Shown one piece after another: positions 1 to 64,000 of a stretch of 64,000 bases of DNA (the first letter of the stretch is position 1; the number at the start of each line of letters is the position of its first letter). The notes beneath the pieces are model-generated. The model was not told where the DNA came from. It made no database searches and saw nothing but the letters and a program-made list of their open reading frames with translations. This stretch comes from Nitrospirota bacterium (GTDB lineage: Bacteria > Nitrospirota > UBA9217). The stretch lies in NCBI GenBank assembly GCA_963818475.1, contig CAWFSF010000006.1, positions 1,600,001 to 1,664,000 on the forward strand, read 5' to 3'. Both the position numbers and the translations under genes were made by a program.

Positions 1-600
1 GCGTACCACGTCGTCGATGGGACGGGGCCGGAACTCCCTGCCGCCGAGGAACGGCGTACAGCAGCAGAAGCAGTTGTACCGGCATCCCCGCGATGCGTGA
101 ATGAGATCGACCATCTGAACGCCGCGATAGTTGTAGCGCTCCCGGTTCAGGATGTTCCGCCTGGCCGGACCCACGACGTTCATGTTCGGGAAATTCCACT
201 GATAATCGTAGACCGGTTTGAGGCTCTTGTTCTTCAGGTCCTCCAGGACCTGACCGAACCGGCCTTCGGCCTCACCAAGGAACACGGAATCAGCATGCTG
301 CTTCGTTTCCTCGGCATGGATCATGGTGCCGATGCCGCCGAAGATGACCGGGATGCCGCGGCTGCGGAATTGGTCTGCGATCTCCCATCCGCGCTTGATC
401 TGGCAGGTCAGCATGCACGAGATCGCAATGAGATCCACCTTCTCGTCGAAGTTAATGCTCTCCACATGCTCATCGGTAAAAAGTAGTTCATCCTCGCCCG
501 GGACCGTTGCCGCGAAGCAGATCGGACCGTGCGGAGGAAGATGGAATTCTGTCTGTCGTTCAAGTTTAGGCCACTTTGGATAAATAAGTCTGATCTTCAC
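1..600 (-). CDS. B12-binding-domain radical SAM protein (runs off window start)
   Basis: Not in ORF track. Read manually from GTG at 598-600, overlapping the upstream stop: MKIRLIYPKWPKLERQTEFHLPPHGP..., with SRGCRYNCFCC (CxxxCxxC) near 60-95. Confidence 0.85.
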   Translation of the reverse strand, partial: MKIRLIYPKWPKLERQTEFHLPPHGPICFAATVPGEDELLFTDEHVESINFDEKVDLIAISCMLTCQIKRGWEIADQFRSRGIPVIFGGIGTMIHAEETKQHADSVFLGEAEGRFGQVLEDLKNKSLKPVYDYQWNFPNMNVVGPARRNILNRERYNYRGVQMVDLIHASRGCRYNCFCCCTPFLGGREFRPRPIDDVVR

Positions 601-1277
601 AACGATCCCTTTCTTGCTGCCATACGGAGGAATTTCTGTATCAACCCCGATAAATCAGGGTTTGCTTCCACGAGAGACCGCGCGTCCTCAAAATCGCAGA
701 GAACCGATTGATCACGACCGGACGACCGTGCGATTACAAAGTAAAGCGCTTCATCAGCCTCAGCCGCGCCCACAAGCATGGTCGGCGCTTCTTCGGCAAG
801 GATCATTTCACGTGCGCTGTCGAGCACGGCTGCCAGTGCATTGTTCTCGCTCGCTGCATACACAACGGGCCCCAGCAGTCCGAAATGGATCGCTGCTTCT
901 CCGATCGGGCTTGACGGCAGCGTGTAGATGAACAGGTTCCCGCGCGACAGTGTGCGCCCGCCCTCGAGGTAATCCCGGAAGTACTCCTTATCGGACTGGA
1001 GCGAACCCTCTGTATTCGTTCCCACGATCCCGATGTCCTGCTTTCGCAGGGGGGAATATTCGATGCCCGCGTCCTGCAGCGCGAGGCTGACCGCGTAGGC
1101 CGTCATCCTTGAGATCGTGTCGAGCCGTCCGAAATTCTTGAAGGGGTGCGAAAAAATATCTTTTTTCGGCAGCGTATGGACACCCTCGTCCGTCTCGTAT
1201 ATATGCCGGAGCTCACTCCTGATACAGCCGTATCCTTCTTTGGTGAGCCAACCTATGCCGCGGACTGCGATCATCAT
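597..1277 (-). CDS. Ketosynthase N-terminal-domain protein, probably a non-catalytic chain-length-factor-like subunit
   Basis: FGRLD..SRM and FIYTLPSSPIGEAAIHFGLLGP are KS N-terminal motifs; 226 aa with no catalytic Cys/His/His. Confidence 0.75.
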   Translation of the reverse strand: MMIAVRGIGWLTKEGYGCIRSELRHIYETDEGVHTLPKKDIFSHPFKNFGRLDTISRMTAYAVSLALQDAGIEYSPLRKQDIGIVGTNTEGSLQSDKEYFRDYLEGGRTLSRGNLFIYTLPSSPIGEAAIHFGLLGPVVYAASENNALAAVLDSAREMILAEEAPTMLVGAAEADEALYFVIARSSGRDQSVLCDFEDARSLVEANPDLSGLIQKFLRMAARKGSL

Positions 1278-1287
1278 GCCACCCTGC

Positions 1288-2406
1288 TCACGCCAGCACC
1301 AGCGCTGTGTTCACGCCGCTGAAACCGGCATTCGTCACCAGGGCAAACGCGCCTGCCCGAAACGCCTGCTGCCCGCCGGAGACCCAGCCCCGCGCATCGT
1401 CGTCAGGCTCGGTCAGATTCACGGTCGGAGGAACGATCCGCTCCTTAAGCGCACGAAGCGCGATGATCATCTCCACGAGCCCCGCAGCTCCCATGGTATG
1501 GCCGATGCCGCCCTTGATCGAATAGACCGGACGCTTCGCATCCTTGAAGACCGATCGAAAAGCCCGCATTTCCATCTGGTCGTTGTACACCGTACCCGTA
1601 CCATGGGCCGAGATAAAGCCCACGTCTCCGGGTCCGGCGCCTGCCGAGGCCAGCGCTTTCGAGATTGCCAGGATCAGTCCCTCGCTTTCGCGTGACGGGC
1701 CGGTCATGTGGTTGGCATCGTCGCTCAGGCCCCAGCCTGCCAGGGTCCCGAGAACAGGGCGGTTCTCGCGCGCCGCCCGTTCTTCGCTCATCAGCAGAGC
1801 GTAGGCTGCCGCCTCGCCCACGTTCAGGCCCGCCCGGTGTTTGTCAAAAGGCCGTGCCGGCTCGCGGTCCAATGCCATGAGCGATGAGAAGCCGGAGAAA
1901 ATGAATTCCGTGATGCTGTCGCAGGCGACCACGAGCACACAGTCCGCATGGTTGTTCCGGATCATTGCCGCTGCCTGCGCTGCTGCCGCGGCTGATGACG
2001 TACAGGCCGCTGATATCACGAGCCCCGGCGCCCTTTGTCCCGGTCAGGCCGAGCGACCTTGCCGACAAGACGGCTCACAATTGCATCGGCAGCATTTCCC
2101 CGCTCTTCAAGCATGCTCTGTTCGAGCAGATCGATCTCGCCTTTGGTCGTTGCGAGCAGCAGCTTTGCATCGGCCGGAACGGCGACCCCTGCGAACAGCA
2201 TCTGCAGCATCTGCATGACCAGGGAGTCGCCGTCGTGATACCGCAGGCCGTTGATGATGCCCGCATAATCAGAATGGAATGCCGCCGGTCTTGAAACGGG
2301 TAACGCGTGAAATTGCGGTCTTCCCGCCAAGTAAACCCTGCCAGCATGCTTCAGTCCCCCTGCCGTACGGGGTCACCATATCCGCCATGACAACGACCGG
2401 TTTCAT
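1288..2406 (-). CDS. Beta-ketoacyl-ACP synthase (frameshifted, split over ORFs 1288-2019 and 2016-2330)
   Basis: Start MKPVVVMADMVTPYG at 2406; ISAACTSS (Cys), SAHGTGT and GHTMGAAG catalytic motifs. Confidence 0.85.
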
Positions 2407-2887
2407 GGCTTTTTATGGAACTCCCCTGCAGCCCATTTTCTGCGGACCCGGTCAAGCAGCTCCGGTGAAACCATGAAGGGTGCTCCTGTCTTGCCATCGG
2501 TGAACAATTGCACCATGTAACCGCTTGAGGCGATGCTCTGGTCCTGTTTCACCAGCTGATATTCTGTATTCAACCGCGATCCTTCGTTCCAGATCAGCGA
2601 TGCTCTGATGGTAAACTCCTCGTCCAGAAAGAGGGGCTTGAAATAATCGATATGGAACTCCACAAGCGGCGCGCGCACCCCTGCTTCGAAATATTCGGCA
2701 TAGGACAGGCCGATTGTTCTGCCCAGCTCCTCGGACGCCTCCTCGAAATAGAGCGGATACCGCCCATGCCACACGATCGCCATGGGATCGGCTTCGTTGA
2801 AATGGACCCGTCTTTTCACCTCGACCACAACGGGATCGGGTGAGCCCGGGATCCGTTCAAAATATGTTTTCTTTTTCTCGCCCTCAT
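2403..2887 (-). CDS. Acyl-CoA/ACP thioesterase, 4HBT/YbgC hotdog family
   Basis: RVHFNEADPMAIVWHGRYPLYFEEA motif; probable ATG at 2885-2887 with an indel just after it; artefactually fused to the upstream gene in the ORF track. Confidence 0.8.
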
Positions 2888-3276
2888 GTTCACGCCGTTT
2901 CTGATCAGTCAAAACGACACGCAGCTTCAGCTCCGCGATCTTGACCGTGTTCTTCGTGATAACCGCCTTCACCGTATGCTCGCCGCTCGCCGCTCCGTCA
3001 TCGTTGACAACGCAGGTCATTTCGTCGTCAGGAAACAACGGGGAGAAATACTTGGCGAGCACAACCTCTTTCAAGCACCACACCCTTCCCGCGTCCTTTT
3101 TCGAGCGTCGAAAGCGCGCACTGGATCTGGCAGACGCCGGGAAGGATCTTTTTCGAGGGAAAGTGCCCCTGGAAACCGATGAACTCCGGCGGGAAGGAGA
3201 AGCGTGACGTCAGCGTCGTGCTTTCACGCTCCAGGCCGGTCATGTATTGTTCGATATCTTCTTTCACTCTTCTCAA
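2884..3276 (-). CDS. 3-hydroxyacyl-ACP dehydratase, FabA/FabZ/ApeI-like (frameshifted near 3075)
   Basis: FQGHFPSKKILPGVCQI motif in the tail of ORF 3028-3939 continues as LKEVVLAKYFSPLFP in ORF 2403-3083. Confidence 0.75.
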
Positions 3277-3939
3277 CCGCGAATCTCCTTCTGCCTGACA
3301 ATCAGACGGTAACCGTGCCGGTAGTTCTGCAGGACAATGCCCATAGGATAACTGTTTTTCATTCTTCAGGAGATAATCGTAGTACGAAACCCGCCAGACA
3401 GCCCTGTTGTCCTCATAATAGGTTTTCGTGCGCAGAACCGTTGGCTCGCCTGCAAACACATACTCCAGCGCTCCCTCTTCCGACGGCTGCCTGAAAACAA
3501 GGCGGTTTTTCTTCTGCGCGATCCGTGCCTGATCTGACGGGACAAGGTCGAAATAAACGCGCATGATGTCGTCGCCCACGGCACGTGCAATATCGCCCCT
3601 GTCTGCCAGCGGCCCGATGGCGGACTGTGAGAGGACACCGTCCCGGTTGCCCGAAACCTCGAAAAGCTTCACGCCCATATGGTTCATACAGGCTACTTTA
3701 TAGAAACGGTCTTTTGCATTGACCTCAAGGTACCCGATCCCGCCAAAAGTGAACCACGAATACTCAAAAACAATGGTATTGAGCAATTGAAAACTTTCAG
3801 CATTCCCGCTCCGGAAGCGCTCGACAACCGTGTGCGGGTCGGCGCTCTCCAGGGGAACGAGCGCGGCTTCCTTGAACGGCGCCGCGGAAACGCACCCGGC
3901 CAGAAGAGCTGCCAGGACTGCGGCAAGCAACCGTATCAT
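3273..3939 (-). CDS. Lipoprotein (DUF3261-like) of the lipid cluster, frameshift near 3355
   Basis: Lipobox LLAGC; position between MMPL exporter and dehydratase as in aryl-polyene-type clusters. Confidence 0.6.
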
Positions 3940-6321
3940 GACGCTTTTTCTCTCGCTGCCGGGGACAGGAGACTGCAGAATGAAGGCACGACCAGGACGG
4001 ACGACAGGTAGCCCACCACCATGCAGATCACCATGGCAACACCGGTGGAATAGAGCGCCGGATGCCGGGCGAACAGCAGCGCGCCTGCGCCGATCACGTT
4101 GGATGCCGCGGACAAGGTCATTGCCATGACCGTGCCGAAATTCAGGTTGTGGCGGTATTCGTAGGTGATCCCCAGCCCATAGTCCACGATAACGCCGCTG
4201 GCGATCACACCAGCGATGATATTGACCACGTTCAGCGGCATGTCAAAAAGCGACATGATGCCCAGCAGCCAGACCACGCCGGTGAGAAGCGGCACCAGCG
4301 CGATCAGCGTTTCTTTCCAGTTCCTGAAAAAAAGCCACGTCAGGACGAGATTGAACAGGACAGCAAGCGGGGCAAGAAAGTACATTTCCTTGATCGTAAA
4401 GCCTGAGATCGACGCGGACAACGCCCTTCCTGATACGATGAAGGTCCCGGAATGTTTTTGCGTCAACGGGCGAAGAGCGTCGATATTCCGCTGCTCGTCG
4501 GGGAAGAACGACATGATGCGGCACTCTCCGTCCCTGTTCACCACAAAACGTTCCTGCAAGTGGGCGATGAGCCCGCCCGGATGCGAGGCGTCGGACTCCC
4601 GGGAGTACAGTCCCTCAAAAAAAGGGGAAAAAGCACGGTCCGAGAAACCATAGGCAGCCGACTTTTCCCGGATCAGCCCCTTAAGCTTCTTTTCCCTCCC
4701 CTGTTTCCAGAAGCGGTCCCAGCGGTCCCGATTTTCCTTCCTGCTCTTTTCCGATGGCCAGAACAGGGCAAGGCTCGTAAATTCTTCTCTGTCGACGGCG
4801 TTGATTGCTTCGTGGTACACGCGGTCATTTGTTTCCATGGCTTCTTCGAAATTCCTGCCCGTGACCACCAGGATCGCCTGGTTGGTCTTTCCGCCCCAGA
4901 TCTCGTGAAAGTTCTGTTCGGCCTTGAACACCGCGGGCGCGCTGCCGTCCAACTTTTTAACATCGCTGTCGAACCGGACCGAGAAGGACAGGACGAGCAT
5001 CACGATCGTCAGGAGTATCCATATCGCCAGTGTCAATTTCACCGGCCAATGGAAATTCTTCAGACGGTCGCCGATGGTCGAGTCGGGAACCAGCGCATAG
5101 CGCTTCCAGGACAAGGTCAACGGCAGTACAAAGAGAGAAAACAGGAGGCAGATAACCAGGCACACGATGGAGAACAGCGCCAGTTGCTGGTAACCGCGTA
5201 TCTGGGAGAAGATCAGGACCACGAAGCTGAATATGGTCGTGATCGCATCCATGAACACCAGTTTGCCGAGCTTTCCCATCTGCGACGAATCAGTGCCGCG
5301 CTTCATGGCGATGTACATGATCAGCCCGTAATCGGATATGCCGACGATGGCAGTGCCGAAACCGATGACCAGATAGGAAAGCGTCCCTTCAATGAACGCC
5401 ACGACGATTATCGCCCACACGACCGCGAGGAAACGGAAAGAGGATGACAAAAAAAGCGCGTGCATCGCGAAACACGAAGAGGAAGAGAAAGAAAAATCCG
5501 ATCGTTGCAACAACGGTGGCAACGGCAATGTCCCGCTTGATCACCTGTTCATTGCTGACCGTGTGGAGGTGGCCGCCGACTACATCCGCGGAAACGTAGT
5601 CCGGAAGCTGCCTGATCTTCTCTTCCAGGACCCGGACGAGTTCCTTGCTCCGGCTGGCGTCCGTCATGGGGACCGTGGTCTGCACGATCAGCATGGCATG
5701 CCGCCCGTCGCGGCTCAGAAAACGGCCGTCCTCGACAACCACATCGTACCCCATGGACGAGGGAAGCGCCTTCAGTTTTCCATAGAGCACTGTCTTGATT
5801 CCCAGGGGGTCGGTGCGGGATAATGAGGCGGTAAAAACGCTTTCCGGCCTGAAGGTCTGCAGGTAGATCTGTTTTAGTTTTGCCTCCACGGACGGACCGT
5901 TTATCTGAGCGTCCAGGGAGAGGAGTTCATCCTCGGTCAGGATCTGAGGACCATACTGGAGGACAGAGAATTCGTCCATGGCATCGGCCATGGATACCCC
6001 GGACGTAACCTTGGCGAACAAAGGCGGCTCAAGAGAGGCTGCCAGCTTATCGACAGCCGCAAAAAGGTCCTTCTTGTCCCTGTCCGTCTTGGTGAGTGCC
6101 AGGGAGATGATGACCTTGTCGGACAGGCTGGAGTCGCGCAGGAACTGCATGCTCCTGGTGACGTCCTTGTCCGGCGGGAGCATGAGATCGACGCTGCCTT
6201 CGTACCGGATGAGGGACAGGCCGAAAACAGAGCCTATGGTGACGAGCGCGACAAAGATCAAAACCAGCCGTTTATGGGTGCGGGCAAGGTCAAAGCCCCT
6301 GGAGAAAAAACGTTCGAGCAT
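3936..6321 (-). CDS. MMPL/RND-family lipid exporter (frameshift near 5440)
   Basis: Two halves each with a periplasmic loop plus TM bundle; GISDYG and GVIVDYG motifs. Confidence 0.85.
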
Positions 6322-7004
6322 CAGCCTTTTACCTCAAAGCTGGAGTTGTCGAGGGGAACGTTCAACTGGGTGTTCGTGAAGGTGATCGTCGTCATGTCGC
6401 CGTTCACTTCCTGGATCTGTATGCGCTTGAGGTATTTTAGATCTTCCCGGAACGTTATCGTGATGCTTTTGATGACCTTTTTGGAGATATTCTTCTCGAG
6501 TGGAACGAACTCAAGCACCAGGGGATCGTTCTGCTTCACCCGAACATCATTGACAGCCAGGAGCGATCCATACTCACCCGAGAACCACACGGTCAGCTGA
6601 TTGAGCACATTCTGAAAAATAGGATTCTTGGCAAGCGATATTTCCTGGACTTTGTTCGTGTCCTCGTCCCACTGGCGGATGAATGTATCAGTGATCAGCA
6701 CGGAATACCGGACCGGCGAATCCACATGCCAGGCTATCTTGCTCGGTTTCTGGAGATAGATCCGGCCCTTGAGAACAAGCTTCTCCTTGAACATGGCCAT
6801 TTCTTTTTCCTGCGTGAAATCCGTTTTCAGGCTCGTGAAGTCCGAAACCTTTTTCCCGATGTTGTTCAGCAGGCTGAGCAGATCATTCTGCTGCGGAGCC
6901 GTTGAGGTGCTTTTCTCATCCGCAAAAACCGTTCCCGCGTGCGTTTGGAAACACAGGATCAGGGTAAAGAGCGCCATCATGCTTCTTTGCATACGGATCA
7001 TCAT
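6321..7004 (-). CDS. LolA-like periplasmic lipid/lipoprotein carrier
   Basis: Signal peptide; SLKTDFTQEK...GRIYLQKPSKIAW...P LolA pattern. Confidence 0.85.
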   Translation of the reverse strand: MMIRMQRSMMALFTLILCFQTHAGTVFADEKSTSTAPQQNDLLSLLNNIGKKVSDFTSLKTDFTQEKEMAMFKEKLVLKGRIYLQKPSKIAWHVDSPVRYSVLITDTFIRQWDEDTNKVQEISLAKNPIFQNVLNQLTVWFSGEYGSLLAVNDVRVKQNDPLVLEFVPLEKNISKKVIKSITITFREDLKYLKRIQIQEVNGDMTTITFTNTQLNVPLDNSSFEVKG

Positions 7005-8485
7005 GCCGCCTTGCCGTCGCTCTGGAAGACTTTGAGCTCACCGCGGGCGATCACGGTGTCGCCCTTCTTCACTTCTCCATGGATAATGCCGAAATCACCG
7101 TACTTTGCCACTTTAAACATGGAAATACGCAGAACATCGCCTACCTTTGCGCTGCCGGGGATCTCGAGGTTCTTGATGCCGAGCAGGAAGCCTTCCTGCT
7201 GGGGGTTGCGGCTCCCGAGCTTCCTGAACCCCTCCTGGGCCGCGATCGCCTGGGACATGATCTCGGGATACGAGGCTTCATCGAGTTTCCCGTCCCTCCC
7301 GACGAACAGCATGTCCTCCAGCACCGTCATCTCGGACACCGATGCCCGCTCCCTCACCTCAAGGAGCCGGTCGATCATAAGCATGGGCGGTTTGTGCGGA
7401 ACGAGCTGTGCCGCATCCACGGGCAGGAACATGATGTCCTCGCGCCGGTCAAGGTTCTTCCAGCAGAGCGGGTCCGAAGCAAGGTAATCGCCGGTCAATT
7501 GAAATGCCGCTCCGCGGCAGCCGTAGCATTCGCTCAGCCGGTCACATTCGCTGCAGGGCCCCTTGATCGTCTCGGTGTACATCTTGAGGTCCTGGACCAC
7601 CTCGCTCTCCTTCAGGATCTCCTTGAGCTTCTGCTTGCGCACGTTGCCGATCGGGATCGTGACGCCGACGCAGGGCTGGACATCTCCTTCAGAGTTCACG
7701 GCGCAGGAGAACCGGTGGCGAAGACACTCCCCCCCGATGAGCGGCGGTTTGGGGTCCCAGTGGTGGCCGTATTTGTTCCGGTCGATCTTGGAGATGCGCT
7801 TGAAAAGCTCCTCCACCTGATGGGAATCGACGTCGAGCATATTATGCTCTTTGGCGCCGCCCTGCGGCGTGATCATCTCGAAATAGGGGGCGATGTTCTG
7901 GTCCCGCAACCACTCCCACATCTTCGGAAGCTCCTCGATGTTCTGCTGGCACACGACCGTGCTGATGCCCATGAACCGGTCCGCGGAAGGATAGCCCGCC
8001 AGTTTCAGGTTGTTGAACGCCTCGTGGATCTGGGTGTAGGCGCCTTTCCTGCCCGAAAGCGTGTCCTGGACCTTCTCATCGAAGGTATTCATCTTGAGCA
8101 CGACCCGGACACCGGCTTCATAGAGCTCCTGCGCCTTTTCCCGGGTGATGTTCGTACCGTTCGTGAAAAGCTCGACGTCCATGTCGAGACTGCGGATGAA
8201 GCGGATCATTTCCATGATATGCGGATAGAGCATGGGCTCGCCGCCGAGGACGATCATCTTCCGCGCCCCCAGTTCCTTGGCCTGCGTGATAAGGTCGAAG
8301 AACTCTTCCCTGCTCAATTCGTCCCGCTGCACGGTATGGTCCGACGCGTAGCAGTAGAGGCACCGGAAGTTGCAGCTCTTGTTGAACTCCAGTTCCATTG
8401 AAAGGAGCCGGCCGTCGCGGACGGCTTCGGCGATCTCCTCCTGGGAGAACTCTGCACCATAGATACGACTCTGACAGCTTTTCAT
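7001..8485 (-). CDS. Radical SAM/SPASM protein fused to a C-terminal hotdog (FabZ/ApeP-like) dehydratase domain
   Basis: CNFRCLYC, GGEP, SPASM GDVQPC...CSECDRLSECYGCR...DPLC, then LVPHKPPMLMIDRLLEV. Confidence 0.85.
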   Translation of the reverse strand: MKSCQSRIYGAEFSQEEIAEAVRDGRLLSMELEFNKSCNFRCLYCYASDHTVQRDELSREEFFDLITQAKELGARKMIVLGGEPMLYPHIMEMIRFIRSLDMDVELFTNGTNITREKAQELYEAGVRVVLKMNTFDEKVQDTLSGRKGAYTQIHEAFNNLKLAGYPSADRFMGISTVVCQQNIEELPKMWEWLRDQNIAPYFEMITPQGGAKEHNMLDVDSHQVEELFKRISKIDRNKYGHHWDPKPPLIGGECLRHRFSCAVNSEGDVQPCVGVTIPIGNVRKQKLKEILKESEVVQDLKMYTETIKGPCSECDRLSECYGCRGAAFQLTGDYLASDPLCWKNLDRREDIMFLPVDAAQLVPHKPPMLMIDRLLEVRERASVSEMTVLEDMLFVGRDGKLDEASYPEIMSQAIAAQEGFRKLGSRNPQQEGFLLGIKNLEIPGSAKVGDVLRISMFKVAKYGDFGIIHGEVKKGDTVIARGELKVFQSDGKAA

Positions 8486-9792
8486 AGTTTTTTTCTCTTA
8501 TCCACGAATCGAATTAATTTCCGGGAGTTCCCGGCATAGACCTGGCTCTTCACGTCTTCCTCGCTCGCCACGATGACTTCCGGCCGCACGCGAAGGTGCG
8601 CCTGCAGTTTATCGGTGATCATCTCGGCCGTGCAGGAATGGTCCCTGAGCGCGACCGTGACCTTCACCACATCGGAGAGGTCGAAATCGCTCGTTGCGGT
8701 CACGTAGTATTCGCTGATCCCCGGCAGCGCGTCGAGGACCGCATAGATCGAGTTCGGATACAGCGTCGTGCCGCGGAATTTGATCATGTGGTTCTTGCGC
8801 CCGACGATGGGGCCCAGCCGGGACGACCGTCTTCCGCAGGCACAGGGCGCGTCAATAAGAAAGCTTATGTCCCCGGTCTTGAACCGCAAGAGCGGCATGC
8901 CCTCGATCGCAAGCGGCGTCACCACCACCTCGCCCAGCTCGCCTGACGGGAGCACCTCGCCCTGGTCGTTCACGATCTCCACCACCGCAAGGTTCGGATG
9001 CAGATGGCCGCCCTGCTGGGCCGTGCATTCGCAGAAGGAGGTAATGGTCTCCGAGGATGCATAGGTCGAATAGACCCTTGCGCCCCAGACCGCTTCCAGG
9101 CTTTCGCCCACCCGCAGAAACTGCAGCGCCCGGTCCCTCACCGGCTCGCCGATGCAGATCAGCCTGCTGATGCCGGTCGTGCGGGGGTCGATGTTCCGCG
9201 ATTTCAGGAACTGTCCCAGTTTGAGCAGGAATGTCGGCACACCGACGATCGCGGTCGGCTTGAGCCGCTCGATGATCTCGAGATGGCTTTCGAAACCGCT
9301 CAGCCCGTTCCGGATCGCGGCTGCGCCGAGGCTCCGCACGCCTGAAAAGTAGGCCAGCCCGGCGATGAAGCAGCGGTCCATGGTGCAGGTGAGCAGAACG
9401 ATGTCGTCCCGGGTCAGGCCGCAGCTTTCGAGCGAGATCTCCTCGTTATAGGCAAGCCGGCGGAGATCGTTCTCCGTGTACATCATGGTCGTCGGCCTGC
9501 CGGTCGTGCCGGACGACAGGACCATGTCCACGATCGCCGAACGCGGAACGGCAAGGAACTCGTCGTTCTGCTGCCCCAGTGCGGTCTTGTCCGTGAGCGG
9601 AAGCGTACGCAGCGAGTCAAGGGTGACCGCTGCAGGATCGATGCCTTCCGCCTTGAAGAGCGATCGGTAATAGGGCGAATGGGCGGAGAGGTACTGCAGA
9701 TGTCTGCGCAACAGTTCTTCCTGCACCGTCCTGATCTCAGCCGGCGACGAGAATTCAAGCTTTCTGTCGCCGTCGAATTCCATCATGCTCAT
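8482..9792 (-). CDS. Phenylacetate-CoA ligase (PaaK)-family adenylating enzyme
   Basis: SSGTTGRP, YASSE, PLLRFKTGDI, GRKNHMIK motifs. Confidence 0.9.
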   Translation of the reverse strand: MSMMEFDGDRKLEFSSPAEIRTVQEELLRRHLQYLSAHSPYYRSLFKAEGIDPAAVTLDSLRTLPLTDKTALGQQNDEFLAVPRSAIVDMVLSSGTTGRPTTMMYTENDLRRLAYNEEISLESCGLTRDDIVLLTCTMDRCFIAGLAYFSGVRSLGAAAIRNGLSGFESHLEIIERLKPTAIVGVPTFLLKLGQFLKSRNIDPRTTGISRLICIGEPVRDRALQFLRVGESLEAVWGARVYSTYASSETITSFCECTAQQGGHLHPNLAVVEIVNDQGEVLPSGELGEVVVTPLAIEGMPLLRFKTGDISFLIDAPCACGRRSSRLGPIVGRKNHMIKFRGTTLYPNSIYAVLDALPGISEYYVTATSDFDLSDVVKVTVALRDHSCTAEMITDKLQAHLRVRPEVIVASEEDVKSQVYAGNSRKLIRFVDKRKKL

Positions 9793-10542
9793 ACTGCTTT
9801 CTCCATGACGGACAACTCGTCATCGATGATATGCCATACCCTGTTCTTCAAAGCGAAGGCGTTCAGGTCTTTATACTCGTCCCAGGCGATGGACGGCAGC
9901 CGCCGCACCCGGATAGTGCCCGGTCGCAGAAGCAGCGACCCCTTGGGCGGGATGTTCTCGTTCCCGGTGATGCAGATCGGCACGACAGGCATCCTTGATT
10001 CCAGCGCCAGACGGAAGGCCGCGCCGTGAAAATTTCCCATGGTCCTGCTCGCCGATCTTGTCCCCTCGGGAAAGAAGATGATCGAGACGCCCTCGGACAG
10101 CAGTTTCGCGGCTTTTTCAAGGAACTGTTCATGCGACATCATTCTGATGTTCAGATATCCCGAGAACCTGGCGTACAACCCCAGAATGGGTATCCTGAAG
10201 GGCCAGACATTCACGATCTGTACGCACTCATGAGGCAGGACGCACATGAGAAATGCGTCGGAGGCCGCTCGGTGGTTGCATACAAAGATATAAGGCTCGC
10301 CAGGGCCATCTTTTGCCAAGGTCCTCATACCGGAGCTTGATCCAGGGATAGGGGATCGACGTAATGAGCTTTCCGTAGAAGCTGATGGAGCGACGGAACC
10401 GCTTCATGGTGCGGCGGTGCGACAGGAAGAGCCTCGATACGGCCACCACCAGCGTCAACATCGGGATCGCGACAGATGAAAGCAATAAAAAGCAGGTATA
10501 AAAATACAGGTTGAGAAAAAACAATTTCACACGCAGCAGCAT
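9789..10542 (-). CDS. Lysophospholipid acyltransferase (PlsC family), frameshift near 10310
   Basis: CNHRAASD (HX4D) and FFPEGTRS motifs; N-terminal TM in ORF 10228-10542. Confidence 0.85.
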
Positions 10543-10553
10543 CGCGGTCCGCC

Positions 10554-10811
10554 CTACTTGCCTTCTTCGTTCTTGAGCGACGAAATAAACTGATAGATAT
10601 CCTCAAGGGTACGAATGTCCCTGACCTTTTCCTCGTTCCTGATCTTTACGCCAAAGGTGTTCTGGAGCGCAACGACCAGATCGACGATGTCCAGGCTGTC
10701 GAGACCCAGATCGGTAAAGATATGCGCCGTCGGGACCAGCCGCTCCTTCTCGATCTCAAAGGATTCCTCGAACACCTTATTGATCTTGTTGATGATTTCC
10801 TTATCGATCAT
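10554..10811 (-). CDS. Acyl carrier protein
   Basis: DLGLDSLD phosphopantetheine-Ser motif; 85 aa, acidic; SD GGAGG. Confidence 0.95.
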   Translation of the reverse strand: MIDKEIINKINKVFEESFEIEKERLVPTAHIFTDLGLDSLDIVDLVVALQNTFGVKIRNEEKVRDIRTLEDIYQFISSLKNEEGK

Positions 10812-10829
10812 GCATTCCTCCGGATGAAG

Positions 10830-10976
10830 TTCAAATTACAAATTACAAATAGCAAATCCCAAATAGCAAATCCCAAATAAGCACCAAATACCAAGTTCCA
10901 AAATTCAAACTGTTTGGTGCTTGCCCTTTGGCAATTGGAATTTATTTGTAATTTGGTGCTTGCAATTTGGTGTTTG
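10830..10976. repeat. Heptamer-based inverted intergenic repeat, family A (CAAATxx ... xxTTTGG)
   Basis: Tandem CAAATTA/CAAATAG/CAAATCC units followed by complementary TTTGGTG units; closely similar to 21626-21768. Confidence 0.85.
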
Positions 10977-12200
10977 TTATCTCCTGTACACCAGCGCTGC
11001 ATTGATCCCGCCGAAAGCGAAGCCGTTTTTTAAAACGGTCCGCACCTGCTTTTTAAGCGGCTCCATGACGTGCTGTATCCCTTCGCACTCCGGGCTGACG
11101 TTCTCCAGGTTCAGCGTGGGATAGATCACCCCCTGCTCCATCATCGAAAGCGACGCCGCCAGCTCAATTGCGCCCGACGCGCCGAGCGTATGGCCGATAT
11201 ATCCCTTCAGGCTGCTGACGGGCACCGTTGCCCCGAACACTTCGCGGATCGCCTCGGCTTCCTCCTGGTCTCCCTGGATGGTCGCTGTGGCATGGGCGCT
11301 GACATAATCGATCGAATCCGATTTCATACCGGTCTCACCCAGCGCCTGCTGCATGCAGGACACCATGGATTCCCTGTTCGACTGGCTTACGTGGAGTCCG
11401 TTCGCGGTCGTGCTGTAGCCGATGATCTCGGCATAGATCTTTGCGTTCCGCTTGATTGCCCGGTCGTAGTCCTCGAGCACGACCAGCCCGCTCCCCTCGC
11501 CGCAGACCAGTCCGTCCCGGTCCCGGTCAAAGGGCCGCGGCGTCTCTTGCGGCCTGTCGTTATATTTCGTCGAGGTCGCGAACAGGATGTCAAAGGACCC
11601 GGTCACCGTGGGATGCAGTTCCTCCGCACCGCCGCAGAGGAGAACGTCCTGCCTCCCGAGCCTGATCAGATCGTAGCCCGTGCCGATGGCATGGAGTGCA
11701 GATGCGCATGCCGCTGCCGGCGCCATGACCGTGCCGTTCAATCCCAGGTACTGGGCCACGTTCACCGCGGCCGTGTGCGACATGCACTGAAAGAACATGG
11801 TCGAGTTCAGGCGGCTCAGGTCCTTGTCGGGCAGCATGGTCTCGAACGTATCGTTAATGCTTTTGGCGCTGCCCATGGTCGAACCAATTACGCAGCCGAC
11901 CTTCCCGGGGTCCTCATCGGCAAGAACAATGCCCGCATCAGCGATCGCCTCGTCAGCGGCCTGCGCGGCGAAGATACTCATGCGTCCCATGGAGCGACGC
12001 TTCTGGCGAGGGATGCGCTTTTCGTCCTGGATCGTAACCGGTGCTGCCACCAGACTGTGCAGGCCGATGTACTGCTCCCATCCTTCCATGCGCCGCACCG
12101 CGCTCCGGCCTTCCTCAATGCCCTTCATGAGAGCAGCCAGGCCGTTACCGAAGGGAGACACCACGCCGACACCGGTTATGACAACGCGCTTCAATGACAT
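10977..12200 (-). CDS. Beta-ketoacyl-ACP synthase (FabF/FabB family)
   Basis: AAACASA, SAHATAT, SLKGYIGHTLGASG, FAFGG motifs. Confidence 0.95.
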   Translation of the reverse strand: MSLKRVVITGVGVVSPFGNGLAALMKGIEEGRSAVRRMEGWEQYIGLHSLVAAPVTIQDEKRIPRQKRRSMGRMSIFAAQAADEAIADAGIVLADEDPGKVGCVIGSTMGSAKSINDTFETMLPDKDLSRLNSTMFFQCMSHTAAVNVAQYLGLNGTVMAPAAACASALHAIGTGYDLIRLGRQDVLLCGGAEELHPTVTGSFDILFATSTKYNDRPQETPRPFDRDRDGLVCGEGSGLVVLEDYDRAIKRNAKIYAEIIGYSTTANGLHVSQSNRESMVSCMQQALGETGMKSDSIDYVSAHATATIQGDQEEAEAIREVFGATVPVSSLKGYIGHTLGASGAIELAASLSMMEQGVIYPTLNLENVSPECEGIQHVMEPLKKQVRTVLKNGFAFGGINAALVYRR

Positions 12201-13691
12201 GGCGCCTGATTCAGCATTTTGCCGAACTGCTCCTTGCCGACAACGACGCGACCGACAATGAGTGAGGACATCATGGCACCGATGATCCCCGGCAACAACG
12301 CGCTCTGTCCCGCAGCATAGAGGTTGTGCAGCGATAGCTTGCCGACCAGATTGAACTGGCCCATCTTCTGTTTCACTCCGTAGGCGCTGCCGTCGGGGCT
12401 ATTCAGGTAATCTTTTGCCGTAAGCAGGGACCCCGCCTCGATAAAATCAAGGCTCTCGCGGTAAGCCGGAAAAACACTGAAGATGTGTTCCTTGATCGCT
12501 TCGATCCGCGTCTTCTTGTAATCGAGATACTCCTGGGGCCGCGTCCCCCTGCGGGAGCCGCTCCATGAGGAGACCTGTTCGGGAAATGAAGGTTCGAGGA
12601 TGCAGATCCCCTTGCCGGCATTGCCTTCGGGCTGGTCCTGCGACTTGATGATGACCAGAGCAGGCTGCCCTGTGTACTGCGGATCCAGCAGTTTGTTGAC
12701 GTCGGTGTCAGGGAACAGGGAAACGATCGTACCGCCGGGATAGGGGTCCTCGTTGCCTTTAAGCGACGCGAACACGAGAAAAAAATCCCGCCGAGGGCTC
12801 AAAGGACGATACGCGGTTCATGAACGCTTTGCTGAAATTTTTTTGCGGCAGGATTTTCACGATCTCCTTGGGATGGATCGTGAACACGCAGTTATCGGCA
12901 ACGATCTCCTCGCCGGTACTCAGTACGAAGCGGCCTACCTTGCTGTCATGAATATCCGCCAGTTCCGCGATCGTTGTGTTGCACCGGACCTCGACGTCAT
13001 ATTCCTTGAATTTTCGTTCAAAGGCCCGGATAAAAGCATCGCCGCCTCCTTTGACGCAGGCGATGGATTCATAGAAGCTCAAACACATCCGGCTATGGTT
13101 GGCAAAGGACATCTCGTCAGGCCGGACGCCGTAGCACATGGCGTAGCCCGACAGCAGGCCCCGCAGGAGTTCATTCGAGGTCAGCCCTTTCAGGACCGCG
13201 TCAAGGGAGACATAATCCTCGTCAAGACTGGGCGGCGCAATGGTATTTGCATGAAGGTTCAGGGAGGGCGTTCTGCTGCAGACTGACTGGACTTTGTCGA
13301 AATACCGGTCAATGGCGCCCGTTTCTGCCGGGAAATAGCCTTTGAATTGTTTTTTTATGTTTTCGACCCCACTGGGATGTTCGAACCGTTTTCCCTGCGA
13401 CTCGAAAATGAACTGATTCTCTGATGGACCGGACAGGAAGATCGGTTCAACGGCATCACGGATCCCGAGAATCGACAGGATCTCTGAGAGGATGCCGCCC
13501 TCCTGCAAACCGCCGGTGAAATGGAACCCCGTATCAAAGGAGACGCCGCGTCTGGAGAAGCGCGACAGGGAACCGCCGATGGTCGGGGCTTTTTCCAGCA
13601 GCATGACGCGGCGGCCGTTCATGGCAAGCAACAGCGTCATGGTCAAACCGCTGACCCCGCTCCCGACCACGATATCGTCATATTTTTTCAT
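12191..13691 (-). CDS. FAD-dependent oxidoreductase, phytoene desaturase/retinol saturase family (frameshift near 12785)
   Basis: MKKYDDIVVGSGVSGL (GxGxxG), FDTGFHFTG, C-terminal GSAYG...NLYAAGQS..PGIIGAMMS. Confidence 0.9.
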
Positions 13692-13747
13692 GAGCGTCAA
13701 CAACTCCTTAACGAAGAGCACATCCCCATCTCGGTCCGCGGCAACCG

Positions 13748-14485
13748 CTACATTGCCAGCCCGCCATTGATGCCGATCACCTGACCGTGGATATACATAT
13801 GCTCTTCCGTACACAGGAAGTTGACGACTGACGCCACATCGTCGGCACTGCCCACGCGATTCATCGGTATCAGGGGCAGTACCTGCTCCTTGGGTATTTT
13901 CTCGGTCATCTCGGTCGCGATGAAGCCGGGGGCGACCACATTCACCGCGATGTTCCTCTTGCCGACCTCGCGCGCCAGGGCCTTGGCGGCACCGATCAAT
14001 CCTGCCTTGGAAGCTGAATAATTTACCTGGCCTGCCTGTCCGATCTGTCCCGATGCGGAGGAAACGATGACGATGCGCCCCCGCTTCGCCTTCAGCATGG
14101 CAAAGACCACAGCGCGGCCAACGTTGAAAAAACCATCGAGGTTCGTAGAGAGGACCGACTTCCACTCGTCCCTGGTCATCCACATCAGGAGATTGTCACG
14201 CGAGATGCCGGAATTATACACGAACACATCGGGAGACACGGTCTCAAGCCTTGTGCTTAATGCGGCCTCGGTCTCATCATAACTGGAAACATCGAAGGGG
14301 ATCAGGTCGCAGGCCCTTCCCAGCGCATCGATCTCCGCTTTTACTTTTTGTGCGGCCTCATGGTTCCCTTTATAGGTAAGCCATATATTAAAACCGGATG
14401 CTGCCAGCCGCAGTGCTATGGCACGGCCTATTCCCCTGCTGCCTCCGACTACGAGTGCAGTTTTGTTTGCATTATTTTTTGTCAT
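13748..14485 (-). CDS. fabG: 3-oxoacyl-ACP reductase (FabG-like SDR)
   Basis: VGGSRGIG, NSGI, GQVNYSASKAG (YxxxK), VAPGFI. Confidence 0.9.
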   Translation of the reverse strand: MTKNNANKTALVVGGSRGIGRAIALRLAASGFNIWLTYKGNHEAAQKVKAEIDALGRACDLIPFDVSSYDETEAALSTRLETVSPDVFVYNSGISRDNLLMWMTRDEWKSVLSTNLDGFFNVGRAVVFAMLKAKRGRIVIVSSASGQIGQAGQVNYSASKAGLIGAAKALAREVGKRNIAVNVVAPGFIATEMTEKIPKEQVLPLIPMNRVGSADDVASVVNFLCTEEHMYIHGQVIGINGGLAM

Positions 14486-14900
14486 AAAAAGCAGGTCTTC
14501 GGACTTTCCATTATTGCAGCCGCGTAGCCGCAACCATTTTTAAACAGCGTGATTTGTCCTTGTCCATTCTCAGGAAAACCTGATGCAAACTGCATCCGAC
14601 CATGATACAAAAGATAGGCTAACTGTTTATATTTAAAGACATTTTACTAGCGCTCGGAAGTTATGAATAGTACACCATAGTTATAAGGCTGTCAAGACTT
14701 TTCCTGTACAACACCCACCGGGCTTATACAGGCTGTCCCGAACAGTTCTTCGATCAGGGATGGTATAAGAGAAAGCTTTTCCTTCTGTCGTCGGCGAAGT
14801 TTTTTTTGACGTACTGACGATCGATCATGGCAGGTGTCGCAAAACTGGCAGAATGGTCATCGAAGGCACTGAAGGGCGGATTCGGACAAACAAAAATCGC

Positions 14901-14930
14901 TTGACAATCAACCCCCCCTTCTGTTATTTT
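14901..14930 (+). promoter_or_regulatory. Sigma70-type promoter of tRNA-Phe
   Basis: TTGACA at 14901, 18-bp spacer, TGnTATTTT extended -10. Confidence 0.5.
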
Positions 14931-14958
14931 AGCCACCTACAAAGTCACCGTTCAAGAT

Positions 14959-15034
14959 GCCGAGGTAGCTCAGTTGGTAGAGCAGAGGCCTGAAAAGCCT
15001 CGTGTCCGCAGTTCAATTCTGCGCCTCGGCACCA
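14959..15034 (+). tRNA. tRNA-Phe(GAA)
   Basis: 76-nt cloverleaf: acceptor GCCGAGG/CCTCGGC, anticodon arm GAGGC-CTGAAAA-GCCTC, T-loop TTCAATT, encoded CCA. Confidence 0.98.
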
Positions 15035-15157
15035 TTTCTCTTTCCTCACCATCCTCCTGCAGAACCGCTCTCGTTTCGACGTACATGCACATCCGATCCC
15101 AGGTCCCTCCTGATGCAATTTTCGTTGATCACAAACCAGACCGGAAGGCGCGGAAAC

Positions 15158-15187
15158 AAAAAAGGTCCCGCTCATCGCGGGACCTTT
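15158..15187 (-). terminator. Intrinsic terminator after purF (possibly bidirectional)
   Basis: AAAGGTCCCGC-tcatc-GCGGGACCTTT hairpin with an A-run on the left. Confidence 0.8.
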
Positions 15188-15220
15188 CGGCTGCATACAG
15201 AAGAACACTGCCTGCAGAAT

Positions 15221-16618
15221 CTATTCCTTGTCGAACAGTCCCAGCTGGGTCATCTTTTCCCCGGGGAAAGGAACCGGATAGGTACCGTCAAAACAGGCTG
15301 AGCAATAGTTCATGGGCTGCTGTACAACCTTCTGGATGCCGTCCATGCTGATATAGCCAAGCGTATCTGCGGTGATATACTTCCTGATCTCCTCGATGCT
15401 GTGTGTTGAGGCGATAAGCTCCTGCCGTGTCGGCATATCGATGCCGTAGAAGCAGGGATAGGAGGTCGGCGGCGAACTGATGCGCATATGCACTTCTGCA
15501 GCGCCTGCGTTCCGGATCATCTTGATGATCTTTTTGCTGGTCGTGCCGCGCACGATGGAATCATCGACCACCACTACGCGCTTGCCCTTGAGCGCATCCC
15601 TGACCGGATTCAGTTTGATCTTGACGCCGAAGTGCCTGATGCTCTGCTGCGGCTCGATAAAGGTCCTGCCCACGTAATGGTTCCTGATCAAACCGAAGTC
15701 AAAGGGGATTCCCGCCTCTTCGGCATATCCCAGTGCGGCAGGTACGCCGGAGTCGGGAACCGCGATCACCACGTCTGCCTCGATCCCGGTCTCGCGTGCC
15801 AACTGCTTGCCGAAGGCCTTCCTGATGGTGTACACGTTCTGGCCGAAGACCATGCTGTCGGGCCGTGCAAAATAGATGAACTCGAAGATGCAATGGGAAG
15901 GTTCCGCCGGTTTGAGCGGAAAGGACGACTTGATGCCGTGGCTGTTGATGACGACCATCTCTCCCGGGGCGATGTCACGGATATAGGTGGCCTCGATCAG
16001 GTCGAAGGCGCAGGTCTCGGATGCAACTACATACGCCCCGTCAAGTTCGCCAAGCGAGAGCGGCCTGAAACCGTTGGGATCGCGAATGGCGATCAACTCG
16101 TCTTCCGTCATGATGAGCAGGCTGTAGGATCCCTGAACATGGCTCAACGCGTCGACGATCCGCTCGTGCAGTGTGGCCATGCGGGACTGGGCGATCAGAT
16201 GCACGATCACCTCGGTGTCCGCGGTGGTCACGAAGATCGATCCATAGGCCTCAAGCTCGTCCTTCAACAGCCCGGCATTCACGAGGTTCCCGTTGTGAGC
16301 CACTGCCAGGCCGCCCAGCGCGAAATTTACCAGGATCGGCTGGATATTGAAAGCAAAGCTTCCCCCGGCGGTGGAATAGCGGTTATGCCCGATGGCCATG
16401 TGCCCGGGAAGCTTCTTGATCCGTGCTTCGTTGAAGATGTCGGCCACGAGGCCCATGGCCTTCTCGCCGTACAGTCGTTTACCGTCCGACGAAACGATGC
16501 CTGCCGACTCCTGGCCCCGGTGCTGGAGCGAATAGAGCCCCAGATAGGTAAGATTGGCCGCATCGGGATGGCCGAATATACCAAAAACACCGCATTCTTC
16601 GTGGAGTTTGTCAAACAT
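15221..16618 (-). CDS. purF: Amidophosphoribosyltransferase
   Basis: Propeptide MFDKLHEE then [24 protein letters not shown], Fe-S Cys motifs (CFYG, CSACF). Confidence 0.98.
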
Positions 16619-16635
16619 AGTTACATCCTTATTGC

Positions 16636-16714
16636 GATGCAGGATGCACGATACCGGATGCACGGAAAAGCCGTCATCATGCATCATGCATCATGGATCA
16701 TGGATCATGGATCA
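16636..16714. repeat. Heptamer-based inverted intergenic repeat (GATGCAx ... TCATGCA/TCATGGA)
   Basis: gatgcag gatgcac ... tcatgca tcatgca tcatgga tcatgga tcatgga between purB and purF. Confidence 0.75.
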
Positions 16715-18016
16715 TTTTGATTTTTTCTTAAAGACCCTTTTAAAAATATAATCCACCTTTTTAAGCGTATGCTTCAGGTCGAAACACGAATCTAGTTCTT
16801 TGCTGCTCAAGTAGGAGCGTACATCCTTGTCCTTGTTCAGGAGCTCTTTGAAATCCCCGCCCTCTTTCCAGACCGTCATGGCGTTCCGCTGAACATAGGA
16901 GTAGGCCGTCTCGCGCGCGATTCCCTTGGCTACGAGCGCCAGCATCACGGTCTCTGAATGGAAGAGTCCCTTGGAGATGGCCATGTTCCGCTCCATGTTC
17001 TTCGGATACACGAACAAGCGGTCCACCAGCTTGTTGAACCGGGCGAGCATATAGTCGATGAGAATGGTACTGTCAGGGATGATGATTCGCTCGACCGAGG
17101 AGTGTGAGATGTCCCGCTCGTGCCAGAGCGCCACGTTCTCCATGGCTGCGAGCGAGTTGCCGCGGATGACGCGGGCAAGGCCGGAGAGGTTCTCGGCCGA
17201 GATGGGGTTCCGCTTATGCGGCATGGCGGACGACCCCTTCTGCCCTTCGGAGAAGTATTCTTCGGCCTCAAGCACTTCGGTGCGCTGCAGATGGCGGAGT
17301 TCAATGGAGAATTTCTCGATGGAGGAGGCGATCAACGCAAGCGCTGAAAGAAATTCGGCGTGGCGGTCACGCTGCACCACCTGCGTGGCCACCGGCTCGG
17401 GAACAAGACCCAGTTTGCGGCAGACATAGGTTTCCACCGAGGGATCGATGTTCGCGAAGGTGCCGACCGCTCCCGACACCTTGCCCACGCTGATGACGTC
17501 ACGGGCCCTGACCATCCGGTCGAGCGCCCTTCCCATTTCCTCGTACCAAAGCGCCATCTTGAGGCCGAACGTGACCGGCTCGGCGTGGATTCCGTGCGAA
17601 CGACCGATCATCACCGTATCCTTGTAGCGGAGCGCCTGTTTTCTGAGCGTTTTCATGACCGTGCGGATATCGTCGATGATGATGTCAGAAGCCTTGCGCA
17701 TGAGCATGGCGAGCGACGTATCGAGCACGTCCGACGACGTCAGCCCCAAGTGGATATAGCGCGACTCGGGTCCGACCTGTTCGCCCACGGCCGTCAGGAA
17801 AGCGATCACATCGTGCTTGACGATCTTTTCAAGAGCGTCGATCCGCTTGACCTTGAAGTCCGCCTTTTTTTTGATCGTGGCAAGCGCCTTGGCAGGGATC
17901 AACCCCAGTTTGGCGTTCGCTTCGCATGCCAGGATCTCGACCTCGAGCCATGCGCGGTATCTGTTTTCGGGTTCCCAGAGACCGGACATTTCCGGCCTGC
18001 TGTAGCGAGGGATCAT
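16712..18016 (-). CDS. purB: Adenylosuccinate lyase
   Basis: MIPRYSR, HLGLTSSD, GRSHGIHAEP, GSSAMPHKRNP. Confidence 0.98.
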   Translation of the reverse strand: MIPRYSRPEMSGLWEPENRYRAWLEVEILACEANAKLGLIPAKALATIKKKADFKVKRIDALEKIVKHDVIAFLTAVGEQVGPESRYIHLGLTSSDVLDTSLAMLMRKASDIIIDDIRTVMKTLRKQALRYKDTVMIGRSHGIHAEPVTFGLKMALWYEEMGRALDRMVRARDVISVGKVSGAVGTFANIDPSVETYVCRKLGLVPEPVATQVVQRDRHAEFLSALALIASSIEKFSIELRHLQRTEVLEAEEYFSEGQKGSSAMPHKRNPISAENLSGLARVIRGNSLAAMENVALWHERDISHSSVERIIIPDSTILIDYMLARFNKLVDRLFVYPKNMERNMAISKGLFHSETVMLALVAKGIARETAYSYVQRNAMTVWKEGGDFKELLNKDKDVRSYLSSKELDSCFDLKHTLKKVDYIFKRVFKKKSK

Positions 18017-18087
18017 GCTGTTGTTTCTCCTGAGTTATTCATGAGGATTATTGCAATGGCGACCATCCATCGGTGGAACGGTCACGA

Positions 18088-18576
18088 TCATGCGGTTATC
18101 AATCGGGATATCTTTTCATATGAAGCGGCATCAGGCGCAAGCAGCGAGATCTCGATCGAATGCCCTTGGGAACCGTCAGCCAGTCCCTGCCGGAGCGCGC
18201 TCACGGCTGATTCTGTCGATAGTTCAGACATTACAAGATACTCGAGCGCCGCAGCGGTCACGCCGGCGCCCACTGCCGCAGCTGCAGCCGACCGCGCCGA
18301 TTCCTGCAAGGTGTCAGGAGAAACGCTTTCCCGGGGGCCGAGGCCGAGCATGAATATCTTTGAGGCCGGCACCTTGCCCCGCGACGTCAAGAGCGCCAGT
18401 TCACCAAGGGCGCCGCGCAGCTTGTTCTTAATGATCAGGGAAGACAGAGAGCCGCAGAGCAGCCAGTCCAGTTCGCCGGCAAGTCCCTTGAGCGGCCGGA
18501 CATCCTCGAAAAAACCAACGATCAGTGCTCCGGTCTCAAGCTTTTTTATATCCTGCAAAATGACCTTGATTCCCAA
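18088..18576 (-). CDS. Stand-alone peptidase M17 (leucyl aminopeptidase) N-terminal-domain protein
   Basis: GFFEDVRPLKGLAGELDWLLCG.LS...G..GE..L...LGLG pattern; no catalytic domain. Confidence 0.7.
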   Translation of the reverse strand: MGIKVILQDIKKLETGALIVGFFEDVRPLKGLAGELDWLLCGSLSSLIIKNKLRGALGELALLTSRGKVPASKIFMLGLGPRESVSPDTLQESARSAAAAAVGAGVTAAALEYLVMSELSTESAVSALRQGLADGSQGHSIEISLLAPDAASYEKISRLITA

Positions 18577-18595
18577 ACCGGGCCTTCCTCGCCTG

Positions 18596-19027
18596 CTAGT
18601 CTTCGATCTTTCCCTCGTCCAGCTTGCCGACCATTCTCGCCACGCTGTCGAGGATGCCGTTCACAAAAGAGCCGGAATCGTCGGTGCCGAACTTTTTGGC
18701 GATCTCGATCGCTTCATTGATGGTCACGCTCGTGGGGATATCTGCCCGGTAGAGGATCTCATAGACCGCCATGCGAAGCACATTGCGGTCGACGGCGGCC
18801 ATGCGGTCGATGCTCCAGTTCTTTGCGCAGGCATGGATCTTCTCGTTGATGGCAGGCAAATGCTTATAGGTGCCCTTGATGATCTCTTCCGTAAAGGCCT
18901 GCACCTCGTCGTCGACTTCATGCTCCGCCCAGAAGCGTTTCAGGATCGTGGCCGTGGGTTTGTCTTTTCTGATGTCCAGCTGAAAGAGGATCTGGAGCGC
19001 ATACTCCCGTGCCTTGCGTCGTTTCAT
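18596..19027 (-). CDS. nusB: Transcription antitermination factor NusB
   Basis: MKRRKAREYALQ, VDRNVLR, INEAIEIAKKFG..SFVNGILD. Confidence 0.97.
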   Translation of the reverse strand: MKRRKAREYALQILFQLDIRKDKPTATILKRFWAEHEVDDEVQAFTEEIIKGTYKHLPAINEKIHACAKNWSIDRMAAVDRNVLRMAVYEILYRADIPTSVTINEAIEIAKKFGTDDSGSFVNGILDSVARMVGKLDEGKIED

Positions 19028-19071
19028 ACGCTTCCATCTGCCGAATGCTGTTCGTTCATACGCATCGGTCG

Positions 19072-19539
19072 TTACGCGATCTGCCGCATGAGGTTCGCCA
19101 TCTCGATCGCCGAAAGCGCCGCATCCCAGCCCTTGTTGCCGCTCTTGGTGCCTGCCCGTTCGATGGCCTGCTCGATCGTGTCCGTGGTCAGGACCCCGAA
19201 GATGACCGGCACGTTGGAATCCAGGGAGACCGACGCGATGCCCTTGCTGACCTCGGCGCTCACATATTCGAAATGCGGCGTAGCGCCACGGATCACCGCG
19301 CCCAGGCAAATGATCGCGTTGTACTTTTTCGATTGGGCAAGCATCTTGGCCGCAAGCGGTATCTCGTACGCCCCGGGCACCTTCACGATCTCAATATCGT
19401 TTTCTGCAGCTCCATGGCGCTGGAGCCCGTCAAGCGCTCCCTCGACCAGTCTGCCGGTGATAAAATCGTTGAAGCGCGCGGCGATGATGCCGAACTTGAG
19501 CCCCTGCGCCGTCACATTTCCCTGGATCGTCTTTGCCAT
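19072..19539 (-). CDS. ribH: 6,7-dimethyl-8-ribityllumazine synthase
   Basis: [29 protein letters not shown]. Confidence 0.98.
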
Positions 19540-19552
19540 CAAACCCTCCGTA

Positions 19553-19694
19553 CAATTTCGGATTGCGGATTTCGGATTTCGGATTTTTTTCAACCCCAGT
19601 CCACAAACCGCATCATATTTGTCCATCCCTGAGCATGGTTTGCAGTTTTCGGCTTTGCCTTTTGAATCCGCAATCCGAAATCCGCAATCCGCAA
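19553..19694. repeat. Heptamer-based inverted intergenic repeat, family B (ATTTCGG/ATTGCGG ... CCGCAAT/CCGAAAT)
   Basis: Four units on each arm around a ~75-bp unique loop, between ribBA and ribH. Confidence 0.85.
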
Positions 19695-19699
19695 TGAGG

Positions 19700-20905
19700 T
19701 CACACTTTTTCCAGCATATGCCCGAGCTTGTCTTTCTTCACCTTGAGATACTTTATGTTCTTGGCATGCGGCGGGGTCTCGATCGGCATGCGGGCCACAA
19801 CGGTCAGGCCATAGCCTTCAAGGCCGACGATCTTTTTCGGATTGTTCGTCAGCAGCCTGATCTTGCGCACACCGATGTCGCGCAGGATCTGCGCGCCCAC
19901 GCCGTAATCCCTGAGGTCCGCTTTAAAACCGAGGGCCAGGTTGGCCTCGACCGTGTCCTTGCCCTTGTCCTGAAGCTCGTAGGCCTTCAGTTTTCCCTCG
20001 ATGCCGATGCCGCGCCCTTCCTGGCGCATGTAGAGGATGACGCCTTTGCCTTCCTTATCGATGATCTCCATGGCGTTGTGCAGCTGCTCGCCGCAGTCAC
20101 AGCGGAGCGAACCGAACACATCGCCCGTGAGACACTCGGAATGGACGCGGACAAGCACCTCGTCTTCAGGTTTGATCTCGCCCTTTACCAGCGCGATATG
20201 GTTCAGTTGGTCAATGTCGTTCGCATAGAGGATCGCGGTGAAATCGCTCCCGTGGCTGGTGGGCATCTTGGTCACCGCCACGCGCCGTACCAGCGATTCT
20301 TTTCTGACCCGGTAGGCGATGAGGTCCTTCACCGTAATGATCTTCAGGCCGAACTTCTTTGCGAACTCCATAAGATGCGGCACCCGCGACATGGTGCCGT
20401 CATCGTTCATGATCTCACAGATCACACCTGCCGGGTAGAGCCCGGCGAGCCGTGCCAGGTCCACCGAGCCCTCGGTCTGCCCGGTGCGCTGCAGCACGCC
20501 TCCCGGACGCGCCCTGAGCGGGAACACATGTCCCGGCCGTGCCAGGTCTTCCGGTCCCGACGCCGGATTGATGGCGGTCTTGATCGTTGTTGCCCGGTCA
20601 GCAGCGGAAATGCCGGTGGTCACGCCTTTTTTCGCCTCGATCGAGATGGTGAACGCCGTGCCGAAGGACGACGTATTGTCCGTCGTCATCATGGGCAGCT
20701 GCAGTTCTTCCACGCGCTCCGATGTCAGCGAGAGACAGATGAGGCCGCGGCCATGCGTGGCCATGAAGTTGATCGCTTCCGGCGTCACCGCCTCGGCGGC
20801 CATGGTAAGGTCGCCTTCGTTCTCCCGGTCCTCGTCATCCACGAGAATGACCATCTTGCCCTTTTTAATATCGTCCAGGGCCTCTTCAATCGTATTGAAC
20901 TTCAT
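19700..20905 (-). CDS. ribBA: Bifunctional DHBP synthase/GTP cyclohydrolase II
   Basis: [34 protein letters not shown]. Confidence 0.98.
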
Positions 20906-20973
20906 GCTACCACCCTTCTTTCAGATACAAATTCAGCCTGCCCCGGTCGTTCGCCGTGACATTCCGAACTGTG

Positions 20974-21612
20974 TTATGCAAATCCGTTCTTCTGCAGCAG
21001 CTCCAGGCTGACGCCGCCTTCAATCCTTCCGGCAAGCAGCTTTTCAACATATTTCCCGATAAGGTCCGTTTCGAGGTTCACGCTGTCGCCGGCATGCTTT
21101 GACCCCAGCGTCGTCAACTTGGCCGTATGGGGTATCATGGCGATGGAAAATCCCGAAGCATCAACGTCGGCAACGGTCAGACTGATGCCGTCTATGGCAA
21201 CGGAGCCTTTTTTTATGATGTACCGGAGTGCCGGTGCAGGAGTATCGATGGTAATACGCCAGGAGTTGCCTTCCTGTTTCTTTGCCCTGATGCGTCCGAC
21301 GGCATCCACATGCCCCGAGACCAGGTGTCCGCCGATCCGCGCCGAGAGCTGCAAAGCGCGTTCAAGGTTCACCTGCTGCCCCACGCTGAGATCGCCCAGG
21401 TTCGTAACTTTCAGGGTCTCCAGGGCCACGTCTGCGGAGAACTCGGCCTTCCCCATCTCCACGACGGTAAGGCAGACGCCATTCACGCTGATGCTGTCGC
21501 CCAGCACGGTGCCGCCGAGAACCAGGGATGCGGACACGGTCAGACGGGCCGCTCCTGCGTCACGGCGGAGCGCCTTGACGCTCCCCAATTCTTCCACAAT
21601 GCCGGTAAACAT
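20974..21612 (-). CDS. ribE: Riboflavin synthase alpha chain
   Basis: [29 protein letters not shown]. Confidence 0.98.
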
Positions 21613-21625
21613 CCCAATCCTCTGA

Positions 21626-21768
21626 TAAATCCAAATCCCAAATTACAAATCTCAAATCCCAAATAAGCACCAAATTACAAGTTCCCAGTAACTCAAACTG
21701 TTTGGTGCCTGTCTTTTGGTAATTGAAATTTATTTGTAATTTGGTGCTTGTGTTTTGGTGCTTGTTTC
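21626..21768. repeat. Family A heptamer inverted repeat, second copy
   Basis: Shares caaatcccaaataagcaccaaat, tcaaactgtttggtgc and aatttatttgtaatttggtgcttg with 10830-10976. Confidence 0.85.
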
Positions 21769-21771
21769 AAC

Positions 21772-22476
21772 TTACTGCACGAGCGGCAGCAGAACGATCT
21801 CGATCCTGCGGTTCTTATGCTTGCCGTCGTCCGTATCGTTCGGCGCGACCGGCTGGTATTCCGAGTATCCCGTGGCGGACAACAATTTGGCGTCGAGGCC
21901 GCCCTGTTCCTGGAGATAGCGGACAACTTCGGTCGCCCGGGCCGTTGAAAGCTCCCAGTTCGTGGGGAACCGTTTTTTAAGCGCGCTCACGATCGGCACA
22001 TTATCGGTGTGCCCCTCGACCTGGATGCGTTTGTCTTTAATGTCTTTCAGGATGCTGACGACCTTGTCCAGCACCAGCTTCCCGTCCTTGCTGATGTCGG
22101 TGCTGCCCGAGGGGAAGATGATCTTATCCACCATGGTCATGGTCAGACGGTTCTTCATCTCGGTGAGCTGGACCTTCCCCTCCTGGATCTCCTTTTCGAG
22201 CTTCTTCTGCAGGTCCTGATAGGTCTGGGTCGCCCGTTCAAGCTGTTCAGCCTTTTCTGCTTTCTGCGACAGGAGGTCCCGTTCTTTTTCGACTGCCGCC
22301 TTGTCCGTTTTGAGCGCATCCACCTCGGCGGTCAGGTTCTTGACCTGGCCCTGAAGATTATCGCTCAATGCGGCGAGCGTGTCTGCTTCCTTGGCTTTTG
22401 TATCGAATGCAGCCTGCGAAACGCAACCGGTGAGCAACAGGAAGGCAACGAACGGAAAAACATGAATCTTTCTCAT
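21772..22476 (-). CDS. OmpA/MotB-family lipoprotein with coiled coil
   Basis: Lipobox LLTGC; VEGHTD, NWELSTARA, NRRIEI; upstream TTGACA-17-TATTAT (22557-22529). Confidence 0.9.
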   Translation of the reverse strand: MRKIHVFPFVAFLLLTGCVSQAAFDTKAKEADTLAALSDNLQGQVKNLTAEVDALKTDKAAVEKERDLLSQKAEKAEQLERATQTYQDLQKKLEKEIQEGKVQLTEMKNRLTMTMVDKIIFPSGSTDISKDGKLVLDKVVSILKDIKDKRIQVEGHTDNVPIVSALKKRFPTNWELSTARATEVVRYLQEQGGLDAKLLSATGYSEYQPVAPNDTDDGKHKNRRIEIVLLPLVQ

Positions 22477-22580
22477 TATTTCCTCCTTTAGAATATGACG
22501 CATGTCCAGGCGATAAAAAAGCATCGTTATAATAACTTCAGCAGGGTTTATTGTCAAGAATATTGTGGCGCGAAAAGGAC

Positions 22581-23171
22581 TTATAGCGCCTCAAAACACG
22601 GAATGCAGAAGGATTTCCCGCCTTTTTCGCGGCTGCGGGATTCCATGACCTTCTCGTTGCACCGGGCGCAGCGCAGAGAGGCGCGAATGGTCGCTTTGGG
22701 GGGAGTGAGTGCAGCTGCCGGCTGGATGGCCAGGAACTCCTGTTCAGCAGCGCTGAGAATGGCGGCGGCCTTCTCCATTTTCAGCTGCTGCAGCTCGCGG
22801 GACACCTCTTCCCCCGCCTGCTGACGTTTCACGAGCTCCCCGAACCGGCTATCGTCTTCAAAGCCCCGGTAGTCCTCGGAGATGCGCACACCCTGTCCGG
22901 TCCTGCGATTAAAAAAGGTATAAACGTGCTTGCCGTAGTCCCGGAAAACAAGGTTTCCCTTGCCGAAGGTGCAGCCCGTTATGTACTGGATCGCGTCAAC
23001 AGCGCAGGAGTCGTTCTCGACGACTGCCACGAGCTCTTCGTCGTGCGGCCGATCGGCCTTAAGTTCCCGGAGCGCTGCCTTTGCCACGCGATAGCCCAGC
23101 GCAAGGCCCGGGCAGAGGTGGCCGTGGAACTGTACCGTGTCACGGAGATCAGCATCGAAATTATTCTGCAT
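22581..23171 (-). CDS. FmdE-family protein with C-terminal zinc finger
   Basis: FHGHLCPGLALG, ENDSCAVDAIQ..TGCTFGKGN, CARC...CIPC. Confidence 0.9.
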   Translation of the reverse strand: MQNNFDADLRDTVQFHGHLCPGLALGYRVAKAALRELKADRPHDEELVAVVENDSCAVDAIQYITGCTFGKGNLVFRDYGKHVYTFFNRRTGQGVRISEDYRGFEDDSRFGELVKRQQAGEEVSRELQQLKMEKAAAILSAAEQEFLAIQPAAALTPPKATIRASLRCARCNEKVMESRSREKGGKSFCIPCFEAL

Positions 23172-23227
23172 AAGAACCTCTCTTTTCCATAATTGCAGGT
23201 TACAGTGACAGGATTAAGCACTTTCTC

Positions 23228-23262
23228 AATCCGCAATCCGAAATCCGCAATCCGAAATCGAA
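23228..23262. repeat. Family B heptamer array (single arm)
   Basis: aatccgc aatccga aatccgc aatccga aatcg directly after the stop of the His-rich gene. Confidence 0.75.
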
Positions 23263-23547
23263 TTATTTTTTCAACACCAGCTTCGCCGCCAGGACCGCTT
23301 TGGCCCGTTTCAGATGTGCTTTGATCGACTCACTGTCATCAATGGCAAGATGAATTTCTCTCGCGACTTCCTCTTCGCCGGCCGAAACCGCCCGGGCAGC
23401 CCACTCCCTGTAGCTTTCCGCATGGCTGTCGCTGTGTTCGACCCAATGCTCAAGCATTGCCTGCAGCTTGCGCAGGGATTCCGTTCCGGCGTCCGGATGT
23501 TCATGGGCATGATCGTGTGCGTGATGGTGTTTGTGGTTGTCGTGCAT
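23263..23547 (-). CDS. Small His-rich putative nickel-binding protein
   Basis: MHDNHKHHHAHDHAHEH N-terminus plus LEHWVEHSDSH..Y..W helix; directly downstream of nikR. Confidence 0.75.
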   Translation of the reverse strand: MHDNHKHHHAHDHAHEHPDAGTESLRKLQAMLEHWVEHSDSHAESYREWAARAVSAGEEEVAREIHLAIDDSESIKAHLKRAKAVLAAKLVLKK

Positions 23548-23568
23548 GGTCCCTCCGTAAATGGCCGG

Positions 23569-23988
23569 CTACACCAGCTCTTTCCCGGTCGTCGTCATGG
23601 TCAATTTCCCATGCTTGACCCCCCGGGTGCCGATGAGCCTGTCCGCGATCTTTCTGATCTCACGGCTTTTCCCCTTCACCACCAGCACCTCCAGGCAGTT
23701 ATGGGCGTCAAGATGGACGTGGAGCGCCGAGATGATCTGATGAAAGGATTTGTGCTGCATGTCCGTAAGGGCATGCTCCAGTTCCCGGGTATGATGATTG
23801 TAGACAATGGTGATGGTGCCGACCGTGTCCTCATCGCCGCCCTCCCATTCCTCATCGACCAGCCGGTCGCGGATCAGATCGCGGATGGCCTCGGAGCGGT
23901 TTTTGTATCCTTTGCGGGAAATAAGCGTGTCATATTTTTTCATGAGCTGGCCGTCGATCGAAACGCCGAACCGTACGAGGTCTGACAT
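23569..23988 (-). CDS. nikR: Nickel-responsive regulator NikR
   Basis: [34 protein letters not shown]. Confidence 0.97.
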
Positions 23989-24077
23989 GGGCTCTCCTTT
24001 GGAGCAGCAGATGGACACTGTAAAGCTATCAGGGATGGTTTGTCAATATATTCAACGGCCAGACAAACGTCTTTTTC

Positions 24078-24258
24078 ACCACGGAGGCACGGAGACACGG
24101 AGGAAACCTGTAAACCATGGGAAGTGAAGATCCATACAAGTACCATGATCTTTATCGATTGTAATTCGCTTAGTCGTATCCTGCCTCTTCATAGCCGTTC
24201 TCCGCCTTGATCCGTGTCAATGGTTTTGATCTTCTCCGTGTCACCGTGACTCCGTGGT
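24078..24258. repeat. Palindromic intergenic element, family C (ACCACGGAG-GCACGGAG-ACACGGAG ... CTCCGTG)
   Basis: 25-bp arms are near-perfect reverse complements; related copy at 47632-47710. Confidence 0.8.
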
Positions 24259-24265
24259 AAAACTT

Positions 24266-25000
24266 TTAGCAGCGCTGCAGCGAAAGCGGCAGTTCAAGGT
24301 TATTTTCTTCCATGAGCGTTTTATCGGAGAGGATAGTCTTCGACGGGCCGTCGGCCACAACGATGCCGTCCCTGATCACGATGCAGCGGGCGCAGACATC
24401 GAGGATAAGGTCGAGGTCGTGCGAGGCAATGATCTTCGTATGGACAAAGGTCTTGAGCATGGTGATGAGCGATCGTCGGGACCTGGGGTCGAGGTAGGCC
24501 GCAGGCTCGTCCATCACCAGGATGTCGGGTTCCATGGCAATGACCGATGCGATGGCCACGGCGCTCTTCTGCCCGCCGGAAAGGTGGTGAGGCGGTTTGT
24601 CCCTGAGGTCCAGGCAATTGACCGTGCGCAAGGCCTCGTGAACGCGTTCCCGGACGCACTCGGGGCTCATGCCCAGGTTAAGCGGCCCAAAGGAGACGTC
24701 ATCGAAAACGGTCGGCATGAAAAGCTGGTCATCGGGGTTTTGGAACACGATGCCGACCTTCCTGCGGACCTCCTGTCGCGTAGACTTCTGCAGCTCGATA
24801 TCGCCGATCGTTACAGTCCCCTTCGACGGCAGGAAATAACCGTTCATGTGCAGCAGGAGCGTTGACTTGCCCGAGCCGTTGGCGCCCACGATGCCGACCG
24901 ACTCTCCGTGCGTGATCCGGAACGAAATGCCTTTCAGCGCCTCGGTGCCGTCGGGATAATGGAACAGCACATCCTTGAACTCGACAAAATGGTGGCTCAT
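24266..25000 (-). CDS. nikO: ECF transporter ATPase (NikO/CbiO)
   Basis: [28 protein letters not shown]. Confidence 0.9.
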
Positions 25001-25806
25001 CGCAGGACCTCCTGAACAAAACTTCCGAGCATGTCGGTAACCGGGAAAAGGCGAAACACGGCCAGTAACACAATCGTCAGGGAGATATACAAACCGTCGT
25101 TGGAACGGAAACGATACTCCTTCAGCGAAGGCATGTCGCCGCTAAAGCCCCGGGAGAGCATGGCGCTGTAGATCCGCTCCGCGCGCTCCACGGTCCTGAG
25201 AAAAAGGACACCGATCAGCCGGGCAACGACCTTCATGCTGCTGCCGCGGCTGCCGAAGGACCGCATGTCCCGCGCCCGGACAAGCCTCATTGCTTCTTCT
25301 ATCAGCACGAAAAGGTAACGATAGAGAAAGAGCAGTTGCGATACGAACACCGCGGGCACGCCGAGCCTGCGGAGCGCATGGCAGATGCCGGGAAAGGAGG
25401 TGGTTGCGATCAAAAGGAGCGCCGCGCTTACGGTAAGCGTGAACTTTATGAGGATCGTAAAAAAGGACAGCCAGCCCGCGGACAGCGGGACCCCTGCAAT
25501 GATCGCAACAGTCTTGGTGTCCAGGATCGGATTGAAAATACCGATAAAGACAGCAAAGGGCGAGACGATCACGATCTTTTTCAGCAAAAATCCGACGGGA
25601 AGGTCTCCCAGCGTAACCATCAGCACCGGGAACAGAAAGAACGGGATGAGGCCTGCGATCTCGTATTTGGAGAATGAGATGACCGTAAAAAGAAACAAGA
25701 GAGTGCTGACGACCTTCACGCGCGGGTCCAGCCGGTGGATGACTGTGTTCTGATAGGAGAGCCGGTCAAGCCGGCCGATGTTGAAATATTCTTCGTCAAA
25801 GCTCAT
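24997..25806 (-). CDS. nikQ: ECF transporter T component (NikQ/CbiQ)
   Basis: HRLDPRVK, YRY, ARDMRS, AMLSRGF. Confidence 0.9.
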   Translation of the reverse strand: MSFDEEYFNIGRLDRLSYQNTVIHRLDPRVKVVSTLLFLFTVISFSKYEIAGLIPFFLFPVLMVTLGDLPVGFLLKKIVIVSPFAVFIGIFNPILDTKTVAIIAGVPLSAGWLSFFTILIKFTLTVSAALLLIATTSFPGICHALRRLGVPAVFVSQLLFLYRYLFVLIEEAMRLVRARDMRSFGSRGSSMKVVARLIGVLFLRTVERAERIYSAMLSRGFSGDMPSLKEYRFRSNDGLYISLTIVLLAVFRLFPVTDMLGSFVQEVLR

Positions 25807-25894
25807 GGTTTATCGCCGCCGGTGACATACTGAATTTATCGCCTCAAAACAGAAACAACATGATCGAGAACCACCACCCCAACCCTTACCATCT

Positions 25895-25977
25895 CCCCTC
25901 ACCCCAGCCCTCTCCCGCGGAGGGGAGAGGGAGCACGTCGTAGCCCCTCCCTCGATGGGAGGGGTTGGGGAGGGTGA
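25895..25977. repeat. REP-like palindromic element, family D (CCCTCACCCCAGCCCTCTCCC-N6-GGGAGAGGG ... GGGGAGGGTG)
   Basis: Two nested GC hairpins; its left half recurs inside a CDS at 40745-40783. Confidence 0.8.
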
Positions 25978-26009
25978 TGGTCAGGCAACCGAATAAACAT
26001 CAATTTTCA

Positions 26010-26142
26010 GTAACTACTCAGGTCAAAACCATTAGCCGCGAAAGATCGCATAGAACGCAGAGAGCTTTTAAAGCTGAAACCCAAGAACTGGCGCTTTTCT
26101 TTGAGTTCTCTGCGCTCTTTTGTGGCAAACCTGAGCAGTTAC
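26010..26142. mobile_element. 133-bp MITE-like element
   Basis: Terminal inverted repeats GTAACTACTCAGGT / ACCTGAGCAGTTAC (13/14); flanks AATTTTCA / AATTTTTA resemble an 8-bp target duplication. Confidence 0.6.
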
Positions 26143-26224
26143 AATTTTTATTCCCCTTTGCACTGTAGTTCCTGGACGATTCAGACCGTTAGTAACACAA
26201 CTGGAGATCCGCTGACGTAGACGT

Positions 26225-27264
26225 TCAGGGATGCCTGCGCCTGACCGTTCTGATTCCCATGCCGATCAGCAGGATAAGGCCGAGCACCAGGATTGCTCCG
26301 ACAATTCCCGCCACAGACGTTCCGGTCTCGATGCCGGGCCATGACGGAGCGTTCTCCTTCGGCTTTACCGCATCAGCATCAGGCTTGATGTCATAATCAG
26401 GCATGAGAGCGGTCTTTTCCTGGATGTCCTTCAGTGCCTTCGGCAGCCCTTGCTCCTGCTCGGCCGGTTCTGTCTTGCCAATGATCTTGCTGATGGACCA
26501 CTCAAGCCCGTCCGGACGGGTCGAGGCGAACCACGAAAGCAGCCCCGCCGGTGATGACGGTAAGAACCACAAAACCGACCACAATGTTCTTCAAGGAAAC
26601 CGATGCTCCAGGTTGCAACGGGGCGGCGCTTCCTAATAGCTCCGGCCGCGTCGAGCGGACATAGCTGACCACCCCTGCGGTCACGAAGCCCTCAACAATG
26701 CCGATGGCAAGATGGAGCGGCTGCATAAGAAGCAGAAAAGCGCCGAACGGCAGTTCGCTCTTGCCGGACAGGGCAGTCTCCATGACCACGGAAAAAGCGC
26801 CGAGTTGAAGCGCAGCGACAGCGCTCACCAGCGATGCGAAAAGTATCCGCCGCGAACTTTGACCGTTTCCCGCCAGTCGGTTTATAGATCAAGGGATAGG
26901 CGAAAAAGCACGGATAGATCCCCAGGTTCCAGATATTGCAGCCGAGCGCGAGCAGACCTCCGTCGGCAAAGAACAGCGCCTGCACCGTCAGGACCGAGGC
27001 CATGGCGAGAAAAGCAGCGTAAGGGCCGAGAATTATGGCGAGGATCATGCCGCCGCCGATGTGGCCGCTCGAACCGGTGCCGGGGATCGTGAAATTGATC
27101 ATCTGGGACGCAAAAATAAAAGCGCCCATCACCCCCATGAGCGGGATCATTTTGTCATCTATGTTCTCTTTCAGTTTCTTTGACGCGCAGCCGATCGCCG
27201 CAAGCGTTCCAGCCCAAAACGTCGCGCCCACGGCCGGGGACAACAAAGCATCTGCCATGTGCAT
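26225..27264 (-). CDS. nikM: ECF S component NikM/CbiM fused to a PDGLE (NikN) domain (two frameshifts)
   Basis: N-terminal MHMAD metal-binding motif, FIFASQMINF..GSSGH..G, AS.RPDGLE. Confidence 0.9.
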
Positions 27265-27333
27265 GATAATTTCTCCTGGTTCCCTGTTCACCTGAAACGG
27301 GAGCCATAAACACAGTACATTATCCGACCACCA

Positions 27334-27379
27334 GTGCTACGATTATTAATTAAATAACACACACAGTGAACATTGTCAA
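27334..27379 (-). promoter_or_regulatory. nikM promoter with overlapping NikR operator
   Basis: TTGACA (27379-27374), 17 bp, TATTTA (27356-27351); palindrome GTGCTAC-N13-ATAACAC (27334-27360) covers the -10 and start region. Confidence 0.75.
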
Positions 27380-27579
27380 CTTTCTTTTGGCTTGGGATAT
27401 GCGCGTAAAAAGGCGTATTTGCGGGAGGAAGGAACTGCCGGGTCAAGCGGAAACAATAAGCCCATGAAAATGGAATCATCTTGACAAAAAGAACATGGTT
27501 TGATACCCTGAATCACTGTTTCAGCGCAAACAGGGCATTCAATTTTTCCTTGTACTACTACGATCTAAGGAGGCTTCAC

Positions 27580-28329
27580 ATGAAAAAGATCATTCTTGCA
27601 GTTCTGTTGGTGTTCGTCATGGCAGTCCCTGCAATGGCAAAGACAACCATCAATATCGACACTTTGAGCCAGGCTGAATTCAAGTCGTTCAGCGAAGATT
27701 TCGGCATGGCCTTCAGCTACCAGCCCGTGTCCCCTGCCGCCCCGCTGGGAGACAAACTGCCCGGCTTCGACGCAGGCGTGGAAGTTTCCTACGTCAAGCT
27801 CGACAAGGGCGCATCCTACTTCCAGAAGATGGATACCTTAGCCGGCAATGGCGAGCTTCCCAACGCGCTGGTCATTCCCCGCATTCATGTCCAGATCGGA
27901 CTTCCGATCATCCCCATCGATCTCGGCGTCAGCTATGTAAGCATCCCGAGCAGCGACATGAAACTGACCGGCTACGAAATAAAATATGCAGTGCTTGAGG
28001 GCGGGCTTGCCATGCCGGCAGTCGCGATCCGCGGAGCCTATACCAAGCTCTCCGGTGTGGATGTGCTCGATCTTTCCACGAAATCGCTCGACATTTCCAT
28101 CAGCAAAGGCATCCTGATCTTCACGCCCTATGCCGGTGTGGGCCAGGTCTGGATCACGAGCGAACCGCACAGCCCGACCTCCTCGCTTCCGCTCGAGAAG
28201 GAAGATATTACCAAGACAAAGGTCTTTGTCGGCACGAAGATGAAGATCTTCCCCTTTGTCAATCTTGTCGTGGAAGGCGCCTTCTCGAACATAAAGGAAT
28301 ATACGGCTCGGCTGAATGTCAACTTCTAA
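27580..28329 (+). CDS. Outer-membrane beta-barrel protein of unknown function
   Basis: SD AAGGAGG, signal peptide ending AMA, amphipathic strands, C-terminal Phe; upstream TTGACA-17-TACCCT at 27481. Confidence 0.75.
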   Translation: MKKIILAVLLVFVMAVPAMAKTTINIDTLSQAEFKSFSEDFGMAFSYQPVSPAAPLGDKLPGFDAGVEVSYVKLDKGASYFQKMDTLAGNGELPNALVIPRIHVQIGLPIIPIDLGVSYVSIPSSDMKLTGYEIKYAVLEGGLAMPAVAIRGAYTKLSGVDVLDLSTKSLDISISKGILIFTPYAGVGQVWITSEPHSPTSSLPLEKEDITKTKVFVGTKMKIFPFVNLVVEGAFSNIKEYTARLNVNF

Positions 28330-28357
28330 CAAGAAGCCTATCATATAACAGAACGAG

Positions 28358-28393
28358 CAAAGCCTCCGGTTTATTGGACCGGAGGCTTTTTTT
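28358..28393 (+). terminator. Intrinsic terminator
   Basis: AAAGCCTCCGGT-ttattgg-ACCGGAGGCTTTTTTT. Confidence 0.85.
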
Positions 28394-28408
28394 GCGCCTA
28401 AAAGCGTT

Positions 28409-28437
28409 TTGACAACCCACACCCCCCATGTTATATT
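28409..28437 (+). promoter_or_regulatory. Sigma70 promoter of fdhD (predicted leaderless mRNA)
   Basis: TTGACA-17-TATATT with extended TG; the GTG start lies 7 nt after the -10. Confidence 0.7.
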
Positions 28438-28443
28438 CCCCTC

Positions 28444-29229
28444 GTGGATACCAGGCGCGAAGCATTGATCTTAAAGGTAACAGGCACCGCTGTCGAGGGG
28501 GTAATTGACGAGGTTGCGTCGGAGCTCCCGGTCAAGCTCGTGCTGAACAACGAGCAGTTCGTGACGCTCCTCTGCACCCCTGCCGAGCTCGAAGAGCTCG
28601 CTGTCGGCTTTCTCCTGTCGGAAGGCCTGCTCCGGAACAGGTCTGCGATCAAAAAGATCGAGATCCTCGAACAGGAAGCCACGGTCCGCATTGAGCTCGC
28701 CGATCTTCCCGCCGACCTCGGCGCGCTGTTTGCCACGCGGACCATCTCATCGGGATGCGGCAAAGGCATCACCTTTACGAGTTTCCGCACCGAAGCGGAC
28801 CGTCGCATACCGTTTACGGGCAAGGTCATGAGCCTGGGAGATATCAGACGGCTGCTCTCGACCTTCAGGAACATATCGGCGCTGTATCTCGAAACCGGCG
28901 GGGTTCACAGCGCCGCGCTCTCCGACGGCAAAGACATCCTGTTCTTCTCGGAAGACATCGGCAGGCACAACGCCGTGGACAAGCTCATCGGAAAAGCATT
29001 TTTACAATCCGTTCCCATAGAGGACAAGGTGCTGCTCACCAGCGGCCGCGTAACATCGGAGATCATGACCAAGGCGGCCAGGAACCGTTTCCCCGTCCTG
29101 ATCAGCCGCGCCGCGCCTTCCTGCATGGCCATAAGTTATGCCGAGGATATGGGCATCACGCTCATCGGCTTCGCCCGGGGTGAGCGCATGAACATCTACA
29201 CCTGGCCGAACAGGATCACGATGGAGTGA
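28444..29229 (+). CDS. fdhD: Formate dehydrogenase accessory sulfurtransferase
   Basis: LAVGFL.SEG, SSGCG, TGGVHSAAL, EDIGRHNAVDK, SGR. Confidence 0.95.
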   Translation: MDTRREALILKVTGTAVEGVIDEVASELPVKLVLNNEQFVTLLCTPAELEELAVGFLLSEGLLRNRSAIKKIEILEQEATVRIELADLPADLGALFATRTISSGCGKGITFTSFRTEADRRIPFTGKVMSLGDIRRLLSTFRNISALYLETGGVHSAALSDGKDILFFSEDIGRHNAVDKLIGKAFLQSVPIEDKVLLTSGRVTSEIMTKAARNRFPVLISRAAPSCMAISYAEDMGITLIGFARGERMNIYTWPNRITME

Positions 29230-29260
29230 CAGAAAGCGTTTTTACGTAAGAGTAAGCACC

Positions 29261-29298
29261 ATAAAAAGGCCCTCCGGGAAAACCGGAGGGCCTTTGCT
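29261..29298. terminator. Bidirectional terminator; member of a repeated hairpin family
   Basis: ATAAAAAGGCCCTCCGG-gaaaa-CCGGAGGGCCTTTGCT between convergent genes; similar copies at 41903 and 42902. Confidence 0.85.
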
Positions 29299-29392
29299 GT
29301 TTGTAGATGCGGGTTTCCTCACCTTCGAGGGGAGGATTAAGGTGGATGGGTTGCTAATGATAATCTGGCAATGGAGAAGTAATACTTCGCTC

Positions 29393-32300
29393 CTAATGGA
29401 TCACCCTGATGAAGTCCACGCCTTCGAACGTCGCACTCCCTATCCTGCCGGTCACGTGGACAGGCACCTGGTCGCCGTCCGGAAGGATTGCGATCATTGA
29501 GCTTCGATCGAACTTCACCTTGAGCACGTCATGATCATGCTCCGCGCGGTCTTGATCGCACCCGTGATCGTAGTGATGATAGCTGTGATCATAAGGCCGC
29601 GTCTCGGCAGGGACGACACCTTCAAGCCTGATCGAGGATAGGTCCACGTCCAATGCCCGGTATCCATGGGGTAGTTCCATCTCTACCATGACCCAGTTGC
29701 CGTTGCTCTTTTTATTGAGCGTCTCGGGCTCCACCTCGATATCGACATTGATGCCGGTCTGAGGCACATGGACCGTAAAGGACGCGTTGTTCATCCAGGG
29801 GCCGTACCGGTCGCCGTCAAAGGCCCGCGCCCGCCACTGGTAAGCAGTGTTATCTGAGAGCGGCGCGGCAAGCGTCATGGTCGTGATACCGGCGCCGCCC
29901 TGGGGCACGCCGGAGAGGGACTGGATAAGCGCCATGCCGCTGTAGATCTCGACGTCGTACGTGAGGTTGTCGCTGTCGGGATCAACAGCGTTCGTTACTG
30001 CAAGGAGCGGGTTAAGCGTCGCAACGGTGCTTCCCTCCGCCGGAGAAGACAGGACCGGCGCGCCCGGCGCGTCGTTCGCGGTGTTCACGAAGAACGAGGA
30101 CGCGTCCGACCAGCCGCTTGCAATAGCGCCGTCAAAGGCACGAGCCCGCCAGTAATAAGTGCCGTTCTCTGAAAGCGCCACCGGAACGGTCCAGGTCGTA
30201 TTGCCCGGCGTTTCGGCAAGGACCCCGGAACTCGCTGCCAGGGTTGACAGTCCCGCATCTCCATAGACCTCGAACTCATAGGTCAGGACGTCCCTGTCGG
30301 GATCAGTCGAATTCCAAACTGACAGCACGGGGTTGGACACCGTCACGCCGGAACCGTTCGAAGGATTGGCCGGAACAGGACCGCTTGGAGCGTCGTTCGC
30401 GGTATTTACGAAGATGCTGATAATCTGCGACCACGCGCTCTCGGCCGCTCCGTCGCTCACTTTCGCGCGAACAAAGTATTGCGTATTTTCCTGCAGCCCT
30501 TCCGCGTGCCAGGAAGTGGTTCCCTGTCCTTCCGCGATGCCTCCGGAACGGAAGATCTCTGCGCTGTCGAAGGTCAGGACCGTGTCGATCTCGAAGAAAT
30601 AGGTCAGGACAGCTGAATCAGGATCAGCGCTGTTCCTAACGACCACATCGGCGGCAAGAGACGCTGCCGTGCTGTTGTCCAGAGGCGCGGTGATCAGCGG
30701 CGAACTCGGCGCATCATTTTCCGTGTTCACGAAGAATCTGCCCGTTGTCGACCACGGTCCCTCGATCTGTTGGTCATCGGCCTGTGACCGCCAGAAGTAC
30801 CAGGCATTTTCCTGGAGGTTTACCGGGACCTGCCAGGACGTCGTACCCTCGCCACCTGCAACCTTTTTCATGGTCGCGGTGATCTGTGCAAAATCGGGAT
30901 CGAGGGCCAGGTCGAAATTATAGGTAAGGACCGGGCTGTCCGGATCAGCGGCGTTCGTGACCGCGAGCACCGGGGCAAGCGTGTCTACCCAGGTGCCGTC
31001 AGCCGGACTGGTCAACGTCGGCGCCGAGGGCGGATCGTTCGCGGTGTTCACCCGGAACGATGCTGCCGCCATCCACGGGCCGTACAGCTTTTCGTCATAG
31101 GCCCTGGCCCTCCAGAAATACGTGCTGTTTTCCTGCATATCGGCCGGCACGACCCAGGCGGTCGTCCCGGTCTGCTCAGCAGATCGGTCCGGACGAAGCG
31201 ACCAGGTGCGCAAGCCCACCGTCTGCGTATACTTCGAACTCATAGGTGATCCGGTCGTCGTTCGGGTCCGCAGCATTGCTGATCGTGAGGAACGGTGTGA
31301 ATGTGTCCACATCAGAGCCGGCGCCGGGCGAGAAGAGCGCCGGGACGGTGGGCGCGCCTTCAACTCTGAAATATGTTGCTGCAAGCGTTTCTTCGATGCC
31401 GTTGATATGCGCCCGGAGAACGACGAGATAGTCCTTGGCACTGTAGGCCGTGGTATCGATCGTTCCGCTCCCTGAATAGGCGGCACCGATGGACAACGTC
31501 GCCTGGGACGAGAGGGCATCGTACACGGTCTGGTTGACGGCATGGACGGTCTGGACGGAAAGCGATATATCCTGCAAGTCGACATTTCCGATGTTCGTCA
31601 CTGAATAAGAGACGTTCACGGGCTCGCCGGCCATGAGGCTCTGCTTGTCCACGGACACCTGACCCCGGAGTGCGGACTTGGGCGTTACGAAATTGCTGAT
31701 CACGAGGTTCTGCGCGCCTGTGGCGATGATCGATCCTGTCGCATCTTTCACTTCAAGCGTGACGGGATAGGTCCCCGGGGCGTATGCGGCGGTGTTCCAG
31801 AATGCCTTGAACGTGAATGACGCGCCGGGCATGAGGGTTGTGATGGTCTTTGTTTCCGAATAGAGTGCGCTTCCCTCCCCTGACCCTTGATCCATGGCCT
31901 TTGCGATTGTTATTTTCGCCGTCAGGTTTTCGTGAACACCCTCTCCGCTTTGGCTCGTGATGACGGACGTTATCGTTGCCTGTTCGTTTGCGTTGTAGGA
32001 TATTTTGTCCGTGACAAGAGCAACGCTGATGCTTGCGTCGAGGCTTCCGCTGTATGCCACGGTTTTCGTTATCGTCTGGTTTAAATCGCCGGTGCAGGTC
32101 GCGGTGTACGTCATAGCGCTGGTTATCTGCTGCGAGTACTGGAACAGCTTTGTTTCTCCGGGAAGCACGATGATTTGCTCTGATGTATCAATATTCGCGC
32201 TCCGCACTCCGCATTCCGCGCTCGCTTCTGTTTTGCCGGTGTTCGTAAGCGTCAGGGTCACGGTAAACGGATCGTTCCCGGCCGTATCAGGCGCGGTGAG

Positions 32301-35300
32301 AGTTGCCGTCACGGACGGTGAGCCAACCTCGTACTGGTCTACTATTTCGGCAAGATTCGATCCGGTCTGCGTTACCGTTCCTGCAAGCGAATAGACTCCG
32401 ACAGGTCCCGCAGTGGTTGTCGTGGTAAACAGATAGCTTTCGTTGGCCGGCACATCGACAAGTGCCGTATAAAGAACTTGATTGCCGGCCGTAAGCTGAA
32501 TACCGAGCGCCGATGCTGTGATAGATGCCAGGTTTCTCACTTCCCCGGTGATCGTCACCGTCTCGCCGGGTTTGTAAATCTTTTTGTCCGTGCTGAAGGA
32601 GAGTATGGTATTCCCCTGGATGACATAGAAGGGATATTCCGAGGTCGCGATGGTCTGCCCGGTGCTGGAGGTCAGCGTGCCCTGCAGGTAGAGCTTGCCG
32701 GGAACATCGAGCGTGCCGATCGAATTTGTAAGATTAGAAACCATGCCCTGCGCCAGATGTATCGGCGCGTCGGTCTGCCAGAGGACGTCTCCCGCGTAAT
32801 AACCATAGGTAACTTTAATATCGTTAAGAAGAGGAGTAGTTATCGTGTCTGTTGTCGCCAAAGCAGCTTCAACCTCGATCCAACGGCCATTCGGACTGGT
32901 TATAGCCGATCCACTGGCTGTGATATAGTCGCTCCACGTTGCGATGGACAATCCAGCGTCGGTGTCAGAACTGCGGGTGCGAAGCTTTATTGATGTGCCG
33001 AGCGGAGTAGTCGTATTGAAGGTTATATTTTCCCAATGAGACTGTTGGCCGCCGTCATATTTAGCGCGCCACGTACCGGATGAAGCATATTTTGTGTTGC
33101 GCGCAGTGAAGTTATCAAAACCTGCGCTTGCGTTTCCATTACTCCCCATCCACACCTTCATAAGAGGTCGCACCGGTTCCGCTGTAAAATTCGCTACGTT
33201 TCCAAGCATGACCCAATTTGTTCCATCATGGTAATACGTGCTAAGCTGGCTGCCTGTTCTGGCAATGCGCAGTTTTCCCGAAGTGTTAGAAGTGGGGACT
33301 TCATCCGTGTTTGCCATCACATCATTGACCTTGATACCTCGCAGATAAAATTCGCCGCTGCTGTTATGCATCCGTTTGATCATCGCAAAATTACCCGAGA
33401 ATTGACCCGCGTCCGCGACAATAGCCAATTCCGGTCCTGTATCTCCAGTGGCATTGGTGCTGAACTCGCTCCAATCAACCTGGATGTCAAAATCGTTCAA
33501 TAAGTAAGACCAGTTCTTTGTTTCTACGTTCTCGCCGTATAAACCGTTATTCACCTTGATATACAGCTTGCCGTTTTGGGTGACAAATGACCCCGAGTTA
33601 TTCCCCCACAGATCGAGCTTTTCCCATCGATCCATATTCAATACTCCGGGATCGTAATTGTCATTAGCCGGCAGCAGCCGCACGGAATCAACCGTCTCGT
33701 TCTTGGTTACAATCCTGCCGGAGTTGATCTTAAAATTATCAAATTTGGCGTTTGCCGAATATCCCTGCCCTCGCCATATCCATAATTGAACGGAGGGTTT
33801 GTCCGCAAACTGTGAATACGTCCTGCTTAACATTTGAGTCCAGCCGGAACCATTCCAGTAGTAAGTCGCAATATTGCTGCCCATTCTCGTAATCCTCAAG
33901 CGGCCGGAGGAAACATAGCTTCCCGCGCCCGCCGAAGCGACCCTGCTTCCGTTTATGTTAATACCGCTTGAATAGCCGCCCGATGACATATTTTTCACAA
34001 AGACCCAGTAAGTACTCGCATATAAAGCGAATTCAGGGCCCTCGTCCAGGGCACTGTTATTCGAATCAAAATCAACCTGAATATCGAAATCACCGTCAAG
34101 CTGCCATAAACTTTTCGCACCGGATGCAGTCGTAGCATCATTTATGTACAGTTTGCCCGACTGAATACTGACATTGCCCCACGAGGACCATTTATTGCTA
34201 TCAAGAGAAGTTTTGTCGAAATCATCATTCGGTATCAGCCAGTCATTCATGCCATATGTGTCTACACCGTTTCTAACCCCCTCTTGAAAATCGTTTTGAC
34301 TCGCCCAGGTCTTCGACTTCTGGCTGTCCCCTGCCGCAGTGACCTGTAAATGCAGGTTTCCATTCTGGAGCGCGGTGCCGGTGTTGGTGATCGCACCGTA
34401 GCTCGTGATATTTTCGGTCGTGAGATAGCTCGGCTTATCGGTCTGGGCTGACAGGCCGGCCTTGATGCCGGCAATCGTGAGGGGCATGCTCACAATTTCG
34501 GTCTTTCCGGTCGATTCATCTTTGTAATTCGCGATGATGCTGTAACTGCCGTCCACCGCGCCGATAGGAATGGCGAGGGATGGTGTAGCGGTCGATCCGG
34601 CCGGTACAATTTGGCTATTGCTTCCCGAGGAAATTAATGCGGCCTTTGAATCGAAGAGATCCAGCGTATACTGAACGGTAGTATCAACTCCCCCGGTGTT
34701 CGAAATAACGGGGCTGATGCTTCCGCCCGCAGTATATGCCGTTTGGTCGAGCGACAGAGACAAAGCGGATTCCGGTATTGTGAACTGCGCACTCTGGACG
34801 GTAGTCGATCCCGACGGCAGGGTGAGCGTTATGGTTGCCGTATGCTGCCCGGCAGTCATAGTATCAGGGATTGCAAAGGAAACCGGTATCTGAACACTTC
34901 CGGCACCCTCGCCCCCTGCGGGAGAGGGGGGAAGCGTTATTGTTTTCGTAAAACCCGCATCCGGGACAGCAAGCGTGATCGTCATGCCCTCCTGGCTGAA
35001 ATTTCCCGTATTGCTCAGGCTGGTCACGAGATTCGCCGTTTCCCTGATCTTGTACGATGCCTTGTCGAACATCATGGTAGCGTTCACCGTGTTCGGCAGC
35101 TGGATCGTCATCGCCTGCCCGTCCATCGTTTCATCGCTCTGCGTATATGTGAGCGTGTATGCGCCGAACTTAATCGCAGGTAGCGATGGGTCATAAGCAA
35201 GAGTTTTGGTCTCACTTGTTCCCAAACTAAACGACTGCGTCGCGCTGGATATCACCTGGCCGTCGGGGTCCGTGAGGATCACGTTGAGCGCACCGGAGGA

Positions 35301-37133
35301 TACGGCGTATGTGCCAGTGTTCGCAAGGTTGAAGGAGACAGTGTTTGCGCCGGTGATGAATGCGGCGGGCAATACGGGGGTCACTGATATCTGGCTCGTG
35401 AATATGCCGAAGTTGGTCGATACATCCCCTAGTTTCGCCGCGTTTGCGTCATAGACCTCCGCCAGGACCGTGTAGAAACCGCGCTGGGGATTTGCGGGCA
35501 GCGCAAAGTTGAGGCTCTGGACAGTCGGGCTTTTTGCGATCAGGCTCAGGTCCAGGCTCGTGTCGAATACGCTCGCGCCGGAGGGATCGCTTACCCGCAC
35601 TTTCAACGTGACCGGATATCCGATCGAGCGATTGTTCCGGATGGTGATGGAAACGCCGGCGGTGTCGCCTTTTCTGTAGATCGCCTTGTCGGTCTGGGCA
35701 AAGACATTCACGAACGCGGGAGGGGTCTTGGACATCATGGGGTTGTAGATCAGGACCCCTCCGGCTGCCAGATCGCCGGTGATGGGCACGTTCCAGTATA
35801 CGTCCCCAGTGGGTCCAGCGGGGGTCCCGACGGTGATGGTTCCGGGATTGACGCCCGTGATCTTGTACGAGCCGTCAGCAGCGGAAATCGCCTGAAGGGT
35901 GTAGATACCCGAAGTCGCCTGTACGGTTACGCCCGCGAAGGGGATATTATTATCAGCATTCCAAACAATGCCCATGACAGTGCCGGATATGGGATTGACG
36001 GACATGCCGACCTTGCCGAGGTTGATGAAGGTGCCTGCGCTGATGGATGCGGTGACGGTGAGCGGCGAATATCCGGCCAAGGAAAGGGTTATCTGCCGGC
36101 TGCCGACCGGGATGCCGGAGAGCGCGAACATGCCGCTTGCGTTCGATGTGGCGGTGTATGATGGATCACCGGTGAGCTGAATGCTGACGCCTGATAGTAG
36201 CGTATTAGTCGTTGCATCTACGATTGTGCCCATAACCGAGCCGGTTGTTGCTGCGGGCGGCGGCGAGGCGGGTATGTGCTCGGAGAGATAGAGCGCCTTG
36301 AGCGCAAGGGCAGTGCTGTAAGGATCGTCGTTCCAGGAACCATTGGATGATTGCGTGGTTGTGAGGTAGTTCAGGGCATTGCCGAGGATCGTCGCGTCGG
36401 TTGATATGCCGACTAATGCGGAATACGCGAGAGATGTTTCATACACAGTGGACGAAGGGTATCCGAACCCACCGTCCGTGTTCTGATGGCTGGAGAGATA
36501 TGCTGTGGCTTTGGTGATGGCTGTGGCAAGGGTCGTGGTCTGGGGAAATTGCTGGAGCGTGGCGGAGACGATGGCGGTCATGTAGACGCTGCTGGAATTA
36601 TCCTTAAAGAAACCCCATCCGCCGTCTGTATTTTGACTATTCGTGAGATAGGCGAGTGCGGTGTTGCTTACTGAGAGGTCGGGGTAGTTCGCGGCCTTGA
36701 GGGCGTGGAGGGCGAGGGCGGTGTCGAGATTATCGCCGAGGTAAGAGTTCTCCCCACCCCATCCGCCGTTAGAATTGCGATACAGGAGCAGAACTTCCAA
36801 TTCGCTTGATATCTCCAGCCCTGCCCGCTTGAGTGCAATGATGCGACGGGAGAGGTAATCCGTCGGGGAAACCATCTGTCCGGTCATCCACTGAAAAGCG
36901 GTCGTATACGCAGGGCTTGACGGTTCGATGGCATAGACCGCGTCGAGTGACGCTGCCGTGGAGTAATATTCCGTGTTATCAACTTCCAACCAGTTACCCG
37001 AGGATGTCTGGGCCGATGTGAGCCAGGAAATGCCACTAGTAATTTGCGGCGCCCCCGCAATGGAAAGAGAGGCAGAGAATAATATTAAAAATGAGGCGAC
37101 GCAAAGACCGAAGCAAGGTGACCTTCTCAACAT
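29393..37133 (-). CDS. Giant (~2,580 aa) secreted multidomain protein: prenyltransferase/squalene-oxidase-type repeats, carboxypeptidase-regulatory-like and Ig/CARDB-like domains, two ConA/LamG-like repeats, five FN3/Ig-like repeats (one frameshift near 31185)
   Basis: SD AGGAGG and signal peptide; five QxxxGxW-type repeats; the repeat unit continues across ORFs 31176-37151 and 29393-31585 (NTANDAP...WRARA). Confidence 0.8.
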
Positions 37134-37309
37134 GTTTCCTCCTAACAACACTTAGCTTATGATGGAGAATAAATAAAACATTTATATTGTCACGATCCTT
37201 GCTGATCATAAATTCAAGGTCTGAAAACCATTTCAGCAATACAACGCCTGCATCAAAGTCCTCTTTGAATGCAATTCTATTGATAGCAGCAATTTTATTT
37301 CTATCAATA

Positions 37310-38389
37310 TTACTTGCGATCTAAAGCAGCTTTTAATTCTTTTTCATATTCCAGGATTACAGTAACATTGTCTTTTTCTATTTTATTTAAACCTGATTCT
37401 TTAAAGTCAGGCCTCGGCTTGTACCAATCGTATTTTCTAAAATATTTATCAAGCGCTGGATCTTTGAAGATCATTCCATGATAGGCATAAATCGTATTTC
37501 TTAATATCTTTAGCTGCCAAGAAGAGAGAAGTTCCAATTGTGAACGTTCAACAATCTTTTCGGAGTATGCTGGTCCATCCCAAGCCTCCCAATTCGACGT
37601 TACTAAGAATTTGAGGTTTTCATTTTCTTTTGGTTCAATATCTTTAAGAGTATATTCATATTCGTACTCGCCCAGACGCCTAAACTCGAATTTTCTGATA
37701 TTCTGTTCATTTCCGTTCTCGGTAAAGGCAACATCGAGCAGCGTAACCCTAGGAGATGCCTTTACAATAAATCGTGCTTTCCCGATCGTCCCTTTCCAGC
37801 TTTTTCCAGTGCCATACAAATATTCACCTTTATCTTCATGGCGACCACCATATGGTCCCGTGAATTTAACGCGTGTTAATGTTTTTGCATTCCCCTTGAA
37901 TGTAACGTTTTTTACGAGCCAGTGTGTTTCCTCGAGCGGTCCAGATAAGTCTCCTTTTCTTATTTGCGCCATCTGTGCTGAATCTACTTTTTTACGACTA
38001 ATCGTCATCTCACCAGGCATTTCCTTAACATCAACTTTATCGCCGTCAACCCATGTTTCAAAGCTATTAAAATTTATGACACCTCTGAAACCAGGCATAT
38101 AGCCGTAACCACTTTTCGGAAAACCTACTTGAGCGTTCATAGTTTTTCCATAATTAAAAAACTCAAAAGTAGCATCAACAGTATAGGTCTTCTTATGGAG
38201 CTCAATTCTGACAGCCTCAGACTCCATTCTTATAGGCGTTGAATCTCCATCGTACAATTTCAATCCACCACCATATACTTTCAGTAAAGCATCATCGCAT
38301 AAAGCAGGTGATGAAAGCAGTACTATGAGACACATTAAAATTATCCATTGGAATTGACGCAAACATCTAAATAATATATTTGACTGCAT
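37310..38389 (-). CDS. Exported DUF4424-like + YARHG-domain protein
   Basis: Signal peptide; IRMESEAV, YLYGTGKSWKGTIG; C-terminal LRNTIYAYHG..F....YF..YDWY.P (YARHG); AT-rich. Confidence 0.8.
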   Translation of the reverse strand: MQSNILFRCLRQFQWIILMCLIVLLSSPALCDDALLKVYGGGLKLYDGDSTPIRMESEAVRIELHKKTYTVDATFEFFNYGKTMNAQVGFPKSGYGYMPGFRGVINFNSFETWVDGDKVDVKEMPGEMTISRKKVDSAQMAQIRKGDLSGPLEETHWLVKNVTFKGNAKTLTRVKFTGPYGGRHEDKGEYLYGTGKSWKGTIGKARFIVKASPRVTLLDVAFTENGNEQNIRKFEFRRLGEYEYEYTLKDIEPKENENLKFLVTSNWEAWDGPAYSEKIVERSQLELLSSWQLKILRNTIYAYHGMIFKDPALDKYFRKYDWYKPRPDFKESGLNKIEKDNVTVILEYEKELKAALDRK

Positions 38390-38467
38390 AAACCCTCCAA
38401 ATTGCTATTGCCTATTCAGGCCAATCTGACAAAAAAACAGTTTACCACATGTAGACAATATTGCACG

Positions 38468-41400
38468 TTAGTCTTGTATTTCAACTGCATCAGGTACGGG
38501 CCTTCCGATATCGGCCGTAATCCCGCCGGCGCCTGTAAAAGCAGGATGATTCGTATAAGTAATCACAACCTTCTTAAGGCTATCCCCGTTTTTGAAATGT
38601 GAGCTAGTTGCGTGGATAACCGTGTCATCTACAACAATTTCACCTGTATACAGCTTCCCGTAATATATTCCTGTATGTCCATAATTATCACTCCAAAGGA
38701 TATCGCCATCTAATTTTTCATCGTACGGGTGGGTCATCTTTTTATTCAGCAGATACTGATGCTGCCCACTTGCGGTACGTCTTATTCCTCCGAACATTTG
38801 CGTACCATATACAGCAGTAAATACATAATGAACAAGACCGGAGCAATCAAATCCAGTATCTGGATCTGAACCTGCCCTAACATACGGGGTTTCCAATTGA
38901 GCCATTGCATACATAACAATCATTGTTCTACCAAAAATCGTTTTTAGCGCTGAACCGTCACCCCAGAAAAACTGAAAAGGGTCTCTCACAGTTCTAGTTG
39001 GTTGTCGCGTAGTATTTCCGCCTGCTGTACCACTACTGATCATATAACTAGCCGCTCCCGTCGATGGATCGAGAACTATATAACCGATGCCGTTCCAGCC
39101 TTCGTATTGCACGTACGTCTGTGAGACAATGACTTTTTTCTCAGCGTTGACAGCATTCCTGATAGCATCTGAGACTTCCGCAGAAACCTGTATTTGCGTT
39201 AATGTCGTGGATATATTACCGCTATCTATAGTATAAACCGGCACACCTTGCTGATTGGCCAATCTGAGCAACCTTGCTGCCGAAACGGACGGAATATCAT
39301 AAAAAGCTTGCAACACCCTGTCTTCCCATGCAGAGCTTCCGAGTCCTGAAACAATCATAAAATCTCTTGCGCGGTCTTGGCTACCGTCGTATGAAAAAGG
39401 CAAATATTCATTTTTGTCGACATCAATGCCAATTCCACCTTCCGAAATATTGTAAGGTACACCAAAGAGCGAATTCGTGACTGCATGGGAAGTAATCATT
39501 GCCTCAGAAATCCCTTTTACCACAATCATCTGAAAATTCTTAGCATAGAGTTCTTCTTCGAAATTGAGATGATGGAAATACGATATCCCGACGTTATAAA
39601 GCATCTGTCCTAGCAAGTCATCGAGATTAGAACTTCCGATGTTGTTTATAAGTGTCTCCATTTTATCGCCTGCCTGCGTAACAGGAACCTTCTGGGATAA
39701 AATGGCAATTGCCGAATAATCCCCTGTCGTCACTTTATTCGCAACAAATTCCGTTCCTAAATTGGGTATCGTGAAAGTCATATTGAATGTCTGTTCGTGG
39801 CCTAGACCAACCGGATTGCCCGTTGCTAACGTTACGCCATTAATCTTCAATACCACCGTGACATTCAATAAATATGGTGGAACGCTAAGAAGCGTACCAT
39901 ACTGATTTACGAGTAATTCATCTGCCTTTGTGGCGGGAACATATGAAAGAGTTATTCTCTTTCCAGACATCCTGGGATGTTGCCGCCGGGGAATTCGCAT
40001 CGATATAATCGATCAATCTTTTGCTATAATATTGATATGGGCTAATTGTATATGCGGGAAATACGGATTGTAATTCTGGTAGAAGCGTCAGAGACGAAGT
40101 GTCTGCTATGTAATCCTGAATATACTTCACTCCATTAATTTCCATTGCGGCATACAAATCCATGCCACGTTTATAGTCATATTGTTTATAGCTCGCATCA
40201 AGCGGTATCCAAGTATCACCTTGACGATGGACGGCACCACGGCTCGGGATATAGTCGATGAACGCGCTCACGTAAACATGTTCGAGCTGAACAGCCTTAT
40301 ATGTTCCGCCGGAAACAAGCATTTTAGCCGGAATGCCATTAGTGGCGAGAATCGTCCCGACCATCTTCGGATCGGTCACGCCGCCGACCCAGTTCATGGC
40401 TTGTTCGATCGGGATTTCGACTGTGGAATATTCGTAGTGGGAGTAGACACCGGACACGCGGAGCAGAGCAATGAGCAGTGATGCCGTGTCCATATCGTTG
40501 CATATCTTTGACTGGAGGCACTGGTCCGCGCCCTGGATGCTGCCGTAGGTGGGTGCATATTCGATATTATTGCGCACCCATTCGTAGATTTTGAGCGGTT
40601 TTCCACCCAGTTCCTGCGCCTTGGCGCGGATGGCGTCGGTAAATTGTACGTCTGGCGTTTCCGCTAAGTCTTCAGCGGAGGGTTGGACTGTCGCTTGCGC
40701 GAGGAGAAATTGTGATGAATCGGCGAAGGCTACCTGCGAAATTGCCCCCTCACCCCAGCCCTCTCCCACGCTGGGGAGAGGGAGGTTGTTCCCTGCGGTT
40801 CGAGGAAGCTGGAAGGGAGCGTCGCTGGCGATGTCGTTGTAAGCCAATACGATCGATTTTTGCCTGGTTCTTTCACGCAGACTGTAGTCTGCGGCTACAA
40901 TATTACGCAATCCAGCGGGTCTTCTTCCGCTGTGGAAAGTCTCTCTCGAATTCTTCTTTTTTGAGTCTCGGTTCGCGCATCTTCCCTGCAGTCCGCGCTC
41001 TGAAAGGGAGATTATTCGGGTCGAGCTTCTGGTGCCTTGATGGCGCTTTGACCTTTTCAAGATGCAGCCTTGCTGTTTCAATTTTGGCCTTGCGGTCTGA
41101 TCTTGGTCTTTGCCAGCTCGATACCGTCGAGGTTCGCCCTCAGCTCTTTCAGATTATTTTCATAGTGTTTTACGAATTTATAATGCCGGTCGAGGATCTC
41201 TTTCGGAAGCTTTGCGTCTTTAAGCTTCTTCTCCGTGGCGCTGAATTCTTTTTTGAACTCAACATCCGCAGAGTCGATCTCAGCCCTCTTCGTCTTGATA
41301 GATTCCCGTTCCTGCGTATCGTCTTCGCCTTTGTCTTCTTTATCCCTGGCCTTGTCAACATTCTCCCGGATCCCGTCGAGGGCTTTTTCAAACCGTTCCT

Positions 41401-41573
41401 CGGGCCGTCCTTGCCCCTTGCTATTTGCTACTTGATCCTGACCTGGTTCCCGACTTGCGCGCCTCCGGCTCTGCCGCATACGCAACCGCCTGCCATAACG
41501 GCAAAAAACTCCAGCAGAAAAAGAAAAGCGTAATGGCTGAGATGTTTCTTAAGACACGATGGAACGTCCGCAT
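38468..41573 (-). CDS. Secreted transglutaminase-like-domain protein with C-terminal NlpC/P60 peptidase domain (~1,030 aa, several frameshifts)
   Basis: SD GGAGG plus MRTFHRVLRNISAITLFFFCWSFL..AVAYA signal; IYEWVRNNIEY.PTYGS.QGA, DTASLLIALLR, EHVYV, WIPLD; tip PYV.AG...GFDCSGLV...GHTGIY...IHA. Confidence 0.8.
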
Positions 41574-41666
41574 GATTCCTCCACTGATAGGGTGCTGCAA
41601 AAATACGATAACGCTACTAAATACTAGAAAATGTGCATCAAGGTAGCATGGTCTTTGTTACTTGTC

Positions 41667-41686
41667 ACCTGTCAGAAGTGACAGGT
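41667..41686 (-). promoter_or_regulatory. lux-box-like 20-bp palindrome at class II activator position
   Basis: ACCTGTCA-GAAG-TGACAGGT; on the minus strand TG-c-TACCTT (-10 at 41645-41640) places its centre at about -43. Confidence 0.55.
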
Positions 41687-41902
41687 ATGCAGATATCCTT
41701 CGGAGTACGCCCATTGAGTTGAAATTCCGAGGCGGACACGGCATATACCATCTTCAGATTACAATAGGTATATGCGTATCGCAGTGCAGCTGTTGTATCA
41801 TGGATTACCGTTGCGGTCAATACCCTGAAAATACCCTGAGCCGGGCTATGGAGGTGATAATAATTGCAGTTATAGATGAACTACGATGGGGAATTTACTT
41901 CA

Positions 41903-41942
41903 ATAAAAAAAGGCCCTCTCGGAAAACCGGAGGGCACTTGCT
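41903..41942. repeat. Degenerate copy of the 29261/42902 terminator hairpin
   Basis: ATAAAAAAAGGCCCTCTCGGAAAACCGGAGGGCACTTGCT. Confidence 0.7.
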
Positions 41943-42054
41943 CTTGGGAACAGTCAAATGTATCTCATGGGGTCGTTCTATCCAAGGCGATTCTCCATGC
42001 TGCGCCGGAGGGGATTCCTATTGCTTCGGTCGGGGTAATGAGAATCGCCTCACA

Positions 42055-42453
42055 TTACCTTTGAAAAAGACTTAGAGGTGAATAACGCGCGATGGAAATA
42101 AAATGAGCGTCTAATGTGAAAACAGGCACTTTGTTCGCAATGGCGATTTCGCCGATCAACAAATCCACGGTTCCAACGGTAATCCCATGCTGAGAGAGAA
42201 CATAACCGAGCTCACCTGCCGCCTTAAAGTACTCATCCTTTACGGTTAAACACTCAATCGACGACAAAAGATCATCAAGAACCGCTGTCTCTTTCTTCGA
42301 TTTTGCACCTCGATACAACTCTGTGGCGATGATCCCCGTATAAACAGGAGCCCCTGTTCTGAGCAACTGTTTAACCGCCATTGACACGCTTGCATTGGCG
42401 TCCCTGAAAAAAGCGATCCAGACAGAAGTATCGACAAGTATTTTACCGCTCAT
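42055..42453 (-). CDS. vapC: PIN-domain toxin VapC
   Basis: ILVDTSVWI, E, DLLI, TLDAHF acidic PIN residues. Confidence 0.92.
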   Translation of the reverse strand: MSGKILVDTSVWIAFFRDANASVSMAVKQLLRTGAPVYTGIIATELYRGAKSKKETAVLDDLLSSIECLTVKDEYFKAAGELGYVLSQHGITVGTVDLLIGEIAIANKVPVFTLDAHFISIARYSPLSLFQR

Positions 42454-42637
42454 GCCGTGACTTCTCCCAATCAGGAGAAAAATGTAGCTTTCCCTCCATA
42501 CTGATAATATCTTCGAGCTTTTTGCGGCGGATATAGTCCTCCAGAGCGGTAACAATAGCGGCGGTCTTTGTCTTACTCTTGGACAGCTTCATGGTCTTTT
42601 TAACCAGGTCATCAGGTATGTTAAGCGTCGTTTTCAT
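42443..42637 (-). CDS. vapB: VapB-family antitoxin
   Basis: MKTTLNIPDDL...TKT.AI..ALE; overlaps vapC start; promoter TTGACG-17-TAAAGT (42696-42668). Confidence 0.9.
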   Translation of the reverse strand: MKTTLNIPDDLVKKTMKLSKSKTKTAAIVTALEDYIRRKKLEDIISMEGKLHFSPDWEKSRHER

Positions 42638-42809
42638 AGCACCTCCATTACGCATTTCAATACGGTCACTTTACCAACAATTGTCCATACCGTCAATCAA
42701 TTTCATCCATATTTAATCTTTTACCTGCATGACTGTTCATAACTGCTTCGGTCAAGGATATCAGGGTTTTGGGCGGGGTTAATTTCAAGGTATGCCTTTT
42801 ACTACGGCT

Positions 42810-42837
42810 GGAGTAATGGGAATCGCCCCATTACTTC
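42810..42837. repeat. 11-6-11 palindrome; degenerate direct-repeat partner at 42032-42059
   Basis: GGAGTAATGGG-AATCGC-CCCATTACTTC versus GGGGTAATGAG-AATCGC-CTCACATTACC. Confidence 0.65.
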
Positions 42838-42901
42838 TGAACATCCGTAAAACGTATTTTTCTCAATGGACGAACTAAAAGTGGAAGTTTCACCTCAAAA
42901 T

Positions 42902-42938
42902 ATAAAAAGGCCCTTCCTATGACCGGAGGGCCTTTGCT
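42902..42938 (-). terminator. Terminator after pheT
   Basis: ATAAAAAGGCCCTTCC-tatgacc-GGAGGGCCTTTGCT. Confidence 0.75.
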
Positions 42939-42963
42939 ATAACGATAAAGAAGTTAACGATTT

Positions 42964-44666
42964 CTATGCTTTTTTCTGCCTCAGCGCCAGCAGAACGTCC
43001 AGGCTTATCTCGAAGGCAGCCGAGGGCATGGTGATCTGACGGCGTTCGAGCACCTCAGGCCGCAGCTCGCCGATGAACCCCGCCTCGCGCCCGGACGCAA
43101 CGATCCTGCCGCAACGGCCCGGCAGATAGAGCGGGTGCTCCGCGGGATCAAGCTTATACTCGATGCCCAGGTAATAGAGCAGGATATCGAGGAACGAGTG
43201 CATCTCGGAGAAATTCGCGGTCGGGTGCGAGATGAGCGACGCGAGCAGAAGGTCCGTGCGCGTTCCCATGTTCTGCTCAGGGTCGAGCACGGCCACCTCG
43301 CCGACCTCGAATATGCGATGCGGATAGAACGCCTTCGAGCTTGCCGTCTCGACGCTCAGGATCGACGGGACGACGCGGTTCCTGAGCACCGAATAGGCGA
43401 GCGACATCGGGTTCGCCACTTCGACGAGCTTCTCATCAGGCGACAGCGTATCCTCCAGCTCTTCGCGGGAGCAGAGGATATTGGACATGATCTCCTGGAA
43501 GCCCGACCCGACCATGTTCCCGCGCACCGTGTCCGACAGCAGTTCAAGCGCTGACAACGAGCCGACCGTCGACTGCTGCGGCATGATCGGCTGGAACGAG
43601 CCATATCCCCTGCTGATGGCATAGTCCTCAACGAGGTCCATGGGGTGCATGATATCGTCGCGGTAGGGCGGCACCACGACCGTTACTGCCCCGCTGGAGG
43701 CGGTGACGCGGTGCCCGTAGGCGCTTAAATGCTTTTTCACGTCGGTTAAGAGAAACGTTCTCACCGAGCCCGGCTGAAAATGTTTCGAGCGACACCTTCA
43801 TCTTGACGGAGGTATCATGGGGGAACGATATGCTCTTGCCGAGTTCGGTGGCATAGGGGTACAGGACCTTCACCGGCTCGATGTCGGCGCCGCGGTCGTA
43901 GAAGCTGGCAGCCAGGATATTGAGCGTCAGCACCGTCATCCTGAAATCCGTTCCGGTCACCTCGATCAGCACGCTTCGCGTCGTCGGCTTCACCTCGCCG
44001 ATCTCCGTGCTGTTGATGATCGGCGGGAACGAGAGCACGCGACCCAGGCTGTCGGTCAGGACCGGGTACTCCGGGAAGGACTTCACGATAGTGCCGTAGG
44101 CGATGCCTTTGGGGTGCTGTTCGAGGATCTCGGCAAGCGTCAGCTTCCGGTCCATGCCGAGCGGCGTAAACGATACTGATGACGGCTCTGCCAGGCGGTA
44201 GTCCACGGGAAAGGCGATCTTGTCGAGTTCGTAGATGCCGATCGAGACCGTGGAGCGCTTCCTGCCGAAGATCTCGGCAAGCTTGTCCTGGCTCTGGATC
44301 ATCTGCGCCAGAACATCGCTGCTCATGCGCATGCCGCTGGCAGTACAGGCGGCGATGAAGGGCCGCACGGTCTTCATGCCTTTGGCGACCCGGATCTCCC
44401 GCGTCGCCTTCCTGCCGTGCTGGAAGTAGGGAGAAGCTTCCGGCTTGCCGGCAAGGAAGATCCTGATCTGGCGCGCGATGCCCTCGGCAGACCACAGGTC
44501 GGGCCGGTTGCTGTCGGAAAGCTCGACCTTGAGATCGTCGGTCTCGGCAATGTATTCCTTGAGCTCGGCCTTGGCAAGCATGAGGCTGCTTTTCGAGCGT
44601 CTCAAGGGAAAGTTTCTTTCCGATGAGTCCGTCGAGGTCGCGTTTTTTGATGTCGATAGTAGGCAT
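42964..44666 (-). CDS. pheT: Phenylalanyl-tRNA synthetase beta subunit, archaeal/eukaryotic type (frameshifts near 44590 and 43750)
   Basis: MPTI start, DSNRPDLWSAEGIAR, QDKL..FGRKR, LSFPPIINS, VPPYRDDIMHPMDLVED; ~565 aa, no B2 or B8 domain. Confidence 0.92.
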
Positions 44667-44674
44667 GTTTTAAA

Positions 44675-44770
44675 ATCAGGGTTCAGGGTACAGGGTTTAG
44701 GGGTCAGGGTTAGGTTCTGGTCGTCAGGATCCAGTTTTTACTGAACCCTGAACCCTGTCCCCTGGATCCT
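44675..44770. repeat. Heptamer-based inverted intergenic repeat (CAGGGTT ... AACCCTG)
   Basis: cagggtt cagggta cagggtt taggggt cagggtt ... ctgaacc ctgaacc ctgtccc ctggatc between pheS and pheT. Confidence 0.8.
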
Positions 44771-44805
44771 TTGGCATTTGGAGCTTATTTGTTATTGAAG
44801 TTTGC

Positions 44806-46374
44806 TTACCCTAGTTGTATCTTCTTCGTCCTTATAAAATCCAGATCGCGCGAGAACAGCTCGCGGATGTCCTGGATGCCGAGAGCGACCATGGCCATGC
44901 GGTCCAGACCGAGGCCCCAGGCGATCACGGGCACATCGACGCCGAGCGGCTTCGTGACCTCCGGCCTGAATATGCCTGCGCCGCCAAGCTCCATCCAGCC
45001 CAGTTCAGGGTGCTTCACATGCAGCTCCACGGACGGTTCGGTGAACGGGAAATAGGCCGGGCGGAACTGGAACTCCCCGGCCTTGGCGATCTCCTGGCCG
45101 AAGAGCTGCAGCAGGCCCAGGAGGGTGGTGAAGTTAATGTCCTCGCCGAGCACAATGCCCTCTACCTGGTAGAAGTCAGGCGCATGCGTGGCATCGACAG
45201 CATCGTAGCGGAAACAGCGGGCGATGGAGAAATACTTCCCCGGGATCTTCGGCCCTGAGGCCAGGGTGCGTGCCGACACGGCCGTGCCCTGGCTCCGGAG
45301 GATCAGCCGTTTTGCGCGCTCGACATCGAAGGGATAACGCCAGCCGGTCGAACCCGTCTTTCCGCCGTCCTTGTGCGCTGCCGCGACCTGCTTTGCAAAA
45401 GGCTCTTCTATTTTTTTGCAGGAAGAAGGCTCTTTCACGAAATAGACGTCGTGAATGTTCCTCGCCGGATGGAACTGCGGCATGAACAGCGCGTCCATGT
45501 CCCAGAACTCGTTCTCCACCAGCGGGCCGCGCATTTCCTCGAACCCCATGCCGATGAACTTGTATTTGACGAAATCGAGGAATTCCTTGTAGGGGTGCTT
45601 CCTGCCGATGCTCTGGCGAGGGGGGTTGAGGGCGATATTATAGGAACGGAACTTTTTATTCTTCCAGGTCCCCTGCTTCAGCATCTCCGGGGTGAGCAAC
45701 GATGCTTCTTCAGCAACAACTCCGCGCTCCCGTGATCAGCCGGAGCATGTCCTTGCCCTCGGGGGTCAGCGAATAGGAGCGGTTCTTCTTTTCGGTGATG
45801 CGGAAAATGCCTTTGGACTTGCCTCGTTTGTGAAAGTTCGCCTGGATGGCAGCCTGATGCGCTTCGGAGAAAGTGATTCCAGCTCCGCCTGTTCTTTCTC
45901 TGATGCGGTCTTGATAAGACCGGACAGGAATTCATAGGCCGTGATATCGGCGCCGGAAACGAGTTCCAGAACGCCGCCCTGAACGATCCGGACAACACCG
46001 GCCTCCCGGAGCCCGCCCATTGCCGAGCTCACTTCGGAAGGTTCCATGCCCCAGCTCTGGATGACATCCTTTACCGTGAACTGTTTGCCCTCGCGAAGCG
46101 CCGTGATGATCCGCATCTCGGGCGTGCCTTTTTCGAGGTAGTCCCTGCCCGTTTCCGTGAGGGTGACGAGCGACGTGATCGATTCGTCCGTCACCAGGAG
46201 CAGGCCCTTGGGCTGGAGCCAGCCCGACGCCATGTCCAGCCGCGACTCATCGAGGCCGGAGCACTGCATGATGTCCGGTGCGGAAAAAGATCCGCCGCGC
46301 TCGAAGCAGAGCAGCACTTTGTGCTCAAGCGGGTGGAGACTTTCGAGCATTGCTATGAGGTCGATTTGTGCCAT
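44806..46374 (-). CDS. pheS: Phenylalanyl-tRNA synthetase alpha subunit, archaeal/eukaryotic type (frameshifts near 45700-45870)
   Basis: ~520 aa with long N-terminal extension (LTETGRDYLEKGTPE), LTPEML..G.WK...F, FWDMDALFMPQFHPAR, DATH..F.Q.EG, YFPFTEPS, WGLGLDR. Confidence 0.92.
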
Positions 46375-46461
46375 ACAGTGCGGCTAAGATTACGTGGATT
46401 GATATTTTTTGTCAAGAAAAAACAGATTGACTGAGGTCGTAAGCGTATGATAAGGTGAGTT

Positions 46462-46878
46462 ATGGCGAGTATAAAGATAAAACCAGTGTTGAGCTATACA
46501 CTGCTTTGCGATGATGTCCGTCAGGAGCTTGGCGGCAAGTTCAGCCTCATGGGGCTCTTCGAGAGCATCTTCTCAGGCAGCTTCCCGGCGGTCCATCCGC
46601 GGTTTGCCATCGTGAACGAGTGGACCGGCGGCAAGGGCGAGTTCCTCGCAAAGATACGGCTCCTCGCTCCGGACAAAGCACAGGTCCTTTCGGAGTCGGA
46701 GAGCAAGCTGGCGCTGTACAGCGAAACGCAGCGGCATCGGGACATTGCCGTCCGCTTTAACACCACCTTCCCCGCCGCCGGCACCTACTGGGTGGAGATC
46801 CTCCTTGACAACGAGCGCATCAGTCTGGTCCCGCTGATAGTGCAATTGGCCGGGCAGCAGCAACAGATGGTCCACTGA
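46462..46878 (+). CDS. Conserved hypothetical beta-sandwich protein (DUF6941-like)
   Basis: LLCDDVRQE..GKFSLMGLF ... FP..G.YWVEI. Confidence 0.7.
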   Translation: MASIKIKPVLSYTLLCDDVRQELGGKFSLMGLFESIFSGSFPAVHPRFAIVNEWTGGKGEFLAKIRLLAPDKAQVLSESESKLALYSETQRHRDIAVRFNTTFPAAGTYWVEILLDNERISLVPLIVQLAGQQQQMVH

Positions 46879-46890
46879 GTTCCCCTCTCC

Positions 46891-47508
46891 TCACTCAAGC
46901 GTTATGAACGGCGAACCGCCTTCCTTTGACTTGAGCTCCTGCAGCAGTTTCTCCGCATCTGCCCGATTCGAAAACCGGCCAAGCCGAACGCGGTACCAGG
47001 TGCTCGTGCCCTGATCAAAAGCCACGACAAATGCAGCATACCCCTGTTTCTTCTTGTTCTTCACTTCCTCTTCAGCCAGTCTTTTTTCCGGGTAGGAAGC
47101 AAGCTGTATCGTATAGCGAGGCTGCCCTCCTGCGGTCGGCGCTGGCTTGGGCATTGCTAAAGGCGGAGACGGCTTGAGATCGGCCTTGGTATCAGGCTTC
47201 GGGCGCATCTCTGCCGCAGTTTCCCGCTTAACGGCCTGAGGAGCCGTCTCAGCAGGCCGGGGCTTGACATCGATCGAGACCGTCTTGTTGTCCTTTTCCG
47301 TCAGTGTCTTGTAAAAAGTGAACTCTTCCGGCTTGGGTATCTGCTGCGAGAGCACCTCGGGAAGCGGCGGAAGCGGTTCCCCTGTAGCAGCCGCCTTGGC
47401 CCTGGTCGAACCGATATAATACCCCAGGAAGAAAATGCCGATCATAAGGCCGATGCCGATGGGCACGATCAGAATGCTGGAAATAATGCCGCCTCGCTGA
47501 TTATTCAT
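46891..47508 (-). CDS. SPOR-domain membrane protein (FtsN/DedD-like)
   Basis: N-terminal TM, FTFYKTL, Pro-rich linker, YTIQLASY...WYRVRLGRF. Confidence 0.88.
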   Translation of the reverse strand: MNNQRGGIISSILIVPIGIGLMIGIFFLGYYIGSTRAKAAATGEPLPPLPEVLSQQIPKPEEFTFYKTLTEKDNKTVSIDVKPRPAETAPQAVKRETAAEMRPKPDTKADLKPSPPLAMPKPAPTAGGQPRYTIQLASYPEKRLAEEEVKNKKKQGYAAFVVAFDQGTSTWYRVRLGRFSNRADAEKLLQELKSKEGGSPFITLE

Positions 47509-47631
47509 ATGCTTGCCTTTCTGTCCGCTGCAGCTTCGCAGGATGTTTCTCTATCGTAACCTGCAGCGCGTTATAAAACGAAATAGAGTAGCCCGCACGG
47601 GAATTGAAGCATTCACAAGAAGTCTAAATTT

Positions 47632-47710
47632 ACCACAGAGACACGGAGACACGGAGAAGAACAAGATAAAAATGTATGGCTTTTCTCCGTGCCCTCTGTG
47701 CCTCTGTGGT
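47632..47710. repeat. Family C palindromic element, second copy
   Basis: accacagagacacggagacacggag ... ctccgtgccctctgtgcctctgtggt. Confidence 0.8.
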
Positions 47711-47764
47711 TATATCTGACTTATAAAGAGTTCATCTTTGTGTAAAACATTCAGAATACGAGCA

Positions 47765-48823
47765 TTAATTGATGTTCTCTGGACGAATGAACATCGCGTC
47801 GCCGTAGCTGTAAAAACGGTACTGTTGCTCAACCGCCATCTGATATGCCGCCAGGACCCGTTCCCTTCCGGCGAATGCGGAAACGAGCATCAGGAGTGTC
47901 GACTTCGGCAGATGAAAGTTCGTGATGATGCCGTCGACGATCCTGAACGCAAAGCCCGGATAAATGAACAGCCGGGAACTTCCCTCCCCTGCCGCGACCG
48001 TTCCCTCTGCCCGAGCGGCCGTCTCAAGTGTGCGCACGCTGGTAGTCCCGACCGCAATGATACGCCGGCCCTCGCTCCGGGCGCGATTGATCGCGTCGGC
48101 GGCATCAGGAGCGATCTCGAAGCGCTCCGGGAGCATCCGGTGCTCAACGATCTTTTCTGCGCGGACGGGTTGAAACGTGCCGGGCCCGACGTGAAGCGTG
48201 ACCATGGTCGAGCCCACGCCTTTCGCTGCAAGCCTGTCGAGCAAATCGCGGGTAAAGTGCAAACCGGCCGTGGGAGCTGCTACCGCTCCCTCATGGGCTG
48301 CATACACGGTCTGATAGCGGTCCAGGTCCGCCTTCGTAGGCTCCCGCTTGATATAGGGAGGCAGTGGCGTCCTGCCAACGTCGGCGAGGAGGCTCCTGAT
48401 GTCCGGAACGCCATGAAAACGAACACGCTTCGTGCCATCGTCGCCGCTGCTGACGATCTCGGCCTCAACACCAGCGTCAAGGACCAACTGCTTTCCTGCA
48501 GGAACTCCTCCCTTGACCAGAGCGTCCCAGAGATTCAGCCCCTGCTCGGCAAGCAGGAATATCTCGGCCTTGCCTCCGCCTGGCTTTTTTGCAGGCAGCC
48601 TGCAGGGAAAAACCCTGGTATTGTTCAACACCAGCAGGTCGCCGGGGAGGAGATAGTGCTCAATGTCCAGAAAAATGCGATGTTCAACAACGCCGGAGAG
48701 ACGATCAAGGACCATAAGGCGCGAACGGTCCCGCTCTTGAGCAGGCTCCTGGGCAATAAGCGATTCAGGAAGAGCGAAATCAAAATCAGCGAGGGTGAGT
48801 TGGTCTGCGGCCGGGACGATCAT
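47765..48823 (-). CDS. queA: SAM:tRNA ribosyltransferase-isomerase
   Basis: PLPPYI, YQTVYA, AAPTAGLHF, TLHVG.GTF, TNFHLPKS, YRFYSYGDAM. Confidence 0.98.
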   Translation of the reverse strand: MIVPAADQLTLADFDFALPESLIAQEPAQERDRSRLMVLDRLSGVVEHRIFLDIEHYLLPGDLLVLNNTRVFPCRLPAKKPGGGKAEIFLLAEQGLNLWDALVKGGVPAGKQLVLDAGVEAEIVSSGDDGTKRVRFHGVPDIRSLLADVGRTPLPPYIKREPTKADLDRYQTVYAAHEGAVAAPTAGLHFTRDLLDRLAAKGVGSTMVTLHVGPGTFQPVRAEKIVEHRMLPERFEIAPDAADAINRARSEGRRIIAVGTTSVRTLETAARAEGTVAAGEGSSRLFIYPGFAFRIVDGIITNFHLPKSTLLMLVSAFAGRERVLAAYQMAVEQQYRFYSYGDAMFIRPENIN

Positions 48824-48849
48824 GGCAGGATAGTACCATAGTTAGGAAC

Positions 48850-48975
48850 AATATCCAAATAACAAATCCTAAATCATAAGTAATCAGCAGGCTCCAAACT
48901 TCAATGGTCCGTTTGGAATCTGATAATTTAGTTTTAGTGTTTATTTGTCATTTAGCATTTGTGATTTGGTGCTGG
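48850..48975. repeat. Diverged family A heptamer inverted repeat
   Basis: caaataa caaatcc taaatca ... tttatttgtcatttagcatttgtgatttggtgc. Confidence 0.55.
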
Positions 48976-48977
48976 TT

Positions 48978-50109
48978 CTACTCAAGCGACCGTTTCCAGC
49001 CCCGTTCGAGCTCCTCATAGGAGATCATGATACCGCTGCTGACGGCCCTGCCCGTGTCCGCGCCTTTGCCAAGCTCTTCCAGTACGGTCTTGACACGATA
49101 CATACCGAAAGAATCAACCATATACCGGACCGAGGAAAGGCTGAAGAGATAGGCATACATGGCCTGCGTATTACCAAGCCCCATGAACGAGCCCTCGAGA
49201 TTCGAAAGCGAAGGGAGTTTCCCGGCCTGGGCGATTCTTTTAAGCGCTTCTTTCTGGCGGCTGTCGAGCTCCCGGCCTTCGAAAGTACTGCGCCAGTCCT
49301 TCGTTCAGCCAGGTGGGACAGTTCGGCGTGATCGCCCGCATCACCGCATGCGCGTACTCGTGATACAAAAGCTTTCTGAGGCCAGGCGTTTCCTGTTCGA
49401 TGCCGCCGATCGGGATGCGGATCTTTCCGTCGTAGATCCCGCCGCTCCATCCCGGAGCATCGGTCACCTCCTGGAACTGCTGGCCGGAATACAGGACGAC
49501 CTGCAGCTCGCGGTCAGGATAGTACGACAGGCCGCGCCCCACAGAACCGTAGGCATCCTCAAGGATCCTGAGAACGATCCGGCCCGCCTCGATCTTTTCC
49601 CTGCCTTCATACTTTACCAGGAAATGGCTCGTCACATCGCGATTGAAATCCTTTTCTGTCCGGTGCTCCTTGCGGATCCGTTCGAGCCGAGCACGGATAT
49701 CGGCTGCAGCAGGATTAAGTTCCACAGCCTTCTCCCAGTAGGATACTGCGGTCTCGAGATCGTCCCTGCGGTAAAATAGCTCGCCCAGAACCTGGTATGC
49801 GGTCGCATCCCCGGGATTAAGCTCAGCGGCTTTCGTGAGCTCCCGCTCGGCATAGCTATCGTCGCGCAAATGAAAGTATACGACGCCGAGGCCAAGATGG
49901 GCCGTTGCAGAGGAATCATCGTATCGCAGCGACTGCTCGAACGATTCCCGGGCAGCTTGATAATCGACGGCTTTCATCTGATCCATGCCCGTCTTGAGGT
50001 AGCGGGCAGCCGTGTTCTGCTCCGTCGTCTGAGCGTGAGAGGCCGCGGCTCCGGCGATCACTTGCATAAGCGTAAGAACAACGATAGCCGCTCTGAACAT
50101 TTTTCGCAT
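48978..50109 (-). CDS. Exported TPR + peptidase MA-family metallopeptidase (frameshift near 49280)
   Basis: Signal peptide, TPR repeats, HEYAH...WLNEGLAQY gluzincin motif. Confidence 0.85.
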
Positions 50110-50157
50110 TAAACAATTCCTCGACCTGGGCAAGCGGTGACCAGCATTCCCGGGCAT

Positions 50158-50556
50158 TTATCCCGCCATCACCTTCACCTGCACACGCCGGTCCCGGGGT
50201 CCGTCGAACTCACAGAAGAATATCGCCTGCCAGGTACCCAGCGCGAGCCGGCCATCCTCGATCATGATGACCTTGGAAACGCCTATAAGGCTCGACTTGA
50301 TGTGCGCAGCCGAATTGCCTTCGCTGTGGCCGTACTGATCGTCAAATGGAATGACCTTGTTCAGCTCCTTCAGGATATCGCGCCCTACATTGGGGTCCGA
50401 ATTCTCGTTGATCGTGATGGCCGATGTCGTATGGGGCACGTAGACATGGCAGATCCCCGAACGCACGCCGCTCTCGGCCACCACCCGCTGGACGCCCGCG
50501 GTGATATCCACGAACTCGGTCCTGGCACTTGACTTTACCCTCAGTTGTTTGATCAT
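50158..50556 (-). CDS. yjbQ: YjbQ/UPF0047 family protein
   Basis: HTT...INEN.DP, H.EGNSAAHIK, LGTWQ..FFCEFDGPR. Confidence 0.93.
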   Translation of the reverse strand: MIKQLRVKSSARTEFVDITAGVQRVVAESGVRSGICHVYVPHTTSAITINENSDPNVGRDILKELNKVIPFDDQYGHSEGNSAAHIKSSLIGVSKVIMIEDGRLALGTWQAIFFCEFDGPRDRRVQVKVMAG

Positions 50557-50571
50557 GAGAACCCCCTTCTA

Positions 50572-50673
50572 TATCGGATTTCGGATTGCGGATTTCGGAT
50601 TAACCCCTGATTCTGCCAAAGACTTTTCCGTCCCTGATTTACATTCCGCAATCCGCAATCCGAAATCCGAAAT
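50572..50673. repeat. Family B heptamer inverted repeat
   Basis: atttcgg attgcgg atttcgg ... ccgcaat ccgcaat ccgaaat ccgaaat. Confidence 0.85.
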
Positions 50674-50674
50674 T

Positions 50675-52306
50675 TTATATTCCCATATCCTCCCGCCCCC
50701 GGCCGCGTTTTTCTTCGACAATGGGGTAGATGATGTGGGTGATGAGCGAATTTATTCGCGCAATGTTCCCGATGATGTCCAGGTGGATATGGCTTGTTTC
50801 GATCGATTCCCGCAGCCCCTTGCGCAGCCGCTCCAGATGGGCCTGGACAAGTTCACGTTCGAGCTGGCCCAACTCTTCCTTATTCCTCAGGACCCGCTCG
50901 GCGAGATCGCGATCATTATTTGCGAAGGCGGCAATGGCAAAATCGAAGTTCTCGATCGTCTTTTTGTGGAACGAAACGATCTCCGCCATCCCCTCCTGCG
51001 AGAACACGAACCCCTTGGTGATGCGCTTGAGCGCGATCGGCATGATGTTCCGGTCGATGATATCGCCGATATTCTCAAGGTCCCGCGTCACTTCCAGAAC
51101 GGTCATGACGCGGCGTGACTGCGATTCCGTGAGCGTAGAGGACGACAGGCGCGCGATATACAGCCGTATCTGACGGTCCAGCAGATCAACCAGGTTGTCC
51201 TTGTGTTTAATGTCCTCAACGATGGCCGGATCATCACTCTGCAGCCCCCTGATCATATCGGTCAGCATTTCGCGCACGATATCGGAAGTCCGCAGCGCTT
51301 CGCGCGTGGCCTGTCCCAGGGCCAGTGAAGGCGTGCCCAGCACATGGTCGTCAAGGTACATAGGGCCGAACCGTTTTTCCTCGGCTTTTTCAGGAACCAG
51401 TTTCACGAGCAACCGGGCGAACAGCCCGAGGAACGGCAGAAAGACCACGGCCATGATCACATTGAAAAGCGTATTGGCATTGGCGATCTGGCGCATCACA
51501 TCCGGCGTCGTCTGTTCCACCAGCCGTTGATAGGGGTGCAGCAGCGGCAGGAACAGGAGCACGCCGAATACCTTGAACAGCACATGCGCCCAGGCCACAC
51601 GCCGCGCTTCGGCCGGGGAGCGCATGCTCGCGATCAGCGCCGTTGCGCAGGTTCCGATGTTCGCGCCCAGGATGATATGGAGCGCAGACTGCAGCGGGAT
51701 CAAACCGCTCGTTGCAAGGGCCAGGGCGATTCCCATGGTCGCGGCGCTGCTGTGGATAAGGGCCGTGACCGCGGCCGACAGCAGGATGCCGATAAAGGGC
51801 GTGCCGGTGAGGGCGATGAACACGTTCCGGAAGAGCTCGTTTCCCTGGAGCGGCAGCATCGCATCGATCATGATCTTGAGCGAAAGGAAAACGAACCCGA
51901 AGCCGAGAATACCCTGCCCGATATTCTTGTAAAACGTGTTTTTCGTAAACAGGGTGAACGACAGGCCGACCCCGACCAGCAGTACGGCATAATCGTAGAC
52001 GTGAAAAGCGATCAGTTGGACCGTAAGTGTGGCGCCGATGTCCGCACCGAGGATCACGGCCAGGGTCTGCCGGAAGGTCATCAGCCCGGCGCTCACGAAG
52101 CCCACGAGCATCACCGATGTGGCGCTGCTCGACTGGATGAGGCCGGTCAGGAACGCACCAGCCCCCACTGCCGAAAGCCGGTTGCTGGTGAGCGAACGAA
52201 GCAGCGAACGGATCCTGCTGCCCGCCGCGTTCTGCAAACCGTCGTTCAAGAGCTTGATGCCGTACAGAAGAAGAAGAACTCCGCCGAAGAGGCTGATGAC
52301 TATCAT
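50675..52306 (-). CDS. Na/Pi cotransporter with C-terminal PhoU-like domains
   Basis: QSSSAT...GADIGAT and HSSAAT...GANIGT repeats; DLENIGD. Confidence 0.93.
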   Translation of the reverse strand: MIVISLFGGVLLLLYGIKLLNDGLQNAAGSRIRSLLRSLTSNRLSAVGAGAFLTGLIQSSSATSVMLVGFVSAGLMTFRQTLAVILGADIGATLTVQLIAFHVYDYAVLLVGVGLSFTLFTKNTFYKNIGQGILGFGFVFLSLKIMIDAMLPLQGNELFRNVFIALTGTPFIGILLSAAVTALIHSSAATMGIALALATSGLIPLQSALHIILGANIGTCATALIASMRSPAEARRVAWAHVLFKVFGVLLFLPLLHPYQRLVEQTTPDVMRQIANANTLFNVIMAVVFLPFLGLFARLLVKLVPEKAEEKRFGPMYLDDHVLGTPSLALGQATREALRTSDIVREMLTDMIRGLQSDDPAIVEDIKHKDNLVDLLDRQIRLYIARLSSSTLTESQSRRVMTVLEVTRDLENIGDIIDRNIMPIALKRITKGFVFSQEGMAEIVSFHKKTIENFDFAIAAFANNDRDLAERVLRNKEELGQLERELVQAHLERLRKGLRESIETSHIHLDIIGNIARINSLITHIIYPIVEEKRGRGREDMGI

Positions 52307-52566
52307 GATGTACTATGCCTAATTTCCCCTGGTTCGTCAACGGGAAACTGACCGCTACCAGGACTTTTGCCTCCCGACGGTTCACTCTGCGATTTTTTTC
52401 CTGATGAAACGATCACGATCATCCACCGGCATATATTTAGCTAATGCGATTGCACCCATCCCTTCGTATAGTGCATAACAATACCTGTCAGGCGGATCGG
52501 CTTGACTGTCTGCAATCGCGAGATATGATAACTACATACGTTGCCGACAGTGTAAGTGAGAATACC

Positions 52567-53499
52567 ATGCAGAAGGCCTTGCAGTGTGCACTTGTTCTTC
52601 TTCTGGCAGGAACGCCGGCCCCTGCAATGCAGGGCATGGCGAAGGCTGCCGCAGAGAATGTGGAGACGCCTGAGGCACAGAGGACCCCACAGTCCGCTTC
52701 TGACGGGGCTGACGGATGGATGCTTCTCTGGAGCCCTCCCGACGAACTCTATCATCGGCCGATCGCGGACCCGCATCGTTCAGGATTCGCGTTCATCTAC
52801 GGTCACTATAGTGATCCGGAGATCTCCCAGGCGGGCGACTCCCGGCTCTTGATCAGGATGGGGGGTAGCTACGGCCTGTTCAGGATCCATCCTCCGGGAG
52901 CGCAGGACAAGGGATACCAGGTCGACATCGGGGCGAACTTTCTCGGGCAGTTCGACGTCGACCACTCCCTGGACAATATCGGTTGGGACGGCATTTATCA
53001 TCTGACGTTCACCTGGGCGGACGGCGAGGGACTAGCGCTGAAGCTCGGAACGCTTCACGACTCGAGCCACGTGGGTGACGAGTATGCGGAGCGAACAGGA
53101 AGGCGGCGGCTCGGATATACGCGGGAAGAAGCGGTGCTGGGCGTGAGCCGGTCCCTTCCGAAGGGGTGGCGCGCCTATGGCGAGGCTGGGCGTGCATACC
53201 ACCGCAGCAACAAAGAAGAGATGGGCCTTTTGCGCGCGCAAGCTGGCGTTGATTACGAATCTCCCTACCGAGTGTGGGGCGGCGCTCTGTCGTGGTATGC
53301 AGCTCTGGACTGCTCCGCCTATCAGGAGAACGAATGGCATGGAAATACCGCACTTCAAGCAGGAGTGGTGCTGCCGCAGGAAGAGACCGGGCGGCGTTAT
53401 CGCTTCGGCATTGAATATTACCGGGGCCGCTCCCCCTTGGGTGAATTCTTCCGGAATAAGGAATCGGTCATCGGGATAGGCTTCTGGTGGGACCTGTAG
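52567..53499 (+). CDS. Exported DUF1207-like protein (probable outer-membrane beta-barrel)
   Basis: Signal peptide, PIADP, HDSSHVGDE, YYRGRSP.GEF, aromatic C-terminus. Confidence 0.7.
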   Translation: MQKALQCALVLLLAGTPAPAMQGMAKAAAENVETPEAQRTPQSASDGADGWMLLWSPPDELYHRPIADPHRSGFAFIYGHYSDPEISQAGDSRLLIRMGGSYGLFRIHPPGAQDKGYQVDIGANFLGQFDVDHSLDNIGWDGIYHLTFTWADGEGLALKLGTLHDSSHVGDEYAERTGRRRLGYTREEAVLGVSRSLPKGWRAYGEAGRAYHRSNKEEMGLLRAQAGVDYESPYRVWGGALSWYAALDCSAYQENEWHGNTALQAGVVLPQEETGRRYRFGIEYYRGRSPLGEFFRNKESVIGIGFWWDL

Positions 53500-53612
53500 A
53501 ACTGCGGTGCAGTGCGCCCGGGATCTTTATAAACAGATCGTGTCGCCTCTTTACGACGGAATCGATACGCGGGCAACGGATCGTTCCCGACACGGGCAGA
53601 ACGATACAGTTG

Positions 53613-53933
53613 TTATCGCTCCAAAGCACCATTCTCTCCACTTTTTGCCGATACGGCGGGCCGCTTTCTCCGGCTGCCGACGATCCTGCTGACAACCATC
53701 GTTACAACCATGCTGATCATTGCCAACACGAGGAAACTCGCGATCATGCCTGCAAGCACGAACAGCCGTATGACTAGATCGGAGCCTGTGGCCTGTCCCA
53801 GCACGGCGCCTGCCGCCTTCATACCGGCGATCCCTCCCAGGAACGAGCCGGGCAGGATCCCGTGCAGGAAGAGGAGAACGAAGACGAGCACGATCCACCC
53901 GCAGCGTCCCACCGATGTCTGTTCATCAGCCAT
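53613..53933 (-). CDS. Small hypothetical membrane protein
   Basis: Hydrophobic segments with GILPGSFLGG motif; upstream TTGCAT-16-TACAAT. Confidence 0.6.
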   Translation of the reverse strand: MADEQTSVGRCGWIVLVFVLLFLHGILPGSFLGGIAGMKAAGAVLGQATGSDLVIRLFVLAGMIASFLVLAMISMVVTMVVSRIVGSRRKRPAVSAKSGENGALER

Positions 53934-54299
53934 GTCATCTTTCCAAGAGCAAATTCGCAGTAATATCAGTATGGTGGTGTGATTGTAGCAAATTTGCCAG
54001 AAGATGCAAATTCCTATTTAAATAATCGTTCGCGTTTTAAAACCCCGTTTTAGACGATGTCTTCCCTATCGCCCATCGAGGTCGCGAAGTCATATGTATT
54101 TTCTGGCCACAACGCCACTTCGCGTTAATCGTAGTGCTGAACGGAAAGGTGGAACATGACGTTTTTTATATTGAGTTGAGATCGTGAGGTAAAAAATGAT
54201 GACCACGTATCAAAGAAGGACGACCCGATCCCATCGCCCACCGCAGCCCGGTATGACTTCCCCCTGTTGCGGATTTCTTCACAGCAGTACCGTTGTCAT

Positions 54300-54857
54300 T
54301 CACAGTACGAAAGGAATAAACATCTTCGTCCGTTTCATATAGTCATGGTAAGCAGTGCCGAAATACAGCAGGTTCTCTCGTTCCTCAACCCTGGCGGCAA
54401 TAATGACGCTCAGCGTCGCCACAATGGCAAGAAGACCGGCTTGCCATGAGGGGATAAATAAAAAAGAACCCCAGATCAGCAGAAGGTAGGAAGAATAGAG
54501 CGGATGGCGAACGTATTTATATGCTCCAGACGTGACCAGAACAGTCGTTTTTTCGACCGGGAGCAATGTCGGGTCGTCCCGTTGATTGTCGGGCCTTCCG
54601 TCCCTGTGCAGCAAAAGAAATCCATGGATCCCCAGGATCCCGGAGAGTATCAGGCACGCGATCGCCAGGTAGTGGTGCGTGCTGGACGGTTGATAGGCGC
54701 GAATGTTCAGGTTCAGCAATATGAGCGCCACAACCGCTTCCCAGGCGAAAAACCGGTAAAACCCATGGGAGCGATACCTGCGCAATGATTCTCGTGAAAT
54801 ATGATAAAGCGCAACGGACACGACGACAAAAACAGCAAGCTTGAACATCGTCAGCAT
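54300..54857 (-). CDS. Isoprenylcysteine carboxyl methyltransferase/PEMT-family membrane protein
   Basis: LVTSGAYKYVRHPLY, EE..L..FG..Y..Y...T..FIP. Confidence 0.88.
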   Translation of the reverse strand: MLTMFKLAVFVVVSVALYHISRESLRRYRSHGFYRFFAWEAVVALILLNLNIRAYQPSSTHHYLAIACLILSGILGIHGFLLLHRDGRPDNQRDDPTLLPVEKTTVLVTSGAYKYVRHPLYSSYLLLIWGSFLFIPSWQAGLLAIVATLSVIIAARVEERENLLYFGTAYHDYMKRTKMFIPFVL

Positions 54858-54942
54858 AGTATCAAAGCCCTTCAAACTGCGAGATTAGCTGCTAAGGCGA
54901 ATGCATGTAAAGAGCTGTTTATGGTGAACCGAAACAGTCCTT

Positions 54943-57572
54943 TCACAGCTGTGTATCCGCCCTGCGCTTTACAAACTCTTTCTCGTCCTCCGGCGTCCCT
55001 ACCTGCTCATCTAGCTTTGCATCCAAAAGCTCGGCGAGGATCTTTTTGTATTGCGGCCCCGGCGGGATACCGAGCTGTTTCAGATCGTCTCCCGTAAGCG
55101 CCACGGTAACGCCGCGCAGATGGGTTAGGTAGAGAGAGATGTACTTCCTGGCCCGCTCCTGCCTGGCCTTCGCCATCATCAGCAGGATCGACTCAATATC
55201 CAGAGGATGAAGCAGAGCGTACACGCGGCTCGGCGCAAGCAACGGTTCACGCGACAGAATGGGAAGCACATCATGGCAGCGGACCCGTGCCAGCCGGATC
55301 CGCTCCCGGATGCGTACCGGCACAGCCAGCCGTTCAAGCGACTCCTCCGCCTCGGGACCCTTTAGCCGGTCGAGTAAGCCGAGAAAATAGACGAAACCTT
55401 TATCGATCGGTATATCGAGATAGAGCAGCCTGAACCAGGTAAGACTCTCGCTCAGGCCGTCAAAGAGCTTGTCCGTGTTCGGGGTCACCGTGAGCGACGG
55501 GTGGATGAACTTCAGCAGATCGAGCTCCTTCATGCGCTTTAAGCCTTTAATGGGCTCTGCCTCGGCGAACATGAGCACCAGTTCGGTATAGATGCGCTCG
55601 CCCGTGAGCCGGTCGAAGAGCCGCATGGCAACTGCGGTCTTGATCATGTTTTGCGTATGTTTGCTGATCTTGAAGTCGAAGCGCTGTTCGAACCGGATCG
55701 CCCGCAGGACCCGGGTCGGGTCTTCCACGAAGGACAGGTTGTGCAGCACGCGGATGGTCTTTTCCTTGATATCGCGCAGACCGCCGAAGAAATCGATGAG
55801 CTCACCGAACCGTTTCTTCTGCAGCCGCACGGCAAGGGTATTGATCGTGAAATCACGCCGGTAGAGGTCCTTCTTGATGGACGACAGCTCGACTGTCGGC
55901 AGCGCTGCCGGCGATTCGTAATACTCAAGCCGGGCCGTTGCAATGTCTATCTTAAGCCCTTTCGGCAGCACGACCACGGCGGTCCCGAACTTCTGGTGCG
56001 TCCTGAGCCTGCCGCCGGTCTTGTTGGCAAGCAGGCCCGCAAAGGTGATCCCGTCGCCCTCGACCACGATATCGACGTCGAAATTCGGCACGCGCAGGAA
56101 CAGGTCGCGCACGATGCCGCCGACCAGATACACGGGAAAGCCTGTTTCTTCGGAGACCTCTCCGACGATCGTCAATGCATCGCGAACATCCGCGGGGAAC
56201 CGCTCCTCCATAAAGTGTCTGACATTCCTGCGGACCTGACTAACGGCGCCTTCAACGTCTCCGGACAGGTCCTGCAGGCGCTCTTCGTGCAACGAGCGCA
56301 GCAGGTCGGTGCGGGTTATGGCTCCCACGATCGCTCCGCCCCGGTCGAGGACCGGGATGAACCGCTGATGCTCTTCGATCATGATCCGCTCCACCACGTC
56401 CATGGGCATGTCCGGCGCTGCTGCCGGGCCGCCTGAGGTCATGAACGCTTCAACGGGCTGTTCGCCGAGGCCGTGAAAGAGCGCCTTCTGCACAACCTCC
56501 CGCGTTATGATGCCCAGAAACCGTTCTCGCTCCACCACCGGCAGCACATTGACGCTGAAGCGGGTCATGGCCTCGCCTGCCGCGTGAATGGTGCTGCCCA
56601 GGGGAACGGTCTTGACCGGAGCGGTCATGATCTCGCTCGCGATCCTGCCCGGAATGATGTGGCGTTTCAACACATCGATGAGCCGTTCCCGTGCCTGCAG
56701 ATAGGTCATGTCCCGGGCAACGGCAGAAGCAGCAGAGGCATGGCCGCCGCCGCCGAACTCTTCGAGGACCCTGCCGACGTTCACCGCGGGGATCCGGCTT
56801 CGGGCGATCAGATGGGTCTTTGTCTCCCATCTGCACCACGAGAAACAGCGTGTCAAGACCCTGGGTCTCCCTGATCTTATGCGCCAGGTTCGCGAGGTCC
56901 GGCACGTACTGCGGGGTTGCCATGGCCGCGATCACCACGGGAACGCCGTTGATCTCATAGCTTTTTGCAGACGTGACGAGGTCGTTCAGGACCGCGACCT
57001 GTTCGACCGTAAGTTCCCGGGAGAGGAAATCGGATACCACATTCAGATGAGCGCCCTGCGAGATCAGATAGGCCGCAGCCAGGGCGTCCCGTTCAGTGGT
57101 CGATACGAAGGTGAGCGAACCGGTCTCTTCATAGATGCCGAGCGCCAGGATCGTGGCTTCGGTCGGCGTGATCGGGACCTTTCTGCTGCTGCAAAAGCTC
57201 CACCATGATCGTGGTGGTGGCGCCGACCTCCTGCACGACCTCGACGTCGCCCCGGATATCGCCCTCTGCCGCGGGATGGTGATCAAAGACCAGCACGGAA
57301 ACGCCCGGCCTGCCGAGCACTCCGGCAAGCTTGCCGAGCCGGGCCGGATTTCTGTTATCCACGATGATGAGCTTCGTTACGTTTTCGATATCGATGTTCC
57401 TGAGCCGTTCGGTCTCTACGGCATAGAACGCGGACTCCAGGAAAAAATCACGCATGTTCTTTTCCTGCGATCCAGGGAACACGATCGTGGCCTCCGGGTA
57501 GAGCTTTTTTGCCGCGACCATGGAGGCAAGAGCGTCGAAATCAGCGTTCGTATGACTGGTGATGATGTCCAT
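54943..57572 (-). CDS. DHH-CBS-tRNA nucleotidyltransferase, probably A-adding type (frameshifts near 57180 and 56820)
   Basis: H.NADFD, DHH, GGGH..AASA, CBS pair, VGGIVRD, DVD, RRDFTIN, EDPTR.LR. Confidence 0.9.
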
Positions 57573-57577
57573 AGGTC

Positions 57578-57699
57578 AATTTCGAATTGCGGATTTTCAA
57601 TTTCGGATTTCGAATTGCGGATTTCGGATTATACGCCTTGAGCATCATTACCTGTTTCTCCTTCTTTCATTCGCATCCGAAATCCGCAATCCGCAATTC
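57578..57699. repeat. Family B heptamer inverted repeat
   Basis: Seven-unit arm 57578-57630 and complementary arm 57670-57699. Confidence 0.85.
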
Positions 57700-57702
57700 T
57701 CC

Positions 57703-58584
57703 CTATCCTCTCGGATGGTGCTTCTCATGGATCTGCCTGAGCCGCTCCCTCGATACGTGCGTATAGATCTGCGTTGTGGAAATATCGGAATGGCCAAGCA
57801 TGGCCTGCACGGCACGCAGGTCCGCTCCGTTGTCAAGAAGATGGGTGGCAAAGCAATGGCGCAGCGTGTGGGGCGAAATGGAGGAGGTGATGCCGGCCGT
57901 GCGGGCGTGGAGTTTGATCCGCTCCCAGAACATCTGCCGGGTTATCCCCCGGCGGCGAGCGCTGATAAACAAAAATTCGGAAGCGCCGTTTTTCAACAGG
58001 AGCGGCCGCGCACGCTCCAGGTAGCTCCTGACGGCGACTGCGGCTGCTTCTCCCAGCGGCACGGCCCGTTCCCTGGAGCCCTTCCCCATCACCACGAGAA
58101 ACCCCCGTTCGAGGTTCAGGTCCTCTATCCTCAGCCCCACAAGCTCGCTCACCCTGATCCCCGTTGCGTAGAGCAGTTCGAGCATGGCCTTGTCCCGAAG
58201 ACCGAGCAGGGTCGACCGGTCAGGCTGAGCCAGAAGCGCGTCGACCTCGAACATCGAGAGGGTTTTGGGCAGGCGCTTCCATCCCCTTGGCGTTTCCAGG
58301 TTTACGGTAGGGTCGCTCTGCGCCAGGCTGTCGATCTGAAGGAATTTATGGAAGCCGCGCACCGCTGCAAGATTGCGGGCGATCGACGGAGCAGCGATCC
58401 CGGAGCCCGTGAGGTCTGACAGAAAGGCGTTCACGTCGGAGGGAGTGATGTCGTCGGGATCCTTTCCGCGCATGGTGTAAAAGTATTTCTTCAGGTCCCG
58501 TTCATATGATGCCAGCGTGTTGGGAGCAAGGCCTTTTTCCACGGCAAGATATGTTAAAAATCTGGTTTGCAGATCCTGTTCCAT
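57703..58584 (-). CDS. xerD: Tyrosine recombinase XerD
   Basis: LYATGIRVSEL, GKG..ER, SPHTLRH.FATHLL, LGHSDISTTQIY, HHPRG. Confidence 0.95.
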   Translation of the reverse strand: MEQDLQTRFLTYLAVEKGLAPNTLASYERDLKKYFYTMRGKDPDDITPSDVNAFLSDLTGSGIAAPSIARNLAAVRGFHKFLQIDSLAQSDPTVNLETPRGWKRLPKTLSMFEVDALLAQPDRSTLLGLRDKAMLELLYATGIRVSELVGLRIEDLNLERGFLVVMGKGSRERAVPLGEAAAVAVRSYLERARPLLLKNGASEFLFISARRRGITRQMFWERIKLHARTAGITSSISPHTLRHCFATHLLDNGADLRAVQAMLGHSDISTTQIYTHVSRERLRQIHEKHHPRG

Positions 58585-58639
58585 TCAGCATGCCCCGGAG
58601 AAGAAGATCGCAATTATTATTTCCGATTGTATGTCATTA

Positions 58640-59773
58640 CTACTTAAATAGCAAGCAACGGGGGGAAAAGACTGGGCGCAGAGAGGAAGTTGAACACTGA
58701 GAGAACGGCAGAAACACGGTTTGGGCAAAGCATCGGAATTTCAGCTCAGCAGCGGTCTTACGGGTATCTTTCAAATATTGAAAGACCTCGATCCGCTTGT
58801 TCAACTGGTCCGCCACATAGATCCGGTCCTGCTCATCGATGGAGATGCCGCCGGGCAGGTGCATCTGGCCCGGTTCAGGCCCTATTGAGCCGACATAGAG
58901 AAGCACGTTCCCCTGCTGGTCAAAGACCTGAAAGTTGCTGAACGCCGCATCAGTGACATAAATATGGCCTGCCGAATCCAGGGCGACTCCCTTGGGATTT
59001 GCAAAAAGGCCGGCCCGGTCGCCTACGGCGCCGAACTTGAACAGAAAGGCACCCCTGGCATCGAAGACCTGCACCCGGAAGTTGCCGCTGTCGAGGACAT
59101 ACAGTTTGTCATCTGCACCGATGGCAATGGCGAGGGGCACATTGAACTTTCCGTTGACGTCGCCAAAAGATCCGAAGGTGAACAGCTGCTGCCCCTGTTT
59201 GTCCAGAGCGATGACCTGGTGGCGCTGACGGTCCACCACGTACAGGATGCCGAGCCGCTCGTTGATAGCCAGTGCCACCGGTTTGCCTCTATCAACGGCA
59301 TAGGACGTCCGGTATCTGCCGTTCCCGTCGTAGACCATCACCTTCGCATTGCCGGCATCGGCTACGTAAATAGCGCCCGGAAGCATCTGATACCGCGGCA
59401 ACCGGAAATCGCAGCGTGCCGTCCCCGCCCACGACCCTCATGCGTTTCGCGGTGAGATCAAGGACCTCAACGAACTTCGCGCCGATGTCCGTAGATAAGG
59501 ATCGTCCCGCGAGCTGCAAACACGCTATAGGGGCGTTTCAGCGTATCATCATATTCCTTGCCGAAAAGACGCTCCTTCAGCGAGTAGATTCTGCCGATGT
59601 CGTCTTCAGTATAGATCGACTGGACATATTTGATCTTCGGCTGGCTCGGCGGCGGGGGCCACACCAGGTCGGTAGGTTCAAAACGCTGCACAGCAGGGCT
59701 GCAAGCTGCGCTGATGAGAACGATGCCTGCACAGCGATGCACAATATCGAGAGAGTGTCCGCAAAAAAATCAT
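58640..59773 (-). CDS. NHL-repeat beta-propeller lipoprotein (frameshifted; start approximate)
   Basis: LVWPPPP..PKIKY N-terminal motif; repeated F..P.G.A.D..G.IYV.D..N.R.QVF. Confidence 0.8.
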
Positions 59774-60788
59774 TTTATGTACTGAAACTCCTGGACCCGG
59801 CTATTCATCTGGTCGGCAACGTAGATCATACCGCGGTCGTCTATAAAAATACCCGCGGGCAGCCAGAAATCGCCGACGAGCCTTCCGGTTTTACCCCAGG
59901 TGAGCACCAGCGTTCCCCCGTTGTCGTACATCAGCACATTGCTGCTCGCTTCATCGGTCACCAGCACCCGCCCTTCCGCATCAACCGCGATCCCCAGGGG
60001 CTTCAGCGATGCCGCAGACGCATCGCGGGACAGTTTGAATGAGCGGACATAACGGCCATCCCTATCGTAGATAAGCTACCCGTCTTGCGCCGTCCGTCCA
60101 GAACGTAAACAGCGCCGGTCCGGTCGAGAGCCACTGCCACGGGATATTTCAGTTCCCCGGGGCCGCTGCTCGTCCCAACGTCGTACAGGAACATCCCCAT
60201 ATTATCAAAGACTTTTACCACATGAGCGTGTGCATCAGCCACATAGAGCTTGTTTCGTTTTTTATCGACCGCAAGCCCTGCAGGAAACTGCAGCTCGCCT
60301 TTTTTCCCTATCGTATACAGGTTCCGCCCCTGCAGGTCGTAACCGAAGACCCTGCCTTGCTGGGCGTCAGCCACAAAAATAATACCAGCGGCATCAACAA
60401 CGATGCCGGAGGGATCGAGCAGATTTACCCCATTTGCCTTATCAAGGATCGTCACTGTTCTGGCGCCGCGGTCGAACACGAACACCCGTGCCGGTGGGCC
60501 TGACCGGTCCGTTACGTACACTTTGAAGTCGTCAGCATATACACTGTTCGGCCGCTGAAGAGACAGCTGAAGATCCGAGGTCGTGGGAGCGCTCAAGATA
60601 ATGCCCTCACGCCACCCCTCGCCGGCCAGGCTCTCCTGATTGCGAAGCGTCTCGACGAAGCGCATCCGCGGTCCGGCCGACAACTCCTGCCCGTCGTCGG
60701 CTCCGGCGAGCAGAGTACAACCGCCGACGACCAGGGATACCAGCGCTACGCTGCCTGCCAGCATCAGTGTTGCATTGATTTTCTTCAT
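59770..60788 (-). CDS. NHL-repeat beta-propeller lipoprotein (frameshifted near 60000-60075)
   Basis: Lipobox-like VVGGC; NHL repeats in ORFs 60003-60836 and 59770-59967. Confidence 0.8.
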
Positions 60789-60845
60789 ATACCGTCTCAT
60801 GGTTCCAGACAGTTCATCGTACTGTCCCCCGAACATCCAAAATTT

Positions 60846-62730
60846 TTAAACTTTTTTCCTGTGGCAAAAACGACACTGATCGAAGCGTCTCCTGCACGCC
60901 AAAGGCAAAGAGATAACTGCTTTCTGCGCTATGCGGTTCGTGACAACTGACACAGGTCAGCGGCTTCCCGCGCCGCGACGGATCACGCTTATATTTTGTC
61001 GGGTGGCTGAGCTTTCTCTTCTTTTTTTTCCCAGTGCCGACCAGAACATGCCGTTCCGTGGCTTTTTCATCGTGGCAGGTCACACACAGGTCCCACACGG
61101 GTTTTCTGAGCCAGGCGGCGTTTTCACTGGCATGGGGATCATGGCAAAGCGTGCAGAAGCCTGCATCAACGGGTCCATGTTTGAACGATCTGCTCATAAC
61201 ATCGTTGTGACACTTAAGACAGGCATCACGTATGGTAGAGCTCTCGACCACCGGCATCTTCGGATCAAAAACCCGGGAACGCGCGGGGCCGTCGTTTCCA
61301 TAGGACAGGTTGATCGTATCAGAGATGGCCCCTTCATCGATTGCATCAAAGATGGTCACTTCTTTGTTCTTATCCTTGCTTTTGACCTTCCTATCCCTGG
61401 TTTTGACGACAAATACCAGGGTCTCAGCACTGTTCGCTTCCATCTCGCCCAGTTCCCACCGCACTTCATCGGCTTTGACTGTCGGGACTACTGCCTTGCC
61501 ACGGTAGTAGCTGCTGCCGGCCACATATTGCATGTTCTTTTCCAGTTTTTCCGTAATTCGGAGCTTTTTTACTACCGGGCCCTGCGCATACTGAAGGCTC
61601 ATGAGCACCTGTTTGCGATTTGTCAGGATCGGGAGCTTTTGACTGTTGACCACCTTGACATCGGCTGGATAGACCACGATTTCGATGCGGTTATTCAATT
61701 CCCGGCCTTCCGGCGTAATGTCAGGGCTCTTGGCAAGCCGGTCGCCCATGCCCACGGCAGTGAAACGCTTCAACGGTATTTCATTCGCTTTGAACAACGC
61801 TGACAGCGTCCGGGCCCGCGCCTGGGTAAGCGCCAGATTACTTTTGAATGGCTGTTTTTTCTCCTTCTGCTTCGGCAGGGGCTTCTTGTCAGTGTGGACC
61901 TCAATGAGCATCCGCTCACCCGGGCTCTGCTTCAGATAGGCGAAGACATCTTTCATCAATTCCCTGGCCTTCTCTTTGTCAGTAAAGGCAGCAGAGAGGG
62001 GATTAAAAAGGCTTTCTGCGGCAAAGGTGAATACCCGGGGTACGACAGGCTGGATCAACTTTGAGGCTTTCCAGGGGTCGACGGCCGCGAACTGGTACTT
62101 TACCGGATAAAGGTCCGGATTATGGCACGACAGGCAATACCAGACCGCTGCTGGTCCGTGGACATGCCGGCCTGTAGGAATGCTCCGATGGCAGGTGTAG
62201 CAGATCGCTTCTTCAGGCTTGTTGGGAGGTGACGCGGGAGAGGTTGCCTCAAGTTGGTGGCAGCCGGAGCAGGCAGCCTCATTGTCCCTTGAGTGAAACA
62301 AATCAGGCGCATATCCCTCAGGTGCCTTCCGTCCGGTATAAAGCTCCACCTTGCTGAAGACGCTGATCTGACGGACCAGAACTTCCTTAAACTCTTTTTT
62401 CAGTTCCGTTCCTTTGTCGTCCTTCTTCCCGGCATCAACAAGGAGCAGGACCTTTACGGTGATGGTGTTCATCCCCGGTTGCAGGTCCAGGCCCTGAATC
62501 GCATGCCGTCCCGAGGAAGTATCAATGACCTCAGATACCGTCCCGCCGACGACTACTTGAAAATAAGGCACCGTTGACCAGTCCGATGCCGGATCAAGCA
62601 CCAGATTTACCTTGTTGCCGACAACAGAGTTCGGCTTCGGATAGATAACAGAAAGCGCCGACGGTTCTGCTGTCGCAGCAGAGGCAACCAGGGCGCTCAT
62701 TATGAACATGAAGAGTGTTCTTAGAACCAT
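60846..62730 (-). CDS. Multiheme cytochrome c (7 CxxCH in frame, 8th after a frameshift) with internal OmpA-like domain
   Basis: Signal peptide; CSGCH, CYTCH, CLSCH; IEVHTD..SN.ALT.ARA..G.G..NNRIEI; CLKCH, CTLCH, CVTCH, CVSCH; alternative frame gives QCRFCHRKKV-stop at 60846. Confidence 0.85.
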
Positions 62731-62774
62731 CGTGCGCAGGCCCCGACAAGAAGGGTTGAGTTCAGCAGGTGCGA

Positions 62775-64000
62775 TCATTTTCCGTTTATCCGCATCTCCC
62801 GTGAATACTTTTTCTCGCCATGACAGCCGGGCGCACAGGTGCCGCCAGTCGCGGTCTTCGTAAAATCGATCGGCATTTTCCATCCGCCTAACACGAGCGT
62901 CTCCCTGATATGCACCGGAGTGCCGTTCGAGGCATGCACCTCATGGCAGGCGCGGCAGGCCCTTCCCTTTCCATTCTTGTTCACATGAAGAAAGTGGAGG
63001 TTCCGCGAGCCATCCCTGAAATTCGTCTCGCTCGTTGTTGTGAGCTTCTTGAACGCCGCCTTGTCATGGCAGCCGAAGCAGAGCGCATAATTTCCTTCGG
63101 CAAAGGGGGTATAGAATGCCGAAGAATAATTCTTTGCCAGTATCCTCCAGTAATCGGAACCATGGGGGTTATGACAGGCGACGCAGTTTCCGCTCTTTGT
63201 CGGGCCATGGCTGTCCTTGTTGGCCGCGAGAAACGACTTCATGTCAATGATCGCACCCTGTCCGGTCGTCAGCTCTTTGTTGTGGCACCCGAGGCAGAGA
63301 TCCATCTCCGCCACAGGAAGAAGCCGGGGCTGATCAGAGAAGTGGGGGTCGTGGCAGTTCATGCAGGCCTTCGCATCGTTCATGGGGCCATGCGGGGAGA
63401 TCGCTTTTTTCACAAGGGCGGTTTCGTTCGGATGGCAGGTGGAACAGACCCCGGGGACCGCATCGATCAGCATGGCTTTATTTGCCGAGCCGTGAGGGCT
63501 GTGGCACTGGGTGCAGGATTGCTTCACCGGGGGATGCACTGTCTTTTTCGTTTTTATGCCCTCCTCCTTGTCCGGATGGCACATAAAACAAAGAGAACTC
63601 TCCTCCTGGATCAGGCGGTTCGGGAAATCGCTCTGGTGATTGTCGTGACAACCTGAACAATCGCCTGCAGCCACGGGAGGGTGCATGTTCGCCTGTTTCA
63701 TCATATCTTCAGGATGGCACTGAAAACAAAGCTTCGGCAGCGCCTCCTTGAGCATTCCCTTATTCGCGGACTGATGCGGGTTGTGGCAGGAGATGCAATC
63801 ACCACCCATGACCGGCGCATGAACCGTTTTCTTTTTATCCTTCGGCTCGTGGCACATATTGCAGAGGTCGGCGCCTTGCTGGGACAAGGTGATCGTCAGA
63901 TTATCCGGATGCTTGGTCTTTTTATTGGTTTCCGCGGTCACCGTGTGGCAGGTCGTACACATGCCCTCTTTCACAGGATTATGCACAAACTTATCCGTCC
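62775..64000 (-). CDS. High-molecular-weight multiheme cytochrome c (5' end outside window)
   Basis: 13 CxxCH plus one CxxxCH (CAPGCH) in HxP..G.CxxCHxPH / LCxxCH paired repeats. Confidence 0.93.
   Translation of the reverse strand, partial: TDKFVHNPVKEGMCTTCHTVTAETNKKTKHPDNLTITLSQQGADLCNMCHEPKDKKKTVHAPVMGGDCISCHNPHQSANKGMLKEALPKLCFQCHPEDMMKQANMHPPVAAGDCSGCHDNHQSDFPNRLIQEESSLCFMCHPDKEEGIKTKKTVHPPVKQSCTQCHSPHGSANKAMLIDAVPGVCSTCHPNETALVKKAISPHGPMNDAKACMNCHDPHFSDQPRLLPVAEMDLCLGCHNKELTTGQGAIIDMKSFLAANKDSHGPTKSGNCVACHNPHGSDYWRILAKNYSSAFYTPFAEGNYALCFGCHDKAAFKKLTTTSETNFRDGSRNLHFLHVNKNGKGRACRACHEVHASNGTPVHIRETLVLGGWKMPIDFTKTATGGTCAPGCHGEKKYSREMRINGK

Follow-up and report, generated by a model that had tools for sequence, protein, structure and literature searches.

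An apparently degraded copy of a widespread, putative Sec-dependent polymorphic toxin system in a Nitrospirota bacterium

Organization of the locus

The window, a 64,000-nucleotide stretch of contig CAWFSF010000006.1 from a Nitrospirota bacterium, contains three genes that are co-oriented on the minus strand according to the list of open reading frames (ORFs). Each of genes 1, 2 and 3 starts with a signal-peptide-like N-terminus, as an earlier note on this DNA had claimed. The features of the locus are as follows.

29393-37151, minus strand: gene 3, exported giant partner of about 2,586 codons (ORFs and Pfam; frame break at 31182)
36252-37064, minus strand: alpha/alpha-toroid domain of gene 3 (Pfam SQHop_cyclase_C, Prenyltrans and TED_complement)
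37000-40450, no strand: AT-rich segment (GC 0.37-0.47 vs 0.55-0.61 in the flanks), spanning gene 2 and the distal two thirds of gene 1
37310-38389, minus strand: gene 2, exported DUF4424-like and YARHG protein of the lpg2210 type (Pfam; 30 homologues)
38468-41573, minus strand: gene 1, carrier and NlpC/P60 tip, split into five or more frame pieces (tblastn with intact homologue P0001; ORFs)
38468-39019, minus strand: C-terminal tip, NlpC/P60 papain-fold peptidase, 183 aa (PF00877; Cys-His-His present)
39017-39085, minus strand: junction motif GYIVLDPSTGAASYMISSGTAGG, with which the conserved carrier ends (residues 306-328 of ORF 38468-40000)
39961-40142, minus strand: net loss of about 209 nt with a frame change (homologue residues 535-600 absent)
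40194-40643, minus strand: transglutaminase-like domain (PF01841, residues 147-296 of ORF 39918-41081)
40759-40782, no strand: short palindromic repeat in the disordered linker (in-frame peptide GEGWGEG)
41102-41442, minus strand: N-terminal helical module, with one inserted base at either end (41442 and 41102) in comparison with the intact paralogue of contig C5

The base composition turns AT-rich inside gene 1 and recovers at gene 3, in line with the earlier note: the GC content is 0.55 at 40.5-41.0 kb, falls to 0.37-0.47 between 40.5 and 37.0 kb, and returns to 0.56 in gene 3. Similarity to the C5 paralogue (blastn) stops at about 40.5 kb, the same place as the GC drop. This coincidence fits the proposed exchange of cassettes by recombination inside the conserved carrier, and the AT-rich segment is likely an imported cassette. 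The same three-gene order was found in the congener G139. A vapBC pair adjoins the locus.

Domains of the carrier and its tip

All three parts that had been assigned to gene 1, namely a transglutaminase-like core, a Gly-rich boundary motif and an NlpC/P60 tip with an intact Cys-His-His, were recovered. The core matches Transglut_core at 39.5 bits (Pfam, cut-off 23), but it lacks the catalytic Cys: when 3isr is aligned with the family profile, the position of its catalytic Cys (GVCRDFA) is taken by Asp, whereas His and Asp are retained, and the domain is predicted from sequence to be catalytically inactive. The carrier of about 920 aa consists, in order, of a signal peptide, a helical module, a disordered linker, the Cys-less transglutaminase-like domain and a beta/alpha body, and it ends with GYIxxDPxTGAGAYMISGG. 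In most loci, family matches to the intact homologue end at residues 907-928, mostly at 919-921. The tip beyond this junction matches NLPC_P60 at 31.6 bits (cut-off 23), and its FDCSG...HTGIY...IHA aligns with the Cys/His/His of solved NlpC/P60 enzymes. A model of a tip homologue superimposes on 7cfl with a Z-score of 16.1 and an rmsd of 1.8 over 120 aligned residues.

Disruption of the carrier gene in the window

The earlier note had treated gene 1 as a single gene, but in the assembly it does not form one ORF. Gene 1 starts with an ATG at 41573 that opens a signal peptide (MRTFHRVLRNISAITLFFFCWSFLPLWQAVAYAA), and the intact 1,105-aa homologue matches the window by tblastn at 41573-41457, 41440-41102, 41109-40906, 41009-39966 and 39976-38483, pieces that occupy three frames. 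At least four frame changes are present and about 68 codons are absent; homologue residues 535-600 have no counterpart, and a metagenomic contig of about 92% identity has 389 nt in place of the window's 180 nt at 39961-40142. Relative to the intact C5 paralogue, with which the window shares 91% identity and three indels across 41693-40920 (blastn), single bases are inserted at 41442 and 41102; the base at 41102 is also absent from the metagenomic contig. The palindromic repeat at 40759-40782 coincides, in a metagenome run, with a spike in depth and numerous loose ends and has six genome copies at up to three mismatches, and its peptide GEGWGEG also occurs in the linker of the C5 paralogue.

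One explanation is that all the breaks are assembly errors and that gene 1 is intact and working. In a search for reads of the source sample, no more than two runs were found to contain 6-7% of the sequence words. Two other genes in the window, pheT (ORFs 43628-44605 and 42964-43764) and cbiM (ORFs 26692-27291 and 26502-26828), are likewise split over two frames, which indicates that the assembly carries indel errors, and the single-base frameshifts of gene 1 may therefore be artefacts. The two gene 3 paralogues differ by 17 gap openings over 7.3 kb, the gene 3 break at 31182 being one extra base relative to the 97.6%-identical paralogue, and both gene 2 and the 510-aa C-terminal ORF bearing the tip are unbroken. 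The net loss of about 209 nt, in contrast, is out of frame, costs the beta-rich body about 68 residues (strands 544-599 of the homologue) and is shared neither by homologues nor by the contig of about 92% identity, and four frame changes within 3.1 kb are denser than in the rest of the window. The large loss is thus less likely to be an artefact, and we regard the explanation by assembly errors as unlikely overall. As assembled, the copy in the window is degraded and probably non-functional; being broken, it may do nothing in its host organism.

Hypervariable tails in the carrier family

Carrier relatives are encoded in 551 of 581 candidate stretches of GTDB species genomes, and the family comprises 3,904 cluster representatives at 50% identity (E<=1e-30). 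Cultured species such as Geobacter argillaceus (L026) and Methylobacter luteus (L053) are among those with the locus. The sequence past the junction motif varies among homologues, as had been anticipated: 89 tails fell into 58 clusters by BLASTP, 44 of them singletons, and a second sample of 142 tails gave 76 clusters with 57 singletons. In 20 pairs of copies that share a locus, identity is 41-95% over the final 120 carrier residues and 4-25% over the tails. Pfam matches among 86 tails were NLPC_P60 (14), CHAP (4), phospholipase A2 (2) and DUF6531, which is RHS-associated (2), with weak matches to Tox-ART-HYD1 (1) and Colicin (1); at least 41 of the 86 had no Pfam match. Most tails are small multi-helix hydrophobic domains. 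At least two hydrophobic helices are present in 90 of 142, and in many a hydrophobic helix immediately follows the junction motif. RHS-linked tails have lengths of 1,173+ and 1,872 aa. Tandem carrier copies are present at loci. In L011, L012, L014, L048 and L067, full genes are followed downstream by orphan modules, which consist of carrier residues from about 720-800 to 920 and a new tail.

Gene 2 and the gene after the tail

The next gene starts between -28 and +130 nt from the stop of the tail gene in 57 of 83 cases. Its product varies with the tail, as expected from the earlier note. A multi-pass protein follows 34 of 41 membrane-type tails vs 5 of the 16 tails of other kinds (Fisher p=3e-4), and similar next genes were found in 9 of 56 same-tail pairs vs 6 of 2,500 different-tail pairs, a comparison that is uncorrected for relatedness.

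In the window the next gene is gene 2, whose product had correctly been described as an exported YARHG protein: in addition to the signal-peptide-like N-terminus, it matches YARHG at 67.6 bits (cut-off 27), and its sub-threshold DUF4424 match (21.5 bits) attains the cut-off in homologues. Of 301 genomes from the phylum, just 2, its own among them, were found to have a full-length homologue, a scarcity that speaks against the toxin reading. A YARHG homologue appears to be linked to six of the seven closest carrier homologues, directly in L002 and, for P0001-P0005, to judge from contigs of equal length. The YARHG protein is thus a candidate immunity protein, but the comparison of L001 with L002 counts against this assignment. 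Their tips are 61% identical overall with nearly identical C-terminal stretches, and the next genes, for an exported protein in L001 and a YARHG protein in L002, are unrelated (hhalign probability 0.9%). The L001 product is beta-propeller-like as judged from its repeats and has no Pfam match. In L011, the YARHG gene is second, not first, after the tip.

The giant partner encoded by gene 3

Gene 3 had been described as encoding a giant repeat and Ig-like protein, which agrees with its length and fn3/Ig-like domains, apart from the single frame break. Pfam detects an N-terminal toroid, MG2 (68.2 bits), CarboxypepD_reg, TED-like and fn3/Ig-like domains. The toroid is the part of gene 3 that is conserved beside carriers in other genomes, and apart from the carriers themselves no gene family but that with the toroid is conserved in carrier neighbourhoods. 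In accordance with the predicted linkage of the giant gene, a toroid-domain gene is linked in 48 of 73 loci and lies within 4 kb downstream of 27 of 40 full-length carriers; it was undetected within 10 kb of 6 of 40 well-flanked carriers. Over 30 pairs, toroid identity tracks that of the carrier N-module (Spearman 0.79) and far less that of the body (0.30). The toroid model (pLDDT 93.8) has 8pak as its best Foldseek match (TM 0.78) and resembles, more weakly, the C3d/C4/C5 thioester domains. The toroid sequence contains no Cys anywhere and hence can form no thioester; the DxDD motif was not seen in it either.

Proposed function and alternatives

Tail hypervariability, covariation of the next gene and linkage of the partner are as predicted for a polymorphic toxin system, and we consider it likely that the locus represents one copy of such a system, widespread and Sec-dependent, in a degraded and probably non-functional state in this assembly. 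The gene 1 product would be an exported carrier with a short exchangeable toxic tip after the junction motif. For the NlpC/P60 tip, the predicted activity is cleavage of peptidoglycan peptides in the target-cell periplasm; for the tips of most relatives, bundles of 100-160 aa with two to five hydrophobic helices, it is membrane damage. A candidate immunity gene lies directly downstream of the tip; its putative product crosses the membrane several times where the tip is of the membrane type, and is soluble and exported where the tip would degrade the wall, as is the DUF4424/YARHG protein in the window. We infer both tip toxicity and next-gene immunity. Recombination within the carrier may bring in new tips, either from orphan modules or from other strains. 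The conserved partner of the family would be encoded by the third gene, in which long Ig-like arrays follow the toroid. The system would also involve release at the junction motif and passage across the outer membrane, and perhaps docking on the giant protein, which the earlier note had proposed to display or target the toxin.

A rather unlikely alternative is an envelope scaffold instead of a weapon, in which a periplasmic carrier bears a fast-evolving C-terminal inner-membrane anchor or a wall-remodelling NlpC/P60 module and acts, with the next protein (membrane or periplasmic) and the macroglobulin-like giant, to maintain or protect the envelope. With nothing but a Sec signal, a protein stays in the periplasm of a diderm, and no outer-membrane export or delivery machinery is conserved in carrier neighbourhoods. 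Hydrophobic C-terminal helices would act as stop-transfer anchors in the inner membrane of the producer; the helices that open many tails after the motif would stop Sec transfer, so the membrane-type tails could be anchors. Bacterial alpha-2-macroglobulins are thought to serve envelope maintenance or protection, and gene 3 has MG2 and TED-like domains. Near-identical tips beside unrelated next genes also favor this alternative, as does the proposal (PMC3355149 and PMC3848476) that YARHG binds near peptidoglycan. Anchors, however, fail to explain the drop in identity from 41-95% to 4-25% at one motif, and they leave unaccounted for the orphan modules with truncated carriers, which each have a next gene of their own, the tandem arrays and the soluble toxin-type tips (phospholipase A2 and RHS-linked). 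The Cys-less toroid, without a thioester, likewise argues against a scaffold.

A self-directed or recognition system, whose tips and partners serve kin discrimination or phage-triggered envelope suicide, is very improbable. The high polymorphism, tails of a membrane-depolarizing type like those of abortive-infection effectors, a giant Ig-like surface array that could be a sensor, and the adjacent vapBC pair are consistent with it. However, the carrier, the YARHG protein and the giant N-terminus match no PADLOC defence model, phage or defence genes are not conserved in the neighbourhoods, and both the orphan modules and the toxin-type enzymatic tips are characteristic of polymorphic toxins used in competition.

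Comparison with known systems

The earlier note could not tie this architecture to any characterized system, which holds only in part: the closest description is that of the inactive-transglutaminase toxins by Zhang, de Souza, Anantharaman, Iyer and Aravind (2012; PMC3482391). Passages of that paper place an inactive transglutaminase at the N-terminus of Sec-dependent polymorphic toxins. Shared features are the Sec/signal-peptide class, variable C-terminal toxin domains, a transglutaminase-like domain short of a catalytic residue (Cys to Asp in the carrier family) and, in a few carriers, RHS-type extensions (P0062; DUF6531 in 2 of 86 tails). In the toxins of these passages, the domain immediately follows the signal peptide and always precedes RHS arrays, whereas in the carrier it begins at about residue 294, after the helical module and linker, and is followed by a body of about 450 aa and the DPxTGAGAYxISGG junction, with most tails short and devoid of RHS. 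A prenyltransferase, toroid or macroglobulin partner is not mentioned in the same passages. In the literature searched, we found no description of the junction motif, the toroid partner or the membrane-type tips, and no experimental work on any family member.

CDI toxins have the junction motif VENN, and Rhs toxins PxxxxDPxGL. The present family is, as the earlier note held, distinct from Rhs, CDI and T6SS, none of whose machinery is conserved in carrier neighbourhoods. It resembles CDI (CdiA-CT/CdiI) and Rhs in its conserved carrier, sharp junction motif and downstream orphan modules of tip plus candidate immunity gene, and its putative helical membrane-spanning tips with their next genes resemble the polymorphic CDI ionophore toxins and their paired polymorphic immunity proteins (Halvorsen et al. 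2024; PMC11630599). Unlike in CDI and Rhs, TpsA/TpsB, filamentous haemagglutinin repeats, PAAR and VgrG are absent from carrier neighbourhoods, the carrier fold is unrelated, and the conserved partner is a protein with a toroid and an Ig array.

The T6SS Tae/Tai pairs combine wall amidase or peptidase effectors with periplasmic immunity proteins, and LytE, CwlO and RipA are NlpC/P60 D,L-endopeptidases with the inhibitor IseA. The tip homologue model resembles LytE (8i2f, Z 15.7) and Tae3 (4hz9, Z 8.9), and the Cys-His-His tip with an exported protein encoded alongside recalls Tae/Tai and LytE/IseA. Unlike Tae, the tip is fused to a Sec-exported carrier and is not T6SS-delivered, and the gene 2 product is unrelated to Tai or IseA (Pfam). 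Gene 2 is similar, in both its YARHG and its sub-threshold DUF4424 match, to lpg2210 of Legionella pneumophila, which has a DUF4424 beta-sandwich and a YARHG helical domain; gene 2 differs in its place beside a candidate toxin, a role that is not known to have been proposed for lpg2210 (described by Coggill et al. 2013; PMC3848476). Gene 3 shares the MG2 domain with bacterial alpha-2-macroglobulins but differs from them in that its toroid is N-terminal and Cys-less, the domain order is different and the protein is exported. The toroid itself is like the class II terpene-cyclase/prenyltransferase (alpha/alpha)6 fold, in the single-domain squalene-hopene-cyclase-like form of 8pak.

Genes and state of the locus

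Three co-oriented genes occupy the minus strand from 41573 to 29393, and their main features are as follows.

Features of the locus
41573, minus strand: ATG start of gene 1, which opens with a typical signal peptide
39017-39085, minus strand: junction motif of gene 1, GYIVLDPSTGAASYMISSGTAGG
183 residues after the junction motif, minus strand: NlpC/P60 tip of gene 1
37310-38389, minus strand: gene 2, exported; carries a YARHG domain and matches DUF4424 below threshold
37151-29393, minus strand: gene 3, a giant protein that opens with a signal peptide and an alpha/alpha-toroid domain and continues with CarboxypepD_reg, MG2 and numerous Ig/fn3-like modules

Pfam places Transglut_core in gene 1 (39.5 bits) and NLPC_P60 near its end (PF00877, 31.6 bits; curated cut-off 23). 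The Cys, His and His of the tip align with the catalytic residues of solved NlpC/P60 enzymes, and the tip fold in the model of a homologue matches NlpC/P60 with Z 16.1. Gene 2 scores 67.6 bits for YARHG (cut-off 27) and 21.5 bits for DUF4424 (cut-off 27); the latter cut-off is reached by its homologues in two carrier loci of other genomes, L011 and L016. No sorting tag was found at the C-terminal end of gene 3, NCBIfam gave nothing above cut-off in any of the six ORF pieces, and tblastn of an intact homologue detected no orphan tip cassettes in the window. Over the interval from ~40.5 to 37.0 kb, the GC content drops from ~0.55 to 0.37–0.47; it rises again in gene 3. A vapBC-type toxin–antitoxin pair (PIN domain and VapB antitoxin; 42055-42655, minus strand) lies in an AT-rich stretch directly upstream of gene 1.

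The earlier note had described these genes largely correctly but had overlooked that the window copy is broken. Aligned with an intact 1,105-aa homologue, gene 1 falls into five pieces in three frames, and residues 535–600 of the homologue have no counterpart. Relative to an intact paralogue on another contig (C5) of the same genome, the window has single-base insertions at 41442 and 41102, and the base at 41102 is also absent from the contig of a ~92%-identical relative. In gene 3, comparison with its 97.6%-identical paralogue reveals a single additional base, at 31182. In addition, a region of 389 nt in the contig of the ~92%-identical relative measures 180 nt in the window, a net loss of ~209 nt that is out of frame and that, judging from the structural model, would remove beta-strands of the carrier body. 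Two sequencing runs, holding 6–7% of the sampled words, served only for the comparison with the relative's contig.

Two further genes on the minus strand are likewise split: pheT (42964-44666) into overlapping ORFs in different frames, one with the B3_4 piece and one with B5 and a catalytic-like piece, and cbiM (26502-27291) into parts covering profile positions 1–126 and 142–205. Because pheT, which is essential, and cbiM are also divided between frames, the assembly has indel errors, and therefore the single-base shifts in the window prove nothing. The ~209-nt loss in gene 1 is probably real, and gene 1 is likely non-functional in the window.

Distribution and predicted structure of the carrier

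We refer to the conserved ~920-aa part of gene 1 that precedes the junction motif as the carrier, and to the part that follows as the tail or tip. A search with the 510-aa C-terminal ORF yielded 63 homologues among longer proteins (942–2,186 aa), 48 of which have both Pfam domains. When a single genome was scanned for each prokaryotic species, 551 relatives emerged, and 73 loci were kept. Among 1.84 billion cluster representatives, 3,904 matched the family profile at E ≤ 1e-30. The recorded hosts include Nitrospirota, Nitrospinota, Geobacter, Smithella, Methylomirabilis, Thermoanaerobaculia, Methylobacter, Thiomargarita, Sulfuricella and Pelotomaculum, among others.

The AlphaFold model of the intact homologue (mean pLDDT 77.7, pTM 0.71) predicts the following parts, in order.

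Predicted parts of the intact homologue (AlphaFold model)
N-terminus: signal helix
56-173: helical module
214-293: disordered linker
294-470: transglutaminase fold
470-925: beta/alpha body, the last strands of which form the junction motif
C-terminus: flexible linker and NlpC/P60 tip

When the 387-aa transglutaminase ORF was compared with PDB sequences by phmmer, there were zero matches, and a 45-sequence profile was needed for alignment. In that profile, the catalytic Cys of the transglutaminase-like protease 3isr aligns with Asp, while His136 and Asp163 are kept; the model search matched the domain to 3isr with Z 11.4. Since the Cys of the triad is replaced by Asp, the domain is, judging from its sequence, unlikely to act as a thiol peptidase or cross-linker. 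When the 1,105-aa model was searched by fold (Foldseek PDB and VIA wide), with the 480–920 body included as part of the full length, the only matches were to the NlpC/P60 tip, the transglutaminase domain and generic helical bundles. Carrier residues 480–925 matched only unnamed clusters in the ESM Atlas (best score 0.84), and Pfam and NCBIfam scans provided no curated model for the body. Two other assignments were rejected. Residues 150–330 of the 510-aa ORF, ahead of the tip, have no Pfam match of any kind at E ≤ 5, and hence none to the pre-toxin domain PT-TG (PF14449) or a similar family. PADLOC recognised neither the carrier nor its paralogue as part of a defence system, and likewise neither the YARHG protein nor the N-terminus of the giant protein.

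Tails diverge beyond a fixed junction

The earlier note had read the locus as a candidate polymorphic toxin system and had proposed asking whether the sequence past the motif and the next gene vary among homologues while the giant gene stays linked. The comparison bore this out: the tails are hypervariable past the motif, the next gene covaries with them, and the toroid gene is linked.

At most loci, matches to the intact homologue end at residues 907–928, mostly 919–921, and this stop point coincides with the conserved motif GxGYIIxDPxTGAGAYMISGGxxG. The 89 tails analysed (88 from the loci and that of the window) fell into 58 BLASTP clusters, including 44 singletons; the window tail belongs to the largest cluster, which consists of 13 NlpC/P60 tails. 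An independent sample from the top 150 representatives gave 142 tails in 76 clusters (57 singletons). Pfam assigned 14 of 86 tails to NLPC_P60, four to CHAP, two to phospholipase A2 and two to the RHS-associated DUF6531, with single weak matches to one ADP-ribosyltransferase family and one colicin pore domain, and at least 41 had no Pfam match. A typical tail has 100–160 aa and two to five hydrophobic helices and is often Gly/Ala-rich; in the second sample, 90 of 142 tails have at least two hydrophobic helices.

Several loci contain tandem full carrier copies, and truncated modules that join the last 100–500 carrier residues to a new tail are found at seven (L011, L012, L014, L028, L040, L048 and L067). 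In 20 pairs of copies from the same locus, the last 120 carrier residues are 41–95% identical and the tails 4–25%. As in the definition of polymorphic toxins, a constant N-terminal region is thus followed, past a fixed junction, by unrelated C-terminal domains, and orphan tip cassettes keep a piece of the carrier.

Some tails are unusual. Those of L033, L042 and the homologue P0062 continue past the junction, with lengths of 1,173+ and 1,872 aa among them, and have PKD/Ig and RHS-associated domains; therefore, the same carrier can be fused to an Rhs-type cage. The tails of L023 and L025 match prokaryotic phospholipase A2, are Cys-rich and are each followed by a small ORF (145–174 aa), that after the L023 tail having four predicted membrane helices.

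The gene following the tail

In 57 of 83 cases, the tail is closely followed by another ORF (≥70 aa), which begins no more than 130 nt from the stop codon and often overlaps it. The next gene encodes a multi-pass membrane protein after 34 of 41 membrane-type tails versus five of 16 other tails (p = 3e-4). Related next genes were found in nine of 56 locus pairs with related tails versus six of 2,500 pairs with unrelated tails, as raw counts that ignore shared ancestry. The adjoining downstream gene covaries with the tip, as the definition of polymorphic toxins has it, with the exception of the pair L001/L002.

The genes after NlpC/P60 tails code for exported soluble proteins, which fall into several unrelated types: DUF4424/YARHG proteins (window, L002 and L016), an unannotated protein of ~330 aa (L001, L018 and L022), PD40 propellers (L006 and L012), and others. 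In the closest clade of the window locus, the YARHG gene is the usual neighbour, being adjacent in L002, and a congener (G139) has the same three-gene order as the window; we infer that five further close homologues are also linked to YARHG homologues, since the contigs of the two have equal lengths. The L001 and L002 tips are 61% identical overall, with a nearly identical C-terminal stretch, and their next genes are unrelated; profile comparison found no relationship between the two protein kinds that follow these close tips. In L011, the L001-type neighbour protein sits between the tip and the YARHG gene. Both arrangements count against the YARHG protein as the immunity protein. That a single toxin can be countered by immunity proteins of unrelated origin has reported precedents (PMC13392607, PMC12744356). 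Co-folding of the window tip (residues 328–510 of the 510-aa ORF) with the YARHG protein (32–359) gave a score of 0.16 (mark 0.32), which weighs neither for nor against their binding. We treat immunity by the YARHG protein and display by the giant protein, both suggested in the earlier note, as hypotheses.

In L028, a 461-aa ORF (21941-23323) directly follows one carrier copy of a three-copy array. One of 58 next-gene ORFs matches a DDE transposase and may or may not be this ORF; if it is, transposition may have contributed to growth of the array.

The toroid partner and exchange of modules

When the 789 ORFs of the 73 loci were clustered all against all, just two families proved to be widely conserved: the carrier, in 68 loci, and the toroid-domain protein, in 38 by this criterion; no conserved TpsB/TpsA, VgrG/PAAR or Rhs cage emerged as a third. 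By tblastn, the toroid domain was detected in 48 of the 73 loci, every time on the strand of the carrier. For 40 full-length carriers, the sequence extends 4 kb or more downstream; of these, 27 have the domain within 4 kb downstream, five have it farther downstream (four with additional carrier copies in between, and L054 at 4,044 nt, slightly over the limit) and two have it upstream, and tblastn left it undetected in six. The next-largest family comprises GGDEF response regulators (11 of 73 loci; L009 1554-6666 and 10 others), which may hint at c-di-GMP control of carrier loci.

Only the toroid domain is constant in the partner; it is followed by four CARDB domains in L001 and by MG2/Ig arrays of ~2,300 aa in the window. 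Its model (pLDDT 93.8) is predicted to resemble single-domain squalene-hopene-cyclase-like folds most, followed by prenyltransferase beta subunits and then by complement thioester domains and GH105/GH76. Residues 30–300 of the giant protein contain no Cys, and the toroid therefore has no thioester.

In 30 carrier/partner pairs, toroid identity correlated with that of the N-terminal helical module (Spearman 0.79) and less with the transglutaminase domain (0.59), and barely with the body (0.30); N-module and body identities correlated at 0.22. Since the toroid tracks the N-module and not the body, and paralogous loci of the source genome differ in the same way, we conclude that the body, tip and neighbour are exchanged together and that the N-module and giant protein stay resident. 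The GC break inside gene 1 fits such an exchange, and the correlations are compatible with, and no proof of, docking of the N-module on the toroid.

The paralogous locus (L074; G000:C5:278800-293500) encodes an intact carrier of 1,130 aa, the tip of which differs from that of the window and is CHAP/NlpC-like. Downstream of it come two exported proteins resembling propellers (PD40-like and NHL-like) and a toroid giant gene that is 97.6% identical to that of the window but lies in several frame pieces. The 5' 770 nt of its carrier are 91% identical to window gene 1. The two loci thus differ in bodies, tips and neighbours and have similar 5' ends and giant genes, a likeness that suggests gene conversion between them. 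A third, distant carrier relative (L075; G000:C2:545000-563000) shows 32% identity over residues 298–710 and has a toroid-domain gene ~6.7 kb downstream.

A palindromic repeat at 40759-40782, in the disordered linker of the carrier, encodes GEGWGEG in frame and recurs on contig C2 and at four other sites on contig C6 of the source genome; the peptide is also present in the intact C5 paralogue. In one metagenome run, depth rises fivefold at the repeat, which is also where numerous contigs terminate; it is thus a small repeat of wide distribution.

Possible role

Our preferred reading is that the locus is a copy of a probable polymorphic toxin system. A more far-reaching reading, to which we give less than even odds, is that the carrier and the toroid/Ig giant form an unrecognised two-gene delivery platform that needs no known secretion system: the N-module would dock on the toroid of a long surface fibre, and the tip, usually a small membrane-inserting helical bundle, would be set free at the DPxTG...GG junction and pass into neighbouring cells. 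Delivery is the main problem for a toxin, as a Sec signal combined with hydrophobic C-terminal helices predicts retention in the producer's inner membrane. Such retention would suit a non-weapon role of the carrier system as an envelope scaffold, which we regard as improbable.

Should the family work as such a toxin system, it would bring to the polymorphic toxins a large carrier class, with thousands of clusters, and a large reservoir of unannotated small membrane-type tips and paired immunity genes, and the role of the conserved giant partner could account for the passage of Sec-exported toxins to other cells. Nitrospirota, Desulfobacterota (Geobacter and Smithella), methanotrophs and sulfur oxidisers commonly have the system, and in these groups, to our knowledge, almost nothing is known of interbacterial antagonism. 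It would provide an entry point to the study of how nitrite oxidisers, metal reducers and methanotrophs compete, and its carriers include the cultured Geobacter argillaceus and Methylobacter luteus. The window alone is of lower value because its copy is damaged and an intact paralogue lies on another contig of the same genome.

Comparison with known systems

In the covered part of its main text, Zhang et al. 2012 (PMC3482391) counts an "inactive transglutaminase" as one of the domains that stand at the N-terminus of Sec-dependent polymorphic toxins, places it directly after the signal peptide and ahead of RHS arrays, and suggests that it anchors the toxin by peptide binding. Like the toxins described there, the carrier has a transglutaminase domain without the full Cys-His-Asp triad, and rare members have RHS. 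Unlike in them, the domain (294–470) does not immediately follow the signal peptide, being preceded by a helical module and a linker, and RHS is not the rule (DUF6531 in two of 86 tails, RHS in one of 63 homologues and none in the window tip). The carrier further differs from these toxins, as far as that text describes them, in its large non-RHS body with its own junction motif and in the dominance of small hydrophobic tips. The covered part of the text does not mention the toroid partner, although its architecture lists may include members, and the literature covered, supplements aside, yielded nothing that joins the carrier with a toroid, prenyltransferase-like or macroglobulin-like partner. 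Gene 3 shares MG2 with alpha-2-macroglobulins and, unlike them, has a TED-like toroid without the thioester Cys. The window tip belongs to the NlpC/P60 family (PF00877) by both the cut-off and the Cys-His-His triad.

Carrier loci show the orphan-module pattern of CDI and Rhs loci and, unlike CDI, Rhs and T6SS, yielded no conserved delivery machinery as a third family in the clustering. For the hydrophobic tips, the best functional analogues, from the covered part of PMC11630599, are the CDI ionophore toxins, which have polymorphic immunity proteins.
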